DNA from: Eledone cirrhosa
Lineage: Eukaryota
NCBI GenBank assembly: GCA_964016885.1
Contig: OZ024740.1
Location: forward strand, 413,726,001 to 413,790,000
Reading direction: 5' to 3'
Length of the DNA stretch: 64,000 bases
The position numbers and the translations under genes are program-made. A model generated the notes under the pieces. The model was given only the letters and a program-made list of their open reading frames with translations. It was not told the origin of the DNA and ran no database searches. Positions 1 through 64,000 of the stretch are shown piece by piece (positions within the stretch are counted from its first letter, which is position 1; every line of letters starts with the position of its first letter).

Positions 1-504
1 CATTCTTCAATGAATACACAACACTCTCATGTATTTCAACTAGAATGTATTCTTTCCTGGAGTATTGTTGAAGCAAATACCTGACGTGCATGGAATCGAT
101 TCACAACCTATATATAAAATAATCAATTTTGTTACTACATCAAATATCTTATCACAGCTACTTTTTCTCACTCAGAACACACTTAGAAAACTGCATCTTG
201 TTAAAATAACTTTCACTACTTCAGAATAATATACACTTTAAATGTTCGTGTAAATATTAATAAGTCATATATAATATCATCTGAAGCATAACGGTTCGAA
301 AACTGTCTCGTTAAAAGAAAATTATTTACTTTTCTAAAATACTAAAACATTAAGTATTTATACAAGTATTAGTAATACATTTATAATATATTTATAGCAA
401 CATTATTCTTGAAGAATGAATTAATTTGCTACATATTACTGTCTGATACGAGTTCCTGATAACAGTTCCTACTCCATAACTATTGCCTATGTATATATAT
501 ATAT

Positions 505-590
<86 letters not shown>

Positions 591-595
<5 letters not shown>

Positions 596-1096
596 CGAAA
601 CATAAGTCAATTGCATGAACTCATAATCCTATATTTACTGCTATATATATTTCGATGATAGCCATTCAAAGGCTATGACCTCATCAGTTAGTTAGTCAAT
701 TCTTAGATATGCAAACGCTGTGTTTATAGTGTTGATAGTTTTAGAGCCTTGGGACATATGTATATACATATATATTGGGAGGGTCATATGAACACATGTA
801 CCTGATGAATTTCGCTTCAATTTCCGGTTGGCTGATTGGTTTGATAACCAGATGATTGTTTTTATATTGTCAAAGCTGTTTCGTCACACAATCTGTGACC
901 TCTACAGTGACTAGAGTTTCATTTTGTGTCTCTCCTTTGTTCTGTCCTACTCCATCTTGATTTTGTGCGTTGTGTGTTGTGTGCTTAGTTTGCATATGCG
1001 TAACTCCGGGTATGTGTGTGTATTCTTATTTATTTATGTGTTTATTTACTTGTTACTAGCTGGTTGTTTGTTTTATTTGTCTGAGTTGAAAACGAA

Positions 1097-1098
<2 letters not shown>
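591..1098 (-). repeat. ~510-bp composite PLE 3'-end/hammerhead-like segment, copy 1 (direct repeat of 11264-11773)
   Basis: Near-identical to 11264-11773. Minus strand carries CTGATGA-GGTCATAGCC..GGCTATCATC-GAAA (~636-692) and CTGTAGA-GGTCACA..TGTGAC-GAAAC (~872-914). Contains ATATGACCCTCCCAA, resembling the family C terminus. Flanked by (TA)n. Confidence 0.75.
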
Positions 1099-1160
<62 letters not shown>

Positions 1161-1211
1161 TAATAAAAATATTGAATAAAAACAAAGAAATAGTTCCTTA
1201 TATTAAAAAAT

Positions 1212-1342
1212 TCATCATTTTACGATCGTTTCTATGATATATATGTGTGAGTTGGTATGTATATCATATGTAAAATTTTTACAAACGATCAGAGGGAATA
1301 TACATACCTACACATATATATGCTGTCTTCAGAAATAATGAT
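1212..1342 (-). ncRNA. Type I hammerhead-like ribozyme with long stem II (family A)
   Basis: ATCATTATTT-CTGAAGA..long ATATATGTG/CACATATAT stem..GAAAC-GATC-GTA-AAATGATGA. Confidence 0.7.
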
Positions 1343-2095
1343 ATTTGTTTATTGAAAAAAACCAACAAAGATTTAATATAATAGGTCTGTTTGGGAACAG
1401 GTTTTGAATTGACCAATAGAAAGGTAGTAAGTGGTCAAGATGGTAGAATAGTAGTAATGGAACTTTAATTTAGGGGTAGAGGAAGGCAGATTTCAGTTTT
1501 GAATGGAAAGAGTATAATGAATGAAAAGATTATTTTGGGGATGAAAATAGGTCAAGTCGGTAAATGGTACACGAAAATTTGAAGTTATAAAAGAATAATG
1601 CTAATGTAAATATCTAAGGAAAATAAAATTTTACGATAAATGTGTTAGTGAAAAATATCAATCTTATTTAAAACATAAGGAATTTACATCTATAAAAAGA
1701 AAATAAATTAATTAAATTGATAGGTATATTTATATTGATAAATTTATATTAATTCATATAGATATGATAAATAAGAGTTAGATGTAATTGAAGAATGCTG
1801 TTAAAAACGAAGGGAAAATAAAAAAAAAATTATTATTATTATTATTATTATTATTGGGAGGGGGGGGGGTAAATTTATTAGTGAGAAATAACAAATTTAT
1901 ATAGATTATAAGGAATATAGATTCATAACCTGAAATTAAAATAGTTTATATGTATACTTATTGGTATAAATTTTAGGAAAAGATAGCTGTAAAAGGGAAA
2001 TAAAATTATGCAGTTCATTAGTAGTAGAATATTAATTATAGGTTAACTAATTAAAAAAAAGTGTTATTATAATAATTTGTAAACTGTATATTAAT

Positions 2096-4642
2096 TAGGT
2101 TTATAATATTTAAACGTTTTTCTCAATTTATGATTACATGATATAATTAATTCCTGTCGCTTATTTAATAGGATATCCTTAGATTTCATTATTTCAAAAA
2201 GTTCCTGGGAACATAATGTACATTCATATCTATTATTTTGATAAGGGGTGGCCCTTTTGAGCACACTCCAGGTCAGGTTATAATCTATATTCCTTTTTCT
2301 ATAATTATTAATTATTTCAGCTAAGGATGTTGTATTAGCTAATGCGGCATTTTTAAAACTGTTTGTGGGTATTAAATCTTACTTTAAATTGGTTAGAAGT
2401 AGCACCTATATATGAATAAGTTGAGTCCTTAGTGTTAATTTTACATTTATATACTATGTTATTAATAAGGCAATTTCCTTTTAATGGGCAATTTGCTTTG
2501 TTTCTACAGTTAGAACCTTTCGTGAATGCTGTATCAGAGGAGATAGTCAAATTAGGTGTGGAATTTTCACGACTTGTTGTATGTGAATGAGATGGTGGTT
2601 TGCTGTGGTTTATTTTAGTATTATGGTTAGTTTGATGTATTGGTGGTATATTCATGGGTTTTTTTACATTTATATGCATTATAGGCACTTATATTTTGTT
2701 GTATATTTTTGGTTGTTGAGTAGGAGAATTTAACTATTGATCTATTTAAAATTTGATGGTATTTATGGTTTGGCGGGAAGTTTTTCTCTAGGATAGTAAA
2801 AAAATATTTTAGGTATATTATCTTTAATTTGTAGATTAAATGGAGCATTATACCAAGTAACTCGTCTATTACGGTTTCGATGTTGTTTATTATTTTTATA
2901 GGATGTATCCTGATGTTTATTAAGAGAATTGGTATTAGTGATTTTATTACACATATTTTTAGTTAGATTCATTGATTTAGGTGTTTTAGCCTGTTTATTA
3001 GGAATTTTGTTATTAACATATATTGCAGTATTAGGAGGAATGGTTTTTTGAAAGTTACTATATTGTATATTAGAAGAGTTAGAGAAATTAAGTTTTATGT
3101 TGGTATTTTGGGGTATAGTGTGAGTGGCATTTAGGTGTGTATATTTCATTTGGTGTTTGTTGGTAATATTGGGTTGTATGTTTGTAGTGTTATTGGTACA
3201 AGGTATATATACTAATTTGTTTTTGTGGCCGCTTCTAGCTAAAGCTTCGTTATAAAAGGTCGCATTTTTATCAAATACATCCTGGTTAGACGAAAGGTTA
3301 GAAATTCTGAGTGAGATATTATATGCTAGGTTTTTAAGGATAGATTTAGGGTGATTAGATTGTGAGTGTATGTAATGTAAGTTTTGGTTAGGTTTATGGT
3401 AAGGTTGGTAGATACCCGTAGATAAGTCTAATGTTATATCAAGGAAATTAACTACTTTACTTGTGTTTATAAATGTAATATCGAGACTATAATAGTCTTT
3501 GAGGAAAGTTCTAATAAGTTTTTTTATTTTTTTCAATTTCTGATAGGCTAAGGTTATTGGAAAGAAGAAGACAGTCGTCACGATATAAACCACCTTTAAG
3601 GTGGGGGAAAAGAAGCATTTATGTTAAATAGAAGAAAGAGGCCCACAACATCGGTAATTTGGGCAGAATCACTAGAGCACATAGTAATGTCGAATAGATT
3701 ACTATATGTGTTTCTGGTCCAGTATTCTTTCTGAAATTCCAGTAGTGTTTGTCTAGCATGTGTGACAATATTAATGTCATCCATAGTTAAGTTTGATCTA
3801 TTTTTGGCAAATATCAAGGCTTTGTTCAGGAGTATAGGTGATATAGAGGAATAATAAGCATCTATATCGAATTGTAGAAATGAAGCAGAAGATTTATTTC
3901 TAATATTAGTAAACCAGTTAATTACCTGGGATGTGTTTTCCCAGAGTGGTAAATTAACATGTTTTCTTAATTGTGGGATGACTCTATCTAAAATTGTTTT
4001 ACTAATGATGCCAATGTCAGATTTGGAAGGGCATATAAGCCTTACAGAAGGATTAGAGTTAAAATTAGATTTGTGATCTTTCAGGTTAAAATGTGGTTTT
4101 TTCAGTGCCAAAGGTTCAGTTCTATCTTCAATATTAAGTCTATTTACTATGTTGTGTGTTTTGTTGTTGATGTTGGTAAGTACCGCATTGCTTGTTTTTT
4201 TATAATTTTTCCTGAGTTCTTTATATATGAACTCATTGTAATTATCAATATCCATGTGATACAGATTTCCAGTTTTGTCAGAATGGACATGGATTTTGTT
4301 AGATTTTTTTAGATCCAATAGGGTAGAATCAAGATCCTTTTTAAAATTAGATTTATATTTCTTAAATTTGAGGTGTTTGATTAAATTAAAAAGGTCTTTC
4401 TCGAAGTTTTCAAGCAAGGAGTTGTGTGGTGGGTTTTTATATGTAGTGAAATCAGATAAATATTTCTTATCAGTACATTTTGTTTTTTTATCGAAGTGGT
4501 AGGCCCTCCATCTGACCCTTTTGATGAATTGGTTGGTTTTTTGTATCATAAGAAGTAAGAATTGATCCTTAGAAGGTATTGGTATATTCTTTAAAGAAGT
4601 TCCCAAGTATTGCTTTTCCATTGTGATATGGATAATGGACAT
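2096..4642 (-). pseudogene. Frameshifted PLE RT-GIY-YIG polyprotein (family A)
   Basis: Colinear with the near-intact family B protein (61054-63515). Broken by small indels, several in homopolymer runs. Confidence 0.88.
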
Positions 4643-4869
4643 GAAAAGGAGCTCAACTATATATATAGAGGGAGTTATAAAATTATATATATATATACAA
4701 AAATATGAATACCTTCATAAAATTAAGAGCAAAGTATGTAGATAAATCTAACAAAATGTACGGTAGTGTCCAATCCGTATGAAGAACTCAATGTAATCCG
4801 AATATCATGAAAAGAGAAGATGTATTCAAAATGTTTTTAGATGAAAAACACAGGAAAACAGAGTCAATA

Positions 4870-6871
4870 CATTATTATTCCTCTATATCACCTATACTCC
4901 TGAACAAAGCCTTGATATTTGCCAAAAATAGATCAAACTTAACTATGGATGACATTAATATTATCACACATGCTAGACAAACACTACTGGAATTTCAGAA
5001 AGAATACTGGACCAGAAACACATATAGTAATCTATTCGACATTACTATGGGCTCTAGTGATTCTGCCCAAATTACCGATGTTGTGGGCCTCTTTCTTCTA
5101 TTTAACATAAATGCTTCTTTTCCCCACCTTAAAGGTGGTTTATATCGTGACGACTGTCTTCTTCTTTCCAATAACCTTAGCCTATCAGAAATTGAAAAAA
5201 ATAAAAAAACTTATTAGAACTTTCCTCAAAGACTATTATAGTCTCGATATTACATTTATAAACACAAGTAAAGTAGTTAATTTCCTTGATATAACATTAG
5301 ACTTATCTACGGGTATCTACCAACCTTACCATAAACCTAACCAAAACTTACATTACATACACTCACAATCTAATCACCCTAAATCTATCCTTAAAAACCT
5401 AGCATATAATATCTCACTCAGAATTTCTAACCTTTCGTCTAACCAGGATGTATTTGATAAAAATGCGACCTTTTATAACGAAGCTTTAGCTAGAAGCGGC
5501 CACAAAAACAAATTAGTATATATACCTTGTACCAATAACACTACAAACATACAACCCAATATTACCAACAAACACCAAATGAAATATACACACCTAAATG
5601 CCACTCACACTATACCCCAAAATACCAACATAAAACTTAATTTCTCTAACTCTTCTAATATACAATATAGTAACTTTCAAAAAACCATTCCTCCTAATAC
5701 TGCAATATATGTTAATAACAAAATTCCTAATAAACAGGCTAAAACACCTAAATCAATGAATCTAACTAAAAATATGTGTAATAAAATCACTAATACCAAT
5801 TCTCTTAATAAACATCAGGATACATCCTATAAAAATAATAAACAACATCGAAACCGTAATAGACGAGTTACTTGGTATAATGCTCCATTTAATCTACAAA
5901 TTAAAGATAATATACCTAAAATATCTTTTACCATCCTAGAGAAAAACTTCCCGCCAAACCATAAAAACCATCAAATTTTAAATAGATCAATAGTTAAATT
6001 CTCCTACTCAACAACCAAAAATATACAACAAAATATAAGTGCCTATAATGCATATAAATGTAAAAAGAACCATGAATATACCACCAATACATCAAACTAA
6101 CCATAATACTAAAATAAACCACAGCAAACCACCATCTCATTCACATACAACAAGTCGTGAAAATTCCACACCTAATTTGACTATCTCCTCTGATACAGCA
6201 TTCACGAAAGGTTCTAACTGTAGAAACAAAGCAAATTGCCCATTAAAAGGAAATTGCCTTATTAATAACATAGTATATAAATGTAAAATTAACACTAAGG
6301 ACTCAACTTATTCATATATAGGAGCTACTTCTAACCAATTTAAAGTAAGATTTAATACCCACAAACACAGTTTTAAAAATGCTGCATTAGCTAATACAAC
6401 ATCCTTAGCTGAAATAATTAATAATTATAGAAAAAGGAATATAAATTATAACCTGACCTGGAGTGTGCTCAAAAGGGCCACCCCTTATCAAAATAATAGA
6501 TATGAATGTAGATTATTTTCCCAGGAACTTTTTGAAATAATGAAATCTAAGGATATCCTATTAAATAAGCGACAGGAATTAATTATATCATGTAATCATA
6601 AATTGAGAAAAACTTTTAAATATTATAAACCTAATTAATATACACTTTACAAATTATTATAATAACACTTTTTTTTAATTAGTTAACCTATAATTAATAT
6701 TCTACTACTAATGAACTGCATAATTTTATTTCCCTTTTACAGCTATCTTTTCCTAAAATTTATACCAATAAGTATACATATAAACTATTTTAATTTCAGG
6801 TTATGAATCTATATTCCTTATAATCTATATAAATTTGTTATTTCTCACTAATAAATTTACCCCACCCTCCC

Positions 6872-6904
<33 letters not shown>

Positions 6905-7718
6905 TTTTTTTTTATTTTCCCTTCGTTTTTAACAGCATTCTTCAATTACATCTAACTCTTATTTATCATATCTATATGAATTAATATAAATTTATCAATA
7001 TAAATATACCTATCAATTTAATTAATTTATTTTCTTTTTATAGATGTAAATTCCTTATGTTTTAAATAAGATTGATATTTTTCACTAACACATTTATCGT
7101 AAAATGTTATTCTCCTTAGATATTTACATTAGCATTATTCTTTTATAACTTCAAATTTTCGTGTACCTTTTAGCGACTTGACCTATTTTCATCCCCAAAA
7201 TAATCTTTTCATTCATTATACTCTTTCCATTCAAAACTGAAATCTGCCTTCCTCTACCCCTAAATTAAAGTTCCATTACTACTATTCTAGCATCTTGACC
7301 ACTTACTACCTTTCTATTGGTCAATTCAAAAAGTGTTCCCAAACAGACCTATTATATTAAATCTTTGTTGGTTTTTTTCAATAAACAAATATCATTATTT
7401 CTGAAGACAGTATATATATGTGTAGGTATGTATATTCCCTCTGATAGTTTGTAAACATTTTACATAGATCTATATGATATATATACCAACACACATATAT
7501 ATATCATAGAAACGATCGTAAAATGATGAATTTTTTAATATAAGGAACTGTTTCTTTGTTTTTATTCATTATTTTTATTAATTTATCTTGACTCTGTTTT
7601 CCTGTGTTTTTCATCGAAAAAAACTTTTGGATACATCTTCTCTTTTCATGATATTCGGATTACATTGAGCTCTTCATACGGATTGGACACTACCGTACAT
7701 TTTGGTAGATTTATCTAC

Positions 7719-7720
<2 letters not shown>
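4870..7720 (+). mobile_element. Naiad-type PLE family A, 5'-truncated arm with complete 3' tail
   Basis: ORFs 4807-5217 (N-terminus chimeric; GGLYRDD), 5111-6100 and 6039-6638 (GIY-YIG, LLNKRQEL..CNH). About 1.1-kb 3'UTR ends at GATTTATCTACA, followed by (TA)n. Confidence 0.93.
7391..7529 (+). ncRNA. Type I hammerhead-like ribozyme with long stem II (family A)
   Basis: CTGAAGA at 7401 and GAAACGATCGTA at 7509-7520. Stem I pairs TCATTATTT with AAATGATGA. Confidence 0.72.
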
Positions 7721-7750
<30 letters not shown>

Positions 7751-7779
7751 GTGTGTGTGTAGATAAATCAACGATGTAG

Positions 7780-11240
<3,461 letters not shown>

Positions 11241-11263
11241 TGTATATATATATATATATATAT

Positions 11264-11773
11264 AGTGACGAAACATAAGTCAATTGCATGAACTCATAAT
11301 CCTATATTTACTGCTATATATATTTCGATGATAGCCATTCAAAGGCTATGACCTCATCAGTTAGTTAGTCAATTCTTAGATATGCAAACGCTGTGTTTAT
11401 AGTGTTGATAGTTTTAGAGCCTTGGGACATATGTATATACATATATATTGGGAGGGTCATATGAGCACATGTACCTGATGAATTTCACTTCAATTTCCGG
11501 TTGGTTGATTAGTTTGATAACCAGATGATTGTTTTTATATTGTCAAAGCTGTTTCGTCACACAATCTGTGACCTCTACAGTGACTAGAGTTTCATTTTGT
11601 GTCTCTCCTTTGTTCTGTCCTACTCCATCTTGATTTTGTGCGTTGTGTGTTGTGTGCTTAGTTTGCATATGCGTTAACTCCGGGTATGTGTGTGTATTCT
11701 TATTTATTTATGTGTTTATTTACTTGTTACTAGCTGGTTGTTTGTTTTATCTGTCTGAGTTGAAAACGAAGCA
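11264..11773 (-). repeat. ~510-bp composite segment, copy 2
   Basis: Near-identical direct repeat of 591-1098. Confidence 0.8.
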
Positions 11774-11890
11774 TATATATATATATATAATAATGTTTTG
11801 ATATATATATATATATATATATATATAATAATGTTTTGAACAGTTCTTTGATTCTTATATTTCATATATTTCATATATATATATATATAT

Positions 11891-12070
11891 AGTTTTAATA
11901 TAGACGAGATTCTACAGGACTAGAAGTGTTTCATTCTTGAGAAATCGATTTCTCCAGAATGAAACAATTCTAGTCCTGTAGAATCTCATCTATATTAAAA
12001 CTGTTATACTCTACTATGTATTGAATACCTTACTTACTGTGGTACCTGCGATTCAACCCGGAATAACTTG

Positions 12071-12073
<3 letters not shown>
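11891..12073 (+). mobile_element. Mini hairpin+tail insertion, copy 2
   Basis: Near-identical to 11066-11240. Confidence 0.8.
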
Positions 12074-12126
<53 letters not shown>

Positions 12127-12130
<4 letters not shown>

Positions 12131-13298
12131 GATAAATCTACCAAGAGTTTACGGTAGTGTCCAATCCGTATGAAGAACTCAATGTATTCCGGATATCATG
12201 GAAAGAAGAGATGTAATGAAAAACCACTTTCGGTGAAAGATAAACGGTATACAGAGTCAAGATAAAATATTAAACAAATAATGAATAAACAATTCCTTAT
12301 ATTAAACAAAAAAAGTTCATTATTTAACGATCCTTTCTAGGATATATATGTGTTATAATTGGTATGCATATTCAACAGATCTATGTACAAAATTATACAA
12401 AATTATACAAATTATCAAGATTAAATATACATACCAAACACATATATACGCCGTCTTCAGAAATAATGAAGTATATTTATTGATAATAACAACAATTCAA
12501 AATTTCAGTTCAAAATTGACCAATGAAAACACAAAGGGTTAAATGCAGTTCGGTGTGTGTATATACATGTAAAACCCCCACACATATTTTACAAAAATGT
12601 ATGTATAATTTGTATACGCATACTAAAAGGATGGATGCAAATACAAAATTTCAAGGTTAATGTCTCTGTGAGCTTACAATGCGCAGATAAGATGCGCATT
12701 GATACTTATGAAATCAAGTATATAAATATATTTTTTCATACTCACACATATCAGTACAATCACACATACACGCGCGTATATGCATAAATATACACATAAC
12801 CAAGAACATACAAACACACACACACCCCCACTCACATTTATATATGTGGATATAAAATCATAATCACATGGATATTAATTCACTCACATAAAACACTGGC
12901 ACACACATTTCTAGATCAAGATACAGAAATTAGGTGGGAGGGGGGGGGGGGGAGGGGTCAGTATTCAACTGTCTGAGCAAACTGCCTAATATAAATGTAT
13001 CTATAAATTAAGAAAAATAAAAAAATAAAACAATAAAATATAATAAATATAATATAATATATATACACATACAGATATATACACATACATACATGTACGC
13101 ACACATAGAAATATTTACGCATACACACATACACACATACATATACAGTCATACACACACATACACTTACACGAACATACACATACACATATATAAAGAT
13201 ATATATATACACACACACACACACACGCAACACATACACACATACACATATATATAAAAATAAACAATAAAGATATATACCTATATATATATACACAC

Positions 13299-13329
<31 letters not shown>

Positions 13330-13763
13330 TATACACACACATACATCTAAATATACATACACATACATACACACACACATGTACATACATGTACATACAT
13401 ATACGCACATCGATATACATATATATATATATACATACATATATATACACACACATAGACATGTAGATACATACACACACAACTTACATACACACATATA
13501 TATATACACGTATATTCATACATAGAATTAGATATATAATCATACATACATATGCACTTACTTATACTCATATATACAAATACATACGCATCTATATATG
13601 CATATATACATAAAAAATCACTACAACCTCACCTAACTCAGACATACAAATAAAAATAAAAATAATAATAAAAAGGCATATGTATATACATACACACACG
13701 CATTAATAGAGATATATATATATAGACACATACATACACATATATATATATATATATATACAC

Positions 13764-13797
<34 letters not shown>

Positions 13798-13908
13798 ACT
13801 CATACATATATATATATATATATATATACATATACACATAGATATCCACACACTCATACCACCATAAATACACATACAAACACCCACATATATATATATA
13901 TACACACG

Positions 13909-13940
<32 letters not shown>

Positions 13941-14065
13941 TAAAAAACAGACATGCACATATATATATATATATTAATTACACTTATATATACACATATT
14001 ATATACACATACACAACCTCACTTATACACACATACACATAAGTTATATTATAATAATAAAGAAT

Positions 14066-14103
<38 letters not shown>

Positions 14104-14203
14104 CATATATATACATACATACAAACACATACATACATACATATAAACATATACATACATAAATACACACATACTAATAAAGACATATATTCACACATAG
14201 ACA

Positions 14204-14251
<48 letters not shown>

Positions 14252-15393
14252 TATATACATATATACACACACACATATACACAGACACATATACACACTC
14301 ACATATATATATGTGTGTGTGCGCACACACACATATATACACACACACACACAAATACACATAAACACATACATATGCATACATGCACACACACACACAC
14401 ATATATCACATAGATACGAAGATAAACATATAAATAGAGAGACATACATATATATACAACACACATACACACACATACATACACACGCATATACATATAC
14501 ATATATATATACATATATATATATTCCTATATATACATGCATACACATATATACACATATATACACATACATACACATATACGTACACACATTCACATAC
14601 ACATACATATATAATGCATATATACACATATATACATACATATACACACTCATATATACACACGCAATCTTACATTCATATTTGCATGCGCATATATGTA
14701 TTTTTATATTTAGATATAAATACCCAAACCTATATAGACACCTACCTACATATATATTCATACATAGACGCTTACAAATACAGATGATAATAGTATGGGG
14801 GAAAGGGGGGGTTTGGAGAAGGGGATCAAAGTAAATATATGTTTCAAGAAACATAGAAAATTTTCCGTATTTTTATCCAATGTATGTTCTTACATATTTT
14901 CAGTGTTAGGAAATACGACAAACAAGAACTAAGGCAAAATCTATGCATCTCAAAATAAATAAGTATATCATTAATCATATGTTAACTAAACCAAAGATAG
15001 TCAACATATTGATTTCTAAGGTGTAAATTAGTTAGGTTTATAATATTTGAAGCAGAATTTTGAAGTCAAACAGTAGTAGATTATTAATTACAGTATAACT
15101 AAATTAAAGTTAATAACGTTATGGTATCAATATTAGGAAATGAATTTAGTAATAGGGAAAAAAAACACAAATAAAAATAAAATAAAGTATTACATCGGTA
15201 GTAGAATATAAATTATATGTTAACTAAATTAAAAATTATATATTTATTTCAATAGTATATGTTAATTAGGTATACAATACATAAAGCAGATACTGTATTT
15301 CATCAATAGCATAATATAATTATATGCAAATAGAAATCAAAGTTAATACGCATACATATACATATACATACACATACACATATACATACATAT

Positions 15394-15446
<53 letters not shown>

Positions 15447-16499
15447 TACATACATACACATACACATACACACACACACATACACATACACATATACATA
15501 TACATATCTTTTTCAAAAAATTGCATAGAATATATTAACTAGGTATATATCCAAAACACATCCCATTCTATGATTACATGACATTCTGCAATTCGTCTGT
15601 ATAAGGATAACTAATTTTAAGCAAATTAAAATTAAAATTTTTAGGTTGATTAAAACTAAAACCAAATAATAAATATATTTCTAAAATGTATATTAATTAG
15701 GTCTATAATACTAAAAATTATTTCTCTGTCATTGGATACACGATATTATTTTGTTATATTTTATCTGTAAAAGAGTTATAATAAAATGTTTAAATAAATT
15801 AAAATTAATCTATAAATTAAATTACTAAGTATATATTAGTAATATTTAAAGGTTTTTCACAATTTATGATTACATAATATTTTATATTCTCATCTGTAAT
15901 AAAATATTAATTAAATTAAATTTATAGGTTAACTAACATTTAAATTAAATTAATTTCTAAAATAATGTTATTAATTAGGTTTATAATATTTAAATGTTTT
16001 TTTTAGTTTATGATTACACGATATAATTAATTCCTGTCGTTTATTTAATAAGATATCCTTAGACTTCATTATTTCAAATAGTTCTTGGGAACATAATCTA
16101 CATTCATTTCTATTATTTTGATAAGGGGTGGCTCTTTTGAGCACACTCCAGGTCAAATCATATTTTATATTCTTATTTTTATAACTATTGATTTTTTCTG
16201 CTAGAGATGTTGTATTAGCCAGTGCGGCATTTTTAAAACTATGCTTGTGGGTATTAAACCTTGTCTTAAAATTGTTAGAGGTAGCTCCTATATATGAGCA
16301 AATAGAATCTTTAGTTTTAACATTACATTTATAGACTATGTTGTTAACAAGACAATTCCCTTTTAATGGGCAGTTTGCTTTGTTTCTACAGTTACATCCT
16401 TTCGTTAATTCTGTATTTGAGGAGATATTATGGTTAATTTGATGTACTGGTGGTATACTTATGGTTTTCTTACATTTATATGCATTATATGCACTTATA
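12127..16499 (-). mobile_element. Naiad-type PLE family B, 5'-truncated copy (endonuclease C-terminus, long low-complexity 3'UTR, hammerhead, tail)
   Basis: 15971-16499 matches 61054-61580. UTR anchors are colinear with 48243-51511 and 55222-61053. Terminus TGTAGATAAATCTACC. Confidence 0.9.
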
Positions 16500-17419
16500 T
16501 ATATATATATATATATATATAGATAGATAATTTAATATATCTACTAACATAAGCGCACAGATGTACGCTAATGCCAGCAAATACACAGGTTATGTCATAG
16601 TACCTAGGTGGTTCAATGCAGGAGGATGCAGAACAATAATATAACAGACGTAAAATAAGAAAATTTTCTTTTTTTTATTTTAACTTACTTACTTAAGTAA
16701 GTTAAAATTTAAAAAAAAAAATTTTTTTTTTTTAATTTTCTTATTTTACGTCTGTTATATATATATATATATATATACATATATATACATACATATATAT
16801 ATATACGCACACACATATATATATATATACACTCATACATAAAATGTATGGGTTTGCCTATATACGTATGGGTGTGTTTCAAGAGGATTCAATGAAATGT
16901 CAATGAGAGAAATTTCACTTAAAGTGTAAGCTAAAATTAGTTGCTGAATGTTGAAAATAGAAAGTTATGAAATGTATGCAGACGTAAAGTTAAATTAAAA
17001 TCATTGAATATTAAAATATGAAGAAAATTGTTCTATTTGGCTCAGAAGTAGTTGATATCATTCAACGGAAAGGAGTATACAACTTAACTGACGTACTATC
17101 ACTTGGTATTCATCCAGTATAAGTATCTACTGCAGAGAAAGTAATTATAAACAGCAAACCAATGTAAGATGTGGTAGATGATTTTTTTTTTTTTTGCATT
17201 AGATGTGTGTAGCATATGAAGTTTTAAACAAATGAGATTTATCCAAAATATTGATCAAGTATTGGCAATTGAATGATTGTAACTTGAAGTTCAAATGTCG
17301 TCCAGTTAATACCACTTTTTCAACTTCGGACAATGAGAATATAAATGATATGTATATAACTGGATAGATTTAGTAACCGTTTTTCCTTATAAAGTGTGAG
17401 GTCCATCTCTAAATAAGTA

Positions 17420-17580
17420 ATAATAATTTTTTCTACTTTTGGCACAAGGCCAGCAATTACCCAGTGCATTACTGGTACTTTATTTTATCGACCCCGTAAC
17501 GATGAAAGGCAAAGTTAACCTCGGCGAGATTTGAACCCAAACCATAAATGGCCGTAACTCTTCGCTGCAAAGCATGGCGT
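17420..17580 (-). mobile_element. tRNA-derived SINE (Deu/Nin-like core), partial
   Basis: Reverse complement contains GCCTTTCATC..CGGGGTCGATAAAATAAAGTACCAG..GTGCCAAAAGTAGAA. Confidence 0.8.
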
Positions 17581-20095
17581 CAAAATAAGTAATAATAATA
17601 CTTACATATATGCACAGGATAGGCAGAATTATTATTGCGACATAGAACACACTTACGGTATGTAATTAGAACCCATTACGCATTCAGATTTAAAATCCAT
17701 CGGAGCTCAACAAAATAAGTACCAATCTATAACATGGGTCAATTTTTTATTCTCATAATAAATCTTAGAAACATATTTTCACGCTCAGAGTTGCTGAAGT
17801 ATGGAACAAACTACCTGCATCTGTTGTTAGCTGTCGATACACTGCATCCTTTAAAACCTCCATGTTTCCTGAGATTCGCCAACACTGCACCTGTTGTGCC
17901 CCCGCCTCCTCCATACACACACACATGTATTTCATGACTCATGCACTGTTCATTTTCCTGACATTTGAACATTATTCTATGTACTATACATGCACCTTTG
18001 ATGAGTTGTAGTGCACCTGAGTACTGTACACATTAATTTCATATTATTATTCATATAAATTAAATCATAATGCAAAGCTAAAAATAATTTAGTGGCACGA
18101 TCTGGCCAGTGGTCATCATATAACTCCTATATTTTGATTTCAAGTGCAGAAAAAATCACCGTTTCTTTCCATCCTTCCTTTAAATTATAGATCCTATAAA
18201 GTATTGGGATTGATTTAATATTCATATAAAGCACCCTATATTTGAATGGAATTATAATAGATAAGTAAGATTACTTTAATTGGTGGCAATTAATTATAAG
18301 AAAAAACTCTAGCGCTTCTTCAATACACAATTGGAAACATCGTGTCTCGATTGTGTCACAAGACGTGAACTTTTTTACTGTACTTTTCACACTTCAATGA
18401 GATTATATTTAGTCAGGCCCAAAAGAAGCAAACAGATTTCATTGTAACTGCCAAGAAACTATAGTACGGTGGTAAGTTAACTTATTAGCACATTGTGCCT
18501 GTATTTACATTTAAACTGCAATATTTAATTTGGCGAATGAGAGAAATAGAAGCATTATCATTTATAATGTATCCAGCCTCTTAACTACTCAATACAAACA
18601 CATGCGAGGGGATATTTACATTACCTGTAAATCTTTTCATTTTTGTAGAGAATACTCGAGTCCCACTGGGATTCCAATTTCCAATCGAAGCTTATACTAT
18701 TATTTCTGAAAATACAAAATTTAACAGCAATCTGAATGGAACTTTAGGACAAATAAAAAAGCCCACTCGACGTTTATGAACCTTCTGCTTGTGTATCTAA
18801 TTAGTATAATTAGTATAATAAGTGTAGTGTTTATAGGTAATGTATCGAGATAGATGTTTCACGAAATCTGCATAACGTGTATCCGAATCAAACAAGACTT
18901 TAATTTTCACACATGCTAATTGAGGAAAATCGTCCATCATCTTCTTTTTACGCGGAAGGCACCTTTGTATCATAGACAAACATGATACTAGGCGTATATC
19001 ACGTTGACAAAAATAATGAGATCTAAACCTTCCGCGAATGTTACTCATAAACACCCCTCTTAAAGCAAACATTTGTAACAGAAAGTAATAAGAGTAGAAT
19101 ATATATTTCGATGTTAATGGATTAATGAATGTATGGGTAAATTAATGAATGAATTATTTTCACCACGCATATCTATTGGATCTCAAAATGCTTTGACCTG
19201 TCTACATTTCATAGTTTCTTTCGGTAAAACAGCTATCAAATAAAGACGATAGTTCAATAATAAGGCAATGATAAATTTCTTGAAGATTGAAAGAGTATCA
19301 TGTTATCTAACAATGCTAAATGTTAATCTAAATGGTACACAAATGGGAATTACTGGAGGAATTGGTACATTCTATAGCAATTAAGACTGAGACAATTTTG
19401 TTTAAAAATTAAGAGTATATTTATCTGAATACTGCAAGTTAGGTGAATATTTATAGATATTTTATTATTGCCTTTTACAGTAATGTATATACAGGTCGAA
19501 AGAATCTGGAGACAGCACAGTGTCACAGACGCGATAGTGATATTGTTCGCCCACCATGGTATCAACTTTGCATCTACTTCGACTGAATGATGTCAATACG
19601 TTATAACTATATATATAAATATCTGATCAGAATAATAAATGATTGTAAGATAATAGATATTTTTATTTTATTTTAAGCATAACATAGAATCAAAGATTTA
19701 TGATATATCGAAGCTATAGTGGCACATTACCTGTATTATGTCTTAATGTATTAACTCTTCAATGGACAACAACATATATTACGTTAGAATTATGAAGGCT
19801 ATTTCCGCATGCGTTATTTTGACAACAAAAATGATATCAAATTTACTAACGTATATAATAATAAAACGTGTAATTTATAGAAATATACATCAATCACACA
19901 AATGAAAATTGACATGCTGTTATTGAACCAAGATGGCGTTATAATTCCCGTTTATAATTGTGTTACATTATTTCACGTTAGTATCGACCACTAACATGTA
20001 TTAAAATGACAGTTAATATTTCCTCGTCTAACCAAACCAATGAGCGTTAACATTCCTTCATCACAAACTCAGATTGTTTATTATTATTTCTTTTA

Positions 20096-20290
20096 GGGCG
20101 GTGGATTGGCAGTATCGGTAGAGGGTCGGACGCCATGCTTTGCAGCTAAGAGTTACGGCCCGTTGTGGTCTGAGTCCAAATCCCGCCGAGGTTAACCTTG
20201 CCTTTCATCCTTACGGAGTCGATAAAATAAAGTACCAGTAATACACTGGGATAATTGCTGACCGTGTGCCAAAAGTAGAAACAATTATTT
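20096..20290 (+). mobile_element. tRNA-derived SINE, full length
   Basis: A-box-like TGGCAGTATCGG, B-box-like GAGTCCAAATCC, core GCCTTTCATCCTTACGGAGTCGATAAAATAAAGTACCAG, tail AGAAACAATTATT. Confidence 0.85.
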
Positions 20291-20867
20291 TTTTTTTCCA
20301 CTGCTGCGTCTCATAAAATTGCATCTTCGATATTGTAAAACATCTGTAAGAAACATACTTTGTTCATTTCCTCCAAGCCTACGCTAGGGCTGCTGAATCT
20401 TGGACGTTAATAAATGATTTTCGTTTTTACTTTCAACGACAATATGCAAAAGACATTTTAAAATGATTGAAAATATGCTTTAATGATTTCCTTCGATTGA
20501 TATTAAATTTATGTTCAATAAATAGTTTACAATTTCCCATACAAATATTTGACTGACACTAGATAGAATTTCAAAATCACAAAGCGCCGATCATTGCTTT
20601 TGATTATTTAGTTTCGTCCCCCTAATATTGAGGATTATATGGCTCAAAGATAAATGTGATTTGAAGTGGGTCGATAGTCGATGGTTCAAGCATGTACTAC
20701 TGTTGATATAGTTGAGTATATATAATTTCTAACAAATCTAGCAGCGATACACTAGATTTCTTTGGAATCAACAATAATTACCTGTGGTCTACTAGGTTCC
20801 ACTTGATCGTCTATAACCCTACCTTTTAATTTGTACACTTATTCAGATGTAAAAAATTATTATTATA

Positions 20868-21062
20868 GGGCGGTGGATTGGCAGTATCGGGAGAATGTTG
20901 GACGCCATGCTTTGCAGCATAGAGTTACGGCCCTTTGCGGTCTTATTTCCAATCCCACCGTGGTTAACCTTGCCTTTCATCCTTACGGAGTAGATAAAAT
21001 AAAGTACCAGTAATGCATTGGGATAATTGGTGGTCTTGTGCCAAAAGTAGAAACAATTATTT
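20868..21062 (+). mobile_element. tRNA-derived SINE, full length
   Basis: Same family as 20096-20290. Confidence 0.85.
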
Positions 21063-21689
21063 CTGTTGTTATTGTTGTTGTTGTTGTTGTTGTTGTTGGG
21101 GGGGGGGGGGGTTATCATCATCACTACCATTAGCATCCATGATTTTCAAACATAATTTCAGAATTTCCTTTCTTAAAATCAGAATTAGATACGCTCTGGA
21201 AAATGTATACAATATTAAAACAAGGTCAAAGCAAATAGAAATATTAAAGATTTTCAAATGTTGCATAAGAAAGAACTAACTATATTTACCCATCCTAGTA
21301 CTGCTATTTTCACGAAGCCTGCTGATGTCTATTATTATGGGGTAGACATAAATATGTCAAACGTAGATGTGTATTATTCCATTTGTACCTATTAAATATG
21401 GGTGATGGAGATATTTTTTCAACTGCTATATGTTTAATTTATAAGCTAAATTGGTTTCATAACTTAGACTTTTAACTGACTTCTGTACTCAATTATCATC
21501 TTTCAGGATTGTCATATTGATAATTAGTACACTATTATTACTTTTGTCTTGTTTCGGTAAATGCTTTGCTGTATATTTCTGATTTCATGCATATTATACA
21601 CATATAAAGTTACATTTGCTTATTAAAACATGTTAAAAGCAAGGATAGTTTCACTGTTTATTAAGGTTTACATGAAGGACTGTGTCTAT

Positions 21690-22148
21690 TAAGGCGGCAA
21701 AATGAATGAGTCGTTAAGGAATAAAATGCCTCGGTATTTGCTCCGGCTCACTGTACTATTTGTTCAAATCCCGTCGAGGTCAAGTTTGCTTAGGATCGGA
21801 CATCATGCTTTCCAGCATAGTTACGGCCTTTTATGATCTGAGTTCAAATCCCGTCGAAGTTAACTTTGACTTTCATCCTTACGGGGTCGATAAATATAGT
21901 ACCGGTAATGTACAGGGTTAATTGTTGGCCTTGTGTCAAAAGTAGAAAAAAATATTTTGATTGAATTGGCAGTATCGGTAGAGGGTCGGACCCCATGCTT
22001 TCCAGCATAGTTGCCTTCCTTTTCGGCCTGAGTTCAAATCCCGTCGAGGTTAACTTTTCCTTTCATCCTTACGGGGTCGATAAAATAAAGTAACAGTAAT
22101 GTACTGGAGTAATTGCTGACCTTGTGCCTAAAGTAGAAACAATTGTTA
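21690..22148 (+). mobile_element. Cluster of tandem SINE copies (a partial head plus two copies)
   Basis: GTTCAAATCCCGTCGA occurs three times and CTTTCATCCTTACGGGGTCGATAAA twice. Confidence 0.8.
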
Positions 22149-22259
22149 TGATGACGGTAATGTACAAGTACAACATTGAGGCAGATTCCTTCGCTACCTA
22201 ACTATCTGTCTTTTTGTTTCTCTCTCTGTCTCCCTCGCTCTCTCTCTCTCACCCTCCCT

Positions 22260-22320
<61 letters not shown>

Positions 22321-22323
<3 letters not shown>

Positions 22324-22512
22324 CAAAGGAATTGTGGTAATGAACCAGATGGACCATAATGCACCAGAGTACTCAATACTTAGGGTAGTAGAGTGGGAAT
22401 TAGGAAAAAGTATGAAACAGACGGCAGAGCTCAAGCCGTTTAGACGGCTATTTCTGAGTCCAGAAATAGCCGTCGAAACGGCTTCAGCTCTGCCGTCGGG
22501 GTCATACTTTTT

Positions 22513-22516
<4 letters not shown>
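22321..22516 (-). mobile_element. Mini hairpin+tail insertion (family also at 27629-27821, 37020-37150 and 41172-41370)
   Basis: Tail AACAAAGGAA..GTACTCAATAC..GTAGTAGAGTGG, then hairpin GACGGCAGAGCTCAAGCCGTT..AACGGCTTCAGCTCTGCCGTC. Confidence 0.8.
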
Positions 22517-22555
<39 letters not shown>

Positions 22556-22559
<4 letters not shown>

Positions 22560-22743
22560 ATAATAATAAATGTGAAGACTAAAATCCAAAGAAGGCTCGA
22601 TAAGGATAATATATATATAAAATATATAAGAACCGTAGAGCAAATATTTATTAAAATAACAGATTAAAGTTTAAGCAAAGAATCGCTGCTTTCACCCTTA
22701 ACGGGATCTTCTGAAACTAACAAAGTCAATCTGTGAACGCAGA
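22556..22743 (-). mobile_element. 3' end of PLE family F including tail
   Basis: 22643-22743 is the reverse complement of ~10366-10466, extended by an ~85-nt tail also seen at 41486-41569. Confidence 0.85.
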
Positions 22744-22974
22744 AGTAAATATTTCGAAAACTGCAGACATGCTGAAGAATGAGCTGCACCATGTTTAAGA
22801 TAGCAAAAGGTCGCCAGGTCTCAGGAGTTAATGGCCCTACTACAATAATAGCGAGGTCACCACAAACCAAATCTCTATAATACGTTCAGTCCAGGTAATT
22901 AGTGTGCGCACGGCTATGGTGGTGATGATGAATGATGCTGAGAGGGATGAGAGGGATTACGGAGATAAAGGTGT

Positions 22975-22975
<1 letters not shown>

Positions 22976-23032
<57 letters not shown>

Positions 23033-23167
23033 TGATGCTGATGATGATAAATGATGCTGAGATGGATGCGCAGGATTACGGTATGACAGTGTTTATGTTG
23101 ATGATGATGATGATGATGATTATTATGAGAGGGATGAGAAGGATTACGGGGACGACAGTGTTTATGT

Positions 23168-23211
<44 letters not shown>

Positions 23212-23212
23212 T
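22976..23212. repeat. (GAT)n microsatellite with a short degenerate repeat
   Basis: Long GAT runs separated by repeated GGATTACGG..GTGTTTATGTT units. Confidence 0.9.
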
Positions 23213-23629
23213 TGTAAAGTGCAATGAATAAACGACAACGACGCCGCTGGTGGTGATAATGATTAGAATTGTGATTATCATCATCAATATGCAGTAACAA
23301 TTTGCTAATGTAAACTGAAAAGAAAGATGCAATCACATTAAAAGTACGAAGACGTTCGATATTCGATATATTTCGCTCTACAGTTTATGTCGACGTTAAT
23401 GGTTCTGCTTCTCAGTAAATCTTTGATGTTCTAACATTTCTGATTTTTTTGTTGTGTAATTCTCTGTTAGGCAAATGATATAGCATGATTTGGGGGAATT
23501 GAGTAAAATATTTCAGTTTTACTTATCTAGAAGTGACAGCAGCTCTTGCAAAGTCAGTGTGTTTATACTTTAAAATTCATGACCCTAAGCCACGCGTACA
23601 ATGTCACACATGAACACATCATTCATGAG

Positions 23630-24790
<1,161 letters not shown>

Positions 24791-25965
24791 ATGAATATAT
24801 TCCCTGCATATTGGTGTGTTAAGATTTCTACTGGAGAAAGAAATTGATTTAGAAATGTCTGGATATCTCTTCTCATAAACAACACTACGCTGCAAACTTT
24901 TTCTGCAATGCAACGCGACAGCTGAAGATTCTGTATATATCTCCTGGGGCATCAATCGATTTTCAGAATTTTAATTATGTTTTCTCTACAAACTTGAACA
25001 GACTTTATATTAGTTTAGTTAATATCAACGGAACCCAGTCACATTAAAACTATTTGTATTCACATATTTCTCTAACTGTAAAATCTGTCTAAGCATTAAC
25101 AAAAATCCTTTTGCACCACAAAATGAAAATGCAAGGGTTCTAAGTTTAGGTTTTAGTCAGTTTTAGTATAGTGTTGTATACTGAAAGATATCCTCTTGGC
25201 TGTGAGAATCTAAAATCTGGTTTCTTTTCTTTGGGAAATTTTATAAATGTTTTTCATGCGGTTAATGTTCTTGAAAAATATAAACGCCACACGTTTCTAA
25301 TTTTCTATTTCTGAAAACATACAGCCTTTCGCTTTACTCACAAGACACCAATATTTTAAAAGTATATACGTACGTGCCTTTATACTTTTCTTAATGTCTT
25401 TGAAAGAGGTATAACGTTATGCAATTTCAATCAAGTTAGTAGATGATTCTTTCCAGCTATCATCCTTGCGGCTTATAAATAAATCTACCTACATAAGAAC
25501 TTCACTTTTGAGAAAATTGAAATGCATAATAAAGGAAAAAATAATGTACATTTAAGGGCATTTCTTCCCTTGCAGGACGATAAAAAGCTATAGATAATAT
25601 AATGTAGCTGATTTTATTATCTACGAACAAAGTTATGTTTGTTTGTAAGTAATTATTTTATCTAACAACGGAATTACTTCTGATTTTAATTGAGTGGTTT
25701 GATCAGCTATTCTATCGTTTAAAACAGTTTTATTTTTTTCCAAGTGTGGTTTATCAAATGCGTATACTAAAATATAGCCATCAATATGTCATCCTTATCT
25801 GATAATATTCCTTCTTTTTCTGTTATTGTTCTAAAGCATCTTCAATATTCAAAAACAACGTATGACCTACCAGTTTATGCTGACTAATCACGATGATATA
25901 CGTTCGATTTCCGTACAACATCACATCTTTTTCCACCTAGTGAAGCAACAAACTACAACTGAAAA

Positions 25966-26065
25966 CAATAATTGTTTCTACTTTAGGCACAAGGCCAGCA
26001 GTTAACCAGTGCATTACTGGTACTTTATTTTATCGACCTCGTAAGGATGAAAGGCAAAGTCAACC
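25966..26065 (-). mobile_element. SINE 3' half
   Basis: Reverse complement of the core and 3' end of the 20096 family. Confidence 0.75.
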
Positions 26066-26240
26066 TAATCAGATCAAATATGTAAGCTAACACAAGGTGT
26101 GAAATAATAAGCTAATGCATATTTTAATGGTCGAACCATTAGTCATGTTAGCAATGGGAATTACCCTTAATGGAAGAACAAGCTGGACAATGTTGTTCTC
26201 AATAGACACAAATTGGGTATGGAAGGTCTTTTTTCATGTG

Positions 26241-26310
26241 TGTGTCAACAGTGTTTTTCGAAGAACATTTAATGTTATTTAATACTGATTTCTAACTTAG
26301 ACACGAGGAT

Positions 26311-26342
<32 letters not shown>

Positions 26343-26377
26343 AGAGAGTGTGTGTGTGTAAATACGCACATATACAG

Positions 26378-26460
<83 letters not shown>

Positions 26461-26584
26461 TGTATATGTGCGTATTTACACACACACACTCTCACACACA
26501 CACATATATATATAATCCTTGTGTCTATGTTAGAAATCAGTATTAAATAACATTAAATGTTCTTCGCAAAACACAGTTGACACA
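26241..26584. repeat. Fold-back inverted duplication centred on (TA)n
   Basis: TGTGTCAACAGTG..GACACGAGGATTATA..CATATACAG (TA)n CTGTATATG..TAATCCTTGTGTC..CAGTTGACACA. Confidence 0.9.
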
Positions 26585-26599
26585 TATATATATGTATAA

Positions 26600-26646
<47 letters not shown>

Positions 26647-26655
26647 CTTGTGTAT

Positions 26656-27050
26656 AATGGTGGCTATGATGCTTCCATAGGCGGTACGCCAAAATTAGCA
26701 CTCAATATTCAACAGAGTAGAGTGTGTATAGTATAAAAATCGAAAAATCAGTGATGCAACTGGACTCAATTTATTGCGTGTTACAATTGTTTCGCCGGAA
26801 GGTAGCTCGAGACATGGTCCCTGTGTGTATCTGGCTGATTCTACGGCTGCAAGTTCTTTCAGACACGGGTAGTTCGTTCGGAGCAAATTTTATCACTGTG
26901 ATAAAATACCCGTGTCTGAAGGAACCTGCAGCCGTAGAATCAGCCAGATCCATACAGGGACCATGTCTTGAGCTACCTGCCGGCGAAACAATTGTAACAC
27001 GCAATAAATTGAGTCCAGATGCATCACTGATTTTTCGTGTTTTTATTCTA
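26656..27050 (-). mobile_element. Mini PLE-like insertion with inverted hammerhead-like arms plus tail
   Basis: Arms ~26728-26871 and ~26907-27050. CGTGT-CTGAAGGA..GAAAC-AATT-GTA-ACACG, then AATAAA. Related to 29716-30082. Confidence 0.8.
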
Positions 27051-27078
27051 TATATATATACATACATATATACTGCAG

Positions 27079-27155
<77 letters not shown>

Positions 27156-27530
27156 GGTAGTGTAACTTGGAGTTACTGTAGGTTCACCCTGGGGAGCACT
27201 CGATGTTTATGTTCCCTTCTGTGTCGAGGTGTAGAGCTATACAGAGTGTATTATATTGAAAAGATAACAGGCCGATTGGTTACTCCTTCGTTACATTTAT
27301 TGGTTGGTGACACGCGATTCGCCACTGATCCGCTCAAGGTTCGATCTGTATCGATCGTACCCGACTCTGTCATTTGCAGCTTGACGTCGGGTTCCGTCGA
27401 GCTGCAGATTACAGAGTCGGGTAAGATCGATACAGATCGAACCTTGAGCTGATCAATGGCGAAACGCGCATCACCAACCAATAAATGTAACGAAGGAGTA
27501 ACCAATCGTCCTTGTTATCTTTTCAATATA
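27156..27530 (-). mobile_element. Mini PLE-like insertion: ~135-bp hairpin arms plus tail
   Basis: Arms 27252-27387 and 27396-27530. Contains GAAACGCGC/GT, related to the hammerhead at 46921-47013. Tail 27156-27250. Confidence 0.8.
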
Positions 27531-27596
27531 TATATATATATATATTTATTAAAATAACAGATTAAAGTTTAAGCAAAGAATCGCTGCTTTCACCCT

Positions 27597-27628
<32 letters not shown>

Positions 27629-27631
<3 letters not shown>

Positions 27632-27818
27632 CGAAGGAAATGTGGTAAGGAACCAGGTGGACCATAACGCACCAAAGTACTCAATACTTGAGGTAGTAGA
27701 GTGGGTAATAGGAACCAGTAAGACCCCGACAGCTGAGCTCAAGCCGTTTCGACGGCTAATTATGTCCAGAATTAGCCGTCGAAACGGCTTGAGCTCAGCT
27801 GTCGGGGTCTTACTGGTT

Positions 27819-27821
<3 letters not shown>
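27629..27821 (-). mobile_element. Mini hairpin+tail insertion (22321 family)
   Basis: ~52-bp perfect arms AGGAACCAGTAAGACCCCG..AATT / AATT..CGGGGTCTTACTGGTTCCT. Confidence 0.85.
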
Positions 27822-27856
<35 letters not shown>

Positions 27857-27857
<1 letters not shown>

Positions 27858-28572
27858 CGAAAATGTTCGCTCTACATGGCTGAATACAATAAATGTAATC
27901 TAAGTTTTTCGAATATTAATAATAACATTCGATTCGTTTGCAATTATGCAAACAAGCCTCAATTTCATATCCCTGTCAGAAGAATTAACCCTTCATTATT
28001 GCTCTTGTGTTGGCATGTGAACAGAACTGCAGACACTAATGTTTCTGGGTACCACCCTTCATCAGTACAGCTCAGTGTTCACCTGCCAAACTGTCAGAGC
28101 TAGTGAAAATATATGCTATTTTCAAAAATACACAGTGACAGATCGGCCTGATTTGCATATTAGCAGACTGGCTGATCAGTTAGATCTGCATATTAGCAGA
28201 TCCACTGATCAGCCATATTTGCATATCAGCAGACTGGCCAGTCAGTTTCCTGTATAAGAGCGACAAATGGCCGGCTTTGCCAAATTCAAATAAAAAAGAA
28301 AGTTTTCGCTCTATATGGCTGAATCCAATAAATGTAATCTGAGTTTTTCGAATATTAATAATATCATTCGATTCGTTTGCAATTATGCAAACAAGCCTCA
28401 ATTTTATAGACATGTCAGTAGAATGAACCCTTCATTCTTGCTCTTGTGTTGTCAAAGCCGGCCATTTATGGCTCGTATGTCATTCTACTGACATGGCTAT
28501 AAAATTGAAGCTTGTTTGCATAATTGCAAACGAATCGAATGTTATTACTAATATTCGAAAAACTCATATTAC

Positions 28573-28578
<6 letters not shown>
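27857..28578 (-). mobile_element. Retrozyme-like non-coding tandem element (~439-bp unit) with inverted arm
   Basis: CGCTCTA(C/T)ATGGCTGAAT at 27868 and 28307. Hammerhead at 28027-28070. Inverted segment ~28452-28578. Confidence 0.72.
28027..28070 (-). ncRNA. Minimal type I hammerhead ribozyme
   Basis: CTGTA-CTGATGA-AGGGTGGTACCCA-GAAAC-ATTAGT-GTC-TGCAG. Confidence 0.78.
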
Positions 28579-28624
<46 letters not shown>

Positions 28625-28629
<5 letters not shown>

Positions 28630-28746
28630 GGTTTGAGGTTCACCACTGTATAGAGCTGGTCTATTCATACGGAACCCGGTCATTGAAATGATCATAGTAT
28701 AATAAACCTTTCAACGATTTACACAAATCCAGCCTCCTGTCATTTC

Positions 28747-28750
<4 letters not shown>
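28625..28750. mobile_element. Ultra-short two-arm insertion of family G
   Basis: 28625-28660 is the inverted extreme tail (compare ~53810-53846). 28661-28750 is the direct hammerhead half ending at CATTATA (compare 53613-53703). Confidence 0.8.
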
Positions 28751-28790
<40 letters not shown>

Positions 28791-28793
<3 letters not shown>

Positions 28794-29650
28794 TACACAA
28801 TTATCAAAGTTATGTCCAAATCATTTAATTGCTGAGAATCGTTTCTTCCAAACTTTCGTTTGGAATCATCGGTGCATTATCAATGTTTGTACATATAATT
28901 AACCTCCTATTTAACTGAACAATCATATAGATACATATATATTGATGTTATGAGCAACAGTTTAGTATTTACAGGGTGTAATGGATGCGACATATATTAT
29001 ACGAGAATTGTACAAAAATTCAAATTAAAATTAAAAGCACAGAGTGGAATACATGCGACAGATAATACAGTATAATAATTAAAGAGGCATTGAGAAAGAA
29101 TGAGGACATTAGCAGTACATATGCAAGCGTGTAGAAAGTGCACATGCGTTAGTCATATATATGAGAATGAAATAAGCAAAGGCATATATAGATAAATAAA
29201 TACTGTATGGCAAAGAAAATGTGTTAATGTATAAAAGTTTTATGGCGGGTGTAATGTGATGATAGTGTTCAAATTTGTGTGTTTGAGAAAATCAATGTTA
29301 TTGTAGTCTTTTCCATTACATATGTTAAATTATATTTTAGTTAATGTTTATATTGAATGTTTTAAGTTAGTTACAGCAATGGATTGTATATTGGTCTTAT
29401 TGTATTCTTATTCGTGGATTAGAGTTGTTCAACAGGTAGTTTTTCCAACGGTTTAATGTCATATATATAAATTATTAAATATATATATATATAAAGAGAA
29501 TGATAATTGTGTAATTTATATTCCTGCTCTGAAAAATACCTGATGTTCTTACATTGAACAATTTCTCTTACTGGTAATTAGGTAGTAGGAAATTAGTGAC
29601 CTTTCCTGTTTATAGTTGTTTATAGTATATACTTAACTATAAATAGTATC
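28791..29650. mobile_element. Decayed PLE-like 3' region with a degenerate hammerhead (28826-28880, minus) and a tail on the plus strand
   Basis: Minus strand CCGATGA-TTCCAAAC-GAAA-GTTTGGAA-GAAAC. Short inverted match AATTACACAATTATC / GATAATTGTGTAATT (~29502). Confidence 0.55.
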
Positions 29651-29715
29651 ATTATTATGATATATATACCTATATATATATATGTGTGTGTGTGTGTATG
29701 TGTGTGTATGTGTGT

Positions 29716-30078
29716 CTGATGGTAGCTAAGATGCTTCCATAGGCGGTATGCCGGTTGAGCACTCTATGTTCTTACAGAATATATGAAACGAAAAATCAGT
29801 GATGCATCTGAACTCAATTTATTGTGTGTTACAATTGTTTCGCCGGCGAAGAGCTTTAGACTCGATCATTGTGTGGATCTGTTTGATTCCGGATCCGCTG
29901 GTTCGACGGGCACATCTAATGATTACGGAGCAAATTCTCCGAAATCATTGAGGTGTGTCCGTCAAACCTGCGGATCCAGAGTCAGACAGATCCACACAAT
30001 GAACGTGTCTCGAGCTGTCCGTCGGCGAAACAATTGTAACACGCAATAAATTGAGTTCAGATGCATCACTGATTTTTC

Positions 30079-30082
<4 letters not shown>
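29716..30082 (-). mobile_element. Mini PLE-like insertion related to 26656-27050
   Basis: Same tail (GATGCTTCCATAGGCGGTA) and arms carrying GAAACAATTGTAACACGCAATAAA. Confidence 0.8.
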
Positions 30083-30140
<58 letters not shown>

Positions 30141-30146
<6 letters not shown>

Positions 30147-33100
30147 ATACTTGGGGAGGGTCATATTTGTGTAATATTGCCAGATTTAATAACAGAACAC
30201 ACTCACTGTTTGGTTGGTTTTCGCTTCTCGCTTCTGTGTCTTTTATATCGGTAATCTAACTTACTCGGTCCTCAATGTTGCCATTGACTGACCGACGGTC
30301 AAAAATAATACAGATACAATATAGACAAAAACACATATATATAGTTTATCATAAATCTTTCGTTGCACATCTGCAACATCGTCAGTGGTGTTATATCTTC
30401 CTCCTGTTGTATTGTATGTCTACGCCATTTTTATTCAGTCTGTCTATATATTTATTTATTTATTTGCTTGTTTGTTTATTTTATTTTGTCTTCTTTGCGC
30501 ATGCGTTTGCGTGTGTGTATAGTGTTTTGTTGACTAGTGTGTGTTTATGTGCTTGTGGTTATTGTGCTTGTGTATGTGTTTATTTATTTATTTATTTTAT
30601 TTTATTTACTTATTCATACTTCTCTTAGGTCAGTGTTGTTTGTTTGGGTGTTGTTGTTATTCCATTCATTCTTTCTGTTTAGCCTTGGTCTTCTAATTTC
30701 TATTTCACTGGCCTCTCTGATTTGCCTATCTGCTGGGTCATTTCTATGTTTAGATTTTATTCTAATTTCTATGTTGTCTATGTTACCGTCATGTTGTTGT
30801 CTAGCATGTTCGTATAGTACTGACCCGTTTTTTCGTCATTTTAGTTCCCCCCAGTGTTGGTCTATCCTTTCACCTATGCTACGAGCTGTCTCACCTATGT
30901 ATGTTGTTGTCATGTTTCTGCAAGTACCCTCTGTACATCTTATGCTATAGACTACGTTTCTGGTTTTACAGTTTATCCGGGGGTTCACCTTACATATGAT
31001 ACATTTCCTATTGGTACAGTGGGTTTTCTTAAAAGGGTAGGTTTTGCTGATCAGGGATTTTATGGTGGTTCCTGGCTTTTCTAACACTTTTATTTTAGAG
31101 TGGCTCTTTGTCAGGGCCTTTCTACACTGGTTAGCTAATTTCCCTCCAGGGGTGGCGTCCACAAACATGACACTCTGGTATCTCTGGTTGTCGTACCATG
31201 AGGTGGCTTTCCCTATCTTATGTCTAGCCCTATCTAAGCTATTCCATGATTTGCTCCTGTATAATGGGCAAATTCCTTTCATGTCCAGTTCCATGAGGGT
31301 CTTATACTTTTCCATGGCTCCAGAGAACTGCATGCGGTTGATGAAGTGTTGGATGTGTCTTTCCATTTCTGTTGGGTCGCACATACGGGACACATTCTTC
31401 ATCACTCGTACCAAATCTGCGATCAGAATATTAAACTTAGCACTACTGGACATTGCTGAGATTTTGAGTATCAGGTATTTGGAGGCCATGGGTTTAGCAT
31501 AGTGTGAGTGGAGAATTTGGGCTCTATCGTCTATAGTGTTAATCCAGAGTTCTGTGTCTAATACAGGTAGTCTATTGTTAGGGTGTTTGGAAGGGAAGTC
31601 GATAGTTACAGTTATATTCTGGTGTATGGAATTAGCTATCTGCTGGATGCTTTCCATCGTGCTACGTTCTATATCAAACTTGTTAGTGCTCTCTAGTGGG
31701 GGTGTTCTTATAACTATATTGATATCGTCTACATAACGAGAGTACATGATGAGGTCTATGGAGCTCTCATTAAGGAGATCTTTAAGTCTCCTTTCCCACC
31801 ATACCATGAAAAGGTTGGCAACATCACCAGCTATGCTGACGTCGATGGCTGCTCCCTCATTTTGGGTGTAGATCTTCTCGTTGAACTTAAATATGTGGCC
31901 CTTTAGGGTAGTTTTGATACTAGCCCCTATTGCATGGGCGACCATTTTTCTTACCTGATCATTGTTTTGGGGCGGTCCGTATAGCTTTGGTCCACCCAAT
32001 CCACCTTCCCATGGGAGTCTTTTTTGCCATTGAGGTTATGGTGGGGGGTCTACCTCTTATAGGTCTACTAGGGCAGAAACATCTAAGGTCATGGCTGTCT
32101 AGGTAGTCAGTGTCGTAGGTAAGTCTAAGTAGGAGGCCTAGTTCGTCTGTGTCGACGTCGCAGAACTCCACCTCACTCTCAATGATCATCTCTACACATC
32201 TTTTCACAGCAAAATCAATGTTAATGGATGGGTACAGTGACACCACATCCATGCTGCCTATTATGCAGTTGGGTAGGCTCCTGTTTTTGTTGCACTCACT
32301 GATTCTGCTGAGGAGGTCCTCTGTACTGTCACATACATCTGGGGACATCTTGATTATGGGGCGTATAACCATTGAGAGGAAGTAGGAGATCCTGTAGTTG
32401 CTAGCTATATTAGCTCCGCATACGGGTCTTGTTGGTGGTCCTGTTGTCGGGTCGTCGACTGTCTTGTGGTCTTTGCGGGGCCCATACAAGGGTGGTATGC
32501 CATTGTTAGACGCCTGGAAGTTGTTGGCAGTGCGTCTGCTTGGCTTTAGGATGTCAGTCCACATCATCATGTGAGCGTTGAGGATTTTCTCTCTCCCATC
32601 GTGTGTTTGTTGTGCAATTTCGCTCGTGTTGGTGATGTGGGGTTGCATAGCCTCGATGTAGTTCGGCATGCTATCTATTGACATCCTACCAGACTTATCC
32701 GTGAGTAGACATACTACCTCACTATCCCTTGTGCGCTGCTTGAGGCTAACCAAGCCTTCTACAGGTTTCCTACCAAGTTGTTGGGCCTCTTGTCTGCTCT
32801 GTTTCTTAGTATACCTGTCTACTATTTGTCTAATCTTATTTCTAGCTATGGTGAACTGTGCCTCTGTCTCGTCATCTATTTGTTGTGGTATGCAAACTCT
32901 TTTATTAAAGGGTAACCTCGTAGGATAGATATTACCCATCTTATATGTTTTGTCAGCTGGGTTGAAAAATAGTTTCTCTAAGGGGTTGTCATTATATCTA
33001 TCGTCATAGTTGTGTGTGTTGCTATTATTGTTATCATGGTGGTTGTTGTTGTTTCTATCATTAGCATTATTATTATTGTTATGATTGCTAGATGTATTGT

Positions 33101-34119
33101 TGTTTACTTCACCGTTATTGTTGTTGTTGTTACTGTTATTTCTACCATTGTGGTTGTTACTTTTATTATGTTTCTTGTTTTTCTTGTGTCTATCATTGAT
33201 GTTGCTACATGTACTATTTCCATTATTACCACTGTGGTTATTGTTGTTGTTGTTCGTATTGTTGCCGTTATTACTACTGTGGTCGCTGCTGCTGTGTCTG
33301 TGGTTAATGTTTCTATTATTATTATTATTGTGGTTGTTGTTGTTCTGTCCATCGCTAGTATTATTACCATTATCACTATTTCTCACTTTCCTGCTATTGT
33401 TATAGTTATGGCTGTTATTTCTATACTCAGAGTTATTGTTTATATTACTACTACCGTTATTATTGTTGTTGTTGTTTACCTTTGCATTCCAACGTATTTT
33501 TGTGAAACACTTTTCCAGCTCCGTTTTGCACTCCATAGGGTTAATCTTTTTGTAGATGGCAAATTTTGGTGATAGCCGCAGGATTTGTTGTTCTTGTTCA
33601 CTGATTAAAGTGTTCCCATAGACATTTACTGTGTGGTCATTGGTAAATTCTTCCGGTAGTTTTACATCAGTCATACGGATATTGTCGATGTTATCTGGGT
33701 ATTTTTGAGAATATTCGATTTTCCTTTCTTGTAGTTTTTTCTTATTTATCCATTCTAATTTCTTATTGAAATACCTATTGCATTCGTTTCGAGCGTATTT
33801 CGTTTCACGTCGGATGACGCTCATGAAGTTATCTCTCTCGTTTGCTGTGATGAGATTTCGGATTTCCTTACCGTTAATGCGTTTCTGTCTGTAAAGTGCG
33901 TTGACTTTTGTGTATGTTGTTCTTTTCATATTAACTGTTATTGTGTGTTTTAGTCGTTCGGCTTGTGTTTTGTTCAATAATAAATTATTTACTTGTTTTG
34001 ATATGTTTGTTGTGTATGTTTTGGAGGAAACACAGTGTTTTAAGAAGCGGATTTGTTCTGTTGTTATTGTAGTTTTTATATAACAGAAAACAATGTCTTT
34101 CAATAACCTTTCAGCTTGG
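30141..34119 (-). mobile_element. PLE family C (Neptune/Nematis-like), arm with 3' terminus
   Basis: ORFs 31959-~34119 (LSPKFA, DKSGR, GSMDVVSLYPSI) and 30836-31999 (YSRYVDDI, LPVLD, CxxC knuckle, VVYSIRC..YIGETARS). Clade assignment is tentative. Confidence 0.88.
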
Positions 34120-35612
34120 CATAACAATAATAATAATGCTAATGATAGAAACAACAACAACCACCATGATAACAATAATAGCAACACACACAACTATGAC
34201 GATAGATATAATGACAACCCCTTAGAGAAACTATTTTTCAACCCAGCTGACAAAACATATAAGATGGGTAATATCTATCCTACGAGGTTACCCTTTAATA
34301 AAAGAGTTTGCATACCACAACAAATAGATGACGAGACAGAGGCACAGTTCACCATAGCTAGAAATAAGATTAGACAAATAGTAGACAGGTATACTAAGAA
34401 ACAGAGCAGACAAGAGGCCCAACAACTTGGTAGGAAACCTGTAGAAGGCTTGGTTAGACTCAAGCAGCGCACAAGGGATGGTGAGGTAGTATGTCTACCC
34501 ACGGATAAGTCTGGTAGGATGTCAATAGATAGCATGCCGAACTACATCGAGGCTATGCAACCCCACATCACCAACACGAGCGAAATTGCACAACAAACAC
34601 ACGATGGGAGAGAGAAAATCCTCAACGCTCACATGATGATGTGGACTGACATCCTAAAGCCAAGCAGACGCACTGCCAACAACTTCCAGGCGTCTAACAA
34701 TGGCATACCACCCTTGTATGGGCCCCGCAAAGACCACAAGACAGTCGACGACCCGACAACAGGACCACCAACAAGACCCGTATGCGGAGCTAATATAGCT
34801 AGCAACTACAGGATCTCCTACTTCCTCTCAATGGTTATACGCCCCATAATCAAGATGTCCCCAGATGTATGTGACAGTACAGAGGACCTCCTCAGCAGAA
34901 TCAGTGAGTGCAACAAAAACAGGAGCCTACCCAACTGCATAATAGGCAGCATGGATGTGGTGTCACTGTACCCATCCATTAACATTGATTTTGCTGTGAA
35001 AAGATGTGTAGAGATGATCATTGAGAGTGAGGTGGAGTTCTGCGACGTCGACACAGACGAACTAGGCCTCCTACTTAGACTTACCTACGACACTGACTAC
35101 CTAGACAGCCATGACCTTAGATGTTTCTGCCCTAGTAGACCTATAAGAGGTAGACCCCCCACCATAACCTCAATGGCAAAAAAGACTCCCATGGGAAGGT
35201 GGATTGGGTGGACCAAAGCTATACGGACCCCCCCCCCCACACACACACACACAAAAACAATGGTCAGGTAAGAAAAATGGTCGCACATGCAATAGGGGCT
35301 AGTATCAAAACTACCCTAAAGGGCCACATATTTAAGTTCAACGAGAAGATCTACACCCAAAATGAGGGAACAGCCATCGGCGTCAGCATAGCTGGTGATG
35401 TTGCCAAACTTTTCATGGTATGGTGGGAAAGGAGACTTAAAGATCTCCTTAATGAGAGCTCCATAGACCTCATCATGTACTCTCGTTATGTAGACGATAT
35501 CAATATAGTTATAAGAACACCTCCACTAGAGAGCACTTACAAGTTTGATTTAGAACGTAGCACGATGGAAAGCATCCAGCAGATAGCTAATTCCATACAC
35601 CAGAATATAACT
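34120..35612 (+). mobile_element. PLE family C inverted arm, cut off by the next element
   Basis: ORFs 34093-35271 and 35199-~35612 are near-identical to the minus arm. Confidence 0.88.
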
Positions 35613-36930
35613 GGCGAGGTCTGCCGACTTATCAAGAGGATACCTCATTTTACTAGCCTCAAGAACGCGTCTACACGACGTGAGAAAGAATCCCAAAAGG
35701 CGGAGGGGGAGATAGTCACGCGATATAACGGTCGAGAAACAGAGCTAAGCCTCTTATAACCCCGAAGAAAATACCACGGAGGCGGAGGGGGTATTCATAT
35801 CGAAGCCGTAGAAGAGGTGGTGAAGGAGCGGAGAAGTATGAGTAATGGCTGCTTTCCAGCAGTCACTAAACTTCAAAGGTTGCGCATGTATCTGTGTGTT
35901 TCTAAATATATTGTTAATAACTCCCTCTGGTCGAGCAACCTTTGAAGTGTAGTGATTGCTGGAAAGCAGCCATTACTCATACTTCTCCTCTCCTTCACCA
36001 CCTCTTCTACAGCTTCGATATGAATACCCCCTCCGCCTCCGTGGTATTTTCTTCGGGGTTATAAGAGGCTTAGCTCTGTTTCTCGACCGTTATATCGCGT
36101 GACTATCTCCCCCTCCGCCTTTTGGGATTCTTTCTCACGTCGTGTAGACGCGTTCTTGAGGCTAGTAAAATGAGGTTTCCTCTTGATAAGTCGGCAGACC
36201 TCGCAAGGACTCTATATCTTTATGATGTATTGTTTTTGTTTATGCCACGAAACTACGTAGTCAAGGAATCTAGGAGCAGTTTAGGTATGATACATTTTAT
36301 TACTAATTATATCTAAATGTTTCTTCTCTCTTCATAATGTATTTTTAACTCTGATACTGGTTCAGTCTGGTTCAACCGGATTGGTCTGTCCCAGTCATTC
36401 ATTGAGCAACATCGGTGAGGTTGGCACCCTTAACTCACGGTTGGGTGTGGATGCATTCATGTATATGTGTGTGTCCGCATGTATCTGTGTGTTTCTAAAT
36501 ATATTGTTAATAACTCCCTCTGGTCGAGCAACCTTTGAAGTGTAGTGACTGCTGGAAAGCAGCCATTACTCATACTTCTCCTCTCCTTCACCACCTCTTC
36601 TACGGCTTCGATATGAATACACCCTCCGCCTCCGTGGTATTTTCTTCGGGGTTATAAGAGGCTTAGCTCTGTTTTTTGACCGTTATATCGCGTGACTATC
36701 TCCCCCTCCGCCTTTTGGGATTCTTTCTCACGTCGTGTAGACGCGTTCTTGAGGCTAGTAAAATGAGGTATCCTCTTGATAAGTCGGCAGACCTCGCAAG
36801 GACTCTATATCTTTATGATGTATTGTTTTTGTTTATGCCACGAAACTACGTAGTCGAGGAATCTAGGAGCAGTTTAGGTATGATACATTTTATTACTAAT
36901 TATATCTAAATGTTTCTTCTCTCTTCATAA
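35613..36930 (+). mobile_element. Retrozyme-like non-coding tandem element (593-bp unit, ~1.8 copies) with inverted arm 35613-35879
   Basis: GAAACTACGTAG at 36249 and 36842. Hammerhead-like TCCTC-TTGATAA..GAAAC-TACGTA-GTC-GAGGA at 36771-36860 (AAGGA in the copy at 36178-36267). Confidence 0.75.
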
Positions 36931-36956
36931 AATACACATATATATATATATATTAT

Positions 36957-37019
<63 letters not shown>

Positions 37020-37021
<2 letters not shown>

Positions 37022-37147
37022 CGAAGGAAGCATGGTAAGGAACCAGATCGACCATAACGTACTGGATACCTTGGGTAGTAGAGTGGGTTCTGCGATCTAG
37101 TTGTCTAAAAACCACCGATGCTCAGCCGTTGGGGTCCTGACTCTTTT

Positions 37148-37191
<44 letters not shown>

Positions 37192-37281
37192 AAAAGAGTC
37201 AGGACCCCAACGGCTGAGCTCCGGTGGTTTTTAGACAACTAGATCGGAGAACCCACTCTACTACCCAAGGTATCCAGTACG

Positions 37282-37282
<1 letters not shown>
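37020..37282. repeat. 22321-family fragment duplicated as a fold-back around (TA)n
   Basis: 37057-37150 is inverted at 37188-37282 with a pure (TA)n spacer. Confidence 0.85.
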
Positions 37283-37339
<57 letters not shown>

Positions 37340-40309
37340 TATGGTAAATATCTTTAAGACGTTTGGAAGCCTCGACAATGTAAATGGGTAAATCTCCGGG
37401 TAACAAGATCCGGTGGTGGAGAGAGAGATGTAAGTGGGTGTACGTTGAGATGCGTGGTGTGTATAAGAAGTGTAGAGGAATGAAGGAAAGAGTATAAAGG
37501 ATAAAATAAAAATAACAACACGAGAGAGAGTTACCTTGGGAGAGATTTAATTGTCCCTATATATTTCGGATTCACATCCATCAACTGGGGGTATTTTCCG
37601 TGGTGGGGGAAAGGTTGTCTGTTGAAAAGGTGCGAAACGCGTCCTTCGCTGTTTGTTGATTTGAATATCTGAGGTATTCAGCAGAGCGCGCGTGCGCGTG
37701 GAATGGGGTCGGTCGGGCAGAGGTCAGCGGCCGAATGTGGGAGTAGGGTGGCGCAAGCTGTCAGTCCATTCTCTGCCTGTTTGTTAAATGTTACTCTGTG
37801 TGTATGCGTGCGTGTGTTGTTGTCTCGCTTGAGTGTGTGTGTGTACGTGCGTGTGTTGTTGCCTTGTTCCTCTGTATTGGCAGTGTAGTATGTTCGTATG
37901 GTGGAATGCTACTGTGTGTGTGTGTGCGTGTGTAATTGTCTCGTGTGTGTGTGTGTGTGTGCGTGTGTTGCTGCATCTTTGTTAACTTAAACCAGCCACC
38001 TCATTTCGCTTCTCTCGGATCGATTGTTTATTTGCGGTTCCAAGCGTTTGATAAAAAGTGCTTCCTTGATACGTAACGTGCCGACGTTTCTTTCAGTCGC
38101 TAGAATTGTGACAATGGGCCTTCCTTCTTTGTTTCCGCATTTGTCTATGTGTTTCCGGAAAGACGAGGCCCTGGTTTTAGTGTGTTCCTTGATCCGGATG
38201 TGCAAAGATCGGATTGTGCTACCTATATAGTATTGGTTGCACCTGTCACATTCTATCTTATACACGACGTATGTGCGTAGGCAACAGTTCGCATGGCGTA
38301 TCGGGCAGTCTCTGGGGAGCAGGCCTTAGTAGATTCCCGGGTTTCCTGGAGAGGCATCTTCGCAGTGAGGGGCCCGAGTGAGCCAGGTGGATGCCGAGGC
38401 CCTCCCTCCGTATAGCCTTGCGGATAGCGTTGGTGGTATTCTAGCCCAGGTGTGGCATTTTAAGGAAGAACTTGCCTTGGGTGCCTCTCTATCTCTTGTG
38501 TCTGGTGTCTCCTACTCTGTCTGTGAGCGAGGTGGGGTACCCGTTCGGCTCCAGCACCTCGAAGAATCGCTTGGTATGAGTGACACCACTCGCGGGATCG
38601 CTGCATCTGTTTTTGATTCGCGCGATCTCGTTCGTGATGTATCCGCTTTTGGCACTGTTAGGGAGGGCGGACTTGTAGTGAACGAACAGGTCCCTGCAGG
38701 CTTCCTTTCGGTAGAAGTTGCAGTGGATCCTTCCCTGTTCCGTGATGTTGATCCGGAAGTCGAGGAGGGCAAGTGACCCGTCTTCGTTGGGGTGTTCAAC
38801 ACTGAAGTCAATGTTCTCGTCCGTGTTGTTGAACGTCTCATAGATTCTGTTCGCCGTGTCTTGGGAAGATGTGAGGATGAGGATATCGTCCACGTACCTT
38901 GAGAAAAAGGCGAAGGCGTTGGGGTGGCAGGCGTTCAGTGCCTTGCGCTCGAGGTTGTCCATGTAAGAGATCGCTAGCACACCCGTCAGACTTGATCCCA
39001 TGGGCAATCCCGAGGTTTGTTGGTATGTTTGTCAAGCAATCCGAAGTAGGTGTTGTCGACGACGATGGATAGGAGTTGCTGGATGTCAGTGGTGGTGAGC
39101 CCGAAGCAGTGTAGGTCGGTGGATTGGACGCGTTCCATCAGTATATTGACGGCCGGAACCGAGGTGTAGAGAGCGACTACATCAAGGCTGAAGGCATATC
39201 TGTTATTCCTTCTGGTGTCGGGATCCATTTGATGCAGGCGCTTCAACACCTCCTCGGAGCTGTTAACGTGTCTAGACAAGGTGTCTAAGATGGGTTTGAG
39301 TATTCTGGCTAGGAGCCATGAAATTTTGTAGAGTGGTCCCTCCACGCTCGATACAATGGGCCTGATCTTCAGGTTGGGTCCCTATTTGTGTGTTTTCACG
39401 AGGTGGTAAAAGGCGGGTAGTCTGCTGTTCCTCGTGAGGAGGTTGTATCTCAGCTTCTTCGGGAGCTTCCGCCGGTCGCAGATGTTGGTCCAGGCGGCGT
39501 TGATGTGCTCTTCTATCTGCGCGGGAGTGATTCCCGTGACCTTGGAGTAGAGGTTGTCATCGTCAAGGTGTTGGAGGGCCAGCGTGTTGTAGGCCTCTCT
39601 GCTGATGACGCAGAATTCTTTTCCCTTGTCGGAGGGGAGATAGATGAGGTTCTTCGATTTTAGGTTGGAGAGAGTGGTGAGTTGAGATTTGGTAAGGTTA
39701 TGTGTTGTGCGTGTGTGTGTGTGTTTGTGAAGTATATCCGAGATGGAGTGTTTTAGCCTGATGAGTTTAGTGTCGAGTTCGTGGTTGGTGGGTGGGGGTG
39801 GAGTGGGTTTTCGGGGTTGTAAGTGGGGAACTTGGGGTGGGTTGCGTGGTCGCTGTTATTTTCTGTGGCGCTGTTGATTTAAGTTGGTAAGCGGCTCGAC
39901 AAAAGTTGGCCTCGATGTTGAGTTTGAGTCTGTCGTCGAGACGTTGTGAGACGATGAACTTGGGTCCGAGGTGTAGGAGTTTCAGCTCGTCGCTCGTGAG
40001 AGTGCCGGTTAGGTCGGTGACCAGGTGCGTCGCATCGTTGAGGTGTGGTTCGGTGTTGGTGGATGCGGCGGTGGCGGTTGTTAAGTTGTTGTTTTCCACG
40101 TGGTTCTACTCCATCTGTTCGTTAGTGTCGATGTTCTCGTTGCGGCGTTTCGACAAGATGCACTCATATTTTCGCTTGAGCCGTTTTTTCTCGTATTGGA
40201 CTCTGGAGTGGTAGCACTGGTCGATTGCTTTAGTGATTTTCAGGAGCAAGTCACCGGGTGCTATTGACAGTCGATGTGTCCGCTCTGAGAGTGTCCGCTT
40301 ATGGACGGT
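37340..40309 (-). mobile_element. Poseidon-like PLE family E, decayed, with 3' tail
   Basis: LGPKF, RPIVS, FSLDVVALYTSVP, PMGSSL, SRYVDDI, LALLD, YKIECDRCNQYYIGSTIR..IKEH and LRIKEALFI..PQIN in ORF pieces 37987-40099. Confidence 0.9.
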
Positions 40310-41171
40310 CAGAGACTGCACGATACGCCATGCGAACTGTTGCCTACGCACATACGTCGTGTATGAGATAGAATGTGACAGGTCCAACCAATACTATATA
40401 GGTAGCACAATCCGACCTTTGCACATCCGGATCAAGGAACACACTAAAACCAGGGCCTCGTCTTTCCGGAAACACATAGACAAATGCGGAAACAAAGACG
40501 GAAGGCCCATTGTCACAATTCTAGCGACTGAAAGAAACGTCGGCACGTTACGTATCAAGGAAGTGCTTTTTATCAAACGCCTGGAACCGCAAATAAACAA
40601 TCGATCCGAGAGAAGCGAAATGAGGTGGCTGGTTTTAGTTAACAAAGATGCAGCAACACACGCACACACACACACAAACGAGACAATTACACACGCACAC
40701 GCACACACATACACAGTAGCATTCCACCATACGAACATACTACACTGCCAATACAGAGGAACAAGGCAACAACACACGCACACACTCACACAGTAACATT
40801 TAATATACAGGCAGAGAATGGACTGACAGCTAGCGCCACCCCACTCCCACATTCGGCCGCTGACCTCTGCCCGACCTACCCCATTTCACGCGCACGCGCG
40901 CTCGGCTGAATACCTCAGATATTCAAAACAACAAACAGCGAAGGACGCGTTTCGCACCTTTCCGACAGACAACCTTTCCCCCACCCCGGAAAAAAACCCC
41001 AGTTGATGGATGTGAATCCGAAATATATAGGGACAATTAAATCTCTCCCAAGGTAACTCTCTCTTGTGTAGTTATTTTTATTTTATCCTTTATACTCTTT
41101 CCTTCATTCCTCTACACTTCTTATACAGACCATGCATCTCAACGTACACCCACTTACATCTCTCTCTCACC
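40310..41171 (+). mobile_element. Family E inverted arm (GIY-YIG plus 3'UTR, lacking the tail)
   Basis: Reverse complement of ~37416-38313. Hammerhead-like CCC-CAGTTGA-TGGA..TCC-GAAATATATA-GGG at 40997-41032. Confidence 0.88.
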
Positions 41172-41370
41172 AACGAAGGAAGTGTGATAAAGAACCAGGT
41201 GGACCACAAAGCCCCAGAGTACTCAATACTTGGGGTATTAGAGTCGGTAAGAGGAAAATGTTCAAGACCCCGACGGCAGAGCTCAAGCTGTTTCGACGGC
41301 TATTTCTGGGTCAGAAATACCTGTAGAAACGGCTTGAGCTCTGCCGTCGGGGTCTTGAAATTTGTCCTAA
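41172..41370 (-). mobile_element. Mini hairpin+tail insertion (22321 family)
   Basis: Same tail and the GACCCCGACGGCAGAGCTCAAG hairpin. Confidence 0.82.
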
Positions 41371-41402
41371 ATATATATATATATACATATATGTATATAT
41401 AG

Positions 41403-41485
41403 TAATTGTTTCTACTTTTGGCACAAAGCCAGCAATTAACCAGTACATTACTGGTACCTTATTTTATCGATCCCGTAAGGATGAA
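41403..41485 (-). mobile_element. SINE 3' fragment
   Basis: Reverse complement of the 3' end of the 20096 family, cut off by the family F mini-insertion. Confidence 0.75.
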
Positions 41486-41600
41486 TAGTAATAATAATAA
41501 ATTTGAAGACTAAATTCCAAAGAGGGCTCGATAAGGATAGATATATATAAAAAATATAAAAACCGTAGATTCTTTGCCTAACCTTTAATCTGTTATTTTA

Positions 41601-41610
<10 letters not shown>
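41486..41610. mobile_element. Ultra-short two-arm insertion of family F
   Basis: Inverted tail 41486-41569, then direct TTCTTTGC..TTTTAATAAATAT ending at the same point as 10465. Confidence 0.8.
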
Positions 41611-41658
<48 letters not shown>

Positions 41659-41660
41659 AG

Positions 41661-41729
<69 letters not shown>

Positions 41730-42525
41730 GAGAGAGAGAGAGAGTGAGAGAAAGAGAGAAAGAGAGAAAGAGAGAGAAAGTTTACGGCAAATGTTTTAAT
41801 ATTTCTCAGAAGCATCATACCGTAACGCTTGCGCAATAATATAAGACAAATCCTTTAAACAGGATTCCATTCCGCATATACTTTTCTGTGGAAGCGCAAA
41901 CTTCACGCGATACCCATTATTTCGGTTTAATTAGCTGAAATTTTGATGGCGTAAAGCTGTCACATCTAACTGTCATTTGAATTTCAACCTACAGTTATGT
42001 AAAAAATGATAGCAGAAAAATGACCAATAGGCGTAGATGGAAAACTGGATAAAGAATTACATGGATTGCGTTTACTAATCAAAAGTTGTTTTAGAGAAAG
42101 CAGTGATTTGAGAAAACATGTTGATAACAATTTTGAACACGATATAAAATAATCACTCAATTTTGCGGTGAAATTATTTTTAATCTCTCTTGGACTAAAA
42201 TAGAAAATGCGAAGGAAATAAAATAATAAATATTAAAACGTATTCAAAATATATACAAAATGTATTCAAACTAAATTTATACCCTACATACATACATGCG
42301 TACATACAAACAAACATACATACATACATTCATACATACATACGTACATACATATATACATACATACAAACATACACACATACGTACACGTACATACATA
42401 TATACATACATGGTGAAATATGGTTGCAATATGTATTTATTTGTGTATGTATACATACATATATATATATATACATACATATACACACACACAGACACAC
42501 AGACACACACACATATGAAAATACA

Positions 42526-42603
<78 letters not shown>

Positions 42604-43010
42604 GTACATACATATATGTGTACAGACGCACAGTAGTATGTATATATATACATACTACTGTGCGTCTGTACACATATATGTATGTACGTATACATACTTA
42701 TATTTAGGTAACAGCCGTACTAAGAGGGAGAAATGAAATTTCGTTTCATTCTTTTCCATCTATATATATATAGATATAAATATAAATTAGCGATGATCGT
42801 ATTTCGGCTATTGGAAATTAGCGAAAAACAACTTCCGAGATGTGTGGCAAGCGCTCAATAGATTCTAACGAACCAGAGTTACAACATACGTTAAAAGGCC
42901 AAACACACTGAGACGATGGTTAAACCATTATCCGCACAGCCATAGAAACGACCAAGTAATTCGGGTCAAACAAATAAAATATGATTGAAAAAAAAAATAT
43001 ATATATATAT

Positions 43011-43154
43011 ACACAATATACAATATATTAACAAATGGAAACTATATTTATAAAACCATATTTATTTCATTATACTCCAATAATGTGTTGAGTGCTTTAT
43101 ATCAGTTATAAAAATATTTTGCTTGTTGTATCCCAACAAATTAAATATAACCTC

Positions 43155-43158
<4 letters not shown>
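43011..43158 (+). mobile_element. Mini insertion related to 47770-48150
   Basis: Shares AAATGGAAACTATATTTATAAAACCATATTTATT and a tail containing CCAACAAATTAAATA. Confidence 0.7.
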
Positions 43159-43214
<56 letters not shown>

Positions 43215-43218
<4 letters not shown>

Positions 43219-43382
43219 GTTATTCCGGGTTGAATCGGAGGTAACCACAGTAAGTAAGGTACTCAATACATTGCAGAGTATAAAAGTTTTAATATAGATG
43301 AGATTCTACAGGACTAGAACTGTTTCATATGATTTCTAAAGAATGAAACAGTTCTAGTCCTGTAGAATCTCATCTATATTAA

Positions 43383-43387
<5 letters not shown>
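43215..43387 (-). mobile_element. Mini hairpin+tail insertion (11066 family)
   Basis: Reverse complement of 11891-12073. Confidence 0.8.
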
Positions 43388-43432
<45 letters not shown>

Positions 43433-44096
43433 GCAGAAATTGACCAATACAGAATCCACTAAACATCTTTGGAATTTACCTACTTTTCAACCATCCTCTT
43501 ACGTAATCACCTATATAACTCACCCACACACACACCTCAACATTTTTTCTTTCTCCACACGCCACCTACACCCACAACACGCTTAAACCCCACACACACG
43601 TGCTTCCCACCACATATTTACACTCTCAGCCTCCTGATTCCTCTCCCCCCACCCCTCTATCCATACACGCACAGTCTTCCGACCCCCTCCCCCCCCCCCC
43701 CCACACACACACCTCTTCCTGAACATGCAACCCCGTTCTTCCCCCAACCCTTACTTTCACATACACACACACACACGCACACCTACACACACACACCACC
43801 TTCAGCCCTCCCCGCTCGGACACCCCGTCTCCCTCTCCCCACTCCACCCTCCACCACCCCTACACCCCCCACACCCTTCCTCCACCTGTTTTACCCCCCT
43901 TTTAATTTCAGTTTATTTTGATCATGCTTTTTAATTTTAATTTATTTGATTCCATGTATTTTGATCATGCTTTATTTTTAATTTTATCTTTATTTTTATC
44001 TTTATTTTTTTACTTTTTCATTCGCACCGTTTCCTTTCGCTATATGTCTCTCCACCACTCCCCTACACACCCTTTGAACTCTGTTCCCACACACTT

Positions 44097-44132
44097 CTCA
44101 CCTGAGGAAGGGCTTATGCCCGAAACGTCGTC
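44097..44132 (+). ncRNA. Minimal hammerhead core at the end of a C-rich PLE-like 3'UTR (43430-44222)
   Basis: CTGAGGA-AGGGC-TTAT-GCCC-GAAACGTC, with AATAAA ~35 nt downstream. Stem I is weak. Confidence 0.6.
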
Positions 44133-44219
44133 CCCCACCAACACCCCACTCTCCAGAGCGTGAAATTAATAAACATTCGTTGTACTGCCTCTCTGTTTTG
44201 TCCCTGTTCAAATTTTTCC

Positions 44220-44299
<80 letters not shown>

Positions 44300-44831
44300 T
44301 AGCGTAATACTGTAATACACCAAGCTATAACGATATAAATGATACTTAAGAAATCCAATAACTTAATATATAGATAGATAGTTTATTTTTTCTTACATAA
44401 AAATATAACAATATCTTAGAACAATAGTGACGATGTTCTGCTTGATATGTTATATTCATATCATAAAATCTGGCCAATTTAATACAATAAAAAGGCAACA
44501 CACGAAGTCGTATATATAGAAAATGACACGAATATAGATATAGAAACCCTAGAGAGATACATACATTAGACACACATATCTAAATGTTAACGGTGTGATA
44601 ATGAATGAAATGGTGAGGAAGAGAATGAAAATGAGATACGAAATCGTTCGAAGATTCGATAAATGTCAGCAACTGTATAAGTGTATATACGTATGTACGT
44701 TTAAATTTATATACACATACATACACATACTCATAAATGAGGCACATACTCACAAAAGATGCACATACAGACACACACACACTTACACATACACACATGT
44801 ATATATATATATATATATATATAAATATACA

Positions 44832-44999
44832 TAGCACACCGTCGGTTACAACGACGAGTGTTCCATTTGATAAGATCAAAGGTAGAACGGGCTCATGAAA
44901 TTAACATGAAAGTGACTGAGCATTCTTCAGATACGTACTTCTCAGGGAGATTCAGCGATATACAGTATGTGACAAGGCTGACCCTTCGAAATACAGGTA
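44832..44999 (+). mobile_element. Fragment of a SINE-like interspersed repeat
   Basis: GCTCATGAAATTAACATG..CTCAGGGAGATTCAGC..GTGACAAGGCTG resembles a repeat I recall from Octopus genomes. Not verified. Confidence 0.45.
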
Positions 45000-45510
45000 T
45001 CGAACTTCTGACCTTCCACTAAGCCACATATTTTCTAGTTCGATTTATTTGTTTGCTGTACTGTCTTTATTTTCTATTTCAAAGTAGCCTGGTAGAGTGC
45101 TTTAGGCAATCATCATACGCTTTCAATGTGAATCATTTGCCAATGTATGTTTCTGTAAATAGTCAGGTCTAATTTATCTTTTCTGTGACGTGACATCAAT
45201 TGTCACTAGAAGTTGAAAACTATTACAGTCACTCGCAACCAGCAACTGAATGTAATGGCACTCCATATTAGGCTTTGCATTACAGGTGGTGAACTCCCGT
45301 TGACGACATGTTCCAACGTCAAATTACGTAATGTATACTAACATTACCTAATATTCTTCACATGGTTGCTCCATTCGGAAAATTGCCAACAGGTCGGAAC
45401 TCTAGACACCAATACATCGGTCGAAGTATCTCAACTATCTTACCAGCACGAAGTCGTCTTCCTCACTGATTAACGTATATGTGCATTCTGACCAGTTAGA
45501 TTTGAATGTT

Positions 45511-45700
45511 AATAATTTTTTCTACCTTTGGCACAAGGCCAGTAATTACCCAGTGCATTGCTGTTACTTTATTTTATCTACCCCTTAAGGATGAAAGGCA
45601 AAGTTAACCTCGGCAGGATTTGAACTCAGAATGACAAGGGCCGTAACTCTATGCGTCAAAGCATGGTGTCCGACCCTCCATCGATACTGCCAATCCACCG
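45511..45700 (-). mobile_element. tRNA-derived SINE, full length
   Basis: Reverse complement of the 20096 family. Confidence 0.85.
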
Positions 45701-46419
45701 AACATATTTGGTTATTGAGCGAATGGGTAAATGACCGAAGCTATGTCCATTCTATTTGACAAGCTTCTTATAATATTAACTTCCACATGCCTAAATACCT
45801 GTCTGTGTGTGTTTATGTCCTATCTGTGTGCGTGTGTGCACATAAGTGTGACGGTACCTCCCGCAGACGGACACACGTCAAATATTATTCATGAAATGTT
45901 CTGCAATCTTAATTTATAATAAATGAACTCACAAGACTTTTCAGCGGTCATCGGGCTGTTAAACTCATTTGAGCCGAAGACACATTTCAGTTTAATCGAG
46001 CCACTTCAAAAGAGTTTAGGAAACCAGTAATGTCCAAAGCCTGTTCATTTATTCATTTATATTTTCATTTACATTTACATTTATTTATATTTATATTTAT
46101 ATTTATATTTACACACCTGTAACATCATCAGTGGTACTATTATGTTTCCTCCCGTTGATTGTATGTCTACGCCATTTCTATATTTACATTTACGTTAATT
46201 ATATTTTCATCTTTTACTATTTTTTCAACTTTCACTATATTTATTTATGGTGGTTTTTATTATTTTTATTACCATTACTTTATTGTCTTTATTTTATTTT
46301 CTATTATCTTCTATCCTGTACTCAACCTTTCCACCTTTTCTCATTTCTCTTTTATCTTTATTCTTTATGTTTATCTTCTAATTCCATCTCTTGTCCTTTA
46401 TTCCCTATTGTTCATCATT

Positions 46420-46565
46420 GTGAAGGCGCATGGCTTAGAGGTTAGCGCATTAGACTTGCAATCGAAATGTTGTGAGTTCAATTCTCGGACCGGGTGATGT
46501 GTTGTTTCCTTGAGCAAGACACATTATTTCAAGTTGCTTCAGTTTACTCAGCTGTAGAAATGAGA
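46420..46565 (+). mobile_element. Second tRNA-derived SINE type (CORE-like)
   Basis: A box TGGCTTAGAGG, B box GAGTTCAATTC, CORE-like TCCTTGAGCAAGACAC. Confidence 0.65.
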
Positions 46566-46920
46566 TGATAGGACTGGGGTCCTTATCATTAAATCACCTA
46601 AGACACCTCCAGCGAGATATAACTTGGAGGAGGCCAGCTAAACCTGCATAGGTGTGAGCTGTCACACGCACGCAGGCGTTCATCCTCCCATTTATTCATC
46701 CTTTCTTATTCTTTTGAACCTTATATTTCCTCTTCTATGTTCGTTTATTCCTCTTAACCGCTTTTTATTTTCTCTTTCTTTTTTTAATTTATTCAGTGTT
46801 TTACTTTTTCTTTTTTCTTTTCTTTATTCTATCCTCTCTCCAGCCAACCAATCAAAAGTGACGAACAATATTAAACCTTAGTTGAATGTATGTAGATATC
46901 TCTTGTCATTAAGGAGACTA

Positions 46921-47013
46921 CAGGCCTGATGAGATATCGATCCTAGAGTCGGGCTGGATCAATACTGATAATTCCTTGAGCTGATCGATCACGAAACGCG
47001 TGTCACGCATGAG
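46921..47013 (+). ncRNA. Degenerate hammerhead (27156 family)
   Basis: CTGATGA-GATATCGATC..GATCGATCAC-GAAAC-GCGT-GTC, then AATAAA. Confidence 0.55.
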
Positions 47014-47052
47014 TAAATAAAATGTTGATATTTTGACACCCCATTTCTACTC

Positions 47053-47186
47053 ATTGGCAGTATCGTTACAGGGTCGGATGCCATGCTTTGCAGCAAAGAG
47101 TTACGGCTCTTTATGGTCTGAGTTCAAATCCCGCCGAGGTTAACTTTGCCTTTCATCCTTACGGGGTTGATAAAATAAAGTACCAA
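47053..47186 (+). mobile_element. tRNA-derived SINE, 3'-truncated
   Basis: 20096 family head and core. Confidence 0.8.
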
Positions 47187-47432
47187 GTGCAACTATATTC
47201 ACAGTAAATTAGTAAATTTGATCATAATTGCTTAGACCACGGTTTCGGGTAACAAAGAAAAAATACCAAATACCATAATTAAAATGGTTTATTACTAATT
47301 TAAGCTCGTGTTGCAAAAGTATATTCTCAGATTTTTCAAGAAAATTGAAATAAATTACTTGTGCTGGTAACGACGTCAGGTAGACGACAGACTTTACAAC
47401 TAAACATCGTGCATGCATATTTAAAAAAGAAA

Positions 47433-47659
47433 GAATATGTGGTTTTTGCTTCAAAATGTAGCCGGTTCGACGTTAAAAAGCTGGAGATGAAGAGAAAAGC
47501 TAAAAATAGCTCACCAAACGACTATATATACAGTATATATATATATACAGTATATATACTGTATATATAGTCGTTTGGGAAGCTATTTTTAGCTTTTCGC
47601 TTAATCTCCAGCTTTTTAACGTCGAACCGGCTACATTTTGAAGCAAAAACCACATATTC
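47433..47659. repeat. Fold-back inverted duplication centred on a TA-rich spacer
   Basis: GAATATGTGG..CCAAACGACTATATA / TATATAGTCGTTTGG..CCACATATTC. Confidence 0.9.
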
Positions 47660-47679
47660 AGTATATATATATATATACA

Positions 47680-47769
<90 letters not shown>

Positions 47770-47772
<3 letters not shown>

Positions 47773-48150
47773 ATGATATTAAATAAATGGAAACTATATT
47801 TATAAAACCATATTTATTTTGTTATATATATTTCAAGGGTACCAAGACAACATTGCTACGCTTTCATCAGATAAAATACAAAGTTTGTCTTATAAATAGA
47901 GACATACCCATGAAAATCATACCTTATCGGTTAGAAAATCACTGGATAGTATTTTATCTGATGAAAGCGTACCAATGTTGTCTTTGTTACAATTGAAATA
48001 TATAGAATAACATAAATATGGTTTTAAAAATATAGTTTCCATTTATTTAATATCATTGAATATTTACTCCAGTACGCTGTTGAATGCTCTAAAGCAGTTT
48101 TAAACATTTATGTTTGTCGGACTTCCAACAAATTAAATAGCACTTCTACT
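47770..48150 (+). mobile_element. Mini PLE-like insertion with hammerheads in both inverted arms plus tail
   Basis: Arms 47771-47879 and 47949-48058. Minus-arm reading: TATTTTAT-CTGATGA-AAG..CTT-GAAATATATATA. Confidence 0.82.
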
Positions 48151-48242
<92 letters not shown>

Positions 48243-48246
<4 letters not shown>

Positions 48247-49210
48247 GATAAATCTACCAAGAGTTTACGGTAGTGTCCAATCCGTATGAAGAACTCAATG
48301 TATTCCGGATATCATGGAAAGAAGAGATGTAATGAAAAATCACTTTCGGTGAAAGATAAACGGTATACAGAGTCAAGATAAAATATTAAACAAATAATGA
48401 ATAAAACAATGAAACAGTTCCTTATATTAAACAAAAAAAGTTCATTATTTAACGATCGTTTCTAGGATATATATGTGTTAGAATTGGCATGCATATTCAA
48501 CAGATCTATGTACAAAATTATACAAAATTATACAAACTATCAAGATTAAATATACATACCAACACATATATACGCCGTCTTCAGAAATAATGAAATATAT
48601 TTATTGATAATAACAACAATTCAAAATTTCAGGTCCGTTTGGGAACAAAATTGACCAATGAAAATACAAAAGGTTTTATGCAGTTCGGTGTGTGTATATA
48701 CATGTAACTACCCTTACACATATTTTACAAAAATGTATGCTCAACTTGTATACGCATACCAAAAGGATGGATGCAAATACAAAATTTCAAGGTTAATGTC
48801 TCTGTAAGTTTACAATGCACAGATAAGATGCGTATAGACACATAAATATGAAATAAGTGTATACACATATTCTCATACTCACACATATCCGTACAATCAC
48901 ACACACGCGCGCGTATATGCATAAACATACACATAATTACGAACATACAAACACACACACACCCCCACTCACATATATATATGTGGATATAATATCATAA
49001 GCACATGGATATTAATTCACTCACATAAACACTACCACACACATTTAGATCAAGATACAGAAATTAGGTGGGAGGGGGGGAGAGGTCAGTATTCAACGGT
49101 TTGGGCAGACTGCTTATTATAGATGTATCTATAAACTAAGAAAATAAAAAATGAAAATTAAAAAGGAAAGAAAAGAAAAAGAAAAAAGAAAAAGGAAATA
49201 TATCAAGAAA

Positions 49211-49284
<74 letters not shown>

Positions 49285-49381
49285 ACATACATACATATAC
49301 ACACATCCACACTTAGAACATACATACACACACATATATAAACATATACATATACACACATACACACATATACACACATAC

Positions 49382-49434
<53 letters not shown>

Positions 49435-49711
49435 TACACATATAATCACACATACTATATAGACACACATATATATACACACATACACGCACATATACAT
49501 ACACATACATACTTATATACATACAGATATACACATACATACCTATATATACACACAAATACATACAGACATACATACATACATACACACAAATACTTAC
49601 GCATCCATATATCGGTATATACATACAAACACCACTACACTCTCACACAACTCAGACATACAAAGAAAAAGGTATATACCTATACACATATACATATACA
49701 AATAGAGATAC

Positions 49712-49770
<59 letters not shown>

Positions 49771-49958
49771 CACATATACACACATATACATACATACACA
49801 TACATACATGTACACACATACATATACATACATACACACATACACACATACATATATAGTCATACACACACATACACCTACACGAACATACACATACACA
49901 TATATAAAGATATATATACACACACACACATACACACACACACATATATATAACATAA

Positions 49959-50003
<45 letters not shown>

Positions 50004-50575
50004 CATATACATACACACATACATAGACATATATGTACATACATACACATACATACATACATACACACACATATATACATATATATACACACATAGACAC
50101 ATACATACATACACACACAACATACATACACACACATATATACTCATACAAATTAGATATATATTCATACATACATACGCACTTACATATACTCATATAT
50201 ACAAATACATACGCATCCATATATGCGTATATACATACAAACACCACTACACCCTCACACAACTCAGACATACAAAGAAAAAGGCATATACATATACATA
50301 TATACACGCATTAATAGAGATATATATACACACATATATATATATATATATATATACACATACATTTATATATATACACCCACACACACATACAACCATA
50401 AACACACATACAAACACACACATACACATATATATACACATACATATATATACACACACACAAAAAACAGACATACACATATATATTTTTTTACACATAT
50501 ATATACACATATATATACATATACACACTCTCACATATACACACATACACATAAGTTATATTATAATAATAAATA

Positions 50576-50616
<41 letters not shown>

Positions 50617-50851
50617 CGAATATAGACATATATACACACATATATATATATATATATATATACATATACACACACACACACTCACATATATATGTGCGCA
50701 CACGTACATATATATACATACACACATATACACGTAAACACATACATGTGCATACATGCACACACACACATATACCCACATAGATACGAAGATAGACATA
50801 TAAATAGAGAGACATACATATATATACACACACATATATACATACATACAT

Positions 50852-50894
<43 letters not shown>

Positions 50895-51693
50895 CACACA
50901 TACACGCCCACACACATATACACATATACACATATATATACATACACACATACACATACACATATATATATACACATGCATATATACACATATATATATA
51001 CATACACACATATATATACACACAATCTTACATTCTTATTTGCATGCGCATATATGTATTTTTATATTCAGATATAAATACCCAAACATATATACACCTA
51101 CCTACATATATATTCATACATACACGCTTACAAACACAGATGATAATAGTATGGGGGAAAGGGGGGGGGGGTTGGAGAAGGGGATTATAGTAAATATATG
51201 TTTCAAGAAACATAGAATATTATCTGTATCTGGATCCAATGTATGTTTTTACATAGTTTCAGTGTTAGGAAATACAAGAAATAAGGCAAAATTTATGCAT
51301 TTCAAAATAAATAAGTATACCATTAATTATATGTTAACTAAACTAAAGATAGTTAACATATTGATTTCTAAGGTGTAAATTAGTTAGGTTTATAATATTT
51401 GAAGCAGAATTTTGAAGTTAAATAGTAGTAGAGTATTAATTATAGTATAACTAAATTATAGTTAATAACGTTATGGTATCAATATTAGGAAATGAATTTA
51501 GTAATAGGGAAAATGTGTTGGTATGTATATTTAATCTTGATAGTTTGTATAATTTTGTATAATTTTGTACATAGATCTGTTGAATATGCATGCCAATTCT
51601 AACACATATATATCCTAGAAACGATCGTTAAATAATGAACTTTTTTTGTTTAATATAAGGAACTGTTTCATTGTTTTATTCATTATTTGTTTA

Positions 51694-51702
<9 letters not shown>
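48243..51702 (-). mobile_element. Naiad family B 3'UTR-only copy (48243-51511) with inverted arm (51513-51702)
   Basis: Colinear with 12127-15160 and 55222-60330. The inverted arm ends at AATATTTTAT before (TA)n. Confidence 0.88.
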
Positions 51703-51721
<19 letters not shown>

Positions 51722-51725
<4 letters not shown>

Positions 51726-53846
51726 ATAATGAAATGACAGGAGGCTGGATTTGTGTACATCCTTGAAAGGTTTATTATACTATGATCATTTCAATGACCG
51801 GGTTCCGTATGAATCCGGTGATATCATCAGGTATTCGAAATATAATAAGTGAATGTAATAGATAAAATTTCCCCATCTTACTCCACCACCCCTGTTGTTG
51901 GTCTATTTATATATTTATATATTTATACCTTTGCTTTCTTAATGTGCTTTTCCACGTATTTCACTTCTATGTAACCATGTATTTCTACTCCTCTTATTGG
52001 GACTTTTGCTCACTTGTACCCATTAGCACACGACACTAGAATGTCTCCCCCTGAGAACAAAAATAAATGTTACCCGACTATAATCCTTACTCTACAACCC
52101 ACTAGGATAGCTTATAGAAGATCTACATAATACAATTAACGTTTCTTCATAAAAGACTCTCTTTAACTAAACCCCGCAACCCAAAACCTTAAAAAAGTTT
52201 TTTTAAATGTTTAATTTTCAATTTTCTGTTTGTTCAATTCTTAATCTTCTTACTCTTTAATTTTATAATGTTATTCTGAATTCTTTCAACTTCATCCTAT
52301 AAATTTAAACAATATTTTAACGTTCCAAATTTCTGTCGGACTGTTGGGTTGGTTTTCCTGGCGGCGGGACCGGCCCCCTGGCGCATAGGCCTACCTTGAA
52401 TGCTTGGAAAAATAAATTTCCCCTTCTTTCGGTAAATGAAACTACTCGGAGTGGCTTGATTCACCCCAGGAGCCCGGCGCGCAGCCGATTTTTTAACCGC
52501 CATATAGTACCTTTAAATTACAGATCAAATCAGAACTATTAGATATATCACGCCTCCCTCTACTTAAACAAACCCCCCTCCTGGGTAAAGGAATAGTACT
52601 GGTTTTGTACAAGAATGGCCTAACGATGCGGGCTGACTTCCTGCTGGCGCAACTGAAGCCTGTTATACATTCCTAGGGTGCTCCGAAAAATCGACTTCCA
52701 TATCTTTCGCTAAGCGATATCACTCGGAGTGATGGGCTGGCCTAGCTTGTAGTCGCCGCATGCTGTTTGACGGCTAAACAAAGTCATAATCTTTACTCTA
52801 TAATAACATTTAAGTGTCTTTATAAAAGACTCTTTCTTTGCTTAAACCTCGCAACCTTAAAAATGTTAAACTGTTTAACTTTAAATTTTCTAATATCTTT
52901 AATATTAAATATTAATTTTTTAACTTCATTCTATAAGTCTAAACAAAAACGTAACGTTCCAATCTTCTGCTCACACATTATAACACACTGAACCCCACTA
53001 TATTTACCTCTGCTAAGATACGGGTCCCTGTGAAAAAATTTTTCGCGCCATTCCTGGCCTGACTGTAGTCTGACATTAATATCGACCTTTCTTCCTCTTT
53101 CTTTCTATCTTTCTTCTTGTAGCCATCAACCCTGATTTTCTACTTCTTCCTTTTCTTCCTTCTCTTCTCCCTTCTTTCTGTCTTCCTCCCGCTGACTTAT
53201 CTTCCTTCCCCTTTTGTTTGCCTATATTTGACCGGTAATAGTTGTTAAGATACGGGTGCCTTAGAATAAAAAAACTTTTCGCGACAATCCTGGCCTGACT
53301 GTAATACCGACCGTTCCTCCTCTTTCTTTCTGTCTTTCTTCTTATAGCTGACATTAACCCTGGCTTCTCTTCTTCTTTCTTTCTTTTTTCTTGTGGCATG
53401 ATATTAACGCTAACTTATGTCCCTATCCCTTTCTGTTTTCCTTTATTTGACCGGTAGTAGCACACTGTAAGCTTTAGCCACGTCACTCGAGGGCCACCGG
53501 CAAAGGTAGGAGATGCTGGATGGCGGTCGCCCTCGGGTCTTTGATTTTCAGCCCCATGGATTTTATCTATTACATTCACTTATTATATTTCGAATACCTG
53601 ATGATATCACCGGATTCATACGGAACCCGGTCATTGAAATGATCATGGTGTAATAAACCTTTCAAGGATTTACACAAATCCAGCCTCCTGTCATTTCATT
53701 ATAATATTTAACTCCGTAATAGCACCAACAACTACAAAAACAAAGACGGTTGAACTGCTTTACGTTGAGTACTCTCTATATTATTGCATTGTGATTGACC
53801 ATACGGAATTGACCAGCGCTATCCAGTGGTGAACCTCAAACCTGAA
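51722..53846 (+). mobile_element. PLE-like non-coding element G with inverted arm 51722-~51868 and hammerhead
   Basis: ATAC-CTGATGA-TATCACCGG..CCGGTCATT-GAAA-TGATCA-T(A/G)-GT at 53594-53651 (+) and 51777-51834 (-). Tail 53704-53846. Confidence 0.8.
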
Positions 53847-53867
53847 TATATATATCTATAGTTATGT

Positions 53868-54101
53868 AATAAACAACATAAGGCAATTATTCCATTTACC
53901 AGTGGTTTCTTAAAAGCAAAAGGTTTTGCTTTCAATCCTCAGAATGAAAAAATCCTGGTCTGTTTATTGAATTTGGATTTTAAAAACAAAAATGCAATCT
54001 ATATGAAAGTGAGGCTGGAGAAGGAAGAAGGAAAGGAAAAATAAAATGAAACTACACATGCAAACACACACAAAAACACGCACACCCACACACAAAAGCA
54101 T

Positions 54102-54174
<73 letters not shown>

Positions 54175-54874
54175 CACTCATACATACACACACACACATA
54201 TATACACACATATATGTGTATATAAATACACACATACACATACATAAACACATATATACATACGCACATAAATATCAACACATCCATACATACACATACA
54301 TATATACAACCACACACACATATATACACACATACATACACATAGAAACATAAATATAAATACATATACATACACACATATACATACATATATATATATA
54401 TATACATATACATGTATGTGTACAAGCATACACATACACAAACATAGCCATACACACATACATATACATACATACATACATGCACACAATCATACATATA
54501 TACACACGTACATACATACACATACATATATGCACTCCTCTACATATTCACACACACAAATAAATATAAGAAAAAATATATATATATAAAAAAATTCTTT
54601 TTAAATGTTGACAGCGATACAAACGGCGGGTAGCTGGACAGACACGCGTGGTAAGTAATACACACAAATGCACGTATACATACGTACGAAATAGTAAATA
54701 CATACATACACTCTCACACATAAATATACATATACAAATACATAAACACAGACATACACATACACAAATACATGCAGAAACACGCACACGCACACACATA
54801 TACATACATAGCTATACGATTATACACATACAAATACGTACATATCATAAACACGCACAACCAAATACAAACAC

Positions 54875-54957
<83 letters not shown>

Positions 54958-55148
54958 TACACATATACATGTGTGTGTGTGTGTAAAACTCAGTCTTAGA
55001 TAATTCATATGAACCTTACATATACATATATATAGTAGTAAAGTATTAAAGTAATAAGCAACATAAGGCAATTATTCCATTCACCAGTGGTTTCTTAAAA
55101 GCAAAGAATTGTTCCTTCAAACTTCAGAATGAAAAAAAACCTGGTCTA
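53868..55148 (-). mobile_element. Retrozyme-like element: hammerhead-bearing direct repeats 1185 bp apart around GU-rich low-complexity sequence
   Basis: CAACATAAGGCAATTATTCCATT..CCTGGTCT at ~53874-53961 and ~55059-55147. Confidence 0.7.
53891..53948 (-). ncRNA. Type I hammerhead ribozyme, canonical core
   Basis: TTCATT-CTGAGGA-TTGAAAGCAAAA-CC-TTTTGCTTTTAA-GAAAC-CACTG-GTA-AATGGA. Confidence 0.82.
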
Positions 55149-55173
55149 TCTACATATACATACATATACACAC

Positions 55174-55228
<55 letters not shown>

Positions 55229-56051
55229 TAAAAAAATAATGAATAAAACAATGAAACAGTTCCTTATATTAAACAAAAAAAGTTCATTATTTAACGATCG
55301 TTTCTAGGATATATATGTGTTAGAATTGGCATGCATATTCAACAGATCTATGTACAAAATTATACAAAATTATACAAACTATCAAGATTAAATATACATA
55401 CCAAACACACATATATGCCGTCTTCAGAAATAATGAAATATATTTATTGATAATAACAACAATTCAAAATTTCAGGTCCGTTTGGGAACGGAGTTCAAAT
55501 TGACCAATGAAAATACAAAAAATTTTATGCAGTTTGGTGTGTGTATATACATGTAATTAACTTCGTACACATATTTATACAAAGATATATGCTCACATGC
55601 ATACACATGCCAAAAAGATGTATGCAAATACAAAAATTCAAGGCTAATGTCTCTGTAAGTTTATAATCCACAGATAAAATGCGTATAGACACATAAATAT
55701 GAAATAAATGTATACACATATTCACATACTCACACATATCCGTACACTCACACACACACGCGCGTATATGCATAAACATACACATAATTACGAACATACA
55801 TACACACACACACCCCCACACACATATATATGTGGATATAGTATTATCATAAGCATATGGATATTAATGCACGCACATAAACACTGCCACACACATTTAG
55901 ATCAAGATACAGAAATTAGGTGGGAGGGGGGGAGAGGTCAGTATTCAACGGTTTCGGCAGACTGCTTATTTATAGATGTATCTATAAACTTAGAAATAAA
56001 AAGAAAAGAAAAGAAAAAGAAAAAGAAAAAAGAAAAAAGAAATATATCAAG

Positions 56052-56113
<62 letters not shown>

Positions 56114-56341
56114 CACACATACAACACACACACACACACATATATAAACGTATACATATATATATACACACACATATACACACATACATATATATATATA
56201 CACACATATATACACATATATACACACACACATATATACACACACATATATATATATACACGCACATATACATACACATACATACTTATATACATACAGA
56301 CATACACATACATACATATATATACACACATATACAAACAG

Positions 56342-56372
<31 letters not shown>

Positions 56373-56604
56373 TACATACACACACATACATATTCATACA
56401 TAGACATAGATATATATTCACACACACATACGCACTTACATATACGCATATATACAAATACATACACATCCATATATCCGTATATACATACAAACATCAC
56501 TACACTCTCACACAACTCAGACATACAAAGAAAAAGGTATATACATATACACATATACACACATAAATAGAGATACATATACACATACATATACATATAC
56601 ATAT

Positions 56605-56669
<65 letters not shown>

Positions 56670-56842
56670 TGTACACACACATACACATACATACATACAC
56701 ATATACATACATACATATATAGTCACACACACACACACACCTACACATACATACACATACACATATATAAAGATATATATACACACACATACATACACAC
56801 ACATATATAATAAATATATATATATATATATATATATACATA

Positions 56843-57100
56843 TGTAGGAGGTGAGTTTTATTGTAGTACAATAAAGCAATGCAGATATCGGATAAGAAGC
56901 ACTCTACAGTTTGTGGGACTGGAGTATGCATAATATAAGATCAAAAGATGGTTAAAGGAGTTCAATATATTTTATTATGCGCATTTCAAAAACAAACATC
57001 ATCAAACAATAATATTTGTGTTTTCATCAGATAAAACAGGAGAACATGATATGAAGGCTAAAAAAACACTTGTTGATAGTGCAGTTTTAAATCAACATAT
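56843..57100 (-). mobile_element. Nested mini PLE 3' end with hammerhead (56970-57036) and tail
   Basis: TTTTAT-CTGATGA-AAACACAAATATTATT..GATGATGTTTGTTTTT-GAAA-TGCGCA-TA-ATAAAA. Absent from the other family B copies. Confidence 0.78.
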
Positions 57101-57634
57101 CATACACATATACATTTACATATCCATATATACATATATATATACATATACATACACATATACATACATACATACACATACATACATACATATACACACA
57201 TATATATACACACATACACACATACATACATACACACACACATACATACACACACATACATACTCATACATAGACATAGATATATATTCACACACACATA
57301 CGCACTTACATATACGCATATATACAAATACATACGCATCCATATATGCGTATATACATACAAACACCACTACACTCTCACACAACTCAGACATACAAAG
57401 AAAAAAGTATATACATATACATATATACACACATAAATAGAGATACATATATACATATATATATATATACATACATATATATATATATCCACACACACAT
57501 ACAACCATAAACACACATACAAACACATACATACACACATATATACATATATATACACACACACACAAAAACACACATACACATATACATTTACATATCC
57601 ATATATACATATACACACCCTCACATATATATAT

Positions 57635-59460
57635 AACTTTGAATAACTTTGAAATGTTTTGGCCAGTATTGGCCCAGGCCATGTCTAACTTAATAGCACC
57701 ACCTGGCGAAGTCTTTCAATTCAGGATTTGGGCACCATGGCCCATTCGAGAAGAGAATTACTGTTTGCGGAGACATATCCGGGTGTGGGTGGTTTGTCCG
57801 GGATTACTTGGAGGAATTTGTCCAAAGACTTCTTGAATTTTGAGTGGTCAGTTTCTGTTTTGGCGTGTCCTGGTGTGATGTTGAAGAGAGCAGGGCCGAT
57901 TGAGGTGAAATAATTGTGCCGTATTGTTGTTATGAGTTGCGATTTAGATTTTTGAATGGGACGGATAGCACGGGGCCCAAGCCTTGGGTGTATCTTGAAG
58001 GCGATGCCAACATCATTTGGGCAGTGATCATGGAACATTTTCCACATCATGCAGATAATATAACGCTCACGGCGACGTTGGAGTGAGTAAAGTTTCAGGT
58101 TTTCCAATCGACCCCAGTAGTCAAGGTCTGACATGCCATCTATCTTTTTCGTGATTGCCCTTTGAGGAGCTTCAAGTTTCATGATACTTTGTTTCGTGTG
58201 GGGAGACCACAGTGGACAACAGTATTCAAGGTGTGGTCGGGCGAAAGTAGAGAAGAGAAGGATAATGGTGCGGGAATCTCTCGACTGGAAGGTTCTGAGG
58301 ATCCAGGAACACATTCTGCGGGCCATGTCAACTTTGCTGCTTATATGCGTGGTCCAGCTTATGTTGCTGTCCACGGTTACTCCCAAGTCTCTGATGTTGT
58401 TAGATGCCACGAGAGTTTCCCCGGAGGGAAGGGAGTACGGGAGTTTCAGAGCATCCTCTTTTCCAAAGTGGATCAGTTCGAATTTGTCCTCGTTCAGTAA
58501 CATGTTGTTCTTTTCTGCCCATTGGGTAACAGCCAGTAGGTCTGACTGAAGGCTTATCCGGTCATCCACGCCATTGATGACCTTTTGGAGCTTGGAATCA
58601 TCAGCGAAAATTTTAATGTTGCTGTGTTTGATGATGTCAGTGATGTCATTAATATAGATGATGAAGAGAAGTGGGCCCAACACAGTGCCTTGTGGGACTC
58701 CACTACTGACTTTGGCTGGGCTTGATTTGACTCCCTCAACTACAACATGTTGGGTTCTGTTTGACAGGAAGCTCTTGATCCACTGCAGCAGCTTTCCAGT
58801 GACACCAATATTGGACAGCTTTCTCAGTAGAATGTTATGATCAACCCTGTCAAAGGCCTTGCTGAAATCAAGGTAGATAACATCAGTGTTGGAACCCTCT
58901 CCCAAGGCTCTCAAAATGTCATCAAAGTGATGCAGTAGTTGCGTCAGGCAATCCCTTCCATTACGGAATCCATGCTGGTTGGAGTTCAGCATATTGTTAC
59001 TCTCAAGGAAGTGGGTCATTCGCGATCTCACCACTCGCTCAAATACCTTAATGATATGAGAGGTGAGTGAGATTGGACGGTAATTCACGGCAAGGGATTT
59101 GTTTCCCTTTTTGAAAACTGGGACAACAGACTGGGATAGAAGGTTTTCTGGCACATATCCAGCATCTAGTGAGTTCCGCCACAGATTGGCAAGAGGAGAA
59201 GCAAGTTGGTGTTGACACGCCTTCAGGACACAAGCAGGGAACCTATCGGGACCTACTGCTGAATTATGCTTGATTTCCTTTATTGCCGCCAAGACATCAG
59301 GGGCGCCAAACGTTATGTCCGATAAGGTGTAATGGGGAGTAACATCGCCGATACAGCCCAGATCGGCCATATCAGGATTGCTGAAAACAGAGCAGTATTG
59401 TTTCTGCAGTATCTCACCCATGGTTTTAGCATTGTCTTGAAGAGTGCCATTTTCATCAAT
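57635..59460 (-). mobile_element. 5'-truncated CR1-group LINE nested in the family B 3'UTR
   Basis: Open ORF2 RT region, short 3'UTR with a TGGCC/GGCCA stem and a (TTCAAAGTTA)2 tail. Empty site visible at ~50535-50550. Confidence 0.9.
57721..59421 (-). CDS. LINE ORF2 reverse transcriptase (C-terminal 566 aa, endonuclease missing)
   Basis: NYRPISLTS, QHGFR, LDFSKAFDRV, SGVPQGTVLGPLLF, FADDSK, RPHLEYC..WSP, LYSLQRRR. Confidence 0.9.
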   Translation of the reverse strand: MGEILQKQYCSVFSNPDMADLGCIGDVTPHYTLSDITFGAPDVLAAIKEIKHNSAVGPDRFPACVLKACQHQLASPLANLWRNSLDAGYVPENLLSQSVVPVFKKGNKSLAVNYRPISLTSHIIKVFERVVRSRMTHFLESNNMLNSNQHGFRNGRDCLTQLLHHFDDILRALGEGSNTDVIYLDFSKAFDRVDHNILLRKLSNIGVTGKLLQWIKSFLSNRTQHVVVEGVKSSPAKVSSGVPQGTVLGPLLFIIYINDITDIIKHSNIKIFADDSKLQKVINGVDDRISLQSDLLAVTQWAEKNNMLLNEDKFELIHFGKEDALKLPYSLPSGETLVASNNIRDLGVTVDSNISWTTHISSKVDMARRMCSWILRTFQSRDSRTIILLFSTFARPHLEYCCPLWSPHTKQSIMKLEAPQRAITKKIDGMSDLDYWGRLENLKLYSLQRRRERYIICMMWKMFHDHCPNDVGIAFKIHPRLGPRAIRPIQKSKSQLITTIRHNYFTSIGPALFNITPGHAKTETDHSKFKKSLDKFLQVIPDKPPTPGYVSANSNSLLEWAMVPKS

Positions 59461-59777
59461 TTATATATACACATAAGTTATATTATAATAATAAATAATA
59501 TATATATATACACATACAAATATATATATACATAGACATACATATATATATACACACACACACACACTCACATATATATGTGCGCACACGTACACATATA
59601 CACATACACACATATACACATAAACATATACATGTGCATACATGTACATACACACATATACCCACATAGATACGAAGATACACATATATATAGAGAGACA
59701 TACATATACATACACATATATACACACACATACATACACACGTATATATACACACACATACACGCCCACACACATAC

Positions 59778-59809
<32 letters not shown>

Positions 59810-61053
59810 ATACATATATATATATACATACATACACATACATATACATACAATCATACATCCTTATTTGCATGCACATATATGTATTTTTATACTCAGA
59901 TATAAACACCCAAACATGTATACACCTACCTACATATATATTCATACATACACGCTTACAAATACAGATAATAATAGTATGGGGGAAAGGGGGGGTGGAG
60001 AAGGGGATTATAGTAAATATATGTTTCAAGAAACATAGAATATTAATCTGTATTTGGATCTCAATATATGTTTTTACATAGTTTCAGTGTTAGGAAATGC
60101 AAGAAATAAGGCAAAATTATCCATTTCAATATAAGTATACCATTAATTATAGGTTAACTAAACTAAAGATAGTTAACATATTGATTTCTAAGGTGTAAAT
60201 TAGTTAGGTTTATAATATTTGAAGCAGAATTTTGAAGTTAAATAGTAGTAGAGTATTAATTATAGTATAACTAAATTAAAATTATTAACGTTATGGTATC
60301 AATATTAGGAAATGAATTTAGTAATAGGGAAAAAACAAATAAAGTATTACATCGGTAGTAGAATATAAATTATAGGTTAACTAAATTAAAAATTATATAT
60401 TAATTTCTATAGTATATGTTAATTAGGTATATAATAAATAAAACAGATATTGTATTTTATCAATAGCAGAATATAATTATATGCAAACAGAAATCAAAAT
60501 TAATACATATACATATACATATATATACATATATATATATACACATATATATACATACATACACATACATATACATACATACATATACATATTTTTTCAA
60601 AAATTGCAAAGAATATATTAACTAGGTATACATCCAAAACACATCCCATTCTATGATTACATGACACTCTGCAATCCGTCTGTAATAGGATACTAATTTT
60701 AAGCCAATTAAATTAAATTTTTAGGTTGACTAAATTTAAAACCAAATTATAAATATATTTCTAAAATGTATATTAATTAGGTCTATAATACTAAAAATTA
60801 TTTCTCTGTCATTGAATACACGATATTTTGTTATATTTTATCTGTAAAGGAATTTTAATAAAGGGTTAAATAAATTAAAATTAATCTATAAATTAAATTA
60901 CTAAGTATATATTAGTAATATTTAAAGGTTTTTCACAATTTATGATTACACAATATTTTATATTCTCATCTGTAGTAGAATTTTAATTAAATTAAATTTA
61001 TAGGTTAACTAACATTTAAATTAAATTATATATTAATTTCTAAAATAATGTTA

Positions 61054-63515
61054 TTAATTAGGTTTATAATATTTAAATGTTTTTTTTAGTTTATGATTAC
61101 ACGATATAATTAATTCCTGTCGTTTATTTAATAGGATATCCTTAGATTTCATTATTTCAAATAGTTCTTGGGAACATAATCTACATTCATTTCTATTATT
61201 TTGATAAGGGGTGGCTCTTTTGAGCACACTCCAGGTCAAATCATATTCTATATTCTTATTTTTATAACTATTGATTTTTTCTGCTAGAGATGTTGTATTA
61301 GCCAGTGCGGCATTTTTAAAACTATGCTTGTGGGTATTAAACCTTGTCTTAAAATTGTTAGAAGTAGCTCCTATATATGAGCAAATAGAATCTTTAGTTT
61401 TAACACTACATTTATAGACTATGTTGTTAACAAGACAATTCCCTTTTAATGGGCAGTTTGCTTTGTTTCTACAGTTACAACCTTTCGTTAATTCTGTATT
61501 TGAGGAGATATTGTGGTTAGTTTGATGTATTGGTGGTATACTTATGGTTTTCTTACATTTATATGCATTATAGGCACTTATATTTTGTTTTATGTTATTT
61601 GTTGTTGAGTATGAGAATTTAACTGTAGACCTATTTAAGATTTGATGGTATTTGTGGTTTGGCGGGAAGTTTTTCTCTAGGATATAAAAAATTTTTTTAG
61701 CAATATTATCCTTAATTTGTAAATTAAATGGAGCATTATACCAAGTAACCCGTCTATTAGGGTTTCTATGTTGTTTATTATTTTTATTATTTTTATAGGT
61801 TGTATCGTGATGTTTACTAGGAGGATTAATGTTAATGATCTCACCACAACCATTTTTAGTTATATTTGTAGATTTAGGTGTTTTATCTTTTTTATTAGGA
61901 GTTTTATTATTAATATTTATTAGAGTTGTATGATGAGTAGTTTTTTGAGAGTTACTATATTTTATATTAGAAGATTTGGTATTTTGGGGTATAGTGTGGG
62001 TGGCATTTAGGTGTGTACTTTTCATTTGGTGTTTGTTGGTAATATTAGGTTGTATGTTTTTAGTATTTTTAGTAGAAGGTATATATTCTAATCTATTTTT
62101 GTGGCCACTTCTATCTAGAGCTTCGTTATAGAAGGTCGCATTTTTATCAAATACATCTTGGTTAGAAGAAAGGTTAGAAATTCTAAGTGATATATTATAT
62201 GCAAGGTTTTTAAGGATAGATTTAGGGTGATTAGATTGTGAGTGTATGTAATGTAAGTTTTGGTTTGGTTTATGGTAAGGTTGGTAGATACCCGTAGCTA
62301 AATCTAAAGTTATATCTAGGAAATTTACTACTTTACTTGTTTTTTCAAAAGTAATATGAAGATTATAATAGTCTTTAAGGAAAGTTCTAATATGTTTTTT
62401 GTTTTTTTCTATTTCTGAAAGGCTAAGGTTGTTAGAAAGAAGAAGACAGTCATCACGATATAAACCACCTTTAAGGTGGGGAAAGGAGGCATTTATGTTG
62501 AAAAGGAGAAAGAGGCCCACAAGATCAGTAATTTGGGCGGAATCGCTTGAACCCATAGTAATATCAAATAGATTACTATATGTGTTTCTGGTCCAGTATT
62601 CATTCTGAAATTCAATAAGTGTTAGTCTAGCATGTGTAATAATATTAATGTCATCCAAAGTTAAGTTAGATCTATTTTTAGCAAATATCAATGCTTTGTT
62701 CAGGAGTATAGGTGATATAGAAGAATAGTAATTATCTATATCAAATTGTAGAAATGAAGCAGAAGATTTACATCTAATATTTTTAAACCAGTTAATTACC
62801 TGGGAGGTGTTTTCCCAGAGTGGTAAAATAACGTGTTTTCTTATTTGTGGGATGACTCTATCCAAAATTTTTTTGCTAATTATTCCAATATCTGATTTGG
62901 AGGGACATATAAGTCTTATAGAAGGATTTGAGTTAAAGTTTGATTTATGATCCTTCAGGTTGAAGTGTGGTCTTTTCAATGCCAAAGGTTCAGTTCTATC
63001 TTCAATGTTTAGTTTTTTTACTATGTTGTGTGTTTTGTTGTTGATGTTGGTGAGTGACGCATTATTGGATTTTTTATAATTTTTCCTGAGTTCTTTATAT
63101 ATGAACTCATTATAATGTTCAATATCCATTGATACAAGTTACCAGTTTTGTCCGAGTGGACATGGATTTTTTTAGACTTTTTTAGGTCCAATAGGGTAGA
63201 ATCAAGGTCCTTTTGAAAGACGGATTTATACTTTTTAAATTTGAGGTGTTTAATTAAATTAAAAAGGTCTTTCTCAAAGTCTTCAAGTAAAGAGTTGTGT
63301 GGTGGATTCTTGTAAGTATTGAAATCATACATATATTTCCGATCTGCATGTTTAGATTTTTTATCGAAGTGGTAGGCCCTCCATCTAACCCTTCTGATAA
63401 AATTATTAGTTTTTTGAATCATAAGGAGTAAGAAGTCATCCTTAGAAGGTATTGGTATGTTCTTTAAAGAGGTTCCCAAATATTGTTTTTCCATTGTGAT
63501 ATGGATGATGGACAA
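61054..63515 (-). pseudogene. Naiad-type RT-GIY-YIG polyprotein, intact except for one 1-bp frameshift near 63130
   Basis: The 164-aa and 691-aa ORFs join (GNLY[H]MDI in family A). Motifs GGLYRDD, CNCRNKANCPLKGNCL, VYKC..YIGAT, CRLC, LLNKRQEL..CNH. Confidence 0.92.
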
Positions 63516-64000
63516 TTGAAAGAGCTCAACTAAATGTATATGGGTTTACAAAATCATACATATATATGTATATACATAAATATAAAATTAATACACACAT
63601 ACAATACAAAAATACGAATATTTCCGTGAAAATAGGAGCAAAATTATGTAGATAAATCTACCAAGAGTTTACGGTAGTGTCCAATCCGTATGAAGAACTC
63701 AATGTATTCCGGATATCATGGAAAGAAGAGATGCAATGAAAAATCACTTTCGGTGAAAGATAAACGGAATACAGAGTCAAGATAAAATATTAAAAAAATA
63801 ATGAATAAAACAATGAAACAGTTCCTTATATTAAACAAAAAAAGTTCATTATTTAACGATCGTTTCTAGGATATATATGTGTTAGAATTGGCATGCATAT
63901 TCAACAGATCTATGTACAAAATTATACAAAATTATACAAACTATCAAGATTAAATATACATACCAAACACACATATATGCCGTCTTCAGAAATAATGAAA

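Follow-up and report, generated by a model that had tools for sequence, protein, structure and literature searches.

How Penelope-like elements (PLEs) rebuild the partial tandem needed for their transcription is an open question. According to a 2008 paper on PLE partial tandems there was "no obvious mechanism" (PMC2377424). A 2014 proposal explained PLE tandems by hammerhead cleavage followed by ligation and reverse transcription over more than one unit (Cervera and de la Pena, PMC4209133). The circle route is already in print, and no demonstration of it was found in the accessible parts of the literature examined. If the route is true, a kilobase-sized, protein-coding RNA circle would be a transposition intermediate in an animal. 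The window, a stretch of 64,000 nucleotides of Eledone cirrhosa DNA (contig OZ024740.1), contains a PLE arm that is almost exactly one circularly permuted unit long, and the first-pass annotation took this length as a possible fossil of a circular template. Does the length record the template? A single arm does not settle the matter, and it is set here beside the ends of related copies across the genome.

Structure and identity of the insertion

The locus consists of two head-to-head arms of one PLE inserted in (TA)n (Table 1). Read on the minus strand, the left arm matches the right-arm repeat starting TTGACTC, where 4867 is equivalent to 7588, and terminates at ...ATTAATTTAT (ATTTAT), where 1155 is equivalent to 7586. 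Because bases 1155-1157 are common to the arm and the (TA)n flank, and may derive from either target or element, the shortfall relative to one unit (~3,714 nt) is given as a range, from 1 nt (C7587) up to 4 nt. This match bears out the earlier description of the arm as almost one permuted unit. Start and end had been said to coincide; they do so within 1-4 nt, but only one coincidence is needed. In the direction of synthesis the arm was primed at 1155 and stopped at 4867, and since its start is the fixed priming site B of the family, only the stop at 4867 needs explaining. The predicted hammerhead cut (7520), placed by the annotation 66 nt from the arm end, lies 67 nt from 7588, in agreement. 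The related family B arm in the window was correctly said to exceed one unit, as its second pass runs 249 nt beyond site B with 0 substitutions in a 248-nt overlap.

Table 1. Positions of features in the window.
Feature	Position	Strand	Remarks
(TA)n target, left side	1100..1156		
Left arm	1155/1157-4867	minus	One permuted unit less 1-4 nt; ORF split over several frames
Left-arm minimal type I hammerhead	1213..1339	minus	First base 1339; predicted cut after 1221
Left-arm 5' ORF part, 348 aa	3596..4642	minus	Motifs RVRWR, SDKT, QFDI; frameshift near 3607
Internal tail copy, site B+1 to site A	4735..4867	minus	Followed by 5' UTR, 4734-4643
Filler TACA at head-to-head junction	4868..4871		4 nt, match to neither arm
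Right arm	4872..7721	plus	5'-truncated within RT; primed at site A (tail end, 7721)
Linker and GIY-YIG-like endonuclease frame	6048..6638	plus	SNCRNKANC, IVY...YIG, CNH
Right-arm hammerhead	7394..7529	plus	First base 7394 is the family-wide 5' pile-up (TC|ATT); predicted cut after 7520
Site B	7586..7588	plus	Usual 3' end of tail-less arms
Terminal tail up to site A	7588..7721	plus	(TA)n follows
Related family B arm, B-primed	55220..64000	minus	Continues beyond window end; LINE insertion inside

The element has one ORF with a reverse transcriptase (RT) followed by a GIY-YIG endonuclease, both assigned by motif only (QFDI, YRDD, IVY...YIG), and the left arm retains the SDKT motif. In family B the linker and endonuclease motifs are CNCRNKANC, CRLC and CNH; the right-arm counterparts of the first two are SNCRNKANC and CRLF. 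Pfam returned 0 families for the element, a search of solved structures gave no real match to it, and Rfam had no match for the hammerhead or the element. The hammerhead elements CUGAAGA, GAAA, a palindromic CGAUCG and GUA are present and stems I and II fold (folding z of -4.07 and -3.65), cleavage being predicted only. A partial-tandem pseudo-LTR, an inverted 5'-truncated partner and a one-sided tail, as defined in PMC8557442 and PMC3846280, are all present. Inverted partners with a one-sided tail are already known for endonuclease-bearing PLEs, according to the accessible text of the same papers. Judged by its motifs, the element is an endonuclease-bearing PLE with Hydra-clade features. The genome contains 6,189 exact matches to the tail-start motif, 12,639 to the hammerhead core and 232 to the ORF start, the last indicating at least 232 long arms.

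The two arms of the locus differ by 35 substitutions, mostly private to one arm (~14 private in each), and are 99.1% identical near the centre. Two differences fall in the inner 900 nt vs 16 in the outer 900 (P=0.001), and 10 of the 11 rare alleles common to both arms lie in the inner 1.4 kb. Arm-to-arm conversion or assembly polishing may have homogenised the centre, so that one shared template for both arms is no more than plausible. Templates from two different subfamilies were also considered and rejected: most differences are private, and only sites 1627 and 1277 are two-allelic in several copies.

Two fixed priming sites

Among 202 distinct anchored repeat ends, 85 were at site B (7586), 72 at site A (7721), 43 internal and 2 elsewhere. 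Insertion into (TA)n is seen as ATATAT after 63/85 B ends and TATATA after 41/58 A ends. Head-to-head pairs combine an A and a B end in 19/22 cases, about half of the 22 pairs having come from tail-anchored searches, which force one A. Read from these ends, the arms of the family end at two fixed sites, A at the tail end and B at the tail start, usually one of each per insertion. The layout of the index locus, with the B arm left, the A arm right, TA flanks and a short filler, is the norm for the family. Two RT start sites flanking the tail have been demonstrated in vitro for an Anolis PLE (PMC11167929, accessible text).

The 5' ends of long arms were mapped by anchored extension in two sets. 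The first comprised 100 arms listed of 232 ORF-start matches, in which 3' calls were lacking for 20/100 arms and off-site for 2. The second, used as a replicate, relied on another anchor with 295 matches, of which the 100 listed yielded 76 new family B arms.

A likely capped transcript start

First-pass arms accumulate where the hammerhead begins, at the A of TC|ATT. In a local sample, skewed towards short partners and with 4 SINE cases among its arms, 36/48 arriving arms stop there. Across the genome the base preceding this position is non-templated in 2,176 copies and is the templated C in 6,110 (2,176/8,286), although by eye SINEs or point variants account for roughly one in ten of the non-C rows listed. 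An extra G is present at -1 in 525 copies vs a G at -2 in 90 (24% vs 4%). Perfect palindromes, in which the partner arm perhaps templated the G, make up ~28 of the first 100 extra-G rows by eye. Copying of the cap by RT adds an extra G. A literature search for a cap-copied extra G in this setting found no paper combining all the terms. The hammerhead first base (7394) is likely the capped 5' end of an RNA whose ribozyme is uncut. Two short arms that end in the ORF start, L336 and L337, also stop at the cap site and so take in the 5' UTR, implying that capped uncut RNA reaches at least the ORF.

Arms on their second pass do not stop at this site. There were 0/231 stops in internal repeats genome-wide, a count that covers family B alone; two apparent exceptions were short arms ending at the ORF start rather than second-pass arms. 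The two arm sets, which overlap with the 231, gave 0/49 and 0/66, the 66 second-set arms being judged partly by match to the list of intact repeats and not each from its own sequence. A linear capped RNA would stop all such arms if primed at its 3' repeat, and the lack of second-pass stops argues against it as their template.

A tRNA-like SINE with 116,028 matches in the genome lies exactly at the cap site in 414 copies vs 29 at the matching antisense 9-mer. The SINE was considered as a scar of template jumping and rejected; it is carried by 5 internal repeats vs 30 intact ones, and it has ordinary target duplications, as standalone copies do.

Arm ends near the predicted cut

Long arms end in excess within ~30 nt on the 3' side of the predicted cut, between -76 and -43, where 11 ends were seen for 2.2 expected. 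This zone was picked after seeing the data in the first set. It was fixed beforehand in the replicate, where 4 arms vs 0.67 expected ended within it (P=0.005). Four ends (L122, L182, L374 and L376) lie no more than 2 nt from the predicted cut. First-pass arms show little excess in the zone (6/68). At the exact predicted cut position no pile-up was found in family B genome-wide, with at most 1 candidate from a pattern that misses ends after T; given this result, pausing at the base of stem I could also produce the excess.

The annotation held that cDNAs here cross the cut, and most long arms indeed pass it without a scar. About 120/135 arms entering the zone run through it, and by eye ~4 indels were seen in 262 crossings, in L014, L093 and both arms of L135. 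Thus ~98% of crossings are seamless, a figure for the cut site alone with no control site compared. Piling of arm ends at the cut had been named as a sign against a circular template. Such an excess does occur just 3' of the cut, while most arms run through.

The long arms might have formed with no covalent circle at all. RT would prime near the 5' end of a linear RNA, run off its capped or cut end and, as in LTR strand transfer, jump to the matching 3' end, either of that RNA or of a second one, at every such arrival. Linear templates of both kinds are indicated, since the stops of L336 and L337 place a capped uncut RNA as far as the ORF, arms ending near the cut would mean that linear cut ends get copied, and the few indels at the cut would also fit. 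If transfer took place at the cap end, however, it must have failed at no fewer than 26% of first arrivals and at none of the 231 second arrivals. The near-uniform seamlessness of the cut crossings also counts against jumping, as does the distribution of the cap-site SINE, which marks no scar. We consider this route unlikely, if the best of the alternatives. At the DNA level a ligated circle would be almost indistinguishable from a seamless jump across the cut. The circle is put ahead of the jump because scars are rare and because retrozyme monomers are ligated in animals (PMC7229834, accessible text).

Length of the left arm

In the first set 31 of the 100 listed arms stop before B, 2 stop at B and 67 continue past it (67/69 arriving arms). 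The two that stop at B are the index arm and L141, which is A-primed and measures 1 unit + 136 nt. These 2/69 stops within 2 nt of B compare with 0.38 expected (P=0.057 with the index arm, 0.32 without it). Stops within 2 nt of the arm's own priming site number 1/33 for B-primed long arms, the one being the index case, and 0/21 for A-primed arms. In the second set 0/72 arms stop within 2 nt of B and one (L372) stops at -3. The excess of arm lengths at 1.0 unit anticipated by the annotation is absent from these counts.

Truncation at B was also counted genome-wide, in rows classed by eye. It occurs in ~23/6,189 copies vs ~38/7,853 at a control site that is also C|TT (Fisher P=0.37). At a nearer control site, 7 nt downstream and with its denominator uncounted, 7 of 22 rows were truncations, compared with ~18 family B/C truncations at B; from this nearer control a small local excess at B may remain. 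Most of 20 loci truncated at B are 136-nt tail-only arms, and L141 is the only long arm among them. The tail-only arms gave rise to the idea that arms stop at B on collision with the second primer, which was rejected, B being no more truncated than the control.

The chance of stopping at B is ~0.55% per arriving arm. With more than 200 long arms, one arm like the index is expected from this rate, and the one-turn length of the left arm is likely due to chance.

The alternative is that RT went one turn round a ligated circle and was halted by its own RNA:DNA hybrid, the length of the arm recording that of the circle. It has in its favor the shortfall of only 1-4 nt, set against the low per-arm chance, the local excess of stops at B that includes the index arm, the end of L372 at -3, and the surplus of family B/C truncations over the nearer control. 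As a rule it is largely refuted by the arms that pass their own start, 32/33 when B-primed and 21/21 when A-primed, and the reading of the length as a fossil of a circle falls with it. L141 stops at B yet was primed at A, and it is the sole long arm among the 20 loci truncated there; since the genome contains 232 or more long arms, a single case would be expected anyway. We regard a one-turn stop at the index locus as improbable.

Tandem transcripts and assembly

Long arms could also have been templated by linear transcripts that read through genomic tandem arrays or partial tandems and stay uncleaved, making the hammerhead irrelevant. Arrays of 2-4 units occur in ~11 of the 100 ORF copies listed (of 232). 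In vitro it is mainly uncleaved RNA that is copied (PMC11167929, accessible text), and a Drosophila study ascribes pseudo-LTRs to tandem insertion (PMC2377424). A cap start should nevertheless halt arms on the second pass, and none was halted in any of the three counts given above. The second-pass excess near the cut is left unexplained, and linear copying cannot raise the number of units, yet the sequence of each subfamily fills both repeat positions. Uncleaved tandem RNA fits worst of the templates considered, and we judge it, too, an improbable source. The annotation had offered either a ligated circle or an uncleaved tandem RNA. The ligated or end-joined option is favored by the seamless crossings and by the missing second-pass stops, while the tandem option is disfavored. 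The identity of repeats within arms was examined as a test between circle and tandem RNA and dropped, as within-arm pairs are as close as or closer than their nearest neighbours in 23/38 cases and worse in 8, which does not discriminate.

An artefactual junction at 4867/4872 is very improbable: the arms are highly alike near the centre and no record among the listed public contigs (one study) bridges the junction, which neither confirms nor contradicts it, but the layout is that of the family and each arm has its own private differences.

Proposed route

We consider it somewhat probable that the insertion arose in (TA)n, that its left arm fell one base short of a unit by chance, and that the long copies of the family derive from ribozyme-cut, re-joined RNA, most likely a circle. 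The endonuclease would break both strands in (TA)n, and the two ends would prime reverse transcription at A and B. Transcription would begin, capped, at the first base of the hammerhead. An RNA with a single minimal hammerhead would stay uncut, its run-off copies being short arms that carry a G copied from the cap. With two hammerheads the RNA would cut as a dimer and lose its cap; action as dimers has been proposed for minimal PLE hammerheads (PMC4209133, accessible text). A minority of the cut monomers would remain linear and give arms ending near the cut. Most would have their ends ligated, or bridged by a jump of the enzyme, and strand displacement would let copying go on beyond one turn, rebuilding pseudo-LTRs and tandem arrays, in which neighbouring units differ by 0 substitutions over ~2,400 nt. 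The enzyme would drop off about once per 1,000 nt, at this locus at 4867.

Cleavage, capping and ligation of the RNA are here inferred from DNA ends. A fuller reading of the RNA life cycle from the same ends is offered tentatively, and we would put it below even chances. It joins a capped start at the hammerhead, a ribozyme active only as a dimer, and a coding RNA circle of 3.7-6.7 kb (3.7 kb for family A, about 6.7 kb for family B) copied past one turn from both sides of the break at two sites, with the pseudo-LTRs of an autonomous element so regenerated. Restriction of two-hammerhead dimer cleavage to full-length transcripts is part of this tentative reading. Across thousands of copies the contrast between first-pass and second-pass stops would assign exact positions to its steps, with the start at 7394, the cut and join at 7520/7521 and priming at 7586 and 7721.

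Comparison with known systems

In L1 twin priming both target ends prime reverse transcription, giving a head-to-head inversion in which the two parts abut on one RNA. Here, in contrast, the two arms share part of their sequence, and they begin from two fixed sites inside the element.

The closest likeness by motifs, drawn without a tree, is to the Hydra clade as described in the accessible text of Craig et al. 2021 (PMC8557442). Shared features are an RT followed by GIY-YIG, DKT replacing DKG, a CxCX5C linker, CxxC and CxH in the endonuclease, a hammerhead, (TA)n insertion, and an inverted partner that is 5'-truncated, the tail being confined to one end. The elements differ in that RWR stands here at the position where the Hydra-clade description gives RWK, units are 3.3-7.2 kb rather than "generally <3 kb", and the tail is 136 nt rather than 30-40.

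Anolis Poseidon in vitro (Frangieh et al. 2024, PMC11167929, accessible text) is alike in its two RT start sites bounding the tail, in the cutting and extension of both target strands, in its AT-rich targets and in the copying of uncut RNA. Poseidon showed no strand difference in start site, whereas A falls on one arm and B on the other in most pairs here. That study found uncleaved RNA in use, normal insertion with ribozyme mutants and no RNA-seq reads terminating at the cut, whereas long-arm ends are in excess near the cut here. The scheme of re-joined RNA is weakened by this work, because the Anolis element could dispense with cleavage in vitro and its RNA gave no sign of ends at that position.

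Small circles have been detected for metazoan non-LTR retrozymes (PMC7229834; bioRxiv 10.64898/2026.07.22.740005). In the accessible text of these sources they are demonstrated for non-coding RNAs of 170-400 nt alone, whereas the element here is a coding PLE. The accessible text of the 2014 proposal of a circular template (PMC4209133) contains neither genomic end statistics nor a coding-PLE circle, and a literature search of papers and main texts outside subscription found no PLE end statistics of this kind. The end statistics given here suggest that the circle proposal gains independent, indirect support.

SINE insertion at the hammerhead start

Genome-wide, the first base of the hammerhead carries a tRNA-like SINE in 414 copies. 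On the opposite strand, the corresponding 9-mer carries one in 29 copies, a 14x difference in favour of the hammerhead site. The hammerhead first base is likely a preferred target of ordinary SINE insertion.

Unusual arm ends and a variant at the predicted cut site

The short arms of two loci (L336 and L337) were primed at a non-standard position within the first ORF codons and terminate at the cap-like site, the inferred start of a capped RNA. The tail hairpin GTAGATTTATCTAC lies at tail positions +111 to +128, just inside site A, the tail end. This hairpin, which was picked post hoc, coincides with 6/11 tail stops of the first arm set (ORF-start matches) and 2/4 of those of the replicate (second-anchor family B arms). 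At a further locus, L135, both arms have an identical insertion of 2 nt where the cut is predicted. Because it is shared by the two arms, this insertion was likely already present in the template.

Related elements and repeats

A diverged and broken relative, of the same element type as the double insertion, comes next after the right arm; its sequence reads YRDD, CNCRNRADC and a YIG-like motif. The 508-nt direct repeat flanks the entire double insertion plus its neighbour. Part of the short palindromic repeats is multi-copy. Another Penelope-like element with inverted arms, at 30836-36930, contains an asparagine-rich insert in its ORF.

Family B, a related family, forms tandem arrays of 2-4 units with a period of ~6.5-6.9 kb, and neighbouring units are almost identical. 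The first of the additional insertions listed has two arms, its A end being at 48244 and its B end at 51702. The family B copy covering 55220-64000 carries a LINE-type RT insertion within its 3' UTR.

Locations of features (window coordinates unless a contig or locus is named)
Feature	Location	Strand	Details
Direct repeat	592-1098; 11265-11772		508 nt, 98.8%
Diverged, broken relative, same element type as double insertion	7790-9460	+	
Penelope-like element, inverted arms	30836-36930		31609-33065 vs 35613-34138, 97.9%
Additional family B insertions	48244-51702; 12128-16500		n=2
LINE-type RT	57721-59421	-	Pfam RVT_1, E 7.8e-32
Short palindromic repeats	22323-22516; 26649-27052; 27252-27530; 27631-27823; 28328-28578; 29711-30091		
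Family B tandem arrays	G000:C1:183727001-183767000; C1:126836001-126866000; C2:262007067-262037066		
SINE at hammerhead first base	L041, L136, L183, L218, L301-L335		example loci

Follow-up and report, generated by a model that had tools for sequence, protein, structure and literature searches.

Paired bulged hairpins beside the two insertion ends of Hydra-type Penelope-like elements in Eledone cirrhosa

The 64,000-nt stretch of Eledone cirrhosa DNA analysed here (contig OZ024740.1, forward-strand positions 413,726,001 to 413,790,000; hereafter the window) belongs to an animal genome of 3.0 Gb and holds many (TA)n runs together with broken open reading frames (ORFs) of Penelope-like elements (PLEs). 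Positions 7581-7720 are the tail of an inverted insertion of one such element, family A, whose arms (1157-3857 and 4872-7584) share 96.9% identity, with a continuation to 7719 in the right arm only. The inverted arm (1157-3857, minus strand) stops at (TA)n roughly 6 nt before a hairpin that we term hairpin 1, and the tail missing from it (7585-7719, plus strand) abuts (TA)n at its outer end, 7719. Hairpin 1 (7591-7670, plus strand) is made of ACTC at 7591-7594 and GAGC at 7667-7670, a TT bulge and a second helix, TGT/ACA. A read-through copy of the same family carries hairpin 1 at 4786-4864 (minus strand) and a second hairpin, hairpin 2, at 4651-4730 (minus strand), in which GCTC stands 6 nt past the outer-end position and is matched by TT-GAGC; an ATG (4621) follows 29 nt on. 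The pseudo-LTR of family A also contains a predicted hammerhead-like motif (7392-7529, plus strand; core at 7401, GAAA at 7509) that was read by eye, and its counterpart in family B was picked up by a pattern scan.

The same arrangement recurs in family B, where hairpin 1 (63697-63777, minus strand; second helix TGTAT/ATACA) is followed by hairpin 2 (63524-63639, minus strand), with GCTC 7 nt past the outer-end position, a second helix CTA/TAG and a long loop, and then by an ATG at 63494; the ORF (61054-63545, minus strand), of Hydra type with reverse transcriptase (RT) and GIY-YIG endonuclease, is broken into two overlapping frames. Family F is represented by a 5'-truncated Hydra-type element (7784-10462, plus strand; broken ORF 7784-9463) whose pseudo-LTR stops at the inner end, and by a hairpin 1 at 22595-22641 (minus strand) with GCTC/GAGC and a TC bulge. 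Further copies of hairpin 1 lie at 43261-43279 (family C, minus), 22371-22394 (D, minus), 26700-26723 (E, minus), 27198-27247 (G, minus), 43074-43093 (H, plus), 53711-53770 (I, plus) and 56901-56925 (J, minus). All eleven ACTC...GAGT sites listed by an initial annotation of the window were confirmed, coordinates included, with 11-72 nt between the 4-nt words. Some of the variants that it recorded have a narrower meaning: the GAGC at 7667-7670 is private to one copy rather than a family variant, since 25 of the 27 parsed family A copies have GAGT in hairpin 1, and the GAAT words at 11189-11192 and 48082-48085 are present but are minority variants, belonging to mutated copies of hairpin 1 in families C (11174-11192, plus) and H (48066-48085, plus).

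These families had been described as some ten unrelated ones, many of them non-autonomous. Judged from their sequence motifs against the available part of the published definition (Craig et al. 2021, PMC8557442), they instead fit diverged members of a single clade, the Hydra clade of C-terminal, endonuclease-bearing (EN+) PLEs. In families A to H and in J, the tail leads into a Hydra-type N-terminus or ORF start of the family's own, so that nine of the ten are coding. In family B the RT motifs are followed by VY..YIG, a C-terminal GIY-YIG signature; Pfam returned no match for this ORF at a threshold of 1e-3. Family B has RVRWR and DKT, RW[RK] occurs in C, D, E, F, G and H, and J has RWI or RWT; B and F add a CxCx5C linker and an endonuclease without CCHH, with CxxC and CxH around E and N, while the other coding families were assigned from their N-termini alone. 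The order of RT and GIY-YIG without CCHH, RW[KR], DKT and the linker are features shared with the clade as PMC8557442 presents it in the part available, as are (TA)n targets, a hammerhead and an inverted arm with a one-sided tail. Insertion into (TA)n is observed here, and a loose hammerhead core, a predicted motif, was found in 14 of 23 clusters. Tails measure 64-183 nt here against 30-40 nt there. Tandem spacing is about 3.5 kb in family D and 3.9 kb in family J, above the length given there as generally under 3 kb. Most genomic copies are 5'-truncated stubs, with a median shared length of 138-509 nt, but natural Hydra copies with uninterrupted frames of 758-963 aa also occur. A first assignment to the Neptune type was dropped.

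Family I, alone of the ten, looks non-coding from its sequence. It has both hairpins, an ORF start is absent in two of two read-through copies, a hammerhead-like core lies near 53599, and one copy runs on until it meets its hammerhead-like motif again, which puts the unit at about 466 nt; there is one tandem junction (L365; window positions 53526-53846). Tandem arrays with a 310-nt unit and a hammerhead-like core, retrozyme-like in appearance, were also seen at three other loci (L094, L103 and L109).

Other PLE types provide a few negatives. The tail of a common PLE family whose endonuclease is of CCHH type is 60 nt long and lacks the hairpin motif, which suggests, with negatives being few, that the hairpin is clade-specific. 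The hairpin pattern had no match across 37330-41175, a non-Hydra PLE. The PLE at 37411-41175 has a CxxC within its GIY-YIG domain and inverted arms. Another non-Hydra PLE (30836-35883) combines a Cx4CxxC linker with an insert rich in Asn and with a perfect inverted duplication of 1.1 kb (31969-33083 and 34120-35234), and the segment around it (30380-36960) gave eight loose matches to the hairpin pattern. A GCTC/GAGC hairpin found after a non-Hydra end at L055 was rejected, as it belongs to another family and the upstream sequence is absent in the 14 other copies listed. Cluster T6 (L045:8305, L136:1103), a common non-Hydra family with tails of 50-60 nt and long-short pairs in 16 of 16 cases, has its tail bounded by complementary GTTTC/GAAAC words, possibly a signal of its own. 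Elsewhere in the window, a 579-aa open frame at 57721-59460 (minus strand) with a strong RVT_1 match appears by eye to be LINE-like and not a PLE, and a 100-200-nt repeat is present in nine copies of 80-92% identity (17420, 20083, 20856, 21792, 21962, 25967, 41403, 45510 and 47053).

The ACUC...GAGU stem of the initial annotation proved to be one helix of a bulged hairpin: an RCUC/GAGY helix, a 2-nt UN bulge on the 3' side, and then a second helix whose sequence varies between families. The annotation had recognized the first helix and overlooked the bulge as well as the second helix and hairpin. Its proposal that the stem covaries across families is borne out by a set of 19 family representatives, composed of 18 passing clusters among 22 chosen by eye, plus family G, and retaining one mis-parsed representative (g57). 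Pairs 1-3 of the second helix are intact in 19, 18 and 15 of the 19 families, against shuffle means of 11.0, 14.8 and 7.4; these counts were reached by 0, 28 and 3 of 20,000 partner shuffles, respectively, and pair 4 showed no significance against shuffles in the same set. The Watson-Crick fraction is 0.84 at the 2-nt bulge register, compared with 0.07-0.28 at the others; the bulge U was built into the search pattern, whereas second-helix pairing was not imposed by it. At the first pair of the outer helix, nine families have A-U and nine have G-C. As partner shuffles disregard kinship among families, changes were also counted along a tree of RT sequences from 41 metagenome relatives, with 30 hairpin 1 rows: the first pair of helix 2 changes seven times, with 5', 3' and joint changes of 7/7/7, and the fit is looser for pairs 2 and 3 (12/11/16 and 12/12/16). 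Hairpin 2 is weak in helix 2 past a first C-G pair, with U-U at pair 2 in 15 of 39 cases.

Loops range from 8 to over 100 nt, and the folding energy of nine single tails was no better than that of shuffles (z from 0.17 to -1.72). Helix 2 shows 10 G-U against 6 A-C combinations, and the better-folding strand is the sense one in 20 and the antisense one in 26 of 51 hairpins. Among the best 150 of 261 Rfam matches, none reached the gathering score or fitted the hairpin, the only hits being to miRNAs and driven by microsatellites. In a GTTC/GAAC variant of hairpin 1 (L065:1073 and L045:4866, clusters T48 and T109), both sides of the outer helix's second pair have changed. Hairpin 1 of family J (56901-56931, minus strand) shares 28 of 31 nt, including the loop, with hairpin 2 of one metagenome relative (L205:430-460), and the sequence around the match shows no further similarity; from this sequence likeness, hairpins may have been duplicated or swapped between positions.

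The positions of insertion ends were surveyed in 1.6 Mb of DNA fetched by position, irrespective of content. In the first 1.0 Mb plus the window (1.06 Mb), each of ten query tails showed, among the matches listed, two clusters of 3' ends at (TA)n, one just before RCTC and the other at the outer end. A motif-blind search of 1.66 Mb clustered 2,405 (TA)n junction flanks into 67 cluster pairs, 39 of which (33 long-end clusters) had long TA runs at both ends. Of these 39, 17 have RCTC close to the inner end together with a complementary TN-GAGY, against 0.13 expected from dinucleotide shuffles; the 22 motif-negative pairs include artefacts, variants and other PLE types. The inner end lies at a median of 3-11 nt from RCTC, in agreement with the annotated placement of this end close before ACTC. 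The outer end had been put at some 45-80 nt past the GAGT-like word, and here the annotation does not hold: the distance from GAGY to the outer end is 38-76 nt in the ten listed families and 33-112 nt in the de novo set, a threefold spread, and therefore the outer end is not measured from the stem of hairpin 1. Of the two end clusters predicted relative to ACTC, the inner one thus sits at a short fixed distance and the outer one is not fixed.

What the outer ends do keep is a distance, mostly 6-8 nt, from hairpin 2, which itself is left uncopied. The tail is therefore the spacing between two hairpins: a pseudo-LTR with its hammerhead-like motif leads to the inner end and hairpin 1, and these are followed by the outer end, hairpin 2 and the ATG. 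In read-through copies of families A, B and F, and of one other coding family, hairpin 2 is found 5-8 nt past the outer end; a further de novo family has it 15-18 nt past. It also follows the outer end in families D, H, J, E, G and I, for which a pattern joining tail end and RCTC matched 481, 50, 284, 24, 10 and 86 times, respectively (mostly microsatellite in the case of E), and reversed controls gave none. Inspection of 13 such places revealed nine full hairpins 2, three mutated ones and one interrupted by (TA)n; hairpin 2 is mutated in two of three read-through copies of family E and in one of two of family H. Family C has no canonical hairpin 2: in its place, about 6 nt past the end, 14 of 15 ORF starts (L297-L311) carry a GCAC/GTGC-type stem with a 5-nt loop and no bulge. 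Bases at inner and outer ends are usually TA-rich. Internal TA runs account for apparent ends of family F at +30 to +32 and for several additional end clusters, which were discarded as artefacts, and a search for a direct tail-to-tail repeat in family D gave 0 matches.

The relation between ends and hairpins was tested on a held-out family from outside the junction set, with a query whose DNA stopped 28 nt before hairpin 1. The 36 arms, from 30 loci, stop 6 nt before hairpin 1 in 15 cases and 6-7 nt before hairpin 2 in 17; of the rest, two stop at other positions and two read through. A lone GCTC between the two hairpins of this family had no end at the matching distance.

Both hairpins are also found in more distant material. 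A search with the family B protein gave 1,205 matches, from which 76 metagenome loci were fetched; 53 of these have a recognizable ATG, and 38 have 170 nt upstream of it. In 24 of these 38 partly redundant loci, at least two hairpins lie within the 170 nt before the ATG (two hairpins in 22 loci, three in 2, one in 12 and none in 2), the two cases with three being mis-parsed near-duplicates. Two hairpins occurred in 3 of 3,800 shuffles and in none of 360 ORF windows; the reverse strand of the same loci gave 4 of 38, a consequence of partial self-complementarity in the motif. Hairpin spacing is 59-83 nt, hairpin 2 mostly lies 34-55 nt before the ATG, and hairpin 1 is 100-290 nt from it. Among the consensus sequences in the part of the PMC8557442 supplement available, that of Hydra-1_Ajap opens with both hairpins and then an ATG, those of Hydra-2_Ajap and Hydra-2_Amil close with hairpin 1 plus tail, and those of Hydra-1_Amil, Hydra-1_Obim and Hydra-1_Crog gave no clean hairpin match by eye. 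A scan of viral contigs found no relatives.

Inverted insertions combine the two kinds of end with great regularity. Among 107 pairs of adjacent, outward-facing ends of one family, 97 consist of one long and one short end, 8 of two short and 2 of two long ends; four clusters without the full motif were excluded from this total. Unpaired ends are 91 long and 87 short, 178 in all. One long and one short end also make up 16 of 16 pairs in a non-Hydra family that lacks the motif, and the rule is therefore general to PLEs, the hairpin being at most the site marker that Hydra elements use.

From the order of the elements, the covariation, the end positions and the presence of one end of each kind per inverted insertion, all of them observed, it appears likely that each hairpin docks the element's RT on the RNA, and that copying would start just upstream of the hairpin; we hold this reading with reasonable, not strong, confidence. 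Twin hairpins would then likely account for the long-known one-sided tail. Docking, action as a dimer, and the use of RNA rather than DNA and of the sense strand are what we infer from these observations. The template would be a read-through sense RNA crossing the junction of two tandem units. The protein would bind the RCUC/GAGY helix, the UN bulge and a conserved 3' ACU, nick (TA)n, and prime some 6-8 nt 5' of the hairpin. The tail-less arm would result from priming at hairpin 1, and the tailed arm, with hairpin 1 inside it, from priming at hairpin 2, so that two protein copies acting on two target strands would produce a head-to-head insertion with the tail on one side. Strand displacement, two tandem units or two RNAs are candidate routes by which both cDNAs could copy the shared upstream RNA. 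More tentatively, the twin hairpin may be a loading site in two parts, in which each subunit of a PLE dimer would sit on one hairpin of a single RNA. The dimer would cut both (TA)n strands and prime two cDNAs 6-8 nt upstream, so that one reaction would produce both the inverted arm and the one-sided tail. This stricter version is a serious possibility, which we favour somewhat less than its negation.

Several other explanations were weighed against docking of the RT. The hairpin could act in DNA, either first-strand cDNA or donor, being recognized by the GIY-YIG endonuclease and cut about 6 nt upstream during resolution of a transposition intermediate. Parts of the literature lean this way, as the available text of PMC8557442 ascribes the tail to endonuclease-mediated resolution and that of PMC11167929 recounts that the Drosophila virilis Penelope endonuclease required the tail for cutting of plasmid DNA; the G-U counts above favour neither RNA nor either strand. 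We nevertheless consider it unlikely: the tail ends of PAc, the Poseidon element of Anolis carolinensis, are reverse-transcription start sites in vitro in the same portion of PMC11167929, and loops of 8 to over 100 nt with a one-sided bulge speak against a double-stranded DNA site. An RNA-processing role, in which a nuclease or a transcription stop makes RNA 3' ends about 6 nt upstream that are then reverse-transcribed by end priming, has for it the very sharp end positions and the coincidence of PAc start sites with RNA-seq read ends (PMC11167929, part available), yet extension of the RNA 3' end left the PAc product size unchanged in that source, hairpin 1 stays uncut in tailed copies, and if RNAs of two lengths combined at random, about half of the pairs would be mixed, against the 97 of 107 observed. 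Its probability seems to us slightly lower again.

Far less probable is a role of the hairpins in translation or RNA packaging at the start codon, the ends being set by annealing of the adjoining AT-rich bases to (TA)n. The position of hairpin 2 in the metagenome relatives, mostly 34-55 nt before the ATG, and the usual TA-rich bases at both ends would suit such a role; against it stand the retention of both hairpins in non-coding family I, ends at a fixed distance from a hairpin 1 that is itself 100-290 nt from the ATG, and the rare use of other AT-rich spots in the tail. The initial annotation had favoured a single stem acting as a template-boundary ruler, with one priming site on each side and many non-autonomous RNAs as clients, and inserted tailed copies do show one stem flanked by one end on each side. 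Of this proposal the general idea survives, the stem being a good candidate for an RNA handle of the PLE protein in view of its covariation and its short fixed distance from an insertion end. The ruler itself is most improbable, as the stem lies 33-112 nt from the outer end, which is mostly 6-8 nt from hairpin 2. A boundary element is not supported either, since the hairpin lies on the side where copying of the region begins and every tailed copy shows hairpin 1 copied through; and with nine of ten families coding, and only I apparently non-coding, there are few such clients. Chance words or shared ancestry without any structure might be invoked for short words in families of one clade, and this last explanation, to which we assign almost no probability, is largely refuted by 17 motif-bearing cluster pairs against 0.13 expected, repeated two-sided changes on the tree and a single bulge register.

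Short structured RNA handles bound by a reverse transcriptase have precedents in the template-boundary element of telomerase RNA and in hepatitis B epsilon. The telomerase element stops copying past the template, whereas hairpin 1 is copied through; epsilon, a bulged stem-loop, serves at its bulge as the template for protein priming, and copying here would instead begin outside the hairpin. Among PLEs, the closest system is PAc (Frangieh et al. 2024, PMC11167929), for which the text available describes two internal RNA start sites in vitro that equal the tail ends, extension of both target strands and a start site identical for both strands. Two internal starts bounding the tail, AT-rich targets, extension of both strands and a predicted dimer are common to both cases, and two fixed insertion ends of this type bound the tail in the families studied here; PAc differs in belonging to another clade, in having its start in a stem-loop of AC-rich sequence inside the ORF, and in that this part of its description has no repeated or cross-family recognition motif. 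For EN+ PLE pseudo-LTRs, Arkhipova et al. (2013, PMC3846280) likewise report an optional tail on one inverted pseudo-LTR but put the inversion down to self-priming, possibly on an antisense template; the words 'hairpin', 'stem-loop' and 'secondary structure' have 0 matches in the portion of that article available. Non-LTR retrozymes (Li et al. 2026, bioRxiv 10.64898/2026.07.22.740005) share with family I non-coding hammerhead units thought to borrow PLE enzymes, and differ from most families here, which are coding; the available portion of that preprint leaves the cis signal unnamed, with 0 matches to 'hairpin', 'stem', 'tail' and 'initiation'. A description of the hairpin was likewise not found in the available part of PMC8557442, with 0 matches to 'hairpin' in the supplement, although its consensus sequences contain the hairpins unremarked. 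The tail, the inverted arm, the two start sites and non-autonomous partners are thus already published, and the twin hairpin was not found described in literature searches whose coverage lay outside most subscription journals and Repbase.

How PLEs choose their RNA and start sites, and how an inverted arm with a one-sided tail arises, are questions called unresolved in the available parts of PMC8557442 and PMC11167929. A covarying motif of 17-30 nt at a set distance from both ends makes start-site choice directly testable, and the hairpins give a rule for locating the boundaries of Hydra elements and their non-coding partners. The hairpin is also a candidate RNA handle for a reverse transcriptase family related to telomerase. 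Should the two-part loading site be real, a hairpin of about 20 nt would suffice for any RNA, non-coding family I being an example, to be directed into (TA)n; it would also constitute a compact cis-acting RNA signal for the reverse transcriptase of the sister group of telomerase.

What the first reader, a model, noticed from the sequence alone, without database searches (positions are those of the whole stretch)
28625..28750. Size continuum of two-arm insertions (~125 bp to 6.5 kb) with two fixed endpoints per family
Seen in sequence: each insert is an arm ending at the tail tip joined to an oppositely oriented arm ending at the internal site. The smallest cases (28625-28750 family G; 41486-41610 family F) have non-overlapping arms. 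Mid-size cases form hairpins (11066, 22321, 26656, 27156, 27629, 47770). Large cases form kb palindromes (1157-7720, 37340-41171, 48243-51702). Overlapping arms do not fit classical L1 twin priming on one linear RNA. Inference: both ends of a (TA)n break are primed independently, on two RNAs or sequentially, at different defined sites, then joined.
Basis: partly seen in the sequence, partly recalled or inferred. Interest (0 to 1): 0.72.

Follow-up and report, generated by a model that had tools for sequence, protein, structure and literature searches.

The report
Penelope retrotransposon twin-primed inverted inserts
These back-to-back inserts are a known signature of Penelope-type jumping genes, but here each of the two fixed start points sits just before a copy of the same small RNA hairpin, which suggests a testable rule for how these elements choose where to start copying themselves.

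Summary
28627-28748 is a tail-tip arm joined head-to-head to an arm ending at an internal site of the 51726-53846 element. The window holds Penelope-like retroelements (PLEs), mostly Hydra clade, in (TA)n. All 21 two-arm inserts with both ends scorable pair one tip end (T) with one internal end (X), and arms share private variants.

Much is published: inverted 5'-truncated copies, a one-sided tail, two RT start sites bounding the tail, and extension of both strands in vitro.

Not found in nine literature searches: a bulged RNA stem-loop starts 2-10 nt 3' of X. A second copy starts 4-8 nt 3' of T. Both copies occur in 6 of 6 long Hydra 5'UTRs, including four from other genomes, and their spacing matches tail length in 3 of 3 elements.

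Corrections: there is no single size continuum; three families have fixed centres; seven single-arm inserts exist; X+T pairing fails in 2 of 8 cases from other genomes; overlapping arms do not prove two RNAs.

Verdict: a known system with a new candidate cis-signal for both priming sites. Mechanism inferred, not shown.

The parts
28627..28748 (.). Focal 122-bp two-arm insert, family G; arms do not overlap
28627..28661 (-). Tip (T) arm: last ~36-40 nt of the family G tail, 3' end facing the left (TA)n
   Evidence: 34/36 identity to 53811-53846
28663..28748 (+). Internal (X) arm: 3' half of the hammerhead through to site X, 3' end facing the right (TA)n; 4-nt microhomology plus one mismatch at the junction
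   Evidence: 85/88 identity to 53614-53701; junction
28576..28626 (.). Left (TA)n target tract
28749..28790 (.). Right (TA)n target tract
51726..53846 (+). Large family G insert: inverted X arm 51726-51868, forward arm 51869-53846 ending at tip T
   Evidence: arms 97.9% over 143 nt
53593..53652 (+). Type I hammerhead ribozyme motif with palindromic stem III; cleavage position 53647, 55 nt 5' of X
   Evidence: descriptor scan; not detected by Rfam
53711..53770 (+). Stem-loop SL1 of family G, starting 7-8 nt 3' of X; tail 53703-53846 is 144 nt
   Evidence: fold z -2.4
1158..7720 (.). Family A1 palindrome: left arm (minus, ~4871 to 1158) is one whole monomer from just 5' of SL1 to X; right arm 4874-7720 is 5'-truncated and ends at T; arms 98.2% over 2.7 kb
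4786..4864 (-). SL1 in the 5'UTR of the A1 monomer
4651..4730 (-). SL2 in the 5'UTR of A1, starting 4-8 nt 3' of the tip T
61054..63545 (-). Hydra-clade PLE ORF (RT plus C-terminal GIY-YIG), in two frames with a frameshift near 63021-63138
63697..63777 (-). SL1 of subfamily A2-5, in a pLTR-tail-ORF partial tandem
   Evidence: fold z -4.6
63524..63639 (-). SL2 of subfamily A2-5, starting 5-8 nt 3' of the tip used at 12128 and 48244
48244..51699 (.). Family A3 insert: T arm 48244-51513 (minus), X arm 51513-51699; overlap of 188 nt is 100% identical
41490..41604 (.). Family F minimal insert: tail-only T arm stopping inside the base of SL1, plus 36-nt X arm; 2-nt microhomology
43012..43157 (.).
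37021..37149 (.).
11069..11242 (+). Family B hairpin (also 11892-12072 and 43215-43385); centre about 55 nt 5' of X; 71-nt tail
22323..22514 (-). Family C hairpin (also 27631-27820 and 41173-41368); homologous centres, insert-specific arms; 80-nt tail
26647..27048 (-). Family D hairpin (also 29716-30081) with hammerhead-like motif
27156..27525 (-). Family E hairpin, 100-nt tail with SL1
47769..48150 (+). Family H hairpin with hammerhead motif, 92-nt tail
10652..10969 (+).
16522..16755 (-).
28295..28575 (-). Family I hairpin next to the focal insert, 35-nt tail, no clear SL1
37343..41171 (-). Two-arm insert of a non-Hydra PLE (RT, GIY-YIG, DKG motif); 71-nt tail without SL1; arms 91% over 0.9 kb
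7784..10462 (+). Single-arm Hydra-like PLE of family F ending at X; RT 49% identical to family A
27546..27599 (-). 54-bp single X arm of family F between two (TA)n tracts
12128..16487 (-). Single T arm of family A, (TA)n on both sides

Best explanation
These are insertions of Penelope-like retroelements, mostly Hydra clade, and their short non-coding derivatives. SHOWN IN SEQUENCE: the RNA strand reads hammerhead, X, stem-loop SL1, tail, T, stem-loop SL2, ATG. Arms end 2-10 nt 5' of SL1 (X) or 4-8 nt 5' of SL2 (T), face outward into (TA)n, and are joined at their 5'-truncated ends. INFERRED: the GIY-YIG domain cuts both strands of (TA)n. The RT binds a bulged stem-loop and starts copying a few bases 5' of it, using a few UA bases of pairing with the target. 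Two RTs, one per stem-loop and perhaps as a dimer, prime the two DNA ends, giving one X arm and one T arm. The two cDNAs anneal through microhomology or through self-complementary parts of the hammerhead. If the T-primed RT stops where the X-primed copy begins, or at an RNA 5' end there, the arms do not overlap. If it runs on (tandem, terminally redundant or circular RNA, strand displacement, or a second RNA), a hairpin or palindrome results. Derivatives that kept only SL1 probably regenerate T by priming on the (UA)n that follows it, or come from tandem masters with both loops.
For: Hydra diagnostics are present in family A, with hammerheads 52-72 nt 5' of X. 21 of 21 scorable two-arm inserts are X+T; for 12 families the chance under free choice of ends is 2.4e-4. 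Motif scan: 14 strict hits against 1.55 +/- 1.1 (maximum 4) in 40 block shuffles, all 14 in element tails or 5'UTRs. Test anchored on arm ends only: both stem strands found in 11 of 13 families (4.3% of random positions), and 25 of 33 unselected upper-stem pairs formed against 41% expected, P about 6e-5. Upper-stem pair types vary across 37 hand-picked loops. Two loops occur in 6 of 6 5'UTRs long enough to hold both (A1, A5, L001, L007, L009, L011). SL1-to-T versus SL1-to-SL2 distances are 128/134, 130/138 and 60/68 nt. T ends lie 4, 5, 5, 4 and 8 nt from SL2, like X ends from SL1. In 4 of 5 non-overlapping inserts the T arm stops within about 5 nt of the SL1 base (rough P 0.001). Arms share private variants. 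In vitro precedent: two RT start sites bounding the tail, both strands extended, a requirement for RNA 3' of the start sites, and a predicted dimer (PMC11167929).
Against: No binding or priming data exist for these loops. The T-SL2 link rests on three independent families (A, L009, L012); for L012 the two copies compared are relatives, not one element. In other genomes 6 of 8 resolved inserts are X+T, but L010 is T+T and L003 2102-5895 is X+X (read by eye). The in vitro study saw no difference in start site between strands. Families I, J and M lack a clear loop yet are X+T. The focal insert is the exception among minimal inserts: its T arm stops about 96 nt 3' of the SL1 base. SL2 of L011 has almost no upper stem. 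In one search three of 37 loops were given the wrong 3' strand and the locus loops were pre-selected for pairing. B1 and B2 share arm asymmetries, as copying of a whole hairpin would give. Shared variants also follow from gene conversion or snap-back.
Confidence: 0.58

Rival explanations
1. Self-priming or snap-back: one cDNA (or an antisense template) folds back at a palindrome and copies itself, and the endonuclease resolves the intermediate at X, leaving the tail on one side. The stem-loop would then be an endonuclease recognition signal, not an RT start signal.
For: This is the published reading: self-priming inferred from palindromes at inverted junctions (PMC3846280) and tail from EN-mediated resolution (PMC8557442); the D. 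virilis tail was needed for EN recognition (as cited in PMC11167929). 7 of 13 hairpins have loops of 8 nt or less. It gives arms identical at birth and X+T asymmetry directly. Mirror copies of flank across (TA)n show fold-back synthesis occurs in this genome.
Against: Four non-overlapping inserts in the window and one in L008 have X arms with no template in the T arm. Two X-only inserts exist. The A1 X arm is 1 kb longer than its T arm. RT starts at both tail boundaries in vitro.
Confidence: 0.18
2. The mid-size hairpins are fixed non-autonomous elements copied as whole units (SINE- or MITE-like), with arms later homogenised by gene conversion; only the large and minimal cases are made by double priming.
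For: Fixed sizes and homologous centres in B, C and D. B1 and B2 are 97.6% identical over 165 nt including the centre and share arm asymmetries.
Against: C and D arms group by insert (16 and 17 insert-shared sites against 0 and 1 side-shared). Families C, G and H contain both overlapping and non-overlapping forms with the same ends. Ends are asymmetric, unlike MITE terminal repeats.
Confidence: 0.12
3. Two RNAs (or two RNPs) prime the two DNA ends fully independently, each choosing X or T; the X+T excess is a bias of cutting geometry or of survival, since perfect palindromes are lost.
For: kb-long overlaps (A1 2.7 kb, J 0.9 kb). T+T and X+X cases in L010 and L003. Head-to-head pairs of two L1 copies are known (10.1101/2024.08.27.596794).
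Against: 0 of 21 symmetric cases in the window. Arms share variants. Tip arms stop at the X priming site in 4 of 5 minimal inserts, as expected on one RNA.
Confidence: 0.1
4. The smallest inserts are former hairpins whose centres were deleted after insertion, so the size range reflects decay.
For: Junctions carry 2-4 nt microhomology. Palindromes are deletion-prone (general knowledge). The focal insert's T arm ends at no special site.
Against: T-arm ends cluster at the SL1 base in 4 of 5 cases across families and genomes. The focal insert is 94-97% identical to the large copy, so there has been little time for decay.
Confidence: 0.06
5. Assembly or library artefact (fold-back reads at (TA)n).
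For: Palindromes next to long (TA)n are a known assembly risk (general knowledge); reads were not available.
Against: Arms differ by 2-14% in most inserts, ends fall at family-specific sites tied to an RNA motif, and the same anatomy appears in independent contigs from other genomes.
Confidence: 0.02

Closest known systems
Hydra clade of Penelope-like elements (Craig et al. 2021, PMC8557442; passages and sections 11 and 15 read)
   Same: RW(K/R), DKT and CxCX5C motifs, C-terminal GIY-YIG without CCHH, hammerheads, (TA)n targeting; inverted 5'-truncated copy and one-sided tail as described for PLEs in general.
   Different: Tails here are 65-144 nt in most families, not 30-40 (family I is 35). 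Family A units are 3.7 kb and longer, not under 3 kb. The paper has no 'stem-loop' or 'hairpin' in its main text and ascribes the tail to EN resolution.
Poseidon PAc of Anolis in vitro (Frangieh et al. 2024, PMC11167929; parts 1-2 of 4 read, supplementary figures not seen)
   Same: Two RT start sites bounding the tail, both DNA strands cut and extended, AT-rich target, hammerhead 5' of the start sites, predicted dimer.
   Different: Different clade. It describes an AC-rich stem-loop at the start site, not a duplicated bulged loop 3' of each site. It finds no strand bias in start site and does not address inverted arms.
Adineta vaga Penelope elements (Arkhipova et al. 2013, PMC3846280; parts 1-4 of 5 read)
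   Same: Inverted pLTR next to the direct copy, optional 31-bp tail on one side, palindromes at the junction, elements flanked by inverted pLTRs.
   Different: Explained by self-priming on an antisense template; 8-10 bp target duplications; no minimal non-overlapping inserts or tail loop in the parts read.
L1 twin priming (PMC2912911 and 10.1101/2024.08.27.596794; passages read)
   Same: Both nicks prime on the RNA; cDNAs anneal by microhomology; junctions show internal deletion or duplication.
   Different: In L1 the second site is spurious and variable and the first is poly(A). Here both sites are fixed and tied to an RNA structure, and overlaps reach kilobases.
Non-LTR retrozymes (10.64898/2026.07.22.740005, parts 1-3 of 5 read; PMC4209133, passages read)
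   Same: Short non-coding pLTR derivatives with type I hammerheads, proposed to be moved by PLEs; 35884-36930 is such a tandem.
   Different: Retrozymes are head-to-tail tandems; B, C, D, E, H, M and N here are head-to-head hairpins, several holding only part of the hammerhead.

Membership tests
Penelope-like elements (EN+) | Single ORF with RT and GIY-YIG endonuclease | tested here: met
   Family J pieces hit Pfam RVT_1 and GIY-YIG. Family A had no Pfam hit, but aligns end to end at 39-43% with relatives sharing the YRDD and YIG motifs, two of which carry PF01541. Window ORFs are frameshifted.
Penelope-like elements (EN+) | Partial tandems (pLTR), inverted 5'-truncated copies, optional tail | tested here: met
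   55226-55438 = 63788-64000 at 100% (direct pLTR); 21 inverted pairs; one-sided tails
Hydra clade | RWK-like motif and DKT in place of DKG | tested here: met
   RWR and DKT in ORFs 3596-4714 and 63021-63545; RWK and DKT in the consensus of relatives
Hydra clade | CxCX5C linker; CxxC and CxH in the EN; no CCHH | tested here: met
   C554-N-C556-X5-C562 invariant; C-terminal CxxC and CxH present; absence of CCHH judged by eye
Hydra clade | Canonical hammerhead in the pLTR | tested here: met
   Type I motif by descriptor in families A, G, H, P and (one mismatch) D; Rfam found none; activity untested
Hydra clade | (TA)n targeting | tested here: met
   three insert ends lack a tract (28295, 41171/41173, 41490)
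Hydra clade | Element shorter than 3 kb (typical, not strict) | tested here: not met
   A1 monomer is 3.7 kb; the A2-5 subfamily is longer, with a microsatellite-rich 3'UTR
Hydra clade | Phylogenetic placement among reference Hydra RTs | not tested
   No named reference Hydra proteins were fetched; placement rests on motifs
Hydra clade | Non-coding families (B, C, D, E, G, H, M, N) mobilised by a Hydra RT | tested here: inconclusive
   They share SL1, target and geometry with families A and F and with Hydra loci L001-L012, but no ORF of their own was found
MITE / TIR DNA transposon | Terminal inverted repeats at both ends | tested here: not met
   All 13 hairpins carry an unpaired 36-115 nt extension at one end; no symmetric insert among 64 segments
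MITE / TIR DNA transposon | Target-site duplication of fixed length | not testable with these tools
   (TA)n flanks hide any short duplication; no empty sites available
L1-type twin priming | Second priming site variable, first at poly(A) | tested here: not met
   Internal ends fixed in 20 of 21 measured; no poly(A). It works like twin priming but is not the L1 case.
Non-LTR retrozyme | Head-to-tail tandem monomers each with a complete type I hammerhead | tested here: not met
   Hairpin families are inverted, not tandem. Only 35884-36930 is tandem, with a degenerate core (by eye).

The most novel reading that the evidence does not exclude
Hydra-clade Penelope elements are programmed twin-primers. 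A pair of tandem bulged RNA stem-loops between the hammerhead and the start codon docks two reverse transcriptases, perhaps a dimer, that begin a fixed few bases 5' of each loop, one on each end of a (TA)n double-strand break. Loop spacing sets tail length, twin priming is the normal route of integration and replaces second-strand synthesis, and any RNA placed 5' of such a loop could be written into (TA)n.
Probability: 0.4. Interest if true: 0.75.

Novelty: new variant of a known kind. Interest (0 to 1): 0.55.

Why it matters
How PLEs make their inverted arms and one-sided tail is stated as open in the field (PMC8557442 section 15). The one in vitro study shows two start sites without saying what fixes them. 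A duplicated, covarying loop at a fixed distance from both ends gives a concrete cis-element to mutate, explains why tail length varies between families, and gives annotators a way to recognise short Hydra-derived hairpins that would otherwise be filed as MITEs or miRNA-like repeats. PLE RTs are the sister group of telomerase RT, so an RNA structure that sets the template start is of wider interest. If the loop proves to be an endonuclease signal or incidental, the finding reduces to a good example of known PLE architecture.

Tried and rejected
Rfam on the whole window gave only miRNA-model matches to (TA)n-rich hairpins, all below gathering scores, in the 150 of 261 rows shown. It gave one such match on six loci and nothing on 53500-53900. 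It also missed the hammerheads, so it is a weak negative for the loop. Pfam found no family for the Hydra ORFs. ARAGORN found no tRNA gene. A first, too strict motif pattern found one unrelated hit. MAFFT did not align the variable loops well, so pairs were counted from anchors instead. The alignment misplaces the tip arm and was not used. HHR cleavage as the cause of arm ends was considered: G arms cross the cleavage position, so it was rejected for G. A dimer prediction for the RT was not available, so the dimer rests on the published PAc model only. Text search of the PMC11167929 supplements found nothing; its figures S1-S2 could not be seen and may bear on the novelty of the loop. The host was not determined; named protein hits include molluscs, an echinoderm and a cnidarian. 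MITE, SINE and artefact readings were rejected as in the membership table and rivals.

Full report
SETTING. The window is AT-rich animal-like DNA with 86 merged (TA)n tracts. Its long ORFs are reverse transcriptases with a C-terminal GIY-YIG domain. Family A (61054-63545 minus, and both arms of 1158-7720) has 1542 relatives at E <= 0.001. It carries the motifs given as diagnostic for the Hydra clade of Penelope-like elements: RW(K/R), DKT, CxCX5C, no CCHH, hammerhead, (TA)n target. The element at 7784-10462 is a second Hydra-like family (49% identity). 37343-41171 and 30143-35613 are other PLE types, judged from motifs by eye and not placed in a tree.

THE OBSERVATION. 28627-28748 lies between two (TA)n tracts. 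Its left 36 bases are the reverse complement of the tip of element 51726-53846 (34/36). Its right 88 bases end at that element's internal site (85/88), the same site where the inverted arm 51726-51868 ends. The junction has four shared bases after one mismatch. I call the internal site X and the tip T; the tail is X to T. From tract flanks and self-BLAST I scored 21 two-arm inserts in 12 families, all X+T, and left out two that lost an end. Seven single-arm inserts also exist, and one element runs off the window. Tails are 65-144 nt, except 35 nt in family I. Sizes run from 115 bp to 6.56 kb, but B, C and D are nearly fixed in size with homologous centres, while A, F, G and H vary. Only 1158-7720 has multi-kb arms.

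ARMS SHARE PRIVATE VARIANTS. In four-arm comparisons of pairs of inserts, 56 sites group by insert, 2 by side and 1 crossed: C 16/0/1 over three overlapping comparisons, D 17/1/0, A1 against A3 23/0/0, B 0/1/0. A1 and A3 are different subfamilies, so that comparison is the least demanding. B1 and B2 are 97.6% identical and share asymmetries near the centre, which fits copying as a unit. The test excludes drift of a fixed composite for C and D but cannot separate fresh synthesis from gene conversion or snap-back.

A STEM-LOOP MARKS BOTH ENDS. Folding the tails showed a recurrent structure: a 4-bp lower stem (RCTC with GAGY), a 2-nt bulge on the 3' side, an upper stem and a loop of variable size. 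A strict scan gave 14 hits against 1.55 +/- 1.1 in 40 shuffles. Starting only from arm ends, 11 of 13 families had both strands (4.3% of random sites), and 25 of 33 upper-stem positions paired although pairing was not selected (41% expected; P about 6e-5). That simple rule picked the wrong strand for C and G, and failed for M and J. One scan of genome contigs returned 12 loci, animal-type Hydra elements inside bacterial assemblies; 9 of the 12 gave a hit in the motif scan, and L009 carries a bulge variant seen by eye. Across 37 loops the upper pairs take several pair types; three were mis-anchored and the locus loops were pre-selected for pairing. The last base an X arm shares with the continuing element lies 2-10 nt 5' of the stem in 20 of 21 ends measured and 12 nt in one. 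The key result is a second copy, SL2, in the 5'UTR. All six UTRs long enough to hold both have two loops; SL2 of L011 has a weak upper stem. T ends lie 4, 5, 5, 4 and 8 nt 5' of SL2 in A1, A2, A3, L009 and L012, and SL1-to-T tracks SL1-to-SL2 at 128/134, 130/138 and 60/68 nt. So the two fixed endpoints look like one rule applied to two copies of one RNA signal. This rests on three independent families.

WHERE ARMS STOP. I found two more non-overlapping inserts in the window (43012-43157, 37021-37149) and one in L008 (8705-8807). In 4 of 5 such inserts the T arm covers only the tail and stops within about 5 nt of the SL1 base; the focal insert is the exception (rough P 0.001). The X arm of A1 is one whole monomer that stops at the same place, and the full-length copy in L009 starts there. 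This fits collision with the X-primed copy on one RNA, an RNA 5' end at SL1, or a circular template. It is not an absolute block, since many arms pass it. Hairpin centres in C and M lie 14-18 nt 5' of a hammerhead GAAA, and in B and N at a short palindrome about 55-60 nt 5' of X, where stem III lies in other families. Two cDNAs crossing such a natural inverted repeat would anneal there, which could explain fixed centres without unit copying. This is inference and partly circular, because the hairpin itself makes the palindrome.

AGAINST A STRICT RULE. Of eight resolved two-arm inserts in the other genomes, six are X+T, one is T+T (L010) and one X+X (L003), read by eye. Families I, J and M are X+T without a clear loop. 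The in vitro study found the same start sites on both strands.

MECHANISM. Most likely (0.58): the endonuclease cuts both strands of (TA)n; two RTs, each positioned by a loop, prime the two ends; the cDNAs anneal. Overlap does not require two RNAs, because X and T recur on tandem or terminally redundant transcripts and L1 twin priming also yields internal duplications. Rivals are snap-back with endonuclease resolution (0.18, the published view), unit copying plus conversion for the hairpins (0.12), two fully independent RNAs (0.10), later deletion (0.06) and artefact (0.02). More than one may operate.

WHAT IS KNOWN. Inverted 5'-truncated copies and a 30-40 bp tail on one side are described for PLEs (PMC8557442, passages and sections 11 and 15; PMC8969392, passages), as are junction palindromes (PMC3846280, parts 1-4 of 5). 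Two RT start sites bounding the tail and extension of both strands were shown for a Poseidon element (PMC11167929, parts 1-2 of 4; supplementary figures not seen). Short hammerhead-bearing PLE derivatives are known as retrozymes (10.64898/2026.07.22.740005, parts 1-3 of 5; PMC4209133, passages). Nine searches found no paper describing a duplicated bulged loop at both ends, a count of X+T pairing, or twin priming applied to PLEs. The library lacks most subscription papers, including older Penelope work, and Repbase notes were not searched.

VERDICT. The tandem stem-loops give a new, directly testable account of both endpoints. New variant of a known kind; interest 0.55.

Noticed in passing
window 26241-26584, 37057-37281, 47433-47659, 42603-42690: Mirror duplications: 40-140 bp of flank copied in inverted orientation across a (TA)n tract, three of the four directly beside a PLE insert; suggests fold-back synthesis at cut (TA)n.
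   Followed up: partly
window 35884-36930: 593-bp tandem monomer with a degenerate hammerhead and both stem-loops, retrozyme-like; its inverted arm (35611-35883) is fused to the truncated second arm of the 30143-35613 element.
   Followed up: partly
window 56846-57095 (-): Small single-arm element with an intact hammerhead motif, SL1 and tail, inserted in the microsatellite 3'UTR of family A.
   Followed up: partly
window 595-1096 and 11268-11770: 503-bp segment duplicated at 98.8%, (TA)n on both sides and preceded in both places by the last bases of a family B tip; local duplication or a further element.
   Followed up: no
window 31959-34193 (-): PLE ORF with a long asparagine-rich insert, like those reported in Adineta Penelope ORFs; arms 97.9% identical over 1.5 kb.
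   Followed up: no
window 13000-15500, 49200-51000, 56000-60600: Subfamily A2-5 carries a kb-long (CA/TA) microsatellite-rich 3'UTR that is copied with the element.
   Followed up: no
window 57721-59460 (-): 579-aa non-LTR (LINE-type) RT frame inserted inside the family A 3'UTR.
   Followed up: no
window 17419-17584, 20083-20292, 20856-21062, 21792-22152, 25962-26066, 41407-41485, 45510-45709, 47053-47185: Dispersed ~190-bp SINE-like family, 80-92% identical, mostly not (TA)n-flanked; no tRNA gene called.
   Followed up: no
window 7758-7793: Two 17-bp repeats resembling the reverse complement of the family A tip, between the (TA)n and the start of the 7784-10462 element; possibly abortive priming or a mirror copy.
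   Followed up: no
L001-L012: Animal-type Hydra retroelements with (TA)n flanks sit in contigs of bacterial genome assemblies, most likely host contamination.
   Followed up: partly
L009 3516-6072: Apparently full-length Hydra copy between two (TA)n tracts with a 66-bp terminal direct repeat equal to the tail; a candidate template for in vitro work.
   Followed up: partly
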